A stretch of DNA of 39,868 nucleotides from a virus (lineage: Duplodnaviria; Caudoviricetes), in the IMG/VR virus record IMGVR_UViG_3300023267_000005, positions 1 to 39,868 of that record. One strand, written 5' to 3'. The first letter of the stretch is position 1. The number at the start of each line of letters is the position of its first letter. Below, piece after piece: positions 1 through 39,868 of this stretch. The position numbers and the translations under genes were made by a program. A model generated the notes under the pieces. It saw only the letters and a list, made by a program, of their open reading frames with translations. It was not told the origin of the DNA and searched no databases.

Positions 1-36
<36 letters not shown>

Positions 37-42
37 GAGGCC

Positions 43-333
43 TCACCACACCCGCGAGGTAGGCGACTGGGGCGCCATGTCGCGGCGCCCGATGCGGTTG
101 CCACGCCTGCTGTTGCACCTGCGGTGCGCGTGCCTGGCGTTGGCTGGGTCGAGGGGGTCACCACCCAGGCTGAGCGGGATCACGTGGTCGAGAGTGCTGC
201 CCATCGGGTGACGCTGGTGGTCGAGGGTCATGTCGATCAGGTGGCCACAGCGCCAGCACGTGTCGCTGCTCGCACGCACCAGGGCCAGCAGCCTGCGGTA
301 CGGGCGACCGGTGCGCCCCTTGCTGCGAGGCAT
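43..333 (-). CDS. HNH endonuclease (HK97 gp74-like terminase cofactor)
   Basis: CWRC...TLDHVIPLSLGG...N.RHAHRRCNSRRG HNH motif. Start trimmed to ATG 333 (MPRSKGR). Lies just upstream of terS across the junction. Confidence 0.9.
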   Translation of the reverse strand: MPRSKGRTGRPYRRLLALVRASSDTCWRCGHLIDMTLDHQRHPMGSTLDHVIPLSLGGDPLDPANARHAHRRCNSRRGNRIGRRDMAPQSPTSRVW

Positions 334-338
334 GGGGC

Positions 339-611
339 TCAGCGGGTGTGGTGGGTGTGGGCAGCAGGGCCCTGGCCCTCGTGCTGTGCCTTGAACCTGG
401 CCACCACCTTGGCCACCGCTGCGTCGGTGTAGAGGGCGAGGGCCACCACATGGGCTACCTCGGGGTGCGCCGTGAACCACCGCACCAGGTTGAGCGTGGC
501 GACGCGGTGGCCCACGAACGCGCCACCGAGGACCGCGGCCACCAGGGCCAGGGCGACGAGCACGACTACCACCTTGTCCAGCGCTGACCGCGGCGCCAGT
601 AGGGACCCCAC
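339..611 (-). CDS. Small membrane protein, hypothetical
   Basis: Hydrophobic run VVVVLVALALVAAVLGGAFV; co-oriented in the operon; start uncertain. Confidence 0.55.
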   Translation of the reverse strand: MGSLLAPRSALDKVVVVLVALALVAAVLGGAFVGHRVATLNLVRWFTAHPEVAHVVALALYTDAAVAKVVARFKAQHEGQGPAAHTHHTR

Positions 612-820
612 GACGGGGTCGACGAGAGGCCGTCGACGTACTGGTGCGAACGCTCAGCACCACCGTGCGCGCCTCGGGGCTTCTCCAGCCAGCGCAACAG
701 CTTGTGCGCTGCGGCGCCGGTGGGGGCGGTGAAGACCTCGGGGTCGCCGAGGCCCAGGCGCGGCCGCGTGATGGTCCATTCGGCCGGGCCGGTCTTGCGG
801 ACGCGGGTGCGGTCCTTCAC
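566..820 (-). CDS. Hypothetical protein
   Basis: GTG start overlaps the upstream stop (GTGA coupling at 817-820). Confidence 0.6.
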   Translation of the reverse strand: MKDRTRVRKTGPAEWTITRPRLGLGDPEVFTAPTGAAAHKLLRWLEKPRGAHGGAERSHQYVDGLSSTPSWGPYWRRGQRWTRW

Positions 821-1047
821 GTCAACGCACCCCGTTTCTTGAGGTGTGCGGCCAACTCCAGTAGGTAGCCGTCGACGACGTCGCGGGCGTTGCCCGCGCG
901 ACTCAGGTAGCTGGGGACCTCGTCACCGGTGACGCCCTGGGCGTAGGCGAGCGAGCACATGGTCTCCACGGCCAGAGCGAGGCAACAGGCTTGCTCGTGG
1001 CGGGCCTCGGCGATCAGCCGCTTGAGCCGGGCGATGCGGAACAGCAC
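817..1047 (-). CDS. Hypothetical protein
   Basis: Tightly packed in the operon; GC3-rich codons. Confidence 0.65.
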   Translation of the reverse strand: MLFRIARLKRLIAEARHEQACCLALAVETMCSLAYAQGVTGDEVPSYLSRAGNARDVVDGYLLELAAHLKKRGALT

Positions 1048-1053
1048 GAGGGC

Positions 1054-2166
1054 TCACCCCCCTGTGTTCTCGACGTACCAACGGAACGGGAACGCGGCCG
1101 AGGCGTAGAGCTTCCCCGAGCCAGTGCTCTTGGTCACCACCGCGAACCGCACCTGACCGCCGTCAAGGTCTCCTGCCTGGACGCGTAGCCCGATGGGGCC
1201 GGACTGGTTGAGGTAGCCGCCGGCGAAGTACCACGAGGGGTCGCCCTCGGTGCTCGGCGAACTGGTGCCGCTGGACAGGTAGCGGGCGATGGTCGAGCCG
1301 ACCATCACGGCGAAGTCGACGAACGCGCCAGAGCTGCCCTCGGTGCGCATCGCCCGGACGGACAGCCGTAGCCAGTCGCCGACCACGGCCGGTATGGCGA
1401 TCTCGAACCCGGACAACGGCAGCCACGCGTCATCGGTGTTCGGCAGCGGGTTGACGTCGCCGGACACGATGCGCTGCTCGACGACCACCAGGCGCGAGGC
1501 CTTGGCGTCGAGTGCGGTCTGAGTGGCTGTGCTGACCGGCTTGTTGGCGTCGCTGGTGTTGTCGACGTTGCCGAGGCCGATCGCGGCCTTGGTGTGCGTG
1601 TGGCCGGCGGTGGCGTAGTCGGCGAGCACATCAGCGAGCCGGGTCGCCTCGAAGTACTGGGGGTGATCGTCGTCGCCCAGGCCGGTGAGCGCGCCGTGGT
1701 CGGTGACGCCACCGCCGGGCGATGCTTCGAGTGCGTCGAGGCGTCCGTCGAGGACGTTCAGGGCCGTGACGAGGCCGGTCACCTGGGCGGTGGTGTGGAC
1801 GTGGCCGAGTAGCGAGTAGGTGGCCACCGCGGTGGGGGCGATGGCGGGGGCCAGGTCGACGAACTCGATCGGGCCGACACCGGCGGGGACCTGTACGGGG
1901 AACTGATCGCGGTAGACGTCGGTGTCGACGAGGCACGTGTAGGGCCAACCGGACGGGGACACGTCCGGGTTGTCGGTGGTGGGGACTTCGAGGGTGCCCT
2001 CGCCGTTGACCAGGGTCACGGTGTCGACGGGGCGGCCGTGGATCACGTTGCCGGCGCTGTCGCGCAGGATGTGCGGGCCGATCAGGACCACGCGGCCGGT
2101 GGCGGGGGTGAGGGCCTCGTCGTTGTGGGTGATCTTGATGTGGATGGCTCTGCGGATGATCGCCAC
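1054..2166 (-). CDS. Tail fibre / minor virion protein-like
   Basis: N-terminal PTTDNPDVSPSGWPYT-type beta domain of the kind seen in actinophage fibre proteins; LGNVDNTSDANKPVSTATQTALDAKA fibre repeat; HxH motifs; beta-rich C-terminus; AGGAGG RBS. Confidence 0.7.
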   Translation of the reverse strand: MAIIRRAIHIKITHNDEALTPATGRVVLIGPHILRDSAGNVIHGRPVDTVTLVNGEGTLEVPTTDNPDVSPSGWPYTCLVDTDVYRDQFPVQVPAGVGPIEFVDLAPAIAPTAVATYSLLGHVHTTAQVTGLVTALNVLDGRLDALEASPGGGVTDHGALTGLGDDDHPQYFEATRLADVLADYATAGHTHTKAAIGLGNVDNTSDANKPVSTATQTALDAKASRLVVVEQRIVSGDVNPLPNTDDAWLPLSGFEIAIPAVVGDWLRLSVRAMRTEGSSGAFVDFAVMVGSTIARYLSSGTSSPSTEGDPSWYFAGGYLNQSGPIGLRVQAGDLDGGQVRFAVVTKSTGSGKLYASAAFPFRWYVENTGG

Positions 2167-2185
2167 GAGGAGGACCTCCTCGCGG

Positions 2186-2596
2186 TCAGGTGTCGAACTC
2201 GCTGAGCACCGAGCGGACGTACTCGGCGTCGAGGACGCAGCGGCTGTGCGGCTGGTCGACCTCGGACCAGGCGAGGCTCACGACACCGAACCAGCCGAGG
2301 TCGACGAGGTACGTCTTGGCGCGCACGTCGACCTGCGCGACGACACCGTGAGCGACGGCGCCGGGGAGCCGGACCTTGTCGCCGACGTACCAGCGCTGGC
2401 GTGGCCAGGCGTGGCGGTGTCCGCCGCAGGCCTCGGCCGCGAGGCGCAGCAGGTTCGCGAGCTCCAGCAGGGGCCGCGGGTCGCGGTAGCGGCGGCCGGG
2501 GGCGCGCAGCTCGCCGAGCTTCAGCGTGTAGTCGCCGATCCGGAGCTCGACCGGTACGGGCGCGGTGATCGGGGGCAGGGGAACGGTCTGCACCAC
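2186..2596 (-). CDS. Hypothetical protein with possible SH3/KOW-like beta-barrel
   Basis: VGDKVRL...GVVAQVD...YLVDL pattern; GAGGAGG RBS. Confidence 0.6.
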   Translation of the reverse strand: MVQTVPLPPITAPVPVELRIGDYTLKLGELRAPGRRYRDPRPLLELANLLRLAAEACGGHRHAWPRQRWYVGDKVRLPGAVAHGVVAQVDVRAKTYLVDLGWFGVVSLAWSEVDQPHSRCVLDAEYVRSVLSEFDT

Positions 2597-2779
2597 GGCA
2601 GGACCTCCTCATCGGGGTGGCTGCGGTGGTGGAACACCAGGGCCGCGGGGCACGCGGTGGCCGGTGGGCCCCTGTCAGGACCCGCAACCGCGCGTCGGGC
2701 GGAGGGGTTACCTGGGGTGTCGGATGCGCGGCACGCTGCCGGCCGCGGCCCTGGTGCTGGCGAAGGACGGGGCTGGACC

Positions 2780-2826
2780 CCGGAGACAGCAAGAACCCCC
2801 GTGGCCGAAGCATCACGGGGGTTCTT
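2780..2826 (-). terminator. Intrinsic terminator/attenuator just downstream of the putative late promoter
   Basis: 13-bp arms aagaacccccgtg (2791-2803) / cacgggggttctt (2814-2826); cUUCGg tetraloop on the minus strand; short U-rich tail. Confidence 0.7.
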
Positions 2827-2873
2827 TGCTGGGCTGCTCGGCCTCTCGGCCATAGCTGTCCTCGCGTCATCCG

Positions 2874-2902
2874 AGTGTCGCGCGAGGTCAGAGGCCTGTC
2901 AA
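2874..2902 (-). promoter_or_regulatory. SigA-type promoter (putative late promoter)
   Basis: Minus strand TTGACA (2902-2897), 17 nt spacer, GACACT (2879-2874). Confidence 0.65.
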
Positions 2903-2912
2903 GCAGCCCCCC

Positions 2913-3899
2913 TCAGATGGCGTGTCGACCTGGCAATCGACTCGCCTGCTCGCGGGCCTCGGCCCATGCGATGCAGTCGCCCAGACGGTAACGAGGGTGG
3001 CCGTCCGGGTGGGTGCGGTCAGCGGGCAGCGCGTCGGTGCCGCACGCGCTGCGGAACGTCGAGTAGACGAACCCTGTTTCGGGGTGGACCAGCAGCGGCA
3101 CGGCGCGGGAGGCCTCGGCCGCGGTCACCATGTAGTCGCGGGCTGCGTCGAGCAGCCAGGCCCGCCGCTCGGCGACGCGGTAGACGATCGGCTGCCCGTT
3201 CTCGCCGGGGCACGACAGGTTGCGGCAGGCCGTGAGGGCCGAGTCTGGTCGGGCGTACAGCGGCTGGTCGCACAGGTCGCACAGGCCGATGTACCAGCGG
3301 GTCGGGGCGCGGTCGATCACGTGCTGGGTGAGGCCCGCGATGGCGAGCAGCTCGTCGGTGAGCGCGCCCAGGTCCGGGAAGGCGCGCAGCCTGCGCTGGT
3401 GGGTGCGAATCCAGTGCGCTGCTCGGGCGGCCGGTCCGGAGCGGTAGGGGAGCGTGGCCGGGTCGTCGTGGTGCCGCGCGGGCAGGACCTCGTCGACGTG
3501 GCTGCGCGGGTCCGGTTTGGCGGCCACCGCCACGACGTTGGCTCTGGCGTGGCGTGGTGGTGGGGGGACCACCACGGCGTCGAGGTCGATCACCCAGCCT
3601 GCGTCGGCCGCGAGCTCGCGGGCCCAGCGGGTGACGGTGGCGACGAGCTGGCGGTGGGCCTCGGCGCCGGACCAGTGGAACGGCAACGGCCGTTCCGCGG
3701 GGCGGCCGCCGCCGGTGTTCTCGGCGAGGCGGGCCTGGCGGCTGATCGCGATGTCGAGGTCCTCCTCGACGCGCACCAGGCGGTCGAGGGCCTGGTTGAG
3801 CTCGGCCATGTGGGTAGTGCAGATCCGTGCGTCATCCGCGTGGGGCGCGAGACAAGCTCGGGTGTCACACAGATCCGCGACGAATGAATCTTGCTGCAT
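2913..3899 (-). CDS. Zn-ribbon + C-terminal HTH protein; putative late-gene regulator (Q-like position)
   Basis: C-x4-C...CTTH and CDLC...CRNLSC metal motifs; C-terminal TAAEAS...YRLGD winged-HTH pattern; ATG 3899 with GGAG RBS; directly upstream of the promoter/terminator pair. Confidence 0.65.
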   Translation of the reverse strand: MQQDSFVADLCDTRACLAPHADDARICTTHMAELNQALDRLVRVEEDLDIAISRQARLAENTGGGRPAERPLPFHWSGAEAHRQLVATVTRWARELAADAGWVIDLDAVVVPPPPRHARANVVAVAAKPDPRSHVDEVLPARHHDDPATLPYRSGPAARAAHWIRTHQRRLRAFPDLGALTDELLAIAGLTQHVIDRAPTRWYIGLCDLCDQPLYARPDSALTACRNLSCPGENGQPIVYRVAERRAWLLDAARDYMVTAAEASRAVPLLVHPETGFVYSTFRSACGTDALPADRTHPDGHPRYRLGDCIAWAEAREQASRLPGRHAI

Positions 3900-4046
3900 T
3901 TCGTCACGCTCCCTGTGCTGATCTAGCGCCCGACAGTCGCACTCGTTGCGCAGTGTTACAACCACGTTGCGCCGATAGACTGATCGTTTATATCGATTGG
4001 GCGTGTCCTGAAACGGACAAGCGCCCTATTCCGATAGACCTGTAAT

Positions 4047-4062
4047 TCGCACAACCGTTCGA
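4047..4062. promoter_or_regulatory. Actinobacterial LexA (SOS) box
   Basis: TCGCAC-AACC-GTTCGA, one mismatch to TCGAAC-N4-GTTCGA; abuts a minus-strand -10 TACAGT (4067-4062) in an AT-richer intergenic region. Confidence 0.6.
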
Positions 4063-4107
4063 CTGTACTGGGGAGTAGCTTTCGCGTGGGGCGGGCTGCC
4101 CATCCAG

Positions 4108-4151
4108 CACAGCAAAGGGCCCGCACTCCGTTGGGGGGAGCGCGGGCCCTT
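4108..4151 (-). terminator. Intrinsic terminator ending the 6788-4216 operon
   Basis: aagggcccgc / gcgggccctt stem with an inner ctcc/ggag pair; G-U pair and UUUG tail on the minus strand. Confidence 0.65.
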
Positions 4152-4215
4152 CGTCGTGTGGGGCGAGCTGACCGGCTGGTTACCCAGCGCGGCCGCTGCC
4201 TACACCTCCTCGACG

Positions 4216-4803
4216 CTAGCCGTCACTGAACCTCACGCCCTGCATGAGGAAAAGCCGCAGGTTGTCGAGCTGTACGAGCTCGATCGCCTTCTCGGCTCGG
4301 CACCACAGCGCGCGGGCGTCGAGGCCGTCGACGACGTCGACACCGGCGAACAGGTCGAGGTCGAGCGGGTGGATGTGCCTCGCGAGCTGGCCCTGGCGGT
4401 GGTTGACGTAGAGCACCGGCCAGCCGGGGTGGCGGGGGTCGTTGTAGGAGATGACGGCCGAGGCGCAGAGGAACCCTCGCAGCGGCGGACCGACGATGAG
4501 CGCGAGGTAGAGCGCTCGCTCACGGTAACCGAGGCGCTCGGCCCTGTGAGCCTGCTCGAACTCGGCCAAACGGTCGAGCAGCTCCTCGGGGCTGCCCTCG
4601 GACGCGGGGTAGAAGCACACGCCACCGGGGTGGTAGGCGGCCAGTGTCGCCTCGTCGTCGGCGGCCAGCAGGTGGTGCAGGCAGGGCTCGCCGAGGCGCT
4701 CGGCCTCGCGCGCGGCCCAGAGCATGTGGATCAGCCGGTCGCGTACGGCCTGGGGCTGTGTTTGCGCGGCCTCGCTGGCTACGGTGTCGTTCACGGTGAT
4801 CAC
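4216..4803 (-). CDS. Hypothetical phage protein (resembles a degenerate WDGH-type domain)
   Basis: WPVLYV...GQLARHI...DLDLF pattern; GTG 4803 with GAAGGG RBS (alternative start 4893). Confidence 0.6.
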   Translation of the reverse strand: MITVNDTVASEAAQTQPQAVRDRLIHMLWAAREAERLGEPCLHHLLAADDEATLAAYHPGGVCFYPASEGSPEELLDRLAEFEQAHRAERLGYRERALYLALIVGPPLRGFLCASAVISYNDPRHPGWPVLYVNHRQGQLARHIHPLDLDLFAGVDVVDGLDARALWCRAEKAIELVQLDNLRLFLMQGVRFSDG

Positions 4804-4889
4804 TCGCCCTTCTGGTGGTTGGCGTGTTCCTCGGCGGTGAGGAACCTCGGGCCGTGCGGCGGCCCGAGGTCCCACCGTGGTGCTGGTGT

Positions 4890-5420
4890 TCACTCCACGA
4901 CCCTCAGCGGCCGCGGCTTGGCCGTCTCCTCGGGCCGGTCCTTGGGGTCGAGGAACCCGAACGCTCCGATACCGGTCGCGCCCAGCTCGTGAGCCGCGGC
5001 GAGCAGGTGCTTGCGGGCCCGCTCGATGGCCTGCCCTGTGCCCTCGGCCGCGCCTTGGGCGAACGCGGCGCCGTGCGGTTCCCAGCGGTCGGCTGGGGTG
5101 ATGTCGTGGTGGTACAGCTCGCCGCGCGCGGCCTTGGCGGCCAGCTCGGCGGCCGAGTAGTCGAGCACCTGGTCGAGCTTGTGGAGCGTGGCGTTGAGGT
5201 TGCCGATCACCGTGCTGATGTCGGCCGGGTGCTCCAGCACATCGGAACGCCGGGGGCTGATCAGCGCGTGGCAGGCCCAGCGCGCGAGCTCGTCGACGGT
5301 CCGCACGGCGGCGAGCAGCCGGTTGCGGGTGAAGCTGTAGGGCCAGTGGGTGTCGACGACGTGCTCGGCGTCGAAGTCCTCGGAGTCGGTGTTGGTTCTG
5401 GGGTTGCGGGGGCGTGCCAT
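4890..5420 (-). CDS. Hypothetical helical protein
   Basis: GAGAGGA RBS, GC3-rich codons, operon context. Confidence 0.7.
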   Translation of the reverse strand: MARPRNPRTNTDSEDFDAEHVVDTHWPYSFTRNRLLAAVRTVDELARWACHALISPRRSDVLEHPADISTVIGNLNATLHKLDQVLDYSAAELAAKAARGELYHHDITPADRWEPHGAAFAQGAAEGTGQAIERARKHLLAAAHELGATGIGAFGFLDPKDRPEETAKPRPLRVVE

Positions 5421-5446
5421 CGGGAGGTCCTCTCGGGGTGGGGCGG

Positions 5447-5800
5447 TTAGCGGGGGCCGCTGAGCGCGTCGCGGAACAGGTCGATCACGAGCTGGGCCGT
5501 CGCCGGGCCCATGTAGCTGAGCCGGTAGCGGTTCTCCCCCACGGCGATGATCAGGTCCAGTAAGGCCAGCTCGGTGCTGCTGGCGACGTCGAACGCTCCG
5601 TCGTCGAACGCCTTGCGTGCGTCCCGGAACACGATGTAGGCGCCACCGTCGCTGGCGGTCTTCACCGCGGCCTCAACGAACGCCTCGCGACGGAGGAACA
5701 CGTCCTGCTCGATGAGCATCCGCACGGCGGCCTTCACGTGGAGGTCGTGCGTGCTCGCCCACTGGCCGAGCTTGGCCGCGAGGCTGACGTTGCTGTGCAT
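5447..5800 (-). CDS. Hypothetical protein (contains one TTA codon)
   Basis: AAAGGA RBS; in-frame TTA at 5563-5561. Confidence 0.75.
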   Translation of the reverse strand: MHSNVSLAAKLGQWASTHDLHVKAAVRMLIEQDVFLRREAFVEAAVKTASDGGAYIVFRDARKAFDDGAFDVASSTELALLDLIIAVGENRYRLSYMGPATAQLVIDLFRDALSGPR

Positions 5801-5820
5801 GATCGGTCCTTTCGGGACGG

Positions 5821-6180
5821 TCAGGAGTTGTCCGGGGCGTGGCTCATCCGGGTGTAGATGACGTGGTCCTGTTCGTAGGCCAGCGAGTCGCCCAGCGGGC
5901 GGAGCCGCCAGAACGGCCCCGCGAGGTAGGTGCCGCCAGTGCTCGCCGGGAAGCGGCCCACGGGGGTGACCTCGACGACCTCGAACACCTGGGGCCGGTC
6001 CGAGCCAACCTCGGTGATCAGGTTGGCGGGGCCGCGGCCGCTGAACATCGCGCCGGCCAGGTGCACGTGGTGGCCGAGCGGAAATTCGGCCATCTTGGCC
6101 TCGTGACGGGCGAGGGTCTCGGCGGTCAGCGGCGCGTGGGGGCCGGGGGTGGTGGGGTTGAGCAGGTCGAGCTGGGGCAT
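5821..6180 (-). CDS. Hypothetical protein
   Basis: GAGAGGA RBS; N-terminal QLDLL. Confidence 0.7.
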   Translation of the reverse strand: MPQLDLLNPTTPGPHAPLTAETLARHEAKMAEFPLGHHVHLAGAMFSGRGPANLITEVGSDRPQVFEVVEVTPVGRFPASTGGTYLAGPFWRLRPLGDSLAYEQDHVIYTRMSHAPDNS

Positions 6181-6200
6181 GGCCGGTCTTCCTCTCGTGA

Positions 6201-6401
6201 TCAGTTGGTGCGTCGGTACGCGGTCAGGTCGTCGCTCATGCCGCTGGCCAGCGCCTGCGCGGCGTTGTCGTCGGGGTGGGCGTTGGCGTACTTGACCGCC
6301 GTGGCGACGAGGCCCGCCGCGAGCTTCTCGCCGACTCGGTTCTGCTTCGTGGTGCTCCAGCCGCCGGTGTCGGCCTTCGGGGCGGGCGTGGACTTCGACA
6401 T
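6201..6401 (-). CDS. Hypothetical small protein
   Basis: GAGAGGA RBS; operon context. Confidence 0.7.
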   Translation of the reverse strand: MSKSTPAPKADTGGWSTTKQNRVGEKLAAGLVATAVKYANAHPDDNAAQALASGMSDDLTAYRRTN

Positions 6402-6428
6402 GGGTGGGTCCTCTCGCTCGGTGGGGCG

Positions 6429-6788
6429 TCAGCTACGCAGGCGGCCGTACGGGCACGGCTCGCCCTCGCTGAAGCGGGTGCGGCCAGCCGGGTCGGGGGC
6501 CGGGTAGGCCTCGACCTCGTCGACCAGGTACTCGGCCAGCGGACCGTCTGGGTTGCTGGCCGGCACGCAGATCACGTAGTGCTCGGTGACGCCGTTGCGG
6601 CGGCTGCCCGAGGGGCCGTCGTGCCAGATCACCCAGGCCTCGTCGGGGGCGCCGGTGATGCGCACGGTGCTGGTCGACGTGCTCTGGATGAGCTCGGCCG
6701 GTACGGGCACCGAGGCTGAGGCCAGCGTCAGCGCGGTGGCCAGTACCGCCGTGGTGGCGGCCGCTGCGGCCCTGCCGATCCGTTCCAT
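6429..6788 (-). CDS. Putative exported protein
   Basis: Signal-peptide-like N-terminus (MERIGRAAAAATTAVLATALTLASA); GGAGGG RBS; first gene after the operator-containing promoter. Confidence 0.65.
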   Translation of the reverse strand: MERIGRAAAAATTAVLATALTLASASVPVPAELIQSTSTSTVRITGAPDEAWVIWHDGPSGSRRNGVTEHYVICVPASNPDGPLAEYLVDEVEAYPAPDPAGRTRFSEGEPCPYGRLRS

Positions 6789-6806
6789 GTGGTGCCCTCC
6801 ACTCCG

Positions 6807-6854
6807 CTATCTGTGTGCCCACAGATAGTGCCATCTATGTGCACATAGTTACAA
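6807..6854 (-). promoter_or_regulatory. Promoter overlapped by two palindromic operators (putative GntR/Kor sites)
   Basis: ctatctgtgtg/cccacagatag (6807-6828) and perfect palindrome ctatgtgcacatag (6835-6848); minus-strand TTGTAA-N18-CACTAT. Confidence 0.75.
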
Positions 6855-6857
6855 GTT

Positions 6858-8804
6858 TCAGGTTCGGCGCGAACGGGTGAACCACCCGTTGCGCTGTAGG
6901 TCCTGCCGGTCGACGGCCGGCGCGAGCCGGTGACGGCGCGGCCGGTAGCCGGTGCCGGTCGACGGGGCCGCGCGGGCGGCTCGCTCGGCCTCGGCCTGCT
7001 CGACCAGCGACCGGCGCAACTCGCGGTTCGCCAGCGTTCCGGCGATGGCCTGGCGAGCGTCTTCCCTGCTGAGCAGAGGTGCGATGGTGTCCTCGTCGAC
7101 GAGGGCCTGGTCCTCGTCGACGTCGACCGGCACGTGGTCGCAGCGGACCTCGGCGCCGGCGCCATCGAGCAGGGTCCAGCCGTCCTCGTCGCAGAGCTCG
7201 CAGGCCTCGCGCTCGCGGTCGGCCTGCTCCTCGCGTCGACGTCGCGCGAGCGCGGCCTGGCGGGTCCGATCCTCGACGGCGGACACCCGCGACCGGGCGG
7301 CCTGCCACTCCTGGGCGGTGCGCCAGGGCAGGTCGGGGCTGTGCCGCTTGAGCGCGGCCGCGATGAACGCGTGCGGGCTGCCGACCTGGGGGCACTCGGC
7401 GAACTCGCCGCATCCGTAGGCGATGAGCTGCACGAGCTGCTCATCGGTCAGGCCCGCCATCACGTGACGGGCGATGCGCACGGCCAGCCACCGGACCTCG
7501 ACCCCCCTGCGGAGCTGCACCGGGAGGGTCGTTTTCTTGTCGTCGCGCTTTCGCTGAGGCCCGCCTAGCAGCCGCTGAGCTGCACGCTGGGGTCGTGTTC
7601 CCGCCGAACTGGACTGATTCGGACCCCGGCCAGGATCGAGCTGTTCCTCGTGTGAGCGCGGCGCAGCCGCTCCTTTCATCCACACCCCTGCCGGAAGTCT
7701 TGGAGCTACCTCTTTTCCAGGAACAGCGGAGGGGTCAGATTTCGCCGAGGAGGGGCCACCGGCGGCCGGGCCAGCAGCCTTGGCGCGTGCCTTCCCAGGG
7801 GTGCCTGCGCGGCCACGAGCGCGTCGCTGACGGGCTGTCGTCAGCTCGTCAGCGATGCGGGAACCCCACGCGGCAGCGGGCAGCACGGGGGCTTCTGGGG
7901 CCTCGGGGATGCGGAGTTCGTAGACCTGCGCCACCGCCATCACGGGGGTGTCGCGTCTCCCCTTGCGCACGGCGGGCCCGAGCTGCTCGCGCACCTCGGC
8001 CAGGTCCACCACGGCATCGGGGCCGAGCTCGTCGAGGAGCTGCTGGCGACGGCGGCCGCGCTCCTCGATGGCGGCCGCGAGGGCCAGGCGCTCCTCGCGC
8101 TCCTCGGGCCGCTCGTCCTCGGGGATCGGCAGCCGCGGCTTGTGGGTACCGGGCACGACCACGAACAGCAGGCCCTGCGCGACGAACCAGGCGATCACCG
8201 ACGTGATGTGGCCGATGGTGCAACCGGCGGCCGCGGCCAGCTCGGCGTGCGTGCAGCCGTTGCGGGTCATCGCGCCACCCTCGCGCGGGCAGGCGTTGGC
8301 GATCGTCGTCGCGACGGCGCGGTAGGTGTTCAGCCTGCGCGACTGCCAGCGCTGCACGGCCATGCGGGCCTCGATGGCGTCGAGCCAGACCTCGCGGCCC
8401 TCGAAGCAGGCCCGCGTGTTGGGCGGGGGCTGGCGCAGCATGAGCTCTTGCTGCCAGCCGACGCGACCGGCGGCCGTGTGGTGGCCGCGGGCGTCGAGCA
8501 CCACGCGGGGCATCCACCGGAGCAGGTCCCAGCGCACGCCGTGCGCCATGAGCCAGCCGTCGACCGCACCGGCCTCGTCGACGAGCTTCTCGATGCGCTC
8601 GCGGTCGACAGTTGTCGGGTCGTGGTCGGCCAGGACCACGCTGTGGGTGGTCGCGGTGTGGCCCTCGCCGAGCTGCCAATGGGCCTGGCACACGGCCAGG
8701 GCCTGGCCACCGGGGGGCGCCGGCCGCAGTTGTGCGGGTAGCCCGCAGTCCACGCACGAAAGCGGGCGTGACTCGGGCACCGATTCGGCGAATCCCGCGC
8801 CCAT
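6858..8804 (-). CDS. Putative plasmid-type replication initiator (HTH + C-terminal Zn motif)
   Basis: THAELAAAAGCTIGHITSVIAWFVAQGLL winged HTH; C-terminal CELCDEDGW...RCDH motif of the kind seen in actinobacterial Rep-like proteins; next to the kor/tra module; start uncertain. Confidence 0.6.
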   Translation of the reverse strand: MGAGFAESVPESRPLSCVDCGLPAQLRPAPPGGQALAVCQAHWQLGEGHTATTHSVVLADHDPTTVDRERIEKLVDEAGAVDGWLMAHGVRWDLLRWMPRVVLDARGHHTAAGRVGWQQELMLRQPPPNTRACFEGREVWLDAIEARMAVQRWQSRRLNTYRAVATTIANACPREGGAMTRNGCTHAELAAAAGCTIGHITSVIAWFVAQGLLFVVVPGTHKPRLPIPEDERPEEREERLALAAAIEERGRRRQQLLDELGPDAVVDLAEVREQLGPAVRKGRRDTPVMAVAQVYELRIPEAPEAPVLPAAAWGSRIADELTTARQRRARGRAGTPGKARAKAAGPAAGGPSSAKSDPSAVPGKEVAPRLPAGVWMKGAAAPRSHEEQLDPGRGPNQSSSAGTRPQRAAQRLLGGPQRKRDDKKTTLPVQLRRGVEVRWLAVRIARHVMAGLTDEQLVQLIAYGCGEFAECPQVGSPHAFIAAALKRHSPDLPWRTAQEWQAARSRVSAVEDRTRQAALARRRREEQADREREACELCDEDGWTLLDGAGAEVRCDHVPVDVDEDQALVDEDTIAPLLSREDARQAIAGTLANRELRRSLVEQAEAERAARAAPSTGTGYRPRRHRLAPAVDRQDLQRNGWFTRSRRT

Positions 8805-8828
8805 TAGGCGGCTTGACCAGGAATAACG

Positions 8829-9081
8829 CGGGTCGCTGGCGAACCCGATCGGGTGAAGCTGAGCACAAACGCCACGCTTTCCGGCGTGGCGATCGAGAAC
8901 GCCTCCCGGCCTGGCAGCCGGTACAGCTACGATCGACGCACACCACTGTGAGAAGGGGTGTTCTTGTCACGATCGGGGCTGGCACCCCACATGATCGTGA
9001 CGTCGTACCTCGGGCCTCCAACCTGAGGGTGTTGCACGGTGCGGGCCCTGGGACATCTGTCCTGGGGCCCCCGTGTTTTTT
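8829..9081 (+). ncRNA. Structured rep-leader region / candidate antisense countertranscript
   Basis: Six hairpins in about 250 nt, three with CTGGC(A/G) loops; G-U pairs and a terminal U-run favour a plus-strand RNA. Confidence 0.4.
9035..9081 (+). terminator. Plus-strand intrinsic terminator antisense to rep
   Basis: cacgg..gggccc tgggaca / tgtcctg gggccc ccgtg followed by tttttt. Confidence 0.65.
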
Positions 9082-9171
9082 CTGGGACCACCTGGTCCCC
9101 CACGTTGTCCCACATTTAAGCCTCCCGTCCAGCCGCCGGCGAGGACGACACGGGCCAGCGGACGCCTCTGG

Positions 9172-10086
9172 TCACACCTTCGGTCGACTACCAGTCGGTT
9201 CTGCTGCGGTATCCGGGGTGGCTGCTGTAGACCGCGCGCGCGAGGCTTCCTCGCCGTCGTCGGGCGCCGGGACATAGGCCACGACGTTCCGCTCGGTGGC
9301 GGGGGTGACCGGCCAGGCCGCGCTCGCGTCGCGGGTGAGCTCGTAGGTCAGCGACCACCGGCGGCCGTCGCGTACCGCGACGTCGACGGCCAGCGGGTGA
9401 AGCTCGTCGAGCGGGTCGACCACGATGCGGGTCTCGACGAGCACCGGCTGCTGCTCGGGCATGGCCAGGTCTCGGGCCTCCTCGACGGTCGGAAGCCGGG
9501 TGGACACCTCGGCAGGCCAGCGCACGGGGCCGCGTTTGAGTGCCTGCTCGATGACCTCCAGGTAGCCACCTGGGCCGGTGTCCTCCTCGCCGAGTATGGG
9601 GGCCTGGTCGACCAGGTCGACCGGCAGGTAGGTCACGGTGATCTGCGCCGGCTCGCCGACGTCGGGCCCGACGATGCGACGGCGCGCGAACACCTGATCG
9701 CCCTCGTCGAGGCCGAGGGCCTGGGCGATGTCGAGCGGAGCGAACACCATGCCTCGGGTGGGGACTTCGAGCGCGGGCCACCGGCCGGAGTGCGCGTTGA
9801 ACAGGTAGCCCAGCGGGTTGCGCCTCACGACCAGCCCGAGCGGCAGCCGCTTTCGCGGCCGCCGTGGTGCCTGGGCGTAGGTGCCTGCGCGGTTGACGGT
9901 CCGCACGCGGTCCCGAGCGACCAAGACCTTGATCGCGTCGCGGACCACGCTGTCGCTCACCCCGAACCGCACGACCAGCTTGTGCACCCCTGGCAGCCGT
10001 CTGCCGACGGGAAACTCGCCCGAATCGATCAGTCCCTCGATCCGGTCGGCTATCTGCCGGTACAGGTGTTGGTCCACGGGTTCCAT
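9172..10086 (-). CDS. GntR-family (HutC/UTRA) repressor, KorSA/TraR-like
   Basis: LYRQIADRIEGLIDSGEFPVGRRLP...FGVS..VVRDAIKVL...GTY GntR HTH plus UTRA-like C-domain; divergent from the tra operon as in Streptomyces kil-kor systems. Confidence 0.9.
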   Translation of the reverse strand: MEPVDQHLYRQIADRIEGLIDSGEFPVGRRLPGVHKLVVRFGVSDSVVRDAIKVLVARDRVRTVNRAGTYAQAPRRPRKRLPLGLVVRRNPLGYLFNAHSGRWPALEVPTRGMVFAPLDIAQALGLDEGDQVFARRRIVGPDVGEPAQITVTYLPVDLVDQAPILGEEDTGPGGYLEVIEQALKRGPVRWPAEVSTRLPTVEEARDLAMPEQQPVLVETRIVVDPLDELHPLAVDVAVRDGRRWSLTYELTRDASAAWPVTPATERNVVAYVPAPDDGEEASRARSTAATPDTAAEPTGSRPKV

Positions 10087-10098
10087 CCCCTCCTAGGG

Positions 10099-10148
10099 TA
10101 TCTGTGTGCCCACAGAGCTTGACATCTATGTGCACACAGATACAACAT
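10099..10148. promoter_or_regulatory. Divergent kor/tra promoters with two palindromic operators
   Basis: tatctgtgtgcccacaga (10099-10116) and atctatgtgcacacagat (10124-10141); plus-strand TTGACA 10119-10124; minus-strand TTGTAT-N18-CAAGCT. Confidence 0.75.
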
Positions 10149-10320
10149 ACCCGGAGAAGATCACCCGAACAACAGACGATCAAGGGGCCTGAGCTGGATC
10201 TGCGGTCCAGCCCAGGCCTGGCAGCACCGTCGCGCTAACGAACGGAACCGCCATGCGTAGTACTACACCCCAGTCGATCACCGAGGTACGCACGGATGAG
10301 GTCACGAGCAGGTGGTCTCG

Positions 10321-10548
10321 ATGAGCCAGCACTCGCTGCCGCCCAGCCACTGGCCAGCGCCACCGCTGTGGACCGTCGCGGCCGCCGTCGTCGCGCTCGT
10401 GCTGCTGTGGCTGCTCGGCAAGGCCCTGTCCCGCCGGATGGGCTGGACCGGCGGCCAGCTCGCCAGCTACCTGACCTCGGTTACGTGCGCGTGGGCGCTG
10501 GTCCTGCTCGTCGGGTACTGGCTGTGGATCAGGGAGGGCGGCCGGTGA
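10321..10548 (+). CDS. Small two-TM membrane protein (Spd-like, transfer operon)
   Basis: Two hydrophobic helices; AGGTGG RBS; first substantial gene of the tra operon. Confidence 0.7.
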   Translation: MSQHSLPPSHWPAPPLWTVAAAVVALVLLWLLGKALSRRMGWTGGQLASYLTSVTCAWALVLLVGYWLWIREGGR

Positions 10549-11003
10549 CCTTCCCTCCCGAGCCCCCGACGTTCACCACGTTCCCCGCCAACCAACTGAT
10601 CTGGGTGCAGCTCACCGAGGGCAGCGAGGTGCGGCACCCGATCGCCTCACTGGAGCTGCCCAACGGCCGGACGGCCATCCACCCCGTCTCGTACCCGGCC
10701 CTCACGACCGGGGTCGTGCGGGCCGTTCATAGCTTGATGGACCAGTGGTTCGTCACCGACCTGCCGACCGGCAGGCTGCTGCCGGTGCTGTCGCTGAGCC
10801 CCAGTGCGGCGAGGGCCACCGCCGGTAGCTGGCAGCACCACGTGACGCGGGGGCTGCTGAACCCCCACAGCACCGATCACGTAATGGCCTGGGCCCAGGC
10901 GTTCGTCGCCCGAGCAGCCAGGTTCGACAGCGAGGTGCGGGCCCACCTGATCGGCGACATGCAGTGGCCCCCGTACCTACCCCCCAGCCCGTACACGAAC
11001 TGA
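10545..11003 (+). CDS. Hypothetical protein (transfer operon)
   Basis: GTG 10545 coupled to the upstream stop (GTGA), GGAGGG RBS. Confidence 0.7.
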   Translation: MTFPPEPPTFTTFPANQLIWVQLTEGSEVRHPIASLELPNGRTAIHPVSYPALTTGVVRAVHSLMDQWFVTDLPTGRLLPVLSLSPSAARATAGSWQHHVTRGLLNPHSTDHVMAWAQAFVARAARFDSEVRAHLIGDMQWPPYLPPSPYTN

Positions 11004-11016
11004 GGAGCAAGCCGAG

Positions 11017-12381
11017 ATGACGACGGACCTGCTGCCGCTCACCGACCCGCGCGCCCAGCGCAAGGTCGCAGCGGCACGCGCGGCGGCTATCCGACAGGAC
11101 AGCGAGGCCGCGGCCGAGCTGGCACGTGTCCGCATCGCGGGTGAGGAAAGGCTGATCGAGGCGAACCTCGACGCGGCCACCGTGGCCAACCACGAACTCA
11201 TGCTGGCGGCCTCGCACCAGGAACGGCTACGCGCTCAGGAGCTGCGCGAGGCCCTGCCCGCGGACCAGGTCGACCAGGTCGACGAGGGGAGGCTGGCCCT
11301 GTCCCCCGCGCGCTTGAAGTGGTGGCACCGGGGCCTACTCGCCTTCACCCTCGTTGTGATGGCGCTGCTGTTCTCGATCATCGTCGTGACGCAGCTCGAT
11401 TTCTACCGGCAGCTCGACGGCCTACAGCCCAAGCTCGGCGGCATCCCGATCCGGATCTACCTCGCCATCCCGGTGGCCACCGAGATGCTCTCGCTGCTCT
11501 ACGGCGCGTTCGCTACCTACTGCCTGTACGCCGGCCGAGGGAACCACTCGAAGTACGTCCGGTGGATGTGGATCTATGCGTCGATCGCCGCAGTGGTGAA
11601 CGCGTCCCACGCGCTGACGCACCTCGCCGCGGGCGACGCCGGGCTCACGGCGTTCGTGCTGGGTGGCGGGTCGCTCGCGTCGCCGGGCGCGTGGCACGCG
11701 TTCATCGGGACCACGCTGGGCAAGCAGCGTGGCCGGCGCGGTGGCGTCAAGGGCCTCGCCCGTGGCGCCCGGATGGTGAAGCACCCGTTCCTCACGCGGC
11801 GGTTCCTGTGGGCCTGCGAGGTGTTCCCGGACCTGACTCACGACGAGGTGTGGGCGATGGTCGCGGGTGCCAAGCGCGCGCGGCTTGAGCGTAAGTACCG
11901 GCCGGCGGTGAAGACCAAGGCGTCCAAGACGGCCAAGGTCGAGACGGCCAAGTGGTGGCCGCGCCGGGCCGAGGCCAAGGCCGAGGCGTCCAAGCCGGTT
12001 GTCGTCGAGGCGTCCAAGGCCAAGGCCGAGGCGTCCAAGCCGGCCAGGGTCGAGGCGTCCAAGCCGGTCGAGGCCGAGGGCCAGGCGGCCAAGGTCGAGG
12101 CGTCCAAGCCGACCGAGGCCGGTCCGGAAACCGAGGGCGAGCAGACGCGGCCCATGCCCCGGATCGTCGAGGACCTCCCCGAGAACTGGGCAGCGATCGT
12201 CGCCGAGGGTGTGCGCTGCGCAGACGAGCACATGGGCGGTGTGGTGACCGGCGCCGGCAAGCGCGACGAGCTCGCGGCGCTGGTCCGGAGGAGCCCCGAG
12301 CTGGCGTTCCCGAACAAGGCCCGGACGCGCCTCCAGCAGGACGTCAAGCAACAGCTACTGGAGAGGCAGGCAGCAGCATGA
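11017..12381 (+). CDS. Multi-pass membrane protein, Spd/DUF2637-like spread protein
   Basis: About 4 TM segments (...AIPVATEML...ASIAAVVNASH...) followed by EASK(P) repeats; GAGGAG RBS; upstream of traB. Confidence 0.65.
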   Translation: MTTDLLPLTDPRAQRKVAAARAAAIRQDSEAAAELARVRIAGEERLIEANLDAATVANHELMLAASHQERLRAQELREALPADQVDQVDEGRLALSPARLKWWHRGLLAFTLVVMALLFSIIVVTQLDFYRQLDGLQPKLGGIPIRIYLAIPVATEMLSLLYGAFATYCLYAGRGNHSKYVRWMWIYASIAAVVNASHALTHLAAGDAGLTAFVLGGGSLASPGAWHAFIGTTLGKQRGRRGGVKGLARGARMVKHPFLTRRFLWACEVFPDLTHDEVWAMVAGAKRARLERKYRPAVKTKASKTAKVETAKWWPRRAEAKAEASKPVVVEASKAKAEASKPARVEASKPVEAEGQAAKVEASKPTEAGPETEGEQTRPMPRIVEDLPENWAAIVAEGVRCADEHMGGVVTGAGKRDELAALVRRSPELAFPNKARTRLQQDVKQQLLERQAAA

Positions 12382-14051
12382 GCGCGTTCCCCGAGCCGTC
12401 CGTCGAGGAGCTCCTGGCGGCCGCGCCCCACGACGAGCCGGTGGCCGTCGACGGGCAGGACGTCGAGGTCGACCTCGACGAGGAAGACGGCGTGCCGGTC
12501 CAGCGGCTGGTGCTCTACGCCGGCCCCCCTGCCGCCGTTGCCGCAGGTCTGGGCCTGTTGTCGCTGTCGGTGTGGTGGCTGCTCGCGGCCGCCGGGCTGG
12601 CCCTGGTGCTCGTGCTGGTGTGGCTGCGTCGGGACCAGCTCGTCGCGTGGCTGCGCGGCGAGTCGGGCGGGGAGCGCAGGGCTGCCCGCTACGCCGGCCG
12701 TGCGGCGGCCGCGGAGTCTCGCGGCCGCGGCGAGTCCCGCACCAAGCAGCGCGCGGCCAGGCGCGCGGCACGTGCCAAGGCGCTGGGCTCCAGCGCGGTC
12801 GACCGGCCCAGCCGCGGGCAGCGCAAGACGGCGCGGGCCGCGGGCCGCGAGGCTGCGCGGGCGACGCGGGCCGCGGGTGGTTCACGCAAGCAGGCCCGCG
12901 CGGCCAAGCGCGCGGCCAAGGCCAAGGCGATGGGTGCCGGCGCCCGGTCCAGCACCGGCAAGCCAACCCGGAAAGCGGCCAAGCGCGCGGGCCAAGAGGC
13001 CGCCAAGCGGGCCAAGGCCAAAGGGGCCTCGCGTCCAAAGCAGCGCGCGGCCAAGCGGGCAGCGCGGGCCAAGGCGATGGGACAAACGGCCAAGCGCGCG
13101 TCCAAGACCAAGGGGCCAAGCGGTCGGGCCAACGCGTCCAAGGCGTCCAAGCGGGCCAAGCCGGTTGGCCCGGCCAACCGGTCGCGGTCGGAAGGCACCG
13201 GCGGGCCAAAGGCCAACTCGGCGGCCGAGCGGGCCAAGGCCGCGGCCAAGGCGGCCAGGCGGGCCGAACGGGCCAAGCGGCGCCAGGCCAAGCAGGACCG
13301 GCGCGAGAAGCGACGCCAGGTCAAGGCCGAGGCCAAGGCCGCGCGGCCGCCACGCCGGATGCCGCCGGTGCTGCTGCGGGCCAAGGCCAGGCTCGGCAAT
13401 GCCGCGTACGCGGTCGGCCAGGGCGTGGCGTCCTACACCGGGTGGGGCGTGCGCAAGGCCGTCGACGACGCGCTCGGCGTGGCCGCGTACGTGGCGGACA
13501 AGGCCGCTGAGGTCGAGGCCAAGTACAAGGATCGGGCCGCGGCCGAGGAGGCAGCGCGGGCCGAGCGGGCCGAGATCGACGCGCGGGCCGCGGCCAAGGC
13601 CGAGAGCAGGCGGGCCAAGCGGGCCGTGCCCGCTCCCCTGCCCAGCGTTCCGGCGGGAACCACCCCGCGGGCCAAGACCAAGGCGCCGGCGTCCAAGCCG
13701 GTGACCGTGCCCAAGGCAGGCAGCAGCACGTCCAGCACAGGAGGCAAGGCCATGTACGAAGAGATGATCGACAAGTCCACGCCGGAAACGCTGTCCAAGA
13801 CGTTGCAGGCGGCCGCCGATTCCGCGCGGGCCGAGGGCCAGCGCAAGCAGGACCTCGCCGACGAGCTGCGCAGCCGCGCGGCGATGCTCGAAGGGAAGAA
13901 GGCCTACGAGGAGCGCGCGGCCGAACACCTGCGCGAGGCCGGGGCGGCCGAGGAGGACGCAGAGAATGCGTTCATCTGGGCTGCCGAGTGGCAGGCCGAT
14001 GCCGATGCGGCCAGGTCGGACCTGCCTCACGTTCTCGAAGCCAGCCGCTAG
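12378..14051 (+). CDS. Membrane-anchored Lys/Arg/Ala-rich protein (TraA-like position)
   Basis: ATGA coupling at 12378; two TM helices; histone-H1-like KAAK/RAAR repeats; acidic helical C-terminus with its own in-frame RBS and ATG at 13752. Confidence 0.7.
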   Translation: MSAFPEPSVEELLAAAPHDEPVAVDGQDVEVDLDEEDGVPVQRLVLYAGPPAAVAAGLGLLSLSVWWLLAAAGLALVLVLVWLRRDQLVAWLRGESGGERRAARYAGRAAAAESRGRGESRTKQRAARRAARAKALGSSAVDRPSRGQRKTARAAGREAARATRAAGGSRKQARAAKRAAKAKAMGAGARSSTGKPTRKAAKRAGQEAAKRAKAKGASRPKQRAAKRAARAKAMGQTAKRASKTKGPSGRANASKASKRAKPVGPANRSRSEGTGGPKANSAAERAKAAAKAARRAERAKRRQAKQDRREKRRQVKAEAKAARPPRRMPPVLLRAKARLGNAAYAVGQGVASYTGWGVRKAVDDALGVAAYVADKAAEVEAKYKDRAAAEEAARAERAEIDARAAAKAESRRAKRAVPAPLPSVPAGTTPRAKTKAPASKPVTVPKAGSSTSSTGGKAMYEEMIDKSTPETLSKTLQAAADSARAEGQRKQDLADELRSRAAMLEGKKAYEERAAEHLREAGAAEEDAENAFIWAAEWQADADAARSDLPHVLEASR

Positions 14052-14059
14052 CCGAACCC

Positions 14060-14099
14060 GAGGGGGCCACACGTGCAGGTGTGGCCCCCTCACCTGCAC
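14060..14099 (+). promoter_or_regulatory. Hairpin with an alternative pairing in the traB leader
   Basis: gagggggccacac/gtgtggccccctc 13-bp stem; competing gtgcaggtg/cacctgcac 9-bp stem. Confidence 0.5.
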
Positions 14100-14117
14100 A
14101 GACACGAGAGGAACACC

Positions 14118-16280
14118 GTGAAGTTCCAACACAAGACGGTGATCGTCATTACGGCAGGCGCGGCCACCCTAGCGCTCGGCGCGGCTGCCCGGTTCTTCGT
14201 GGTGGGCCCGCTGCTCGCTGCCCCCATCGCCGCGGTGGTGCTGCTCGTGGGTCGCGCGCTGGTGGTCAACGCGGTGCACTCCGGACATGCGTTCGGCGCC
14301 TACCCAGGTGCCAGCCAGCAGGACGCCATCGTTCGATGGCTGACCATCGCGGGCCTGTGGCGCGCGGTCCTGCTCGTGGTGCTGGCCTGGCTGCCGGAAC
14401 TCGCGCTGCTCCTGGTGCTCGTGCTGCTCGCCATGACGTGGGTCGAGTACATGCTCGTCGACCTGCTCAAGCGTGGCATCGCCACGGTGAAGGCCGCGCC
14501 GGTCGAGGACCGGGCCCTCGTCGCGGGCGAGCTCGTGCGGGCCCCCGCGACGAGGGTGCAGCAGCTCGCACAGCAGCGTTTCGGCACCGTGCTGGGCTCG
14601 GCCGGGTACCCCTACCTGCACATCACCGGCACGCAGCGGCTCGGCCCGGACCAGCAGCTCTACAAGGTCCAGGTGCCCTCACGGGTGCTCGCCGAGCAGC
14701 AGGCGGCCGAAGCTGCCATCGCCGCAGGCCTATCCCCCGGTAAGCAGCGGTTCCTCCCGTTCAGCGAGGCCTCGGCCGAGTCGATCGCCATCTCCCTGGG
14801 CGAGAAGCTCGGCCGCCCGTTCCCGCGGGACGGGGTGATCGTGCAGCAGACCCCCAACGCCGGCGAATACGACGTCATCGTGATGACCAGGAACGTGCTC
14901 GCCAGCATCCTGGTCTACGAGGACGACCTGACCAGGCCTCGTCGCGCGACCGACCCTGCCGACCTGGGCCGCTACGTCGAGGGCACCCAGTGGCTGGTGC
15001 CGCTCGGGCACGTCGAGATCATCGCCCAGTCGGGCGCCGGTAAGACGAACCTGCTGTTGCAGCTCGTGGCCCACTACAACGCGTGCGGCCACGTGCCGGA
15101 CGGGGTCCTCGACCTGACCGGGTTCGAGGACCTCGGGCCCGACGACCAGGTGGTGGTCTGGATCGGCGGCCGCCGCAAGCAGTACGAGACCTGGGGCGCC
15201 TACCTGCTCAAGTACATGAACACCCAGCACGAGATTCCCATCGACCTGCTCGTGAACGGCCAGCACGACACGGTGAACATGCTGCTCGCCGGGATGCTCG
15301 CGGTGCAGGAGCGGCAGGCCATCCCCCACGACGAGCGCGGCGCGCTCCCCCACATCGCCATCGTGATCGACGAGTACCAGGACGTCGCGGTCGACGACTC
15401 GGTGACGGTCCCCTGGCAGGGGGTCGACTGGACGGCCTCGATGCTCGACGCGGCGATCAGCCGCGGTGGCAAGTCCGCGCGCGTGCACCTGGTCCGGCTC
15501 ATGCACGATGCCGTGAAGACTGCGGCAGGCACGCGCGGCGCCCAGATCAAACGCGCGTTCAACGTGACGATCATGCTGCGCAGCAACGATCGGGCGGACG
15601 CCGGTCGGGCAACCGGCGCGTGGCGGGCCAAGGGGCCCGAACACGAGGGCGAGGCGCTCGTGACGACCAAGGGCAGCGTCGCGCGCAGGGCCAAGGCCAA
15701 GTACATGCAGGAGATCAATAAGCCGACCGCACCCCAGACCGGTGGCATCACCGTGCCCGAGGTCGGCTGGGCGCGGCGCAACATGGTGAGCAGGCTCGAC
15801 GTCCGGACCGCGAACGCCTGTGGTGACTGGTACGCGGCGCGGCACCGGTACATGACGGTCGAGTTCCGCGACTACCTGCGAGGTGTCGCCCCTGCCGCAG
15901 AGGCGTCGACGTCGACTGGCCACCCCTCGGCGACGTCGAGGGCCGACCGGGTGCGGGCCGAGGCGCGCGCCTCGATCGACGCGGCACTCGGCCGGACGTC
16001 GACCACCACGGCGGTCGCGCCCGTGGTGGTGGCGCCGGTGGCGGTGGCCGCGCCGGTGGCCAAGCGGGCCACGCTGCGAGACCGGACCCTCGCCGCGCTG
16101 CGCGAGGCCGAGGGGGCCGAGGTCGGCCTCGACCAGCTCGTGCAGCAGCTCGGCCTCGACGAGGGCGGCAAGCGGTCCTTGCAGAACCTGCTGACCGCGC
16201 TCGTGAAGTCCGAGACGATCGAGCGTCCCGAGGGCACGACCGGGGTCTACCGGCTGGCTGCCGCGCGGGTCCTCACCTGA
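14118..16280 (+). CDS. traB: TraB-like FtsK/SpoIIIE dsDNA translocase (actinomycete conjugation)
   Basis: N-terminal TM helices, Walker A AQSGAGKT, Walker B IAIVIDE, C-terminal winged helix; GTG 14118 with GAGAGGA RBS. Confidence 0.85.
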   Translation: MKFQHKTVIVITAGAATLALGAAARFFVVGPLLAAPIAAVVLLVGRALVVNAVHSGHAFGAYPGASQQDAIVRWLTIAGLWRAVLLVVLAWLPELALLLVLVLLAMTWVEYMLVDLLKRGIATVKAAPVEDRALVAGELVRAPATRVQQLAQQRFGTVLGSAGYPYLHITGTQRLGPDQQLYKVQVPSRVLAEQQAAEAAIAAGLSPGKQRFLPFSEASAESIAISLGEKLGRPFPRDGVIVQQTPNAGEYDVIVMTRNVLASILVYEDDLTRPRRATDPADLGRYVEGTQWLVPLGHVEIIAQSGAGKTNLLLQLVAHYNACGHVPDGVLDLTGFEDLGPDDQVVVWIGGRRKQYETWGAYLLKYMNTQHEIPIDLLVNGQHDTVNMLLAGMLAVQERQAIPHDERGALPHIAIVIDEYQDVAVDDSVTVPWQGVDWTASMLDAAISRGGKSARVHLVRLMHDAVKTAAGTRGAQIKRAFNVTIMLRSNDRADAGRATGAWRAKGPEHEGEALVTTKGSVARRAKAKYMQEINKPTAPQTGGITVPEVGWARRNMVSRLDVRTANACGDWYAARHRYMTVEFRDYLRGVAPAAEASTSTGHPSATSRADRVRAEARASIDAALGRTSTTTAVAPVVVAPVAVAAPVAKRATLRDRTLAALREAEGAEVGLDQLVQQLGLDEGGKRSLQNLLTALVKSETIERPEGTTGVYRLAAARVLT

Positions 16281-16368
16281 CTCACTCACTCACGCACTCA
16301 CACGGGGAGGGGCCCCATACGTGCAGGTCAAACCCCCTCCCCCTGGTGTGAGTGCGTGAGTGTGTGAG
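16281..16368. repeat. Inverted repeat of (T/G)CAC tetramers; candidate clt (cis-acting locus of transfer)
   Basis: ctcactcactcacgcactcacac (16281-16303) versus its reverse complement at 16346-16368 (1 mismatch); inner ggggagggg/cccctcccc; begins immediately after the traB stop. Confidence 0.6.
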
Positions 16369-16420
16369 CGGCCGGCCAGTCGCCTTGACCCCCCTACTTG
16401 AGCAGAGGATCGTGATCCGG

Positions 16421-16732
16421 ATGACCCCCGAAACGCTTCAGGCCCTGGTGACGCTGGCCGGCTGGGCCGTGTTCATCGCCCTGGTGGTGCGCGGCGCCAG
16501 CACGCGGCTCGGCGTGCCGTTCAGCGAGGCCGCGCAGAGGATCAGCGTGATGGTCGGCGTGCTGGCGTTCATCGGCGTCATGCACGCGCTGTCGGGCTGG
16601 CTGGCCGGGCTGCTGGTCGCCGGCGTGGCGCTGGTGCTGTACGCCACGCTGGTGGTGATCGCCCTCGTGTGGCCCACCGAGGACCAGCCCGTCGACGAGG
16701 CCGCGCCTCGGCGCGTCGGGGCACGCACCTGA
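16421..16732 (+). CDS. Three-TM small membrane protein
   Basis: Three hydrophobic helices; upstream TTGACC-N17-GATCGT would give a leaderless ATG at 16421 (alternative GTG 16412). Confidence 0.7.
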   Translation: MTPETLQALVTLAGWAVFIALVVRGASTRLGVPFSEAAQRISVMVGVLAFIGVMHALSGWLAGLLVAGVALVLYATLVVIALVWPTEDQPVDEAAPRRVGART

Positions 16733-17109
16733 GCGCGCAGCAGCTCGTCGACGACCAGGCCCTCGCCGCTCCCAGCGGTGAGGGCCTGGTCGTCAGTGAC
16801 GATCGCCGCGCGGCCCTGCTGGCGGTCAGCGTCGCGCTGGTGCGGCAGCAGGTCACCGGCCGGAACGGGCGGACGCGGCGACGTGGCGCGGTCCACGACA
16901 TCGAGCTGCGCGACTGGTTCGGCGTGCCGGTGCCGGTGCCGGCCTGCCACGTGGGCACCGGCGGCTGGGACTTCACGCGGCTGGTGCCGACCCCCGACGT
17001 GGTGACCTGCCGCCGGTGCCTGCGCGCCGGTGCTGGGCGAGCTGCTCCCCCGCCGGTCGACCTGCCACCTGGCCAGCTCGCGCTCGACCTCGACCAGCTC
17101 GGCCCCTGA
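16669..17109 (+). CDS. Small putative Zn-binding protein; true start probably near 16729
   Basis: H...C...CRRC motif; C-terminal QLALDL; ends just before the terminator. Confidence 0.6.
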   Translation: MAHRGPARRRGRASARRGTHLSAQQLVDDQALAAPSGEGLVVSDDRRAALLAVSVALVRQQVTGRNGRTRRRGAVHDIELRDWFGVPVPVPACHVGTGGWDFTRLVPTPDVVTCRRCLRAGAGRAAPPPVDLPPGQLALDLDQLGP

Positions 17110-17115
17110 ACGCGA

Positions 17116-17149
17116 ACGAGGCCCCCGCACCGAAGTGCGGGGGCCTCGT
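17116..17149. terminator. Probable bidirectional terminator between the convergent tra and recombinase operons
   Basis: Perfect 15-bp stem acgaggcccccgcac / gtgcgggggcctcgt; cUUCGg loop on the minus strand. Confidence 0.8.
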
Positions 17150-17275
17150 CGTGTTCCCCGCCGATGCGGGGTCCAGTCCCGCCAGCGCGGGAAAGGTAGT
17201 GCTGGTGCCTGCTCGGTGAAGCATCGAGGCGGGCCACCCCCGAGTGCGCGCGGGGAGACGTTCATCCTGCCACGG

Positions 17276-17500
17276 TCACCCCTTGGGCTTCCACTTCTCC
17301 TGGCGCTGGGCGCAGTCCTCGGCGGTGTGCACGGGGACCAGGTCCTCGCCCCCGAAGAGGGCCAGGCCCTCGTCGTCGACGTCGGGGATCAGCGCGGACC
17401 AGCCGCACGTCGAGCAGCCGATCGAGCTGATCATCTCGCTGCGTCCGCGGCTGCACACTCGCATGTGGTCGCGGTGCAGCTTGGGCGCGGCCGCCGTCAC
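17276..17500 (-). CDS. Small Cys/His-rich hypothetical protein
   Basis: GTGA-coupled to the recombinase stop; CSTC...H...C. Confidence 0.6.
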   Translation of the reverse strand: MTAAAPKLHRDHMRVCSRGRSEMISSIGCSTCGWSALIPDVDDEGLALFGGEDLVPVHTAEDCAQRQEKWKPKG

Positions 17501-18615
17501 AGGCCCATCCGCCCAGCCGCGTTGTGCGTCCAGAGCTCCTCGAACCGGATGTACTTCTTCACCGTGTCCGCCGAGGTCCACCGGCCCTGGATCATGATCT
17601 CGATCAGGGACGCGCCACCGAGGTGCGCGGCCGTTGCGCCACCGGCGCGCAGGCTGTGGCCGGACCACCCTGCCTTGCCCAGGCCCGCGCGAACGGCCCC
17701 CGCCTTGATGAGCCGATCGATGTCGATGCCCTCGGGGTGCAGCGTGCCGGCGCCGATCCGGTCGCCTCGCGGGGTGATCGGTCGCAGCAGGGGACCGCTG
17801 GTGGTGTCGTGGCCCTGCTCGGCGAGCAGGGCCAGCCACCGCTCGTAGTAGCCGAGCGGGTCGGTCAGCGGGTCGTTACCGCGGGGAACCGCGACCGTCG
17901 CCCCCCTGTTGCCCTTGTCGGTCTTGCTGGTCGGCAGCCACAGCGACAGCCCCCGGTCGGACCGGGTGACGTGCTCCAGTCGCATCGCGGCCAGTTCGCT
18001 GCGGCGCAGCATCCCAGCCACCCCGAGTACGAGGGCCAGGCCGTCGCGGGTCGCGCGTGCCGGACCGGGCGGGGGCGTCCTCAGGATCATGCGCAGCGAG
18101 GGCACGGTGAGCGGGGTCGCGCGCTTCACCTGCCGTGAGCCGGCGTTGGCGCGGTAGCCGACCAGGACCTTGCGGGCGAGGTGGGTTTGCGGGTCGCCCT
18201 CGTACCGGTGCTCGGTGTGCAGCCGCTTCACCGCGGCAATGCCCTGCTCAATCGTCGAGGCGCCAATGCTGGCGTTGGCCAGCTCGGTGGCCCACTGGGC
18301 CAGGGTCTCGCCGGTGGCCGGTGCGCCATCGATGCCGGACCGGCGGCCGCGGGTCCGGCACCACGGCACCCAGGCCAGCTCGGGCCACACTCCTTTGGCC
18401 AGCCGCTCGGGCTCGCCGGGTTCCGTGAGGACCTTGCCGAGCAGCAGCCGCCGGTAGGCACGCGTGGTGTTCGCCGGGATCGCCGCGGCGATCAGGTCCC
18501 ACGCGGCCTCGTCGAGCTGATCGTCGACACCTGGCTGGTGCTGCGAGGGCACGGCCAGGTGGCGGCCGCCGTCGACGACCAGCTCGCCGTCGAGCACCGG
18601 CACGAGGTCGGTCAT
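17497..18615 (-). CDS. Cre-like tyrosine site-specific recombinase (resolvase type)
   Basis: NTTRAY N-domain; catalytic R (LRRSE), K (SKTD), HSLR, GRW (Trp as in Cre) and Y (VKKYIR); ATG 18615 coupled to the upstream stop. Confidence 0.9.
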   Translation of the reverse strand: MTDLVPVLDGELVVDGGRHLAVPSQHQPGVDDQLDEAAWDLIAAAIPANTTRAYRRLLLGKVLTEPGEPERLAKGVWPELAWVPWCRTRGRRSGIDGAPATGETLAQWATELANASIGASTIEQGIAAVKRLHTEHRYEGDPQTHLARKVLVGYRANAGSRQVKRATPLTVPSLRMILRTPPPGPARATRDGLALVLGVAGMLRRSELAAMRLEHVTRSDRGLSLWLPTSKTDKGNRGATVAVPRGNDPLTDPLGYYERWLALLAEQGHDTTSGPLLRPITPRGDRIGAGTLHPEGIDIDRLIKAGAVRAGLGKAGWSGHSLRAGGATAAHLGGASLIEIMIQGRWTSADTVKKYIRFEELWTHNAAGRMGL

Positions 18616-19265
18616 GTGCGCCTCCCGAGCGGCAGGGTGGCCGAGATGGAGTAGCGGCCGGCCCTGGTCACCGTGAAGCCGCCGGCACGCGGCACCACGG
18701 TGGCGTCGACCGTGCCGAACCTGGCCTTGGTCGGCCAGGCGATCGGGCGCGGCGTGGTCCGGCCGAACCGGTAGCCGTCGACCAGGTCGACGCAGGGGAC
18801 CAGCTCGCCGTGCGCGGCCAGCTCGGCGCTGAAGTCGCGCGGCTGCTGGGCCTGGGGAGCGAGGGCCTGCCACTCGGCCCAGGCCACGTAGTCGGTGGTG
18901 TGCCTGAACTCCCGGAACGCGTCTGCCCAGTGCTGCTGAACGAGCCTGTTCGCCTCGACGATCTGCGTAGCCCTCGCCAGCACGCGCCCCATCGTCTGCC
19001 AGTGCTGGATCTCGTCGACGTACCCCCGGAACTCGTCGAGCCTTCGAGGCGGTCGACCCTGGGTGATCTGCACGTAGCCAGGCCGAGGCGTCAGTCTCGG
19101 CGAGACGGTCCGCTGAGCACGAGCGCGGGCGACCTCGGCGAGCATGTGCTGCTGCCACGGGTCGAGGCGGAAACCGAGGTCGACCAGCTCGTCGACGACG
19201 TTCCAGACCTTGCCGTCCTTGTCGATCCTGAAGTGGGCCAGCGGCTGGTCGTCCGGTCCGGGCAT
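18612..19265 (-). CDS. Hypothetical protein
   Basis: ATG 19265 overlaps the upstream stop; AAAGG RBS. Confidence 0.65.
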   Translation of the reverse strand: MPGPDDQPLAHFRIDKDGKVWNVVDELVDLGFRLDPWQQHMLAEVARARAQRTVSPRLTPRPGYVQITQGRPPRRLDEFRGYVDEIQHWQTMGRVLARATQIVEANRLVQQHWADAFREFRHTTDYVAWAEWQALAPQAQQPRDFSAELAAHGELVPCVDLVDGYRFGRTTPRPIAWPTKARFGTVDATVVPRAGGFTVTRAGRYSISATLPLGRRT

Positions 19266-19561
19266 CAGCCTGCCTTTCGCTTGAGCAGTTCGGCGTACTC
19301 GATGACCTGCTGCACACCTGCGTCGTCGAGGCCCTGCACCACGTACTGGGCAAACGCGAGGGCCTCGGCCGTGCGGTCGAACCACGCGCCCAACTGCTCG
19401 GCGACGGCCTCGCGCTGGTCGACGTCGACGACGTCCGCGAGGACCAGGCCCTCGCGGACGTCGTCGATCAGGCAGCCGCGCAAGGCCGTGCGTGGCACGG
19501 TGTTGGGCGGTGGCAGCGCGGCCAGGCGCGCGGCCAGGTCGACGCGACGGCGGCCGGTCAC
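19265..19561 (-). CDS. Hypothetical protein
   Basis: GTGA coupling at 19558-19561. Confidence 0.65.
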   Translation of the reverse strand: MTGRRRVDLAARLAALPPPNTVPRTALRGCLIDDVREGLVLADVVDVDQREAVAEQLGAWFDRTAEALAFAQYVVQGLDDAGVQQVIEYAELLKRKAG

Positions 19562-19812
19562 TCCGACCACCTGGGCTCGTACGTCGTCGGCGGGGTGACG
19601 TCGAACAGCGGGGCCTGCTCGGCGGGCCACACCTCGCGCAGCGTGTGGTGCCTGGTGACCTGGTCGACGGGGACGAGTCGGTCCTGGCCGTTAGGGCAGT
19701 CCACACGGGACATGAGGCTGCCGGGGTGCTCGTCCCACAGCGCGTTGGTTTCGTCGCGCCAGATCCGGATCACCTTCGGGTACTCGTCGCCGTCGACCAG
19801 GCCCCCGGTCAT
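19558..19812 (-). CDS. Hypothetical protein
   Basis: ATGA coupling at 19809-19812; AAGGAG RBS; QAPLF near the C-terminus. Confidence 0.65.
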   Translation of the reverse strand: MTGGLVDGDEYPKVIRIWRDETNALWDEHPGSLMSRVDCPNGQDRLVPVDQVTRHHTLREVWPAEQAPLFDVTPPTTYEPRWSE

Positions 19813-20543
19813 GCCCCTGTCTCCTTGGCTGCCTCGGCCAGGAGCCACAACGCGTAGGCCTGGCACCCGGAGTGGATCGCCTCGACGGCCTCGGCCTGCT
19901 TCGAGCGAGGCTCGACAGGACCGTCCACCAGGATGGTTCGGCGGCCGAGCTCTCGACCGTCCTCGTCGATCAGGAAGGCCAGCACCGTCTCACCGGCGGC
20001 CAGGTCGTGCTCGCCGTCGACGAGCATCAGGTCGAAGAGCGTCGAGCATGTGCCCTCGAAGTCGTCGAGGTACGGCTCGGCGACGTCGATGCGGTGCAGG
20101 AAGATCCGGCAGCCGAGATCGAGGGAAGCGCACGCGGGGGAGCAGCGGCCGCGGAGCGCGCCGTTGCCGTCGCGGCCGGCGGGGGCGAACTCGTCGAGGA
20201 CCTCGCCGCAGTCCACGCAACCCAAGCGGCGAACCGCATCCGCGAGGTCCTCGGCCGCGACATCGACGTCAGCCGCCACGCGCGCGTCGGCGGCCAGGAT
20301 GGCCAGCCGCGCCTGCTCGATGTCCGGGTGGGCGGCCGCGTTGAGCCAGTCGCCACACTCGTGGCAGCGCACAGCCACCGCCGTGGTGTTGCTGCACTGC
20401 TCGCAGGTGGTGGTCGACCGGTTCACCGCACCACGCTGTGCAGGGGCCCAGCCAGGGAACTGGCTGTCGCGCGCGTGGATCAGCTCCCACTCGCGGGCGT
20501 TGTCCTCGTCGGTGCCGGTGTAGGTCAGGCGCGTGGTCGTCAT
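19809..20543 (-). CDS. Cys-rich (CxxC) hypothetical protein
   Basis: CEQC, CHEC, CVDC, CSPAC motifs; ATGA coupling at 20540-20543. Confidence 0.7.
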   Translation of the reverse strand: MTTTRLTYTGTDEDNAREWELIHARDSQFPGWAPAQRGAVNRSTTTCEQCSNTTAVAVRCHECGDWLNAAAHPDIEQARLAILAADARVAADVDVAAEDLADAVRRLGCVDCGEVLDEFAPAGRDGNGALRGRCSPACASLDLGCRIFLHRIDVAEPYLDDFEGTCSTLFDLMLVDGEHDLAAGETVLAFLIDEDGRELGRRTILVDGPVEPRSKQAEAVEAIHSGCQAYALWLLAEAAKETGA

Positions 20544-20905
20544 GGCTGCACCACCGGAACGGCCGGGTGCTCGGCGATGGCGGCCTGGGCCAGCGCGACG
20601 AACGCGGCCGCGGGCGGTGTTGGGTCCTCGCCGGTGAGCGGGTACCACGCGACGTCACCACCCATCACCCGGTACTGGTCCCGTTCCTGTCTGATGTCGA
20701 GCGGGCGCAGGGTGAAGCTCCAGCCGACGTCGGGGACGTAGCGCCAGGCCGCTACCTCGGTGTCGGGCTCGTCTGCGAAACCGAACACCTCGACGGGGGA
20801 GGCGTCCGGCGCCGGCTCGTAGCGAAACCCCTGCGTCGAGTTGGTCTCGTTCGGATAGATGGCGTTGAGCAGGGCCAGCGCGCACCCCTCGGCGTAGGTG
20901 GTCAT
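20540..20905 (-). CDS. Hypothetical protein, paralogous to the C-terminus of the upstream gene
   Basis: ATGA coupling; C-terminus GDVAW...F..LA.A.IAEHP shared with 20902-21636. Confidence 0.7.
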   Translation of the reverse strand: MTTYAEGCALALLNAIYPNETNSTQGFRYEPAPDASPVEVFGFADEPDTEVAAWRYVPDVGWSFTLRPLDIRQERDQYRVMGGDVAWYPLTGEDPTPPAAAFVALAQAAIAEHPAVPVVQP

Positions 20906-21636
20906 GCCTGCACCGCCGGGGTGCGCGGGTGCTCGGCGATGCGCGCGAGGGCCATGTCGATGAACTGGCGCGCGGGGTTGTTGTCGAACCCCTTCCACAC
21001 CACATCGCCGCTGATCACCCGAGAGGCGGCCGCGAGGTCACGCGCGAACGTCGGCGAGGTCGTCGGCGTGAACTCGCCGGGCGCGTGCTCGGGGGAGCGG
21101 GTCACGAACGCGGTGTTCGCGAGGTAGGCGAGCGCGTCGAGGACCGGGACCTCCTCGGGGCGGGGGTCCCACACGAGCCCCGATGCGGAGTCCAGCCCCT
21201 CGGCGACGCACGCGGGGGTGGTGAAGCTACGGCGCGCGGCCTTGGCCGCGGTGACGAATCGGTCGGACAAGACGGAGCGCTCGTCCATCGAACGCTCGTC
21301 GTTGAGCGGCACAGGCTTGCTCGTGGGGTCGGGGTCCTGCTCGTTGGCATCGGCCTTCACGCGGACTACCCGGACGATCTTGAGGTTGGCGTACTGCGTC
21401 TCGCGCACGGTCGCGCCGGGGTAGGCGGCCTTCAGCGCGGCGAAAGCAGCCGGAACCGCCGTCGCGCTGACGACCATGTCGACGTCGGTCAACCACGTCG
21501 ACTGGCCGTCTGCGGTGGCGGGTCCCTCGGCCGTGTTGACCTTCACCACGGCGTCGAGGACGCCAGCAGCCGCCAGCACCGTGCGGACGGCTCTGCTGAC
21601 GGCGGCGGCAGGATTGTCGATCTTGGTCGTTTCCAC
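20902..21636 (-). CDS. Hypothetical protein, first gene of the recombinase operon
   Basis: GTG 21636 with GGAAGG RBS; the longer ATG at 21702 lies inside the inverted repeat. Confidence 0.7.
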   Translation of the reverse strand: METTKIDNPAAAVSRAVRTVLAAAGVLDAVVKVNTAEGPATADGQSTWLTDVDMVVSATAVPAAFAALKAAYPGATVRETQYANLKIVRVVRVKADANEQDPDPTSKPVPLNDERSMDERSVLSDRFVTAAKAARRSFTTPACVAEGLDSASGLVWDPRPEEVPVLDALAYLANTAFVTRSPEHAPGEFTPTTSPTFARDLAAASRVISGDVVWKGFDNNPARQFIDMALARIAEHPRTPAVQA

Positions 21637-21668
21637 GGGGGCCCTTCCGGAGGTGGTTCGAGCATCCG

Positions 21669-21708
21669 GTTTAGATGTTCGATAAGTCACGTTATCGAAC
21701 ATCTAAAC
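21669..21708. other. lox/dif-like tyrosine recombinase core site (17-bp perfect arms, 6-bp spacer)
   Basis: GTTTAGATGTTCGATAA-GTCACG-TTATCGAACATCTAAAC; asymmetric spacer; AT-rich in a GC-rich genome. Confidence 0.75.
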
Positions 21709-21738
21709 TCGCGCACCAGTTCCGAACGGGTGACACCT

Positions 21739-21963
21739 CTAGTCGGCTCCTGTCGGCTCCAGTCGGTTCGCCTCCTGGTAGGCGAGGACCGACCGGGCCC
21801 AGATCCGGACCGACCGACCGACGCGGTAGGACTCCAGTTTTCCGGCTGCTCGGAGCCGCTCGACGGTGCGCTCGGAAATGCACAGGAGGCGCGCGACTTC
21901 CGCTGTGGTGTGGCTCTGGATGTTCGCCTCGCTCGGGGTGCGAGGTCGTCCGGCCTTGGCCAT
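21739..21963 (-). CDS. Excisionase-family (HTH_17) DNA-binding protein
   Basis: TTAEVARLLCISERTVERLRAAGKLESYRVGRSVRI; GAAAGGAG RBS. Confidence 0.85.
   Translation of the reverse strand: MAKAGRPRTPSEANIQSHTTAEVARLLCISERTVERLRAAGKLESYRVGRSVRIWARSVLAYQEANRLEPTGAD
21741..21770. repeat. Three tandem 10-bp direct repeats
   Basis: agtcggctcc tgtcggctcc agtcggttcg, about 30 bp from the core site. Confidence 0.6.
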
Positions 21964-21988
21964 GAGGGGCTCCTTTCGGTCTGCACTG

Positions 21989-22038
21989 AAACGACAAAGA
22001 GGCCCGCCGTGTCGCGAGGGAGCGCGACACGGGGGGCC
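21989..22038 (-). terminator. Terminator at the end of the late/lysis operon
   Basis: 16-bp stem 22001-22016 / 22023-22038 (1 mismatch) followed by UCUUUGUCGUUU on the minus strand. Confidence 0.7.
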
Positions 22039-22096
22039 CGTTCAGGGGAGAGCGGCGAGCGCGGCCGCCGGTGTTGGCGATGGCGGCCGCGCTCGG

Positions 22097-22420
22097 TCAG
22101 GCCGCAGGCGGCGCCGGGTAGGTGGGCTGGGACTGGGAGCCGAGGAGCACGAGGGTCACCAGCCGCACCACAGCCGCGGCGACGTCGGGCGGCAGGAACC
22201 CGAGCAGCTTGGGCAGGTGGATCTCGACCAGCCGCACCACGGCGTACACCGCGGTGCTGACGACGGCCAGGGCCGCGACGACAACCGCGGCCAACCAAGC
22301 CGGGTCCTGGAAGGTGGCGACGGCGTCGGCGAACAGGCCTCGACCCGCGAGCCACGCGGCCACCGCACCCCACACGTACGGCACGCCGGTGCGGACCACG
22401 CTCAGCACGAAAGCGAGCAC
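22097..22420 (-). CDS. Putative holin
   Basis: Small multi-TM protein (VRTGVPYVWGAVAAWLA...YAVVRLVE...LLG) directly after the endolysin. Confidence 0.75.
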   Translation of the reverse strand: MLAFVLSVVRTGVPYVWGAVAAWLAGRGLFADAVATFQDPAWLAAVVVAALAVVSTAVYAVVRLVEIHLPKLLGFLPPDVAAAVVRLVTLVLLGSQSQPTYPAPPAA

Positions 22421-22462
22421 AGGAGATCTCCTAGTTCTGTCCGTTGTGGACTGAGGGGCTGG

Positions 22463-23317
22463 CTAGGGCTGGACCGCGAGCCGCTCGCGCTCGCGGCGGT
22501 CGGCCTCGTCGTTGACTCGCCGGGTCATCAGCTCGGCGAACGCGGAGAGCTTCTCGTCGGGGATGCCCTGGAGCAGCGGCGCGAGGGCCTGCGCGAGGTG
22601 GTCCTCGTCGACGTCGACGGCCGGGCGGCCGAGCAGCGCGTCGAGCTTGCGGGAGTTGCCGCGCTCCAGGAGCTGCACCTCGACGAGGCGATCGATGATG
22701 GACTGGTCACCCTGCGAGCCGCCCTTGTAGTAGATGGCGGCGTGGGTGCTGAGCAACGCGTTTCGTTCGTCGGGCTGCAACTCGTCCTCCTGGGTGAGCT
22801 GGCCGCTTGCGACGGCCGGGATGATGTCGTTTCGGAGCTGGCTGTTGCGGGTCTCGCCGGGGCACTGCCGCGGCCCACCCGCCCAGGGGTCCGGGAACCA
22901 GTTGTGCCCGCCGATGCCCCCGCCGTTCCACGACGTGGCCGGGCCCTTCCGGACGCCGTGGGTGTCGCACACCCACGCGGCCAGCCTCTTGCAGGCCGCG
23001 ACCATCTCGGCGTTCCAGCCGAGCAGCGGGTTCCGGTTGCTGTCGTCCCACGTCTCGACGCTGATCGCGAAACCGTTGGCGTACATGTTCGCGTCGGCCC
23101 GAACGTTGGTGTCGACGAACTGGTAGATCACGCCGGTACGGCCGATGTAGAAGTGGGACTCGACCTCGACACCGGCCGAGTTCCAGTACTCCCGGAGCGA
23201 GTCCGCAGAGGACACAGCCTCGTGGAAAATCAGCGTGGTGGGATCGATCTCTCCCTGGCTGTACGTCTCGGGGATGAGCTGCTGGACCGCGAACGGGCAG
23301 ATAGCCACGGGGGTCAC
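22463..23317 (-). CDS. Endolysin, N-acetylmuramoyl-L-alanine amidase (Amidase_2 type)
   Basis: IFHE...SHFYI...N..AISVET...GH...CPG Zn-amidase motifs. Confidence 0.9.
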   Translation of the reverse strand: MTPVAICPFAVQQLIPETYSQGEIDPTTLIFHEAVSSADSLREYWNSAGVEVESHFYIGRTGVIYQFVDTNVRADANMYANGFAISVETWDDSNRNPLLGWNAEMVAACKRLAAWVCDTHGVRKGPATSWNGGGIGGHNWFPDPWAGGPRQCPGETRNSQLRNDIIPAVASGQLTQEDELQPDERNALLSTHAAIYYKGGSQGDQSIIDRLVEVQLLERGNSRKLDALLGRPAVDVDEDHLAQALAPLLQGIPDEKLSAFAELMTRRVNDEADRRERERLAVQP

Positions 23318-23583
23318 CCTCCCTTGGTTAGGAGCGCAACCACGTAGCTGGCAACGCCCGATGATGTGACGGTGAACAGACCGACCGCGAGCGCGGCGCG
23401 AAGGGTCACGCCCTGGCGGACGTCGTCGGACTTGGAGTTCTGCAATTCCCGGACGTCGTCCTCGACGTGGCCCAGGCGGACGCCGTGCTCGGCGGTCCGC
23501 TCGCCGTACATGCGCAGCTCGCCGAGCACCTGGCCGAGTTGGGCCTCGATGCGTCCGAACGAATGCGCCACATACTCATCCAC
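23314..23583 (-). CDS. Small coiled-coil + C-terminal TM protein (lysis-cassette membrane protein)
   Basis: RIEAQLGQVL coil and a C-terminal hydrophobic helix; coupled to the endolysin start. Confidence 0.7.
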   Translation of the reverse strand: MDEYVAHSFGRIEAQLGQVLGELRMYGERTAEHGVRLGHVEDDVRELQNSKSDDVRQGVTLRAALAVGLFTVTSSGVASYVVALLTKGG

Positions 23584-23601
23584 AGCGGGCCTCCCAGCGG
23601 G

Positions 23602-24516
23602 TCACGCGTCGCTCACCCACGTGACCGAGATTCGGGTCGACCGCTCGAAAGTCGACAGGTTCAGGTTGCCGCCGGTGCTCTGGAGACAGGAGATCGAGAA
23701 GCTGTCGCCGATGTTGAAGTGCTGCGACGCGGAGACGTTCACCGATGCCGGGTCCGACGTGAACGTGGTGCCGTTCTGCGCGGCCAGGCGAATCGAGTTG
23801 GTGTTGTCCCGGATGGTGGAGAACAGGTTGGCGCCGGTGGTGAACGGCGCAAACGTCGTGGTGGCGGAAATGTCGTACGTTCCCGCGCGCCGGATGGTGA
23901 AGTCCGTGTTCCCTGTCCCAGTGACCTCGACGTCCGACGTCGTCGACGTGCTGGCGTCGAACTTCACCTTGGTGAACACGCCTGTTCCGGTCGGAATCGA
24001 CTGCGCTACCGACTGGTAGAACTGCGCGCTACCGCCGGCGTCGCCGACTCGCCGACGCAAGTCGCTGACCTTGCCCGCGGCGATCGTCACAGACGGGGAC
24101 GGGTCGACGATCACCTTGGCGAGGTCGATCTCCCAGATATCGCTGCCTTGGGTCAGCGGCCAGAGCGCAGGGCTTCCGGACGCCGTGCCCTTCAAGACGT
24201 CGAGCTCGATCAGGTCGTTCTCGAAGTCCGCGCGGAGGATCACCCGGTCCCACCGGGTCAGGGTGGCGTGTGGCGTCTGGATCGGGAGGATCTTCTCGGC
24301 GAGCGACTCGCCCCAGTGCCCTTGAATCCAGCACTCGCCGGTGCCGACCTTGACCTGTAGCCCCGAACTGTCTGCGTACACCCGAAACTGGTTCGCCGTG
24401 TTGGCGAGAACTCCCGTTGCCAGAGGGTGGCGCATGAACTTGCGCCAGGTGTCCTCTGTGGAGTCAGCGCCGGGGCCGGTGGCAAACGGTGCGAATGTGT
24501 CCAGCGTGGTGGCCAC
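23602..24516 (-). CDS. Minor tail protein / putative receptor-binding protein
   Basis: GLQVKVGTG.CWIQGH...RWDRVILR baseplate-attachment-type N-domain, beta-sandwich C-terminus; tail synteny. Confidence 0.75.
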   Translation of the reverse strand: MATTLDTFAPFATGPGADSTEDTWRKFMRHPLATGVLANTANQFRVYADSSGLQVKVGTGECWIQGHWGESLAEKILPIQTPHATLTRWDRVILRADFENDLIELDVLKGTASGSPALWPLTQGSDIWEIDLAKVIVDPSPSVTIAAGKVSDLRRRVGDAGGSAQFYQSVAQSIPTGTGVFTKVKFDASTSTTSDVEVTGTGNTDFTIRRAGTYDISATTTFAPFTTGANLFSTIRDNTNSIRLAAQNGTTFTSDPASVNVSASQHFNIGDSFSISCLQSTGGNLNLSTFERSTRISVTWVSDA

Positions 24517-24519
24517 GAA

Positions 24520-25647
24520 CTACCTCCGCTCAAGATCGATGAGGCGTGCGTTGGCCGCGCGCAGTAGGTCGAACAGACGCAGCGCGCCACGTCGGGACTG
24601 GCTGCCGATGGTGGGGCGCACGATGGCGGCCTCGGCGGGGGTGATGACGGTCTGGACTTCCTGCACCTGGTCCTGCACCGGGATGCCGTCGATGACGGCG
24701 GTGACTCGGTCGCCCAGCCGGTAGTCGACGCGGTACACCTGCCGGTCGGTGTCGGCCGGGGTGATGACCAGGCCTGCCGACGACGTGTTCTCGGCCAACA
24801 CCTTGACGATGTGCTGGGTGAGCTCGTCGGTGTCGGCGGTGTCGCGTCGATCCTGGAACGACTCGATGCGGCCCCAGTCGATGATCTCGCCGGGGGCCTG
24901 GCCCTCGACGATCACGCGGGCCGTTCCCTCGCCCTGTCCGCCGAGGTAGACGAAGTTCAACGGCGAGCTCGCGCTGTCGTACTTGTAGCCCTCCAGGTTG
25001 CCCAGGGGCTCGCTGAACTGGACGTCGGCGGTGAGGTCCTCGGGGGCTCGGACGCTGAACTCAAGTTCCTCGTCGACCTGCTGCACCCGGAACGCCACGC
25101 CACCGGCGAGGGCCAGCTCCTGTAGCAGCACGAGGAGGTTCTGCCATCGGGCGCGGCCGGTGATGGTCGCGCCGAGTAGCGGGTCGGGGGCGATGGTCAG
25201 CGTGGGTATCCGCCGCTCGGGCAACGCGCCGGGGCCCGCGTTGGCGTCGACGTACTCGCCGAGCACCGTGGACGCCAGGTCGGTGCGGACGTCGTGCTCG
25301 TTCGCGTTGTACGGCGGGACCGGGGTCGCGGGCTGGGGGTGGGCGACTCGGCGGGACAGCCACACCATGTCGTCGGGCCCGCCGACCGTGAGCGTGTTCT
25401 GGCTGCTGTCGCGGTCTCGCTTGCACGTGGTCATCGGACCGGCCAGCACAAGGCCGCCGTCGAGCACTACCTCGATGCCGTAGCCGGGGGTCGCCAGCTT
25501 GGCGGCAGCCGCGGTGCGCACGTCGACCTGTAGCGACCAGGCCCCCACGGCTATGTGCCGCTCGATGCACTCAAGCTTTTGGTAGTCCTCGATCAGTGCC
25601 TCGCGGCTCAGGTCGGGGGCACGCAGGTACACCGCGTAGTCGTCCAC
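24520..25647 (-). CDS. Minor tail (baseplate hub) protein, ReqiPepy6 Gp37-like
   Basis: Position after Dit; GGQGEGTAR...GRIE.FQDRRD...DYRLGDRVT motifs. Confidence 0.8.
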   Translation of the reverse strand: MDDYAVYLRAPDLSREALIEDYQKLECIERHIAVGAWSLQVDVRTAAAAKLATPGYGIEVVLDGGLVLAGPMTTCKRDRDSSQNTLTVGGPDDMVWLSRRVAHPQPATPVPPYNANEHDVRTDLASTVLGEYVDANAGPGALPERRIPTLTIAPDPLLGATITGRARWQNLLVLLQELALAGGVAFRVQQVDEELEFSVRAPEDLTADVQFSEPLGNLEGYKYDSASSPLNFVYLGGQGEGTARVIVEGQAPGEIIDWGRIESFQDRRDTADTDELTQHIVKVLAENTSSAGLVITPADTDRQVYRVDYRLGDRVTAVIDGIPVQDQVQEVQTVITPAEAAIVRPTIGSQSRRGALRLFDLLRAANARLIDLERR

Positions 25648-25669
25648 TGCTGGGGCCTCGCCCTCTCGA

Positions 25670-26521
25670 TCACACGCTCAGGTAGAGGGGCAGCCACGAC
25701 AGCAGCACCTGCGAGACCTCGGGGGTGCTGCCGGTCATCTCGACTCGGACCGCGTTGGCGCCGGGGAGCAAGGGCCACATCGACGAGAGCGACGACAGGT
25801 TCCGGAACAGGTTCGCTCCGCTGGAATGGGTGACGGACTTCCGGCCGGGCCGGGTGTCGATCACGACGGACTCGCCGGTCAGAAGTGAGACGTTCAGCGT
25901 CAGGTACTTGCCGGTCGTGACGTTGCGAAGGGTGATGTCCTCTGCCGGTCCGCGGATCGTCCACACAGGCCACGTGTCGACGTCGCCGACGTTGTCCGCC
26001 GTGCTGTCCGAGAAGATCTCGGACGAGCTCAGCCGCAAGGGGAAGAACGGGAAGAAACTCACGGCCTCGCCCGAGTGGAACGCCAGGTTGGTGGGCGCCA
26101 GCTCGGCCCAGTACGGGTCGTGCGCACGGAACACCAGCGGCGTGCGTTGCAGGGTGGGGGCCGAGGTGCTGCCCAGGGCCTCGACCATGTCGAGGCCCGA
26201 GGACACCAGGCAGGTGATCTCCCGCTGGTCCCCTCCTGGTGCGGTGACACGGATCTTGCCCGGACCGCGCAGCGGGTCCATCCGCTTGACGAGCTCGCGG
26301 GTGACGGTGCGCAGGGCTACCTCGTCGTCGGCCGTGATCCAGACGGGCAACGTGAATTGCTTGGTGACGTGGCGGACCTCCCGCACCCGCGAGCCGGGAA
26401 CGCCGGGGACTTCTGCCTCGACGATCTCGGCTCGCGGGGCGAACCGGCCGGACACGTTCCACTCGACTCGGATGGGCAGCGTGAGCCCCGAGGAGTCGAT
26501 CCACACCACCGTTTCGGCCAC
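25670..26521 (-). CDS. Distal tail protein (Dit)
   Basis: Follows the tape measure gene; F.AHDPYW, N.GDVDTWPVWTI.GP and W.L.PG.N motifs. Confidence 0.85.
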   Translation of the reverse strand: MAETVVWIDSSGLTLPIRVEWNVSGRFAPRAEIVEAEVPGVPGSRVREVRHVTKQFTLPVWITADDEVALRTVTRELVKRMDPLRGPGKIRVTAPGGDQREITCLVSSGLDMVEALGSTSAPTLQRTPLVFRAHDPYWAELAPTNLAFHSGEAVSFFPFFPLRLSSSEIFSDSTADNVGDVDTWPVWTIRGPAEDITLRNVTTGKYLTLNVSLLTGESVVIDTRPGRKSVTHSSGANLFRNLSSLSSMWPLLPGANAVRVEMTGSTPEVSQVLLSWLPLYLSV

Positions 26522-26527
26522 TGCGGC

Positions 26528-29215
26528 TCACCCGCTTTCTGGCATGGCGAGCAGCTCAAGCTGTTCGAACTGGGTGCGGAGGTCGACCTCGGTGTTGCCC
26601 ACGCCGGTGAGGTGCAGGTGGTAGTGCCGCTCACCGCCGACCGAGGTCCGCTGAGCGGAGTACCCGACCGATCCGGCGCTCGCGGTCGAGCCGCGGGCGA
26701 CGAGGTCGTAGCCCATCTCGTTGGCCGTCTGGGCGAGGTACGCCTGGCTGGCCGCTGAGTTGTTGATCGGGATGTAGGCCTCTTTGAACCGCGGGTTGTC
26801 GCCGATCACGCGCTTGGCGTTGGGGGCGACGATCGCCGCCATGTTCCCGAGCATCGGGGTCAGGCCGCGCATCCCACCGCCGGCGTACTTCTCCACCACG
26901 TGGCCGTCGTAGAAACCGCCGGTGGCCTGGCCCACCGAGTAGCCCTGGCCGCTGTAGGCCGAGCCGCCGTAGTTGGCCTGCACGGTGACGATCGATGTCC
27001 GGTCGCGGGCCGCGTAGTCGATCTGGCTGCCGACCGCGCCCACGTTGGGCGCCTCGACCTTGATCTTGCCCTCCGGCAGGGTGGTGACCACCAGGCCCAG
27101 ATCACGCAAGGCCTGGATCGAGACACCGACCTCGGCCTCGGTGGTGACGATCCACCGCTCGGGGACCGCGAGCACGCGGTCCCGGAGCTGGATCGCGCGG
27201 GCGATGGCCTCGGCTGCGCCGGGGTCGGTGATCAGTGTCCGGACGTCGCCCGGAATGCCGAAGTAACGATCAGCGAGCTCCTGCGCCTGCTGAGCGTTGT
27301 CCGTCATCTGGATCCACTCGTCGACGAACTGAGCGCGGCGCTCAGCCGTCGCGGCCACCACTGCCGCGGTGGCGTCTGCGTGGGACTTGCCCTGTTGCAG
27401 CGCCGTGTCGTACGTGGTCTGCGCCAGCTCGCGGTACGAGCGGCCTTGCTCGGAGAGCGAGGCTTGCAGCTCGCGGCCGCGCTCGGTAGCGATGTTGACC
27501 GTGCCGTTGCTGTTGAACAGCTCGGCGTCCCAGCCGAGGACTTCCTTTTTCGCGTCGGCGATCGTCGAGCTCAGCTTGTCGAGGCCTGCCTCCCACCCCG
27601 CCGTCGCGTCTTCGAGGTTCAGGGTGGTGCCGAACAGCCGGCGCCAGGCCGTGTCGAGCGCGGACACCTTGTCCGAGGTGTCGGCGGTGTCCTTGCCCAA
27701 CATCTGGATTGCCTCACGCAGTGAAGCCGCGCCAGGCAGCGACTTCGTCATCGCCGAGGCGGACTCGCCGAGCGCGTCGCGTTCCCGCTCGTAGTCGGCG
27801 ATGCTGCCGGTCACGGTCTCGCGCAGGTTGTCGAGGTTGTTCCGGAGCATCCCCGAGGCCTGGGCCTTGTCGGTCAGCGACTTGCTGGTGGCGCCGTTGG
27901 CGGTCGTCCACTTCGTACCGGCTTCCACCTGCTGATCGAGCTTGGTCTTGAGGTTGTCGAACGCGGGCCCGCCGGCAATCAGGGTGTCGACGATCTCCTT
28001 GTGGGTCATCCCTGCGCGGTTGACCTTGTCGGAAACCTCTTTGTAGCCCTCGGAATTGACGATCGCCCGCCGCGCGTTCGCGTCGAACGCACCGGCGCTT
28101 TCCTTGAGCGCGGCCGAGAGCGAGCGCTGGTCGGCCGCGGCCTCTTGGGACTCCTGGCCGAACAGCGCGAGGGCCAGGCCAGCCGCGGCGATCGCGATAC
28201 CCCACGGCCCACCGAGCGCGTTCATCACCGAGCCGACGCCGGTCGCGAGGCGACCCGCACCGGAGGGACCACCGGCGCTGGCCATCCGCTCGCGGAAGGT
28301 GCCGACGCTGTCGCCGATGCCGTCGACCACGCCCTTGACGGCGTGGATTCCCTTCATCGTGGTACCGAGCAGCAGCCACATGCCGATGAGCGGGCCGAGC
28401 ACCCCGGACATCGGCTCCAGCACCGTGAGCAGCCCTTCGAGCACGTCGAGGGCCGTGCCCATCGCGGTCGAGGCGATCGGCATCGCGCTGCCGCCCAGCT
28501 CGTCGACGAGGCCCACGAGCTGGCCGATGACGCGCGCGGCCTGGTCCCCGTGCTCAGCCCACAGACCGGCCATCGTGACCATGAGGCCACCAGCCGCGGG
28601 GAGGACCTCCTCCAGCAGGGTGCCGAAGTGCTCCAGCCCCTGCCCTGCGTCCTCGGCGCCGGTCGAGGTGACCTCGAAGAAATCGCCCATCGCGGTGCCA
28701 GCGCTGCCGAGGAACCCCTCCAGCCCCTGGAACACCGGGCCGCTGCGCTGCACCGCGAGCAGCGCGCCGGGCATGGCGTTGCGGGCGAACGCGATCACGC
28801 CATCGGTCAGGCTGTAGACCGCCGGGATGCTGGCCGAGAACGCCTCGCGCATCTCGGGGCGCAGGCTGGTGAAGGCGGCCGACATCCGGCCGGTCGCGCC
28901 CACGAACGCATCCGCCATCGGGGCTGCGTCCTGGGCCAGGCCGTTGCGGACCGTCGCGCCCAGCGAGCCGACGGCGTCGCGGACGCGTTCGGTCTCGGAG
29001 ACCGCGGCCGCGCCGATCGCCACGAACATCAGCGGCGCGGCCGCGGTGGCGGCCGCGATGACGGCGGCCGAGCCTGCGCTCGCCGCGGCCACCCCGAGCA
29101 GGGTCTTGGTGGCGCGGGACCCCATCTTGTCCATCGAGTCGCCGACCTTGTCAAAGGTGGTGCTCGCGTTGTCGATGCCCAGGACTGTGAAGATCAGGTC
29201 TTTCGAGGCGACCAC
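26528..29215 (-). CDS. Tape measure protein
   Basis: 895 aa, Ala/Gly-rich helical with hydrophobic segments; follows the tail chaperones. Confidence 0.9.
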   Translation of the reverse strand: MVASKDLIFTVLGIDNASTTFDKVGDSMDKMGSRATKTLLGVAAASAGSAAVIAAATAAAPLMFVAIGAAAVSETERVRDAVGSLGATVRNGLAQDAAPMADAFVGATGRMSAAFTSLRPEMREAFSASIPAVYSLTDGVIAFARNAMPGALLAVQRSGPVFQGLEGFLGSAGTAMGDFFEVTSTGAEDAGQGLEHFGTLLEEVLPAAGGLMVTMAGLWAEHGDQAARVIGQLVGLVDELGGSAMPIASTAMGTALDVLEGLLTVLEPMSGVLGPLIGMWLLLGTTMKGIHAVKGVVDGIGDSVGTFRERMASAGGPSGAGRLATGVGSVMNALGGPWGIAIAAAGLALALFGQESQEAAADQRSLSAALKESAGAFDANARRAIVNSEGYKEVSDKVNRAGMTHKEIVDTLIAGGPAFDNLKTKLDQQVEAGTKWTTANGATSKSLTDKAQASGMLRNNLDNLRETVTGSIADYERERDALGESASAMTKSLPGAASLREAIQMLGKDTADTSDKVSALDTAWRRLFGTTLNLEDATAGWEAGLDKLSSTIADAKKEVLGWDAELFNSNGTVNIATERGRELQASLSEQGRSYRELAQTTYDTALQQGKSHADATAAVVAATAERRAQFVDEWIQMTDNAQQAQELADRYFGIPGDVRTLITDPGAAEAIARAIQLRDRVLAVPERWIVTTEAEVGVSIQALRDLGLVVTTLPEGKIKVEAPNVGAVGSQIDYAARDRTSIVTVQANYGGSAYSGQGYSVGQATGGFYDGHVVEKYAGGGMRGLTPMLGNMAAIVAPNAKRVIGDNPRFKEAYIPINNSAASQAYLAQTANEMGYDLVARGSTASAGSVGYSAQRTSVGGERHYHLHLTGVGNTEVDLRTQFEQLELLAMPESG

Positions 29216-29235
29216 GCCGGACCTCCGATTTCAGG

Positions 29236-29436
29236 TCAGGCGGTCGGGTTTGCTTCGAGCCGGTCGAGGTGGCGGTCGACCATGTCCCTGCACAGCAGGT
29301 AGTCGCCGATGCTCAGGCGGCCGATCTCGTAGGGAGGCAGGTGCCACAGGTCCAGGAACCAGGGCTTGTAGAACCTCAGCTCTTGGGTGAGCCAGATCCG
29401 GTGGTGGCGCGCGGCGCCACCTTCTGGGGAGGGTCC
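29236..29436 (-). CDS. Tail assembly chaperone C-terminal extension (gpT-like, -1 frame; not in the ORF track)
   Basis: The -1 frame reads ...RIWLTQELRFYKPWFLDLWHLPPYEIGRLSIGDYLLCRDMVDRHLDRLEANPTA*, has no upstream start/RBS of its own, and stops 20 nt before the TMP start. Confidence 0.7.
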   Translation of the reverse strand, partial: GPSPEGGAARHHRIWLTQELRFYKPWFLDLWHLPPYEIGRLSIGDYLLCRDMVDRHLDRLEANPTA

Positions 29437-29780
29437 GGCGCCTCACCCTCCCCGGTCTCGACCTCGGGGGACTGGTCGCGGCCGAGGTCGACCTCGACGC
29501 GGAAATCCCGCCAGCGCAGCAGGTTCCACTCCTCGTCGATCCAGTTGATTTCCTCACCGGCCTTGGTGCGGGCGAGCCAGCAGAACGCCTTGACCGCGAC
29601 AGCCGCGCGCCGGTCGAACTGGTCGCACAGGTAGGGCCACGGGACGGCCGCGGTCCTCTCCAGCAGGATCGACTCGTCGAGGGTGATCTCGTAGAAGTCG
29701 AGATCGACCACGCGGCCGCCACCGAGGTGGAACTTGTAGACCAGGGTCGCGGGCTCGCCGGTGTTCGTCTTGGTGCTCAC
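29376..29780 (-). CDS. Tail assembly chaperone (gpG-like)
   Basis: Between the tail tube/neck genes and TMP; acidic C-terminus with GGACCCT candidate slip site. Confidence 0.8.
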   Translation of the reverse strand: MSTKTNTGEPATLVYKFHLGGGRVVDLDFYEITLDESILLERTAAVPWPYLCDQFDRRAAVAVKAFCWLARTKAGEEINWIDEEWNLLRWRDFRVEVDLGRDQSPEVETGEGEAPDPPQKVAPRATTGSGSPKS

Positions 29781-29792
29781 GTCAGGATCTCC

Positions 29793-30365
29793 CTATCCGG
29801 AAACGATCTTGCGGTTGATGTCGTCGATGACGTCGACGGCGCGTTCCCGGATCCGCGGGCCGTGGATCTCGGCCGGGCGGTCGAACCATCCGGGTGGCGG
29901 GGTGGTCTGCTCGTACCAGCGGCCGCGCTGCCCGAACAGCGGGTGCCGCCAGTTGCCCTTGTTCATCAGGCGCGGCAGCTTCCGCTGGGACGGCGGCATG
30001 AGGCTCTGCTGCGCCCGGATACGGACGCTCGACGACCGGGCGGTGGTCGACACCTTGGTGCGCACCGAGCGCGCCACAGTGGACCTCAGGCCCGAATTCC
30101 GGAACGCCTTCATGCGGGCGTTCTCGGTGATCTTCTTCCGCTTGCCCAGCGCGTGGGCCGCGCGGACACCGCGGGCCGAGGCGCCACCGCGGCGGCTGAC
30201 GTTGAGGGTCTGGACTTCCTGCTTCATCGCCGCTTGGGCAGGCTCGGCGGCCGCGCGCATGGCGCGGCCCATCTCGCGGGTGAGCTTGCCGTTGCCGGCC
30301 TCTTTCAGCTTCCGAGCGGTCCTGTGGAACTCGTCGGTTCCGGTGATGCGGGGGTGTCCTGGCAC
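29793..30365 (-). CDS. HK97 gp10-like neck/tail-completion protein
   Basis: Basic protein with GLRSTVARS...GNWRHPLFG...GWF motifs; tail-module synteny. Confidence 0.7.
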   Translation of the reverse strand: MPGHPRITGTDEFHRTARKLKEAGNGKLTREMGRAMRAAAEPAQAAMKQEVQTLNVSRRGGASARGVRAAHALGKRKKITENARMKAFRNSGLRSTVARSVRTKVSTTARSSSVRIRAQQSLMPPSQRKLPRLMNKGNWRHPLFGQRGRWYEQTTPPPGWFDRPAEIHGPRIRERAVDVIDDINRKIVSG

Positions 30366-30403
30366 GGCCGGTCACCCCCTCTCACGAGGTGACCGGCCGG
30401 GGA

Positions 30404-31375
30404 TCAGGGGGTTGCGTCGGTCGTCTGGTACTCGACCTTGATCGACAACGTCCCGTTGTCGACGACCTTGATCGGCGTGTTCTGCTGCACGATGCCCTGG
30501 CCGCTGACGTTCGGCGTTTCGCCGTCGAAACGGACGTTGGCCGTGACGACGGTCTGGTAGCGCAGCGCGTCCTCGATGATGCCGCCGGCGAACGTCAGCA
30601 CCAGCTCGGCCTCGACGCCGTTGCGGAACCGGTCGTAGGCGGTGAGCCCCCGGAAATCGCCGGTGAGTGTGCCGGTGATCGCCCGGATGTCGTTTTCGAG
30701 GGGCTTCTCGGTCAGCGCGCTGCCGAGGCTGAACCGGTCGGACGCCAGCGGCGTGGTGCCGGACAGCGTGGCGGACTTGACCTTGACGGCCACCCCGCCG
30801 ACCGTCAGCGTGGCGCTGACGAACGGCAGCCGCCGGGCGCCGGTGGCGTAGGAGACGACGGCCAGCGCGGTGTCGGTTTCCTCGTCCTCGCCGACGATGC
30901 CGACCTTGAGCTTGGCCAGCCCCGAGACCGCGCATTCGAGCTGCCACGAGGCGACACGGCACCCGTGGTAGGTGAACGGCTGCACGGTGCCGCTCTCGTC
31001 CGGGCGGCCGACCTGGATCGTCTGCGCCACCGGCAGATCACCGGGGGTGAACGTGTGCAAGTAGACGGTCGGGCTGGGACCAGCCGCGGGCTGGCTGGTC
31101 ACCACGGTGCCGAACATGTGCTTGAACCACCGACCGTGGCCCTTGGTCGAGAGCTCCATGTTGATGTCACCGGCGACGGTGCGCTTGCCGGTCTCCCAGT
31201 CGTCGGACCGCATGATCCGGCGGCCGCTGCGCAGCTCGGAAGACTCGATCCGCTCGACGCTGAGCTTGAGCGACTCGTCGAGGAACTTCACGCCACGCTC
31301 GGGGGTCACCGGCGTGCCGTAGGTGACCTCTTCCGAGGTCATGAGCTGGGCGTCGATGGCGGTACCGGTGCTCAC
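30404..31375 (-). CDS. Major tail (tube) protein
   Basis: EE.TYGT.VTP, F.DESL, TIQVGRP and Y.GC.V motifs of tail-tube proteins; 323 aa. Confidence 0.85.
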   Translation of the reverse strand: MSTGTAIDAQLMTSEEVTYGTPVTPERGVKFLDESLKLSVERIESSELRSGRRIMRSDDWETGKRTVAGDINMELSTKGHGRWFKHMFGTVVTSQPAAGPSPTVYLHTFTPGDLPVAQTIQVGRPDESGTVQPFTYHGCRVASWQLECAVSGLAKLKVGIVGEDEETDTALAVVSYATGARRLPFVSATLTVGGVAVKVKSATLSGTTPLASDRFSLGSALTEKPLENDIRAITGTLTGDFRGLTAYDRFRNGVEAELVLTFAGGIIEDALRYQTVVTANVRFDGETPNVSGQGIVQQNTPIKVVDNGTLSIKVEYQTTDATP

Positions 31376-31575
31376 GACTCACCTCCGGTCTTGGCCTCGG
31401 CCTTGGGCTTGGGGGCGGGAACGGGCGCGGGGGCCTCGGTCCACGTGGACTGGGCGAGCAGGGCCGCGGCGAGGGCCTGGTCCTCGACGAGGACGGCCTC
31501 GCCGCGGCGAACGGTCCGGCGCAGCGCGGGTACTTCGACGGCGGTGTGCGGACCGTCATAGACGAGTCGGGGCAC
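31372..31575 (-). CDS. Small virion-module protein
   Basis: GGAGG RBS; coupled to the tail tube start. Confidence 0.75.
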   Translation of the reverse strand: MPRLVYDGPHTAVEVPALRRTVRRGEAVLVEDQALAAALLAQSTWTEAPAPVPAPKPKAEAKTGGES

Positions 31576-31654
31576 GGTGAACCTCCAAGGGGCACAAGGG
31601 AAGTACGGGCCCAGGCAGTGGGGGGCCGTGCGTACTGGGGGAGTGCGGAGCGGG

Positions 31655-32116
31655 TCAGTCCTCGTCCGCGTACAGGCGAGCTCGCACGGTGAACGTCAGC
31701 CCGAACCGGGCCGCGCGCGTGGTGCTGTTCTCGCCGATGGGCCCGCCGATGTAGGCCCAGGCCGTGAGCTCGATCCACTCGATGGCGTCGATGGTGCGCG
31801 GGGTCTCGGCGACTTCCTTCTGCACCTCGCGCAGCAACTCGACCGCGCGCAGGTCCGCGGCCTGCTGGTCGCGGCCGTCCTGGCACAGGACCTGAACCAC
31901 CATGCCGAGCGAATACGTCTCGTCGACGTCGCGCTCACCGGCCTGGATGTGCGGCAGGGTGTTGTCGCCCTCGGCCTGGTCGTCGAACCACAGCGCGTCG
32001 GGCGCCAGCTCGGTGGCCGGTTTGTCGTACGCCACCTGCACATCGGCCAGGCCTGGCCGGTCTTGCAGCCGGGCGAGCAGGCCGATGCGCAGGGCGATGA
32101 GCGAGGTACCGCGCAT
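31655..32116 (-). CDS. Putative tail terminator
   Basis: Size, synteny and acidic beta-rich pattern; GGAGG RBS. Confidence 0.65.
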   Translation of the reverse strand: MRGTSLIALRIGLLARLQDRPGLADVQVAYDKPATELAPDALWFDDQAEGDNTLPHIQAGERDVDETYSLGMVVQVLCQDGRDQQAADLRAVELLREVQKEVAETPRTIDAIEWIELTAWAYIGGPIGENSTTRAARFGLTFTVRARLYADED

Positions 32117-32131
32117 CTCGGGACCTCCCGG

Positions 32132-32758
32132 TCACATCGGCAGTGGGTCCTGGATTTCGTCCGGGAACATCTGGCGGACCGCCTTGGGCATCGCGAAGGT
32201 CGGGAAGCTCGCGAACGGGATGTCAAACTCGCCCTGTGTGGCAGTCGTGTCCTCCATCGAGCGCCAGGCGTTGAGGAGGATCAGGCCGACCGCGCGCTTG
32301 TGCTTCGGCCGGACCGACGCGGTGTCGGCGAACCGGCCGGCCACGTAGGTGACCTCGACGTTGTTGCGGCCGCGGGCCCAACTCGCGTCGAGACCGCCGA
32401 CCCGCCGGTGCAGCTCGCACCCGAGGAACCGCGGGTCGTACTCGTAGGGCTCGGCCACGTAGCCGTCGCTGGGGTTGCCGTTGGTCTCGGCCACCAGCTC
32501 GTACGGCGTCGAGCCGCTGTACTCGACCACCGACGTGACCGAGGTGTTGGGGTGGTAGCGCAGGAACAGGGTCGTCTCACCGCGGCCGGTGAGGTGCTCG
32601 ACGACCGTGCGGCACACGACGGGGCCGATCAGGTCGTCGAGCATCTCCGAGGCCGCAGTGATCCACGAGGCGAGCGTTGCCTCGTCGAGGCTGGCCACGT
32701 GCTTGCGTAGCGCGGCCTTGCCCTCGGCGAGGGTGAGTACGTCGATCACGTCCGCCAT
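32132..32758 (-). CDS. Head-to-tail adaptor
   Basis: LTLAEGKAALR...WITAAS..LD...VEVTYVAG gp6/gp15-like pattern. Confidence 0.8.
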   Translation of the reverse strand: MADVIDVLTLAEGKAALRKHVASLDEATLASWITAASEMLDDLIGPVVCRTVVEHLTGRGETTLFLRYHPNTSVTSVVEYSGSTPYELVAETNGNPSDGYVAEPYEYDPRFLGCELHRRVGGLDASWARGRNNVEVTYVAGRFADTASVRPKHKRAVGLILLNAWRSMEDTTATQGEFDIPFASFPTFAMPKAVRQMFPDEIQDPLPM

Positions 32759-32772
32759 CGCGGCACCTCCGG

Positions 32773-33039
32773 TCAGCAGGCGATCGAGGCCAGGGCACCG
32801 GCGCCGGTCAGGGTGGCGTGGATGCCACCGGGGAAGATCGCTCCACCGAGCGGAACCACCGTGGTGGTCTGCACCGGCGCCTTGACGGTCAGCAGCACGT
32901 CGCCGGTGCCGTCGCTGCCACCGCGGAGCTCGACCGTCGCGGCCGCGGCCGCCGCGGTGAGCACCACGGTGCGCACGTAGCTGGTCGCGGTCTCCACCGC
33001 ACCGGTCGCCGAGACCTGCCTGATGGTCGAGGCGTTCAC
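32773..33039 (-). CDS. Small virion-associated protein
   Basis: GTGA coupling at 33036-33039; Thr/Ala/Gly beta-rich. Confidence 0.65.
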   Translation of the reverse strand: MNASTIRQVSATGAVETATSYVRTVVLTAAAAAATVELRGGSDGTGDVLLTVKAPVQTTTVVPLGGAIFPGGIHATLTGAGALASIAC

Positions 33040-33410
33040 CGGCCTGCGCCTCGCGGCTTGCGCAGCGGCTTGGCGGCCGCCGGTGCGGGCTCGACCACGG
33101 GCTCGTCGACGGGCTCGTCCTCGACCGGTTCCGGGGACGGGTCGACCACGGCCGGGTGCTCGGCGAGCCACTCGGCGTGCAGCTCGTAGGCCTGCTCGAC
33201 GAGCTCGGGGGTGAGGTCCTCGCCGAGGGCCTGGTCCTCCTCGTCGCCGACCTCGATCGTCAGCAGGGTGCCAGGCGAGTCACGCTCGACCCACTCGGCG
33301 TCGGGCTGGTCCAGCGCGACCACGTCGCCCTGCTCCCAGGGGCCGAACGTCTTGCCGTCGCGGCTGGCGGTGTAGCGGTGTCCGACCTCGTAGAAGTCCT
33401 CCACGGTCAC
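33036..33410 (-). CDS. Acidic hypothetical head-module protein
   Basis: GTGA coupling at 33407-33410. Confidence 0.65.
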   Translation of the reverse strand: MTVEDFYEVGHRYTASRDGKTFGPWEQGDVVALDQPDAEWVERDSPGTLLTIEVGDEEDQALGEDLTPELVEQAYELHAEWLAEHPAVVDPSPEPVEDEPVDEPVVEPAPAAAKPLRKPRGAGR

Positions 33411-33865
33411 ACCCCCTCGATGTGCACGAGGACCCACACCGTGACCACGATGTCCGCGGTGACCGGCGCCCAGGTGCCATCGGTGGTGATCCGGCAGGCC
33501 ACCCGGTCACCGGCCACGCCGGTGTCGGCGCCACGGTTCTGGGTGGACCTGGTGGACTGGGTGGTCGTGCCGTCGAGGGCCGCGGTCAGGCCGGTGGCCG
33601 TCGCGTTCACGAGCGGCTCGACGGTGGCCGTACCGGCAGCGCGTGCGGCCGAGGACCTGGCCGAGACTCCGATGATCTCGAAGTCCCAGGGGATCACGTA
33701 CGAGTCGACCGCGTTCTGGTCGTCGGTGGTGGCCGCGGTATCGCGGACCTCGGCGACGGTGAGCGCGGCGTTGGTCTGGCTCGCCGCGACGTCGGACTGC
33801 ATGAACTGGAGCGCGACCAGTTGCCCTTTGGCAATGATCCGCTCAAGTTGGCTGGCACGAGACAT
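33407..33865 (-). CDS. Putative capsid decoration protein
   Basis: Directly after the MCP; beta-rich; ATG 33865 with GGAGGGA RBS. Confidence 0.6.
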   Translation of the reverse strand: MSRASQLERIIAKGQLVALQFMQSDVAASQTNAALTVAEVRDTAATTDDQNAVDSYVIPWDFEIIGVSARSSAARAAGTATVEPLVNATATGLTAALDGTTTQSTRSTQNRGADTGVAGDRVACRITTDGTWAPVTADIVVTVWVLVHIEGV

Positions 33866-33889
33866 GTCTCGGTGTCCCTCCAAGTAGGA

Positions 33890-33918
33890 GGGCCAGGCCC
33901 CCAGCGGGGGCCTGGCCC
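33890..33918. promoter_or_regulatory. Perfect 13-bp hairpin after the capsid gene
   Basis: gggccaggccccc-agc-gggggcctggccc. Confidence 0.6.
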
Positions 33919-33931
33919 AGAGCGGATCAGG

Positions 33932-35458
33932 TCAGTTGTCGATGTTGTAGAGCGTGGCCACCGACTCGATGCCGGACGCGGCACCGGTCGGGGTGAACCG
34001 ACCCATCCCGAGTCGCAGCGACAGCACGATGCGGGTCTGGTCGGAACCGGGCAGCCGCTCGGTCTCGACCTGAATGCGACGGCGCCAGCCGACCGCGAAA
34101 CCGCGGCGGTTGAACGAGGTGAGCTGACCCTTGACGTTGTTCGCCGGGGTGGTGCTCACCTTGCCGTCAGCCTCGGTCTTGGGCGCGGCGATCGTCGAGA
34201 TCAGCGGGTTGCCCAGCAGGCGCGCGACTTCACCGTTGTGGACGGTCGCACCGGCGCCGTACTTGTCGACGGTGAGGACCTCGTCGAGCAGCGCGAGCCG
34301 GTCGGCGGTGTCGGTGTCGGCGATGTGCACCAGGTCGTCGGCGCTGACCGGGTGGCCCCAGTCGACCAGGTTGGTGCGGTCGACCATGAGGCCGCGCTGT
34401 GCCTGGATCTTGGCCAGGGTCAGCGCGCCACCCACGTTGGTGGCGTTGTTGGTGTTGTCGACCAGCGCGGCGTGCCGGATGCCGTCCAGCGCGAGGTAGT
34501 GCTTGGTGTCGGCCGGGTCGGCATCGTCGAGGTTGATGTTGCCGGTGCCCGCGTTCGTGGTGTCGCCGTTGTACACCAGCGAGTCGCTGTAGTGCGCGAC
34601 CGACAGCGCGGCCTGCCGACGCAGGAACGGAACGAACGGAATGAGGCTGTCCTCTTCCATCTCGCCCGAGTACATCTGGTGGATCACGAACTTCTTGGCG
34701 TCGACCTGCACGCGGTTCGAGCCGGTCTTCACCGTGCCGTAGTTCGCGCTGTTGTTGGCCACGCTCTCCGAGACGTAGAGCATCTCGGGGATGTCGACCT
34801 CGACCGGGAGGTAGCTCGTGGGGTGCTGCATCTCGAAGCTCGACAGGAGCGGGAAGATCTTGCCGAGCGCGCGGGGCGCCTCCCACAGCTCACCGACGTA
34901 CTGGGCGCCGACGAGCTGGGCGCCGTAGCCCGACTCGGCGGTGTCCATCGCGCGGATCGCGGCCTGGTAGGCGCCGGTGAGCTCCCATCGGCCGTTCGCC
35001 GCGAGCTCGCGGTCGCGGCCGTGGAACTCGGTCAGCGCCAGCCGCGGGAACACGTCGTCGATGGCGCTCTTGTCGATCTCGCGAACCTTGTCCATCGGCA
35101 GGTAGCGAGCGTGGCTGATCGCCTCGAACGTGCGCGACAGCTCCTCGGACGGGCCGGGGTGGACGCCACCGCGCTTGCGCGGCTGGCCAGCCTGGCTCGT
35201 CATGAGGTCGTGCAGGAACTCGACGTCGGACACGGTCAGCCCGTACCGGGCGTACTTGGTGCCCACGAGCGGCCGGTCGGCGGGGGAGTTGCCGAAGCGG
35301 ATCTTGCGGATGAACTCGGGGTCCTGCTCGATGAGGGTGTCCAGGCTGGTGCGGATGAGCTCCTGGAGACGCTCGTCCGACACCGACTCGTCGACGGCGT
35401 CCATGCGCTGCCGAACCTCGGTGGCCAGGTCGTTGAGGGTGACCTCGGGTGCCGTCAT
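33932..35458 (-). CDS. Major capsid protein (HK97 fold, long N-terminal scaffold/delta region)
   Basis: 508 aa after the protease; G..LV...Y..E, V.E, NGD..N.G...DGI and G....LLG.P patterns. Confidence 0.9.
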   Translation of the reverse strand: MTAPEVTLNDLATEVRQRMDAVDESVSDERLQELIRTSLDTLIEQDPEFIRKIRFGNSPADRPLVGTKYARYGLTVSDVEFLHDLMTSQAGQPRKRGGVHPGPSEELSRTFEAISHARYLPMDKVREIDKSAIDDVFPRLALTEFHGRDRELAANGRWELTGAYQAAIRAMDTAESGYGAQLVGAQYVGELWEAPRALGKIFPLLSSFEMQHPTSYLPVEVDIPEMLYVSESVANNSANYGTVKTGSNRVQVDAKKFVIHQMYSGEMEEDSLIPFVPFLRRQAALSVAHYSDSLVYNGDTTNAGTGNINLDDADPADTKHYLALDGIRHAALVDNTNNATNVGGALTLAKIQAQRGLMVDRTNLVDWGHPVSADDLVHIADTDTADRLALLDEVLTVDKYGAGATVHNGEVARLLGNPLISTIAAPKTEADGKVSTTPANNVKGQLTSFNRRGFAVGWRRRIQVETERLPGSDQTRIVLSLRLGMGRFTPTGAASGIESVATLYNIDN

Positions 35459-36294
35459 GACGTGGTGCCTCCTGCGGTGAAAGCTGCGAGGAGGTCCTGC
35501 GCAGCAACGGGGTCGATGGGTGCGGGTTGGGTGCGGACGGCGTCGACGTCGGCCTCGGCCTCGGGGGCCTGGCCCTCGTCGACGGGCGCGGCCTCGACGG
35601 CCTTGGGGGCCTCTGCGGCCGCGCGCTCGAACGCCTTGGCGATCGAGACGGACAGGGCGAGCGGGTTCGCCGAGCGGGCGAGCTCGTCGGACACGCGGAC
35701 GGTCAGCCAGGCCGAGGCCTCGTCATGCTCGATCTCGACGGGCACGACCAGCGCGGCCAGCTCGGGCGCGGCGAGCGCGCGGGACCAGGCCGAGCGGCCG
35801 CCGGTGACAACGGCGTCGGGGTCCATCGGGATGGGGACACACGACAGCTCGGTGAGTTCCCACTCCTGGGCAACGCCACCGGTCCAGTAGGAGCCCTTGC
35901 CGTCCTCCCAGGCCCAGACGTTGAAACCGATCGACACCGCGTTCAGGAAACCGGCGCGGTACTTGGCTTCCACCTTGCGGGCGAACTCGTCGTCCTGGTC
36001 GAAAACGGCGTCGATGAACAACTGGTCGCCGACCACCGAGGTGTTCTCGCCGCGGGCGATCGGCAGGCCGTCACGGCCCCAGTACGAGTGGTTGTAGCCC
36101 ACGACCGGGTTCGCGCGGTACCGCTCCAGTCGGGCCCCGCTCATGCGGAGGTCGATGCCGTCGCGCATCTGCCCTTCGTTCGCGGCCACGAACCGGATCG
36201 GGTCGCCGGGCTGCCCAGGGGCCGCGGCATCCCGCACGACGTAGGCGCGGGTGTAGGCGAGCGCGGCTGGTGCCTGCTCCGGTGGTGCCGTCAC
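35455..36294 (-). CDS. HK97-family prohead protease
   Basis: NPVVGYNH, GFLNAVSIGF, ELTELSCVPIPMDPDA; GTG 36294 coupled to the portal stop. Confidence 0.9.
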   Translation of the reverse strand: MTAPPEQAPAALAYTRAYVVRDAAAPGQPGDPIRFVAANEGQMRDGIDLRMSGARLERYRANPVVGYNHSYWGRDGLPIARGENTSVVGDQLFIDAVFDQDDEFARKVEAKYRAGFLNAVSIGFNVWAWEDGKGSYWTGGVAQEWELTELSCVPIPMDPDAVVTGGRSAWSRALAAPELAALVVPVEIEHDEASAWLTVRVSDELARSANPLALSVSIAKAFERAAAEAPKAVEAAPVDEGQAPEAEADVDAVRTQPAPIDPVAAQDLLAAFTAGGTTS

Positions 36295-37685
36295 GGGTCC
36301 TCCTCGGGAGGGTCGAACGCGCGCAGCAGCGCGCGGGCCTCGTCTTCGGGGACTACCTCGGCGTCGATGACGTCGGGGGCCTGGCCCTCGTCGGCGGGGT
36401 CGAGAGTGGTCGGGGATGTGTCGCCCTGGGGCTTGCTGTCGCCGTCGACGACGGCGGCCTTGTTGACCGGCGCCCACCAGACGTCGCCCCACGGAACCGG
36501 TGGCAGGCCCTGCTTTTTCCGCCACTCGTTGATCGTTATGCCGCCCACTTCGATGGCGCCGCGGTCGCGGTCCCAGGCTTCCGAGCGGGACTTCTGCAAC
36601 GCGGGTACGCGGGACAGGTCGAACTCGACGTAGTCGGCTCGCGGCTTGCCGCGGCGCCGCGCGGGGAACATCGGCAGGAACTGCTCGCGGACGTCGGCCG
36701 CGCGGAGCTCCAGATCCGGCACGAGAGCGTGCTCCCAGAGCCCCGTCTGTAGCTCGCGCAGGTTCGCCAGGGTGGCGTGCTGCAAGTCGTTCAGCAGCGC
36801 GCTGGACACGCCGTAGGCGTTGTAGACCATGCGGCCTGTGGCGCCCAGGCCCCCGAGGAACTCGGCATCCTTGGGGGTGATGTTGGCGGGCTGGAACTGG
36901 GCCTCGTAGCGGAGGACCGCCCACCGGTGAGCGCGGTCGGCGCCACCGAACCGGCGGTGTAGATCGCCCTCCAACTTGCGGGCCTGCTCGGGGCTGAACG
37001 TCTTGTCCCCCTTGGGGGCGATGACGCCAGCGATCTGGAGCCCCTCTTTGTGAAGGGACATGTTGGACTTCATCATCGCGCTCGCGCTGTCGGCGGCCAG
37101 GCGGGCCGCGGCGAGCGGACTCAGCGGACTGAACTCGTCGAGCGGGTTCGGGTAGCGCTGCCACACGACCTCGTCAGCGTCGAACCAAATCCGTTGCGCG
37201 CCAATCGTTGGCGTGTACCAGAACCCCTTGAGGTACTTGTCAGCGTCCGGCACCGGCTGCACCCGCGACGGCTTCATCCACCAGATCTCTTTAGGCACGC
37301 CAAGAGGTGACTTCTCGATCGCCCAGTAGGACGCGCCCCAGACCCCCATCGCCAATTCGTCCATCCGGGCGAGCCGGACGTCGGACCAAAAGGGATTGAC
37401 GTAGCGCAGCAGCTTGGCGGCCTCGCCGTCGACTTCGAGCTTGTCCTCGGCGCTGCCGATGTAGGTCTTGAGCTTGACGCTGCTGGCCAGCCGCGAGCGC
37501 AGCGTGACGGCGCTGAACACCTCGTTGCTGGTGACCAGGTAGTCGCCGTACTCCTCGGGCGAGAACTGGGTCGAATCGTGGCCGTGAGCGGCCTCGTACG
37601 GCTCGACCACACCGGTGCCTACCGGCCAGGCCCGCTCGGCCCCGCCACCGGCGAGCACGTTCTCGATGCGGTCCACGAGGTCCAT
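36291..37685 (-). CDS. Portal protein (HK97 family)
   Basis: G.SYW.I, PSRV, YPNPLD...LSPL, DAEF, YGV and TINE.R...GLPP portal motifs. Confidence 0.95.
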   Translation of the reverse strand: MDLVDRIENVLAGGGAERAWPVGTGVVEPYEAAHGHDSTQFSPEEYGDYLVTSNEVFSAVTLRSRLASSVKLKTYIGSAEDKLEVDGEAAKLLRYVNPFWSDVRLARMDELAMGVWGASYWAIEKSPLGVPKEIWWMKPSRVQPVPDADKYLKGFWYTPTIGAQRIWFDADEVVWQRYPNPLDEFSPLSPLAAARLAADSASAMMKSNMSLHKEGLQIAGVIAPKGDKTFSPEQARKLEGDLHRRFGGADRAHRWAVLRYEAQFQPANITPKDAEFLGGLGATGRMVYNAYGVSSALLNDLQHATLANLRELQTGLWEHALVPDLELRAADVREQFLPMFPARRRGKPRADYVEFDLSRVPALQKSRSEAWDRDRGAIEVGGITINEWRKKQGLPPVPWGDVWWAPVNKAAVVDGDSKPQGDTSPTTLDPADEGQAPDVIDAEVVPEDEARALLRAFDPPEEDP

Positions 37686-37909
37686 CAGCTACCCCCGGCA
37701 TCGCCGCGGGCGGTCTGCCAGCCGACGAGGACCGCGGCCACCAGCCACCGGAACACGACCAGGACCAGGGCGACGACGTTGCGCGCGCACCAGCCGAGGA
37801 CGAAGAACGGCACGGCGATGAGGTTCAGCAGCAGGCGACCGAGGCGGACCTTGGCGGCCTGCTCCAAGATCTGCTGTTGGATCTTGTCGACCTGCTGGGT
37901 GGGGGACAT
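37685..37909 (-). CDS. Small membrane protein between terL and portal
   Basis: Hydrophobic helices; GAGGAG RBS; stop overlaps the portal start. Confidence 0.75.
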   Translation of the reverse strand: MSPTQQVDKIQQQILEQAAKVRLGRLLLNLIAVPFFVLGWCARNVVALVLVVFRWLVAAVLVGWQTARGDAGGS

Positions 37910-37922
37910 GGAGATCTCCTCG

Positions 37923-39440
37923 TCAGGCCATGAGGTCGCCCTCGATCACGGTTTCTTCGGGGACCAGGTGGCCGAAGTTGTCGAACCCCCACAGCGCGTT
38001 CACGAACGCGACGAGCGGAGCGATGTCGGTCGTGGCGTTCTTGCGCGCCAGCGCTTTGACCACACCGACCAGGCGCGTGGTGGCACCGGCAACGGCCGTG
38101 TTGAGCGCGGCCTGGTCGAGGTAGCGCAGGTCTTTCGTGTCCGTCAGCGAGGTGACCAGCGCGCTGTAGGCGATACCCACGTCACGCAGGGTCGGGCACT
38201 TGATCGGCACGTTGAGCTGCCGGTCCGCGAGCTTGGCGGTCAGGGGAGCGATCAGCGTTCCGGCCGGTCCGGCAGCGTCGATGACGATCACGCAGATCTC
38301 GTGCTCGACGACGAGCTCGACGATCCGATCGACCATCCACCCGACACCGGTCGAGTGGTGGTCGACGATCTCGCCGTGCAGCAGGTCGTCGAGCCGTCGA
38401 CCCGCGATGGCGATTGCTCCGGACGTTCGTTCGGGCGAGATGTCCGCGGACAGTGCGAGCCGTCCGACCGGGGCCGAACTGGCGTCCATAAAGCTGCGCC
38501 AGATCTCCTCGGGGAACAGGGCCCACAGCTCGTCGTCGGCGGGGTAGTCGCCCACCCCGAGTCGCTCCTGGTTGAACTTCTGGGCCTTCATCGCGTTCAT
38601 CTCGCGCTCGACAAACTGCGGCGTGATGCGGATGCCGAGGGCAGGGTTGGCCCTGGCCCAGGTGCGCGGGTCGTCGCGCCGGTCGTGCTTCCGGCAGCCG
38701 CGGCCGCACTCGTCGGTGCACAGGTCCGCGGACCATTCGAGGTAGCACAGGCCAGGGTCGCCACCGGCGTGGCCGCGCTTGTGCAGGCGGCCGAGCTGCT
38801 CGGACTTCTCGCCGATACCGGCGCTGCCGAGGTACCAGATCTGCGGGTTGGTGCGCGCGCTCAGCGTTGGCAGCAGCGCGGCCACCGGTTCCGCGCTCAG
38901 GATCATCGCCTCGTCGAGGTAGAGGCAGTCACAGGAGAACCCTCGACCGGCCTCGCCGCGGGCCATGAAAAGGAGCCGGTTGCCGTTCTTGAGCTCGATG
39001 CCCTCTTCGGTGTGTGAGTAGCGGATTCCGTTGCGCGCCAACCGTTTGTTCAGGTGTGGCGTGTTCTGGATCAGCTTCACGATGCGGCGCATGGCGTTGC
39101 GCGCGGTTCCGAACTGGTGCGCGGTGTAGATCTGTAGTTCCTCGTCGAGCAGGAACAGACCCGCGAGCTGCCGGGCCTCGATGAGGCCACCCTTGCCGTT
39201 CTGGCGGCTGAGGATGATGGCCACTTCGAGCGCGGTCCACAGACCGTCGGGCTGCTCGCCCATCGCGTCGATCAGCGCGAGCTGCTGCCACTCGTCGAGG
39301 TGCAGGCCTGCCTGTGCGGCCAGGTCGATGGCCTCATAGGCGGTGGCCGTGCTCGTCGACAGCGGAACCGAGATGATCCGCGGCCGCTTGTCACCCAGCA
39401 ACACCGCGCCGTGCAGCTCGCTGGGCTTGGAGTTCGTCAA
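37923..39440 (-). CDS. terL: Terminase large subunit
   Basis: LDEWQ, SRQNGKG Walker A, LYLDEA Walker B, WARANPALG, nuclease D residues. Confidence 0.95.
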   Translation of the reverse strand: MTNSKPSELHGAVLLGDKRPRIISVPLSTSTATAYEAIDLAAQAGLHLDEWQQLALIDAMGEQPDGLWTALEVAIILSRQNGKGGLIEARQLAGLFLLDEELQIYTAHQFGTARNAMRRIVKLIQNTPHLNKRLARNGIRYSHTEEGIELKNGNRLLFMARGEAGRGFSCDCLYLDEAMILSAEPVAALLPTLSARTNPQIWYLGSAGIGEKSEQLGRLHKRGHAGGDPGLCYLEWSADLCTDECGRGCRKHDRRDDPRTWARANPALGIRITPQFVEREMNAMKAQKFNQERLGVGDYPADDELWALFPEEIWRSFMDASSAPVGRLALSADISPERTSGAIAIAGRRLDDLLHGEIVDHHSTGVGWMVDRIVELVVEHEICVIVIDAAGPAGTLIAPLTAKLADRQLNVPIKCPTLRDVGIAYSALVTSLTDTKDLRYLDQAALNTAVAGATTRLVGVVKALARKNATTDIAPLVAFVNALWGFDNFGHLVPEETVIEGDLMA

Positions 39441-39696
39441 CGGGATCGCGCTCCTCTGCCGGTGGCGCGTCCGGCTTGGCGGTGAGCGCGGCTAGAGCGG
39501 TGAGGGTGAAGCGGAGTTCACGCACGGCACCGGCGAGCTGGGCGGGTGAGATCTTGGCGCTCTTGCCGCCGAGATCGATCTTGCGAGCGAGCACCACCGC
39601 GGCGGTGGCCAGGCCCGACGAGGCGAGCACCGGGCCGAGCGCTTCGAGCTGGGCCTTGGTGGCCTGCTCGACGGTGGCTTGGGCCGTTCGGACCAT
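39391..39696 (-). CDS. terS: Terminase small subunit
   Basis: Small helical protein (LAR.ID...ELR.TL...DPVDEL...RAARR) overlapping the terL start. Confidence 0.8.
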   Translation of the reverse strand: MVRTAQATVEQATKAQLEALGPVLASSGLATAAVVLARKIDLGGKSAKISPAQLAGAVRELRFTLTALAALTAKPDAPPAEERDPVDELQAQRAARRGVAG

Positions 39697-39803
39697 TCCG
39701 GCACCCCCAATCTCGATTTTTTTCGGGGCCGCGGGGAGAAAAAAGGGAGAGATAGAGCGAGGTCCCCCAGGCCCAGGTCAGCGTGGATTCAGACCCCTAC
39801 CCC

Positions 39804-39850
39804 CTCTGACCTGCGGTTATGCACCGCCAGGGCTCTGACCTGCGGTTATG
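39804..39850. repeat. 18-bp direct repeat in the presumed cos/packaging region
   Basis: ctctgacctgcggttatg at 39804-39821 and 39833-39850; inverted partial copy (caggtca) at 39774-39780. Confidence 0.75.
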
Positions 39851-39868
39851 TGGCAGGGGGTGGGGGGT

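Follow-up and report, generated by a model that had tools for sequence, protein, structure and literature searches.

A compact siphovirus family with a TraB-type transfer operon: a likely conjugative phage-plasmid of actinomycetes

Our analysis indicates that a tailed phage of 39.9 kb carries, next to its virion genes, a TraB-type DNA transfer operon of the kind known from Streptomyces plasmids. The window, by which we mean the whole stretch of 39,868 nt that was analysed, combines a siphovirus module with a Rep-like gene, a GntR-UTRA repressor gene, membrane protein genes and a gene for an FtsK-fold ATPase, and this gene order is kept in three relatives. We favour, with a probability of roughly 60%, the reading that the element is a tailed phage which persists in a host of the Pseudonocardiaceae, its prophage being a circular plasmid, and that it pumps its own double-stranded DNA to neighbouring hyphae or compartments. 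The host is likely a filamentous soil actinomycete. Judged from gene order, ATPase fold, tree position, the conserved clt-like arrays and operators and a circular relative in an isolate genome, classing the family as conjugative TraB-type phage-plasmids is supported, and pZL12 is the precedent for the concept.

Gene content and relatives of the element

The first-pass annotation had described the siphovirus module, the Rep-like gene, the repressor, the membrane protein operon and the ATPase as one unit. All of its ORFs were confirmed: the named reading frames are open at the positions collected in Table 1 and their GC3 is high.

Table 1. Positions of the genes and cis elements discussed in the text.
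Feature	Position	Strand	Basis or remark
Second 16-bp palindromic operator pair (6810-6825, 6834-6849)	6810..6849		before the leftward phage-side operon starting at 6788
Putative replication initiator, 648 aa	6858..8804	-	residues about 135-300 form a winged helix
Conserved leader of the Rep-like gene	8805..9085	-	hairpins 9043-9070 and 8870-8891
GntR-UTRA repressor, Kor/TraR type	9172..10086	-	Pfam GntR 6e-14, UTRA 1e-10
kor/tra operator pair (10101-10116, 10125-10140)	10101..10140		flanks a TTGACA hexamer between divergent kor and tra
Small two-helix membrane protein	10321..10548	+	hydropathy; 56% over 39 aa to L076
152-aa soluble protein	10545..11003	+	also in G001 and L076
Membrane protein, likely DUF2637/SpdB-like spread protein	11017..12381	+
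One-helix membrane protein, positional TraA-like partner	12378..14051	+	long Ala/Lys/Arg-rich middle, helical C-terminus
TraB-type FtsK-fold ATPase, 720 aa	14118..16280	+	membrane anchor, motor, C-terminal winged helix
Candidate clt	16278..16370		from the traB stop; CACTCACN units, roughly 8 bp each, in two inverted arrays around a 45-bp spacer
Three-helix membrane protein after clt	16421..16732	+	hydropathy; 86% to L076
Conserved Cys-containing soluble protein	16669..17109	+	58-76% identity in three relatives
16-bp hairpin, likely terminator	17115..17150		between convergent tra and recombinase operons; similar hairpin in L076
Cre-like tyrosine recombinase	17497..18615	-	PHROG 1, 1e-14
lox/mrpS-like site	21670..21707		16-bp perfect AT-rich inverted repeat, 6-bp asymmetric spacer
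Excisionase-family HTH protein	21739..21963	-	HTH_17 1e-10, TIGR01764 2e-10; 60-82% in relatives
Siphovirus packaging, head, tail and lysis module	22097..39696	-	PHROG and Pfam

Relatives with the same gene order, which the first-pass annotation had proposed to look for, were found three times: G001, a 43.8-kb circular virus record (direct repeat of 141 nt, 100% complete); contig 34 of the isolate Lentzea sp. NBRC 102530, a circle of 43.0 kb with a terminal repeat of 127 nt; and L076, a 42.8-kb contig of which 22,058 of the 42,760 bases, without the head genes and ends, were compared. Three cis elements are common to all four: the CACTCAC arrays after traB, the 16-bp kor/tra operator pair and the lox-like site. 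The tra gene order is likewise seen in pZL12, and on three closed plasmids (pGBA129-24a, pAmyja1 and the NBC_01259 plasmid) a relative of the ATPase lies beside phage genes.

Within the virion module, the minus-strand stretch 22097-39440 gave matches for terminase, portal, protease, capsid, adaptor, tail tube, tape measure, Dit, minor tails, an amidase endolysin and a holin-like protein, and none for a sheath. By these matches the virion and lysis gene set appears complete, as expected of a phage-plasmid. A tRNA-Arg call at 34341-34430 is taken as false, lying antisense inside the capsid gene. The head genes differ from those of the window in two of the three relatives although the order is kept, therefore the window is no chimera. 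The GC content is flat (0.64-0.76), and all 30 bins are covered in each of the four runs used (X5-X8, which contribute small shares, were left out), with every listed joint on at most 22 nt. A single contig across the tra and virion halves was found in none of these four runs. The record begins with a 35-nt poly-G stretch.

The TraB-type ATPase

Single-sequence searches with the ATPase found no Pfam FtsK match and no match in plasmids, phages, viral contigs or species genomes; thus its link to known proteins needs profiles. The comparison with TraB/FtsK models and structures suggested in the first-pass annotation gave an FtsK motor both ways: a 76-sequence profile of the family matches EccC (2e-13) and FtsK (2e-9), and the AF2 model (pLDDT 89) has FtsK motors as its best structural matches (2.6e-14). 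Hydropathy places four hydrophobic helices at the N-terminus. The model ends in a helix-helix-helix-strand domain, with profile matches to wHTH chains at E of about 1e-3.

The family profile scores proven TraBs at 2e-16 to 3e-6, EccC at 2e-13 to 3e-11 and chromosomal FtsK at 2e-10, with pSG5 TraB unlisted at E 10, and such scores alone do not separate closeness to TraBs from closeness to EccC or chromosomal FtsK. In a midpoint-rooted tree with long branches, from which pSVH1 is absent, the ATPase groups with the transfer proteins of pJV1 and pWTY27 (96/90) and with pZL12 gp071 (97/91). Chromosomal FtsK and EccC fall outside this grouping, which speaks against the clustering with non-conjugative ATPases that had been named as a possible refutation. 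The pIJ101, pSG5 and SCP2* proteins are placed elsewhere on long branches, therefore TraB does not form one clade in this tree.

The motor departs from the FtsK type at the sensor and Arg-finger positions. The sensor Gln is replaced by His in all nine examined members of the window's subgroup, and in the alignment Thr stands at the column of the canonical Arg finger. Since the aligned pJV1 TraB has no such Arg either, the Arg finger may not be a defining feature of TraB.

Other genes of the transfer operon and the clt arrays

None of the plus-strand genes is named by Pfam, PHROGs or NCBIfam, and no relaxase or T4SS match was obtained among the window ORFs scanned. The labels Rep, Spd and TraA given in the first-pass annotation hold by position, without a match at the family level. 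The product of 11017..12381 has no HMM match; an Atlas feature score of 0.92 to clusters with 14-27% DUF2637 gives a lead, and DUF2637 occupies the same position in pWTY27, SCP2* and the distant relative G113. The TraA-like partner has no family match either, and its build recurs at the equivalent place in L076, G001 and pZL12 (gp072). The 152-aa protein matches nothing in Pfam, PHROGs or NCBIfam.

The operon does not end with the ATPase, as had been stated: the plus-strand run continues with clt, the three-helix membrane gene and the Cys-containing gene. The product of this last gene has no membrane helix by hydropathy, and in Lentzea its homologue is encoded behind the recombinase on the opposite strand; a role in transfer is therefore improbable for it.

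The clt named in the title of the first-pass annotation was confirmed as a sequence feature: five of the six CACTCAC copies in the window lie within 16283-16362, and 200 Markov shuffles never exceeded two copies per 100 nt. The same clustering is found in the relatives, where the candidate clt holds 5/5 copies in G001, 5/9 in the Lentzea contig and 3/3 in the L076 stretch. The whole-window count is at chance (6 against 7.0), so the significance lies in the clustering only; dispersed, KOPS-like use of the motif was looked for and not seen. The non-phage contig G189:C4 has an array pair of the same build and another, G126:C1, a CAAA version. In the literature on these plasmids clt denotes repeats adjoining tra, and TraR a GntR protein that binds repeats before the operon (PMC4447253, PMC3583192). 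As short repeats beside traB, the CACTCAC arrays would correspond to the clt of TraB systems.

Repressor and operators

The GntR-UTRA protein is 50-61% identical in the three relatives. Its gene is divergent from the transfer operon and the repeats lie between the two, which is the arrangement of Kor/TraR. In all four elements the operator pair keeps its 24-bp spacing and the TTGACA hexamer, and the palindrome itself differs in each. A sigma-70 promoter scan of 6700-17600 gave no site, the kor/tra gap included; -35 and -10 readings were made by eye.

The second operator pair repeats the kor/tra pair in diverged form. At up to three mismatches the window holds only these four 16-bp sites, and five Markov controls hold none. 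The copy is covered by an X1 contig (6530-7850) with no listed differences, and it was not found in G001, Lentzea or the 22,058 bases of L076; among the four elements it is seen in the window only. Behind it, the phage-side operon points in the direction of the HNH and packaging genes, and the window ORFs that were scanned include no CI-type repressor. From these two observations comes a tentative and rather unlikely idea: that the repressor of conjugation also serves as the switch of the prophage, one GntR-UTRA protein and one sensed ligand deciding between quiescence, DNA pumping and virion production.

Replication and recombination

The winged helix and the plasmid context suggest that the Rep-like protein is a putative replication initiator. 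Its match to PHROG 3171 ("replication initiation protein") reaches 3e-4 only. The poor model (pLDDT 58) resembles generic wHTH structures (best Z 8.6, rmsd 2.9, 85 aligned), and Foldseek returned no PDB match at 1e-3 and three weak viral HTH matches. In the Atlas it falls into unnamed clusters. A full-length homologue adjoins parAB on the closed plasmid pAS20800 (2e-110). No match was obtained to the Rep candidates of pZL12 (gp082), SCP2* (SCP2.14c), pWTY27, pJV1 and pSG5, and none to RepSA, RepAM or Prim-Pol among the window ORFs. The leader of the gene shows 70% column identity in a four-sequence alignment, with one hairpin invariant and a few compensatory changes in the other, and has no Rfam match; it is a candidate for copy-number control or an origin.

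The first-pass annotation contained neither the recombinase nor the lox-like site nor the Xis-like gene. By profile, the best solved match of the recombinase is Cre (1e-15), with XerD at only 0.006. It is 45-64% identical in the three relatives, and 28% identical over 95% of its length to SCP2.07c, which we infer to be mrpA. Each element has exactly one lox-like core: 16/16 in the window and in L076, 13/16 in G001 and 10/16 in Lentzea, whereas 200 shuffles gave none. Similar repeats stand at the start of the recombinase genes of SCP2* and G189:C4. A Cre-family enzyme with one symmetric site of 6-8-bp spacer per replicon would fit a resolvase of the Cre/MrpA kind, and this pairing argues for a plasmid prophage.

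The first-pass reading would have been undermined by an element existing solely in chromosomally integrated form. Lentzea contig 34 and G001 assemble as circles, and integration at an att site was not seen in the close relatives. G113 and G044, two more distant relatives that also have phage genes, are part of contigs of 427 kb and 8.57 Mb and may be integrated. For the window, no read joining its ends was found, and an X2 contig continues 120 letters to the left of position 45.

Comparison with known systems

The closest known system in concept is pZL12/phiZL12 (NC_013420; Zhong et al., 2010, cited in PMC3583192, PMC4487206 and PMC7157519), a larger cultured phage reported to spread both ways. 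Its use as a precedent in the first-pass annotation is justified: tailed-phage genes are joined in both elements to a divergent GntR gene (gp080 in pZL12) and an operon with a membrane protein (gp073), a long low-complexity protein (gp072) and, at its end, an FtsK-type protein (gp071), and the recombinases are related (30% over 173 aa). However, pZL12 has 90.4 kb, carries ParAB and comes from Streptomyces; tblastn matched only the recombinase and Dit, not Rep, GntR, TraB or the head genes, and no CACTCAC array or lox-like core was found in it. Judged by homology and synteny of Rep, ParAB and head genes, the window does not appear to belong to the pZL12 lineage.

The Streptomyces TraB plasmids (pSVH1, pJV1, pWTY27, pIJ101, pSG5, SCP2*) share with the window the anchor, the FtsK motor and the winged helix, the divergent GntR gene with repeats before the operon and the short repeats beside traB, and the lack of a relaxase or T4SS match among the ORFs scanned agrees with them as well. 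The window differs by an ATPase subfamily below the Pfam FtsK cut-off with its His sensor, by a clt of two inverted arrays and by the attached full virion module. P1 Cre/loxP and SCP2* MrpA resemble its recombination system, but its site has a 6-bp spacer and 16-bp arms, an Xis-family gene adjoins, and the distance of the site upstream of the recombinase gene varies from 3 kb in the window to 0.4 kb in Lentzea. In pGBA129-24a, pAmyja1 and phage PIS 136 from Pseudonocardiaceae the ATPase relatives adjoin genes for tail, lysis or other phage functions and belong to the same large branch; these elements are larger (59-95 kb), fall into other subclades, and the papers searched do not describe them as conjugative.

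Proposed lifestyle and its alternatives

After infection, the recombinase would act at the lox-like site to hold the genome as a monomeric circle, in likeness to Cre and MrpA, and the winged-helix protein would start replication, as its position and plasmid homologues suggest. A GntR-UTRA dimer on the two kor/tra palindromes may repress its own gene and the transfer operon and release them on a signal. The ATPase is predicted to form a membrane-anchored hexamer whose C-terminal winged helix reads the CACTCAC arrays, upon which the circle would be translocated; the membrane partners may aid spread within the mycelium, by analogy with pSVH1. The lytic module, known here from its genes, would yield virions as a second route.

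One could argue that the TraB/clt pump works mainly within the mycelium, carrying copies through septa and into spores as a substitute for ParAB, rather than between mating partners. No ParA-type Walker motif occurs elsewhere in the window, whereas pZL12 has ParAB; TraB and the Spd proteins of pSVH1 act in intramycelial spread (PMC4447253); and virions already provide a route between colonies. Nevertheless, transfer of pSVH1 and pIJ101 from strain to strain requires TraB, which also suffices for it (PMC4447253), and the layout is shared with the non-phage elements G189:C4 and G126:C1. We regard a mainly intramycelial pump as a minority possibility, and the two roles are not mutually exclusive.

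It is improbable that the element is an integrating hybrid of AICE and prophage, which would insert at a host site by its recombinase and Xis-like protein and use Rep and TraB only after excision. In practice an AICE is defined by the combination of Int, Rep and Tra (PMC3218068), and the window has a recombinase, an Xis-family HTH protein, Rep and Tra parts as in the pSAM2 and pMEA300 types; the large contigs of the distant relatives also fit. However, the recombinase resembles Cre and its site is short and symmetric, the close relatives assemble as circles, a full virion module is present and a RepSA, RepAM or Prim-Pol match is not. In the Lentzea genome no spacer-matched second copy of the site exists, the one other near match having a different spacer; the G113 and G044 stretches are without the core, and no credible tRNA fragment was found.

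Slightly less probable still is a degenerate or repurposed TraB that serves as a membrane tether or in superinfection exclusion, or is slowly decaying, and does not pump DNA. The His sensor, the missing Arg finger and an Ala in place of the first Gly of Walker A could be read in this way. Against this reading, the GK of Walker A and the E of Walker B are invariant across the 76 aligned members, the His does not vary within the subgroup, the Arg is missing from the aligned pJV1 TraB too, and the reading frame, clt and operators are maintained among relatives at 36-48% protein identity. His also serves as the sensor in T7 gp4.

Finally, a chimeric assembly of phage and plasmid, suggested by the metagenomic origin, the poly-G start and the lack of junction-spanning contigs, is rejected by three independent assemblies in the same order, flat GC and unbroken cover in four runs, which also removes this objection raised in the first-pass annotation.

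Significance

A description of this phage family was not found in the open literature; the supplementary phage-plasmid lists of PMC7969092 may hold related replicons. That survey sought conjugation by relaxase and mating-pair genes, a search to which TraB systems are invisible, and its main text names neither Streptomyces nor ZL12; pZL12 itself was called a singleton (PMC7157519). The family analysed here presents the dual kit at half the size of pZL12, in another actinomycete family and stable through swaps of the head module. All three cis sites are mapped in it, and small vector parts for Pseudonocardiaceae are on offer: the putative Rep, the candidate clt and the Cre-like pair. One member is carried by a deposited strain, Lentzea sp. 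NBRC 102530, which makes it directly testable why a phage would retain a second route that needs no particles.

Results and discussion

The window has about 70% GC along the whole 39,868-base record, starts with 35 G and bears nearly all genes on the minus strand, with a single plus-strand run. PHROGs and Pfam matches to terminase, portal, protease, capsid, adaptor, tail tube, tape measure, Dit, minor tails, an amidase endolysin and an HNH gene bear out the siphovirus morphogenesis and lysis genes of the first-pass annotation; judged by sequence, the structural genes are a siphovirus-type module.

Features of the window and of its relatives
Feature	Position	Strand	Remark
Tail-fibre-like gene	1054-2166	-	Apart from structural operon, directly before HNH gene, likewise in G001; the Lentzea relative follows the holin
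Second operator pair	6810-6849		Before leftward operon of small genes; window only
Rep-like gene	6858-8804	-	
Rep-like variant	7196-8375		Carried by sequencing runs X1 and X2
kor (GntR)	9172-10086	-	
Operator pair	10101-10140		
Plus-strand run	10321-17109	+	
Repeats	11899-12121, 12735-13700		Code Ala/Lys-rich low-complexity tracts in both membrane partners; relatives have other repeats at equivalent places of both genes
14-bp inverted repeat	14059-14092		Around GTGCAG, just upstream of ATPase start; similar hairpins upstream of the gene in G001 and L076
ATPase (traB)	14118-16280	+	
clt candidate	16278-16370		TGCAG(G) also recurs within the spacer
Recombinase	17497-18615	-	
lox-like site	21670-21707		
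Two overlapping ORFs	29231-29780	-	Ahead of tape measure gene, the usual position of a frameshifted tail chaperone
Two direct repeats	39760-39868		Contain TGACCTGCGGTTATG and G-runs, beside the gene at the small-terminase position; by sequence resemble a packaging region; the contig breaks inside the G-run
Phd/YefM antitoxin-like gene	L003:6689-7159 (G001)		After Rep; no toxin partner noticed
Perfect palindrome	G002:C34, about 23295-23330 (Lentzea)		Same place as the G001 Phd/YefM-like gene
DddA-like deaminase and Imm1 immunity pair	L039:7628-8775 (G044)		In a related phage region, between its lysin and ATPase genes
Phage major capsid gene (annotated)	L079:10642-12102 (pWTY27)		Downstream of transfer locus of this conjugative 14-kb plasmid

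Three relatives share the gene order of the window. The first is G001, a virus genome of 43,849 bases with a direct terminal repeat and a completeness rating of 100%. The second, contig 34 of Lentzea sp. NBRC 102530, measures 42,988 bases, carries a terminal repeat of 127 nt and belongs to a 9.5-Mb assembly of an isolate. The third is contig L076, covered for 22,058 of 42,760 bases. All three run from Rep-like and GntR through small genes and a pair of membrane genes to ATPase, clt, a membrane gene, recombinase and Xis-like, then lysis and tail genes, with identities to the window of 50-61% (GntR), 36-48% (ATPase), 38-56% (Rep-like) and 45-64% (recombinase). Since this order is conserved while the terminase, portal and capsid of the window lack any real counterpart in G001 and in Lentzea contig 34, which share theirs at 54-61% identity, the backbone outlasts head swaps. 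The named near matches are Pseudonocardia and Lentzea, and therefore their family is the likely host family.

We observed the parts, their order and folds, the conserved sites and the circular assemblies of two relatives, and we give a probability of about 0.62 to the window being a conjugative plasmid prophage. It would live as a plasmid, the Rep-like protein would act in replication, the GntR repressor would bind the operators, and clt would be recognised, after which DNA would be transferred. In all four elements two 16-bp palindromes, 24 bp apart and flanking TTGACA, lie between kor and tra, their sequence differing from element to element; where the window has its second pair, G001 has the Phd antitoxin gene. 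The clt of the first-pass annotation holds at the sequence level in the four elements: immediately downstream of the traB stop, CACTCACN arrays are oriented towards each other on either side of about 45 bp, and they contain 5 of 6 CACTCAC copies of the window, 5/5 of G001, 5/9 of Lentzea contig 34 and 3/3 of the 22,058-base stretch of L076, against a maximum of 2 per 100 nt over 200 shuffled controls. Known clt loci are described, in excerpts of two papers, as short direct and inverted repeats adjoining tra (PMC3583192, PMC4447253). That the pump serves mainly within one mycelium is less likely.

For the putative Rep, a winged helix is the sole domain shown, the PHROG initiator match is weak, and the closed plasmid pAS20800 has a full-length homologue adjoining parAB. 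The protein has no match among the Rep candidates of pZL12, SCP2*, pWTY27, pJV1 and pSG5. No other scanned ORF of the window is a candidate initiator. The Rep-like profile matched in 11 of 401 genomes; nine fetched homologues are on contigs of 17-296 kb, four beside GntR or FtsK-like neighbours and none near matches to the queried phage structural genes. Two leader hairpins are kept in four sequences, which are too few to prove structure. The X1 and X2 variant accounts for at least 35 differences over 5001-25000, being 35 of the 40 listed out of 64 rows, with 16 amino-acid changes in 31 codons, and is possibly an allele swap changing incompatibility.

The recombinase profile matches Cre (1e-15) far better than XerD (0.006), and SCP2.07c matches the protein along 95% of its length; part of PMC3218068 describes multimer resolution by SCP2* MrpA. 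Each element has a single AT-rich inverted repeat of 16-6-16 form (0 in 200 shuffles), a similar repeat lies at the recombinase gene start in SCP2* and the non-phage contig G189:C4, and the Lentzea genome has one further near match with a different spacer. At 1e-30 the ATPase profile matched in 13 of 201 genomes of the likely host family. Beyond Lentzea, four of the twelve positive genomes were looked at: G189:C4 and G126:C1 are plasmid-like contigs bearing relaxase genes, the former with the same clt-type build and the latter with a CAAA version, and in G113:C6 (427 kb) and at the end of G044:C1 (8.57 Mb) phage regions, which may be integrated, lie in large contigs; no clt-like arrays were evident in G113 and G044. 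An integrating hybrid is an improbable description of the window.

Searched singly, the window ATPase gave no FtsK match and two relatives besides itself, and a search of 1.84 billion proteins with a three-sequence profile retrieved 271 at 1e-3 and 102 at the stricter 1e-30. In alignment A2 (the window and 75 near-full-length matches, 76 rows) the Walker A GK and Walker B E are invariant; its profile matches EccC (2e-13), FtsK (2e-9) and TcpA (1e-3), the AF2 model (pLDDT 89) has FtsK motors as best matches (2.6e-14), and residues 8-114 hold four hydrophobic helices, which together confirm the proposed FtsK-like ATPase with a membrane anchor. By profile score alone, TraB cannot be told apart from EccC or FtsK. 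A midpoint-rooted tree of 44 motor domains bears on the feared clustering with non-conjugative ATPases; seven rows of the family were dropped to save time or as duplicates, and a Lentzea row lacking Walker A was excluded. The window lies in an 8-row clade (100/99), the enclosing branch takes in pZL12 gp071 (97/91) and then the pJV1 and pWTY27 transfer proteins (96/90), the Lentzea chromosomal FtsK and three EccC domains fall outside, and the pIJ101, pSG5 and SCP2* proteins are placed elsewhere on long branches. In the window subgroup the sensor Gln is replaced by His in 9/9 aligned members, a residue that T7 gp4 also uses there, and the usual Arg finger is absent, likewise in pJV1 TraB in the same alignment. 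That the motor is degenerate is improbable.

Part of the segment 8500-18400 is present in eight runs and more than half of it in three, all from leaf litter; the run with the best cover may be the source sample. Assessed from contigs, 30/30 bins of 5001-25000 are covered in 4/4 runs compared (summed depth 2.8-8.4 in X1 and X2); each of the 15 joints listed for this interval rests on at most 22 nt, and no single contig spanning it was found in the four runs. An X2 contig runs 120 letters past position 45 at the left end, and therefore the molecule goes on beyond the window start; the contigs gave no closure into a circle. A chimeric assembly can be dismissed as next to impossible.

Relation to known elements

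The conjugative plasmid prophage proposed here has a layout like that of pZL12, which however measures 90 kb and carries ParAB, against 39,868 bases. Excerpts state that pZL12 transfer requires a tra gene and two neighbours (PMC3583192) and that pSLE1 is syntenic with pZL12 (PMC4487206). ATPase relatives beside phage genes also occur on three closed plasmids, pGBA129-24a, pAmyja1 and one of NBC_01259, and in phage PIS 136. Phage-plasmids and conjugative plasmids are handled as separate types in excerpts of PMC12282955. The observed architecture is real and is a compact new version of a pZL12-type element, one unusually open to testing.

Follow-up and report, generated by a model that had tools for sequence, protein, structure and literature searches.

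A Cre/MrpA-type recombinase and a perfect 17-6-17 palindrome as a probable multimer-resolution system of an actinomycete phage-plasmid

Background

Multimer resolution of the Streptomyces coelicolor plasmid SCP2* by the recombinase MrpA at the site mrpS was reportedly described by Warth, Haug and Altenbuchner in 2011. According to passages of PMC3218068 and PMC4685060, MrpA/mrpS resolves multimers of SCP2 and is already in use as a tool. The published mrpS oligonucleotide is a 15-6-15 site located just upstream of SCP2.07c. Elements combining phage and plasmid features occur in Streptomyces: pFP3 (NC_023067) is a plasmid-phage of 34 kb, and pZL12 is presented in a passage of the literature as another. 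Small winged-helix proteins of the HTH_17 type, RDFs and regulators such as Pukovnik Xis, RdfS, BldC and Apl of phage 186, bind direct repeats spaced by roughly one turn and influence transcription as well as recombination, as outlined in parts of PMC11963761 and PMC7498355.

The window analysed in this work, a whole stretch of 39,868 nucleotides, represents a 39.9-kb siphovirus of an actinomycete (soil bacterium). We propose, with a probability of about 0.75, that it carries a self-encoded multimer resolvase of the Cre/MrpA type, in which the recombinase of a phage-plasmid would use its own palindrome and probably be autoregulated. The core extends a tool family that is already known; novelty lies in a row of phased boxes with a predicted Xis-like partner.

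Results and discussion

The site and its recombinase

17497..18615, minus strand: Cre/MrpA-type tyrosine recombinase P0001, 372 aa
21669..21708, no strand: predicted core site of recombination, an asymmetric centre of 6 bp, GTCACG (21686-21691), flanked by perfect inverted arms of 17 bp, mrpS-like GATAA-N6-TTATC geometry

The perfect palindrome with a GTCACG centre, first noticed in a sequence-only reading, was confirmed exactly. It has 35% GC versus 70% for the genome and is single-copy in the window with up to 3 mismatches allowed (0 of 100 shuffles gave a match); perfect arms flanking a 6-bp centre reached at most 11 bp in 100 order-3 Markov genomes, versus 17 in the window. Contigs from three public runs, one of them possibly the source sample, span the whole site, and no letter change is listed within it; the runs, all of them contig sets, showed neither a joint nor a loose end there among the matches listed, and no RNA run was listed as containing the sequence. 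Searches of viral contigs for the exact 28-nt site and a single-protein locus search gave nothing useful. Use of the palindrome as a protelomerase target or hairpin end was rejected in view of its asymmetric centre and the circular genomes. A second long palindrome (18-7-18, GC-rich) lies within coding DNA at 19425-19467.

The Cre-type R-K-HxxR-W-Y set claimed for the recombinase is complete: R204, K231, H320, R323, W346 and Y355 of P0001 align to R173, K201, H289, R292, W315 and Y324 of Cre, and the catalytic residues are invariant in all ten aligned relatives. Cre and Tre account for all 17 PDB sequence matches at E≤0.001 (best 5.9e-10). The predicted model (mean pLDDT 79.5; below 50 for residues 1-32) gave Cre entries as top Foldseek matches (best E 1.3e-12, TM 0.57-0.64), followed by lambda Int, XerH and XerA (E≥2e-6), and suggests a two-domain Cre-like fold without the N-terminal arm-binding domain.

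Comparison with described systems

Cre had been named as the parallel system; judged by sequence, the nearest characterised one is MrpA/mrpS of SCP2. P0001 is 30% identical to MrpA (SCP2.07c; BLASTP E about 1e-17, profile E 7e-47, the same six catalytic residues) versus 24-26% to Cre, and the GATAA-N6-TT core is the same. Like the window site, mrpS is symmetric, with a GATAA-CGTnnC-TT core, a 6-bp centre and an embedded TAACGT hexamer, and is located upstream of the recombinase; SCP2 is likewise a circular replicon of an actinomycete and carries GntR and a transfer module. The arms of mrpS are imperfect and 15 bp long, whereas those of the window are perfect over 17 bp and differ in sequence; the window site is separated from the gene by 3 kb that hold six cargo genes, on a tailed phage lacking ParA; and SCP2 has neither the adjacent Xis-like gene nor the phased boxes, both present in the window. 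The 6-bp spacer, mentioned earlier as part of a possible orthogonal Cre-like tool, is not a new geometry: mrpS already has it, and the window site is also readable as 16-8-16 under the loxP convention, with 8 bp between the repeats as in loxP.

Cre/loxP of P1 provides the best PDB sequence and fold match and shares with the window the R-K-H-R-W-Y residues, a site upstream of the gene and, going by NC_005856 and excerpts of PMC2409434, the plasmid-prophage setting and the (here proposed) role in dimer resolution. The window differs from it in the low identity of the recombinase, unrelated outer arms, an actinomycete host, likely cos packaging, the lack of any Par system found and the extra Xis-like module. 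The plasmid-phage pFP3 resembles the window in combining siphovirus genes with GntR, DUF2637 and FtsK/SpoIIIE, and in having an ATAA-N6-TT palindrome directly upstream of a tyrosine recombinase; its recombinase falls outside the P0001-family profile (E 5.5) and, unlike the window, pFP3 has ParA and DnaB and lacks the Xis-like gene family and the box array.

We give hardly any credence to the palindrome being a substrate of host XerCD, that is, a dif mimic for dimer resolution or for integration at chromosomal dif. The arm end CGATAA recurs in the left arm of the dif candidate of Lentzea, and the site of a distant homolog (L044) carries a dif-type right arm, TTATGTCA. The comparison with host dif proposed earlier nevertheless separated the two: the host-family candidate is asymmetric (CCGATAA-TCTACA-TTATGTCAA; core GATAA-TCTACA-TTATG in four of six genomes checked), whereas the window site has perfectly symmetric arms, a different centre and no TTATGT arm. 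Moreover, the chromosomal homologs G312 and G022 lie megabases away from that dif candidate, and P0001 scored 14.6 bits on the XerD model TIGR02225 (cut-off 329.6) and did not match the XerC model.

Co-occurrence of site and recombinase

That homologous recombinases would be accompanied by palindromic sites, a check suggested by the sequence-only reading, held throughout the clade and for part of the wider family. The clade loci with DNA are the window, L064, L061, L041, L042 and L043, with recombinases 43-100% identical to P0001. In all six a WAA-N6-TTA palindrome directly follows the Xis-like gene, ahead of the recombinase operon. Arm and spacer sequences vary (six distinct arms in seven clade loci) and the centre is always 6 bp; L064 has the identical 40-mer site with a recombinase 64% identical to P0001. 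Within the family, 20 of 40 recombinase ORFs are preceded within 6 kb by an AA-N6-TT site with a symmetry of 11/14 or better, versus 4 of 800 shuffles, 2 of 40 downstream and, pooling five other spacer lengths, 6 of 40. Five duplicate contigs (L063, L060, L065, L071 and L050) were dropped before this count, to which L073 and L080 supply two ORFs each; leaving out the window and two loci found via the site pattern gives 17 of 37.

Three of five whole genomes (4-12 Mb) contain GATAA-N6-TTATC once or twice, with one copy ≤200 bp upstream of a homolog. In the tree, related recombinases have related arms; its deep nodes are poorly supported and P0001 is not placed sister to MrpA. Since 14 of 45 homologs have no site under the criterion applied and 25 of 30 Pseudonocardiaceae genome loci have none within 1.5 kb, part of the family acts otherwise or has a more distant site. 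The inner motif TTCGATAA-N6-TTATCGAA alone is not diagnostic, with a P0001-family recombinase within 6 kb at 2 of 39 viral loci.

The operon and its candidate promoter

18612..21636, minus strand: six small genes of unassigned function with stop/start overlaps, GC3 0.89-0.94; variable cargo between site and recombinase
20902-21636, 20540-20905, 19809-20543, 19558-19812, 19265-19561 and 18612-19265, minus strand: the six cargo genes
21689..21694, minus strand: candidate -10 hexamer TAACGT, made of the arm end and the first three spacer bases, pointing toward the operon, without a -35

The site had been described as lying upstream of a coupled operon that includes the recombinase, and this was borne out. 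It is 32 bp upstream of a seven-gene operon whose first gene starts at GTG 21636; stop and start codons overlap at all six junctions down to the recombinase, from which we infer translational coupling. The recombinase is the seventh gene, 3.05 kb away from the site, a distance that ranges from 0.5 to 4.8 kb among relatives. The cargo ORFs scanned had no PHROG match and no Pfam match above cut-off. A TAAnnT -10-like hexamer is found inside the site in all seven clade loci, and spacer position 3 is T in these seven and in mrpS; among 23 non-redundant sites the count is 15 in the operon direction versus 5 in reverse. A sigma-70 promoter scan of the sequence gave 0 matches. Given a -10-like hexamer overlapped by the site, which lies 32 bp ahead of the first gene, the recombinase probably represses its own operon.

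The same overlap, and the presence of a GntR repressor gene in the genome, would also fit a palindrome that is only an operator, bound by P0001, GntR or another regulator, with recombination taking place elsewhere or not at all. This seems very unlikely, as the site has the geometry of the proven mrpS and accompanies the recombinase in plasmids, in chromosomal islands and in phages that are unrelated, and the catalytic residues are conserved throughout the aligned relatives. GntR was rejected as the palindrome binder because a distinct repeated motif occupies the positions expected of GntR-type operators.

The Xis-like gene and the phased boxes

21739..21963, minus strand: Xis/BldC-type winged-helix gene, 74 aa (Pfam HTH_17, TIGR01764), ending 30 bp before the site
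21739..21768, minus strand: three CCGAC boxes with a 10-bp period that overlap the final Xis-like codons and lie 74/64/54 bp before the spacer; candidate binding array

The earlier reading of the site stands as regards core and operon; it overlooked the Xis-like gene next to the site and the array of phased boxes. The PDB sequence matches of the Xis-like protein are weak (BldC, Pukovnik Gp37 and RdfS entries, E 0.12-0.68), and its gene is kept upstream of the site in all seven clade loci. The array of three CCGAC boxes is unique in the window (periods 8-13, either strand). CGAC boxes with a 10-bp period are fixed at 74-75 bp from the spacer in 7/7 clade loci versus 0/22 other sites, always accompanied by an Xis/BldC-type HTH_17 gene. 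A scan for the combined box-plus-core pattern returned at least 119 loci; among the matches listed, 1 of 119 holds the recombinase, and it is a contig already in the set. A second HTH_17 match, in G263, appears to be an unrelated chromosomal gene without site or boxes. The conserved row of boxes beside the core is the new element; the Xis-like neighbour is predicted to bind it, and together they form a possible Xis-like control layer.

The boxes may be a by-product of the last codons of the Xis-like protein; against this, their codons are rare (CGA 8% of Arg, ACA 3% of Thr) and they fall outside the gene in L041 and L042, which count as one event because these are sister loci. They may also be a recognition locus for TraB; an FtsK-like gene is present in all relatives, yet boxes and Xis-like gene are conserved although the FtsK-like protein of two of the three relatives tested is unlike that of the window.

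An excisionase-like gene next to the site is a classic att mark. The Xis-like gene and the phased boxes keep alive a reading in which P0001 is a phage integrase, the palindrome the attP core and the HTH_17 protein an excisionase acting on the boxes. Their adjacency to the site in the whole clade would suit it, as would a passage of PMC7498355 giving RDF sites as direct repeats one helical turn apart; P0001 is also the sole recombinase of a genome without ParA, and circular contigs could represent virion or excised DNA. We nonetheless consider integration distinctly unlikely. HTH_17 RDFs serve integrases at att sites, whereas the partner here has a predicted Cre-like fold without an arm-binding domain. 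Scanning 185,579 species genomes yielded a single genome-borne clade member, also the only one with a cultured host, and this is a circular contig (Lentzea), separate in that host and with a 127-bp terminal overlap; on the Lentzea chromosome a second arm copy was never better than 2 mismatches. In 401 Pseudonocardiaceae genomes neither the clade recombinase nor the Xis-like gene was found in a chromosome, no arm matched exactly, and a partner arm was present at 0 of 20 inspected one-mismatch half-sites (the tally of 34/401 in this arm search takes in G063, flagged unpublished, and by itself carries none of the claims made here). The chromosomal homologs G312, G078 and G022 retain an unsplit site, and 80 kb of sequence contained no second half-site at a distance. 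The split attL/attR form, which the sequence-only reading had linked to integration, was not found, one clade member having a sequenced host. Finally, spacers differ between members, where a shared attB would presumably favour a fixed overlap.

Proposed mechanism and implications

Multimer resolution by a homomeric recombinase, as first suggested for this plasmid-prophage, finds support in the co-occurrence of site and enzyme, the mrpS parallel, the circular relatives and the differing host-family dif. P0001 would likely bind the 17-6-17 palindrome as a homodimer and may cleave at the edges of the 6-bp centre; two site copies would likely be recombined across this centre, turning circular genome dimers into monomers as MrpA does at mrpS. 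P0001 bound at the site would probably also repress its own operon, and, with lower confidence, the Xis-like protein might bind the phased CGAC boxes and tune promoter or synapse.

A bolder extension, which we hold to be rather unlikely, is that conjugative, tailed phage-plasmids of one clade have combined a Cre-type resolvase with a filament protein of the excisionase type. By polymerising on the phased boxes, 45-75 bp away from the core, the Xis-like protein would switch recombination, with resolution on in the plasmid state and off in lytic growth, so that concatemers are spared for packaging. If so, nature would have put a Cre-like system under accessory control, and the pair would be an orthogonal, protein-switchable one for genome editing with several natural arm and spacer variants. 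Should protein and boxes control the reaction, they would show how a non-directional recombinase spares lytic concatemers and would give a switchable tool.

The clade offers a natural series of MrpA/Cre-type enzyme-site pairs from high-GC hosts, candidate orthogonal recombinases for actinomycetes. Such pairs would escape mining restricted to 1 kb around the gene; the search of PMC10250229 covered this distance, and the window site lies outside it. The findings also suggest that many 'integrase' labels on actinomycete phages (e.g. Gilgamesh gp32) denote plasmid-prophage resolvases.

Plasmid-type genome context

14073..16280, plus strand: membrane-anchored FtsK/SpoIIIE-like ATPase, Walker A/B-like motifs, Atlas feature matches to FtsK-domain clusters 0.94-0.97, homologs or FtsK matches in relatives
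9172..10086, minus strand: GntR/UTRA repressor (Kor/TraR type), divergent from a transfer-like operon
10100-10117, 10124-10141 and 6809-6826: candidate GntR operators, unlike the 17-6-17 site in sequence
6858..8804, minus strand: replication initiator candidate, PHROG 3171 'replication initiation protein' (E 2.9e-4), HTH_36-type Atlas leads, kept in the 3 relatives whose DNA extended that far
17116..17149, no strand: hairpin with a 15-bp stem (15-4-15) between convergent operons

The window contains a plasmid-type module of GntR, FtsK/TraB-like and Rep-like genes, and its end is joined to its start in one contig of sequencing run X2; three relatives end in direct terminal repeats and are 100% complete. 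The virus likely persists as a plasmid, in a plasmid-like prophage state. The ATPase is likely a TraB-type conjugal translocase, with nothing significant found for it in the plasmid collection and PDB, and the weak match at 6858..8804 points to a likely replication initiator. Each genome has one site and one tyrosine recombinase; no ParA, no serine recombinase (PF07508) and no second integrase was found in that of the window.

Cre is credited with cyclisation in the P1 record NC_005856, and P0001, predicted to share its fold, might likewise circularise terminally redundant virion DNA on infection. We attach very little weight to this, since the terminase is adjoined by an HNH gene and portal and protease are HK97-like. 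Such a gene set would point to cos packaging with self-ligating ends. The site lies about 18 kb from the terminase/HNH junction and would therefore fall outside a terminal redundancy. The hairpin between the convergent operons is likely a bidirectional terminator.

Results and discussion

A Cre-type recombinase at the end of a palindrome-headed operon

The relevant features of the window are the following:

21739-21963 (-), HTH_17 (Xis/BldC-type) gene
21669-21708, palindrome with 17-bp arms and a 6-bp centre
21636 (-), GTG, start codon of the first operon gene
17497-18615 (-), P0001, tyrosine recombinase (372 aa), seventh operon gene

As claimed in the sequence-only reading, the palindrome has perfect arms, with the centre GTCACG, and heads an operon that is probably translationally coupled: 32 bp separate it from the GTG on the minus strand, and the stop and start codons of the seven genes overlap at all six junctions. 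The palindrome occurs once in the window, has 35% GC in a genome of 70% GC and is far beyond chance. The Cre-type catalytic set ascribed to P0001 was borne out by the alignment of R204, K231, H320, R323, W346 and Y355 with the catalytic residues of Cre (numbered as in PMC10250229). All 17 matches in a PDB sequence search were Cre or Tre, and structure comparison of the predicted P0001 model ranked Cre ahead of lambda Int, XerH and XerA. The model showed no sign of an arm-binding domain, residues 1-32 being of low confidence. P0001 gave the only PF00589 match in the window, where neither PF07508 nor PF13614 (ParA-type) was matched.

Kinship with MrpA/mrpS and Cre/lox

A tblastn search reached SCP2.07c of plasmid SCP2. 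Since the 15-6-15 palindrome just upstream of this gene equals the mrpS-A oligonucleotide (PMC4685060, supplement), SCP2.07c is taken to be MrpA, described in PMC3218068 as resolving plasmid multimers. P0001 is 30% identical to SCP2.07c and 24-26% identical to Cre. Read towards the gene, the window site and mrpS share GATAA-CGTnnC-TT, so the 6-bp centre is not new, mrpS being already 15-6-15. The lox repeats of the P1 record are 13 bp long with 8 bp between them, and the window site can also be written as 16-8-16. As general background, Cre cleaves with a 6-nt stagger, and MrpA is not known to need accessory factors. The core recombinase and site are a further member of the MrpA/Cre kind.

Co-occurrence of sites and recombinases

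A 6-bp-centred palindrome heads the operon in all six clade loci having both recombinase and DNA (recombinases 43-100% identical to P0001). The 40-mer of one of them, L064, is identical to that of the window, despite differing flanks and a recombinase identity of 64%. After removal of five duplicate contigs, 20 of 40 family ORFs had an upstream AA-N6-TT site symmetric at 11/14 positions or more, compared with 4/800 shuffles, 2/40 downstream regions and 6/40 for five other spacer lengths pooled; leaving out the window and two loci found by site pattern gave 17/37. No site was found in 14/45 homologs, nor any within 1.5 kb in 25/30 genome loci. In three of five whole genomes the rare motif GATAA-N6-TTATC lies within 200 bp of a homolog; of the viral loci retrieved by the inner motif, only 2/39 carry the family. 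Taken together, the palindrome is very probably the crossover site of P0001 itself.

Similar sites were noted elsewhere. Streptomyces phage Gilgamesh and its 90-132 kb relatives (L054-L059, L076) have a conserved site GTAGCCGACAAYAA-N6-TTGTTGTCG 1.3-2.6 kb upstream of a gene annotated 'tyrosine integrase', and several have a second palindrome, AGATCTCGCCGAGAT-N6, further upstream; these integrases are likely resolvases of large plasmid-prophages. ATAA-N6-TTA palindromes lie just upstream of tyrosine recombinases outside the P0001 family in two annotated Streptomyces phage-like plasmids (L148:28964-29005, L151:19504-19545). An ATG(G/C)TTTCGATAA-N6-TTATCGAAA(C/G)CA-type palindrome, with no P0001-family recombinase nearby, recurs in mid-GC viral contigs (L003, L012, L013, L016, L018-L020, L023, L028, L032-L034, L037, L039) and may represent a symmetric dif or be used by a different recombinase. 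Microcystis phage Mwe-JY05 (L077; cyanobacterial host on record) has a GATAA-N6-TTATC site and a family recombinase grouping with Pseudonocardiaceae copies. About 20 chromosomal Cre-like genes (L092-L111; E about 1e-59) of large Pseudonocardiaceae genomes have no site in the nearest 1.5 kb; that of Lentzea lies about 107 kb from dif. A family recombinase with an intact site also occurs on three chromosomal islands of lower GC that encode a D5-type primase and look like satellite-type elements; in two of them a further, separate tyrosine recombinase lies close to one edge:

G312:C1:3.37-3.40 Mb
G078:C1:7.95-7.98 Mb
G022:C1:7.71-7.73 Mb

The element and the predicted role of the site

The window, which makes up a whole record (G000), encodes terminase, portal, protease, capsid, tape measure, tail and amidase proteins, a GntR/UTRA repressor and a candidate, weakly supported Rep. 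Protein-language features gave a lead to an FtsK/SpoIIIE-like membrane ATPase, for which no significant sequence match was found. A run X2 contig spans 39774-39868 and further on carries letters matching 527-575, which joins the window ends across a G run. The closest relatives, on contigs no longer than 44 kb, share this gene order. Direct terminal repeats occur in three of them, and one, in Lentzea sp. NBRC 102530, forms a contig of its own whose ends overlap by 127 bp, a setting that points to an actinomycete host. HNH-terminase phages are generally associated with cos packaging. Tailed phages with GntR and FtsK transfer genes, pFP3 among them, are already recorded as plasmids. We predict, with a probability of about 0.75, that the site serves multimer resolution in a conjugative phage-plasmid.

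The main rival, an integration module, appears improbable. When compared with host dif, as had been proposed, the window site proved unlike the asymmetric Lentzea candidate CCGATAA-TCTACA-TTATGTCAA, whose right arm and centre it lacks and whose core recurs in three of five further genomes. The 401 Pseudonocardiaceae genomes contained no exact copy of the window arm; one-mismatch copies in 34 of them were no commoner than a reversed-pattern control, and a partner arm lay beside none of the 20 inspected. The GATAA-N6-TTATC sites beside homologs were intact, and no second half-site lay elsewhere within 80 kb. Among the genomes searched, no chromosome carried a clade member, and because only one carrier is cultured, this evidence against chromosomal integration is modest.

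The family site at L044:9360-9400 has a right arm, TTATGTCA, matching that of dif; L044 is possibly a hybrid or a dif-integrating relative. Two Pseudonocardiaceae genomes have a second site, GATAA-TGGC(G/A)A-TTAT, about 300-550 bp away from their chromosomal dif candidate:

L062:1189-1232
G312:C1:679749

Phased boxes and a conserved Xis-like gene

What is new beside the MrpA/Cre-type core is a conserved Xis-like gene with phased boxes. Every clade member has the HTH_17 gene upstream of its site; in the aligned flanks, CGACTGG stands 74-75 bp ahead of the spacer, and CGAC then recurs every 10 bp. The motif was defined on the six original clade loci, five of which have three or more of the four slots occupied, and L043 has two; two slots were filled in 0/22 other sites and three at 1/20,000 random positions. 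Locus L271, added as a seventh through its HTH_17 protein only, carries boxes at -74, -64 and -54. A perfect 15-6-15 palindrome of another sequence stands where the spacing predicts it, and the record stops at this point, with no recombinase in the recorded part. Because the boxes overlap the last codons of the HTH_17 gene (in five loci, the overlapped codons being rare ones), L271 is a test of spacing and site, not of the boxes. The boxes of the sister loci L041 and L042 sit far beyond the stop codon, their distance from the core unchanged.

HTH_17 proteins, among them BldC, Pukovnik Xis and RdfS, assemble head to tail into arrays (PMC11963761), and the sites of RDFs consist of repeats spaced by one turn (PMC7498355). 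The chances that the HTH_17 protein binds the boxes are about even; TraB is a possible binder instead, and the boxes could act on transcription only. No paper describing an Xis-like gene, boxes and a Cre-type resolvase together was found in a search whose coverage excludes most subscription journals and bioRxiv supplements.

Regulation and minor observations

The arm end and three spacer bases read TAAnnT towards the operon in all seven clade loci and in mrpS, and in 15/23 non-redundant family sites vs 5/23 in the other direction, related loci not being independent. A sigma-70 promoter scan detected neither a -35 element nor a full promoter. Judged from these motifs, the operon may be autoregulated via the site. 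Repressor families other than GntR had no match in the window, and a Kor-type plasmid repressor may also serve as the lytic repressor of the phage.

Further features of the window are:

6809-6848, paired ATCT(G/A)TG-N4-CA(C/T)AGA palindromes, head of the leftward operon after the Rep-like gene
10100-10141, paired palindromes of the same form, between gntR and the transfer-like operon
11898-13702, repetitive Ala/Lys/Arg-rich coding stretch of the transfer-like operon, with repeats of 147 bp and less
34341-34430 (+), tRNA-Arg call (ARAGORN), antisense within the capsid gene, probably false
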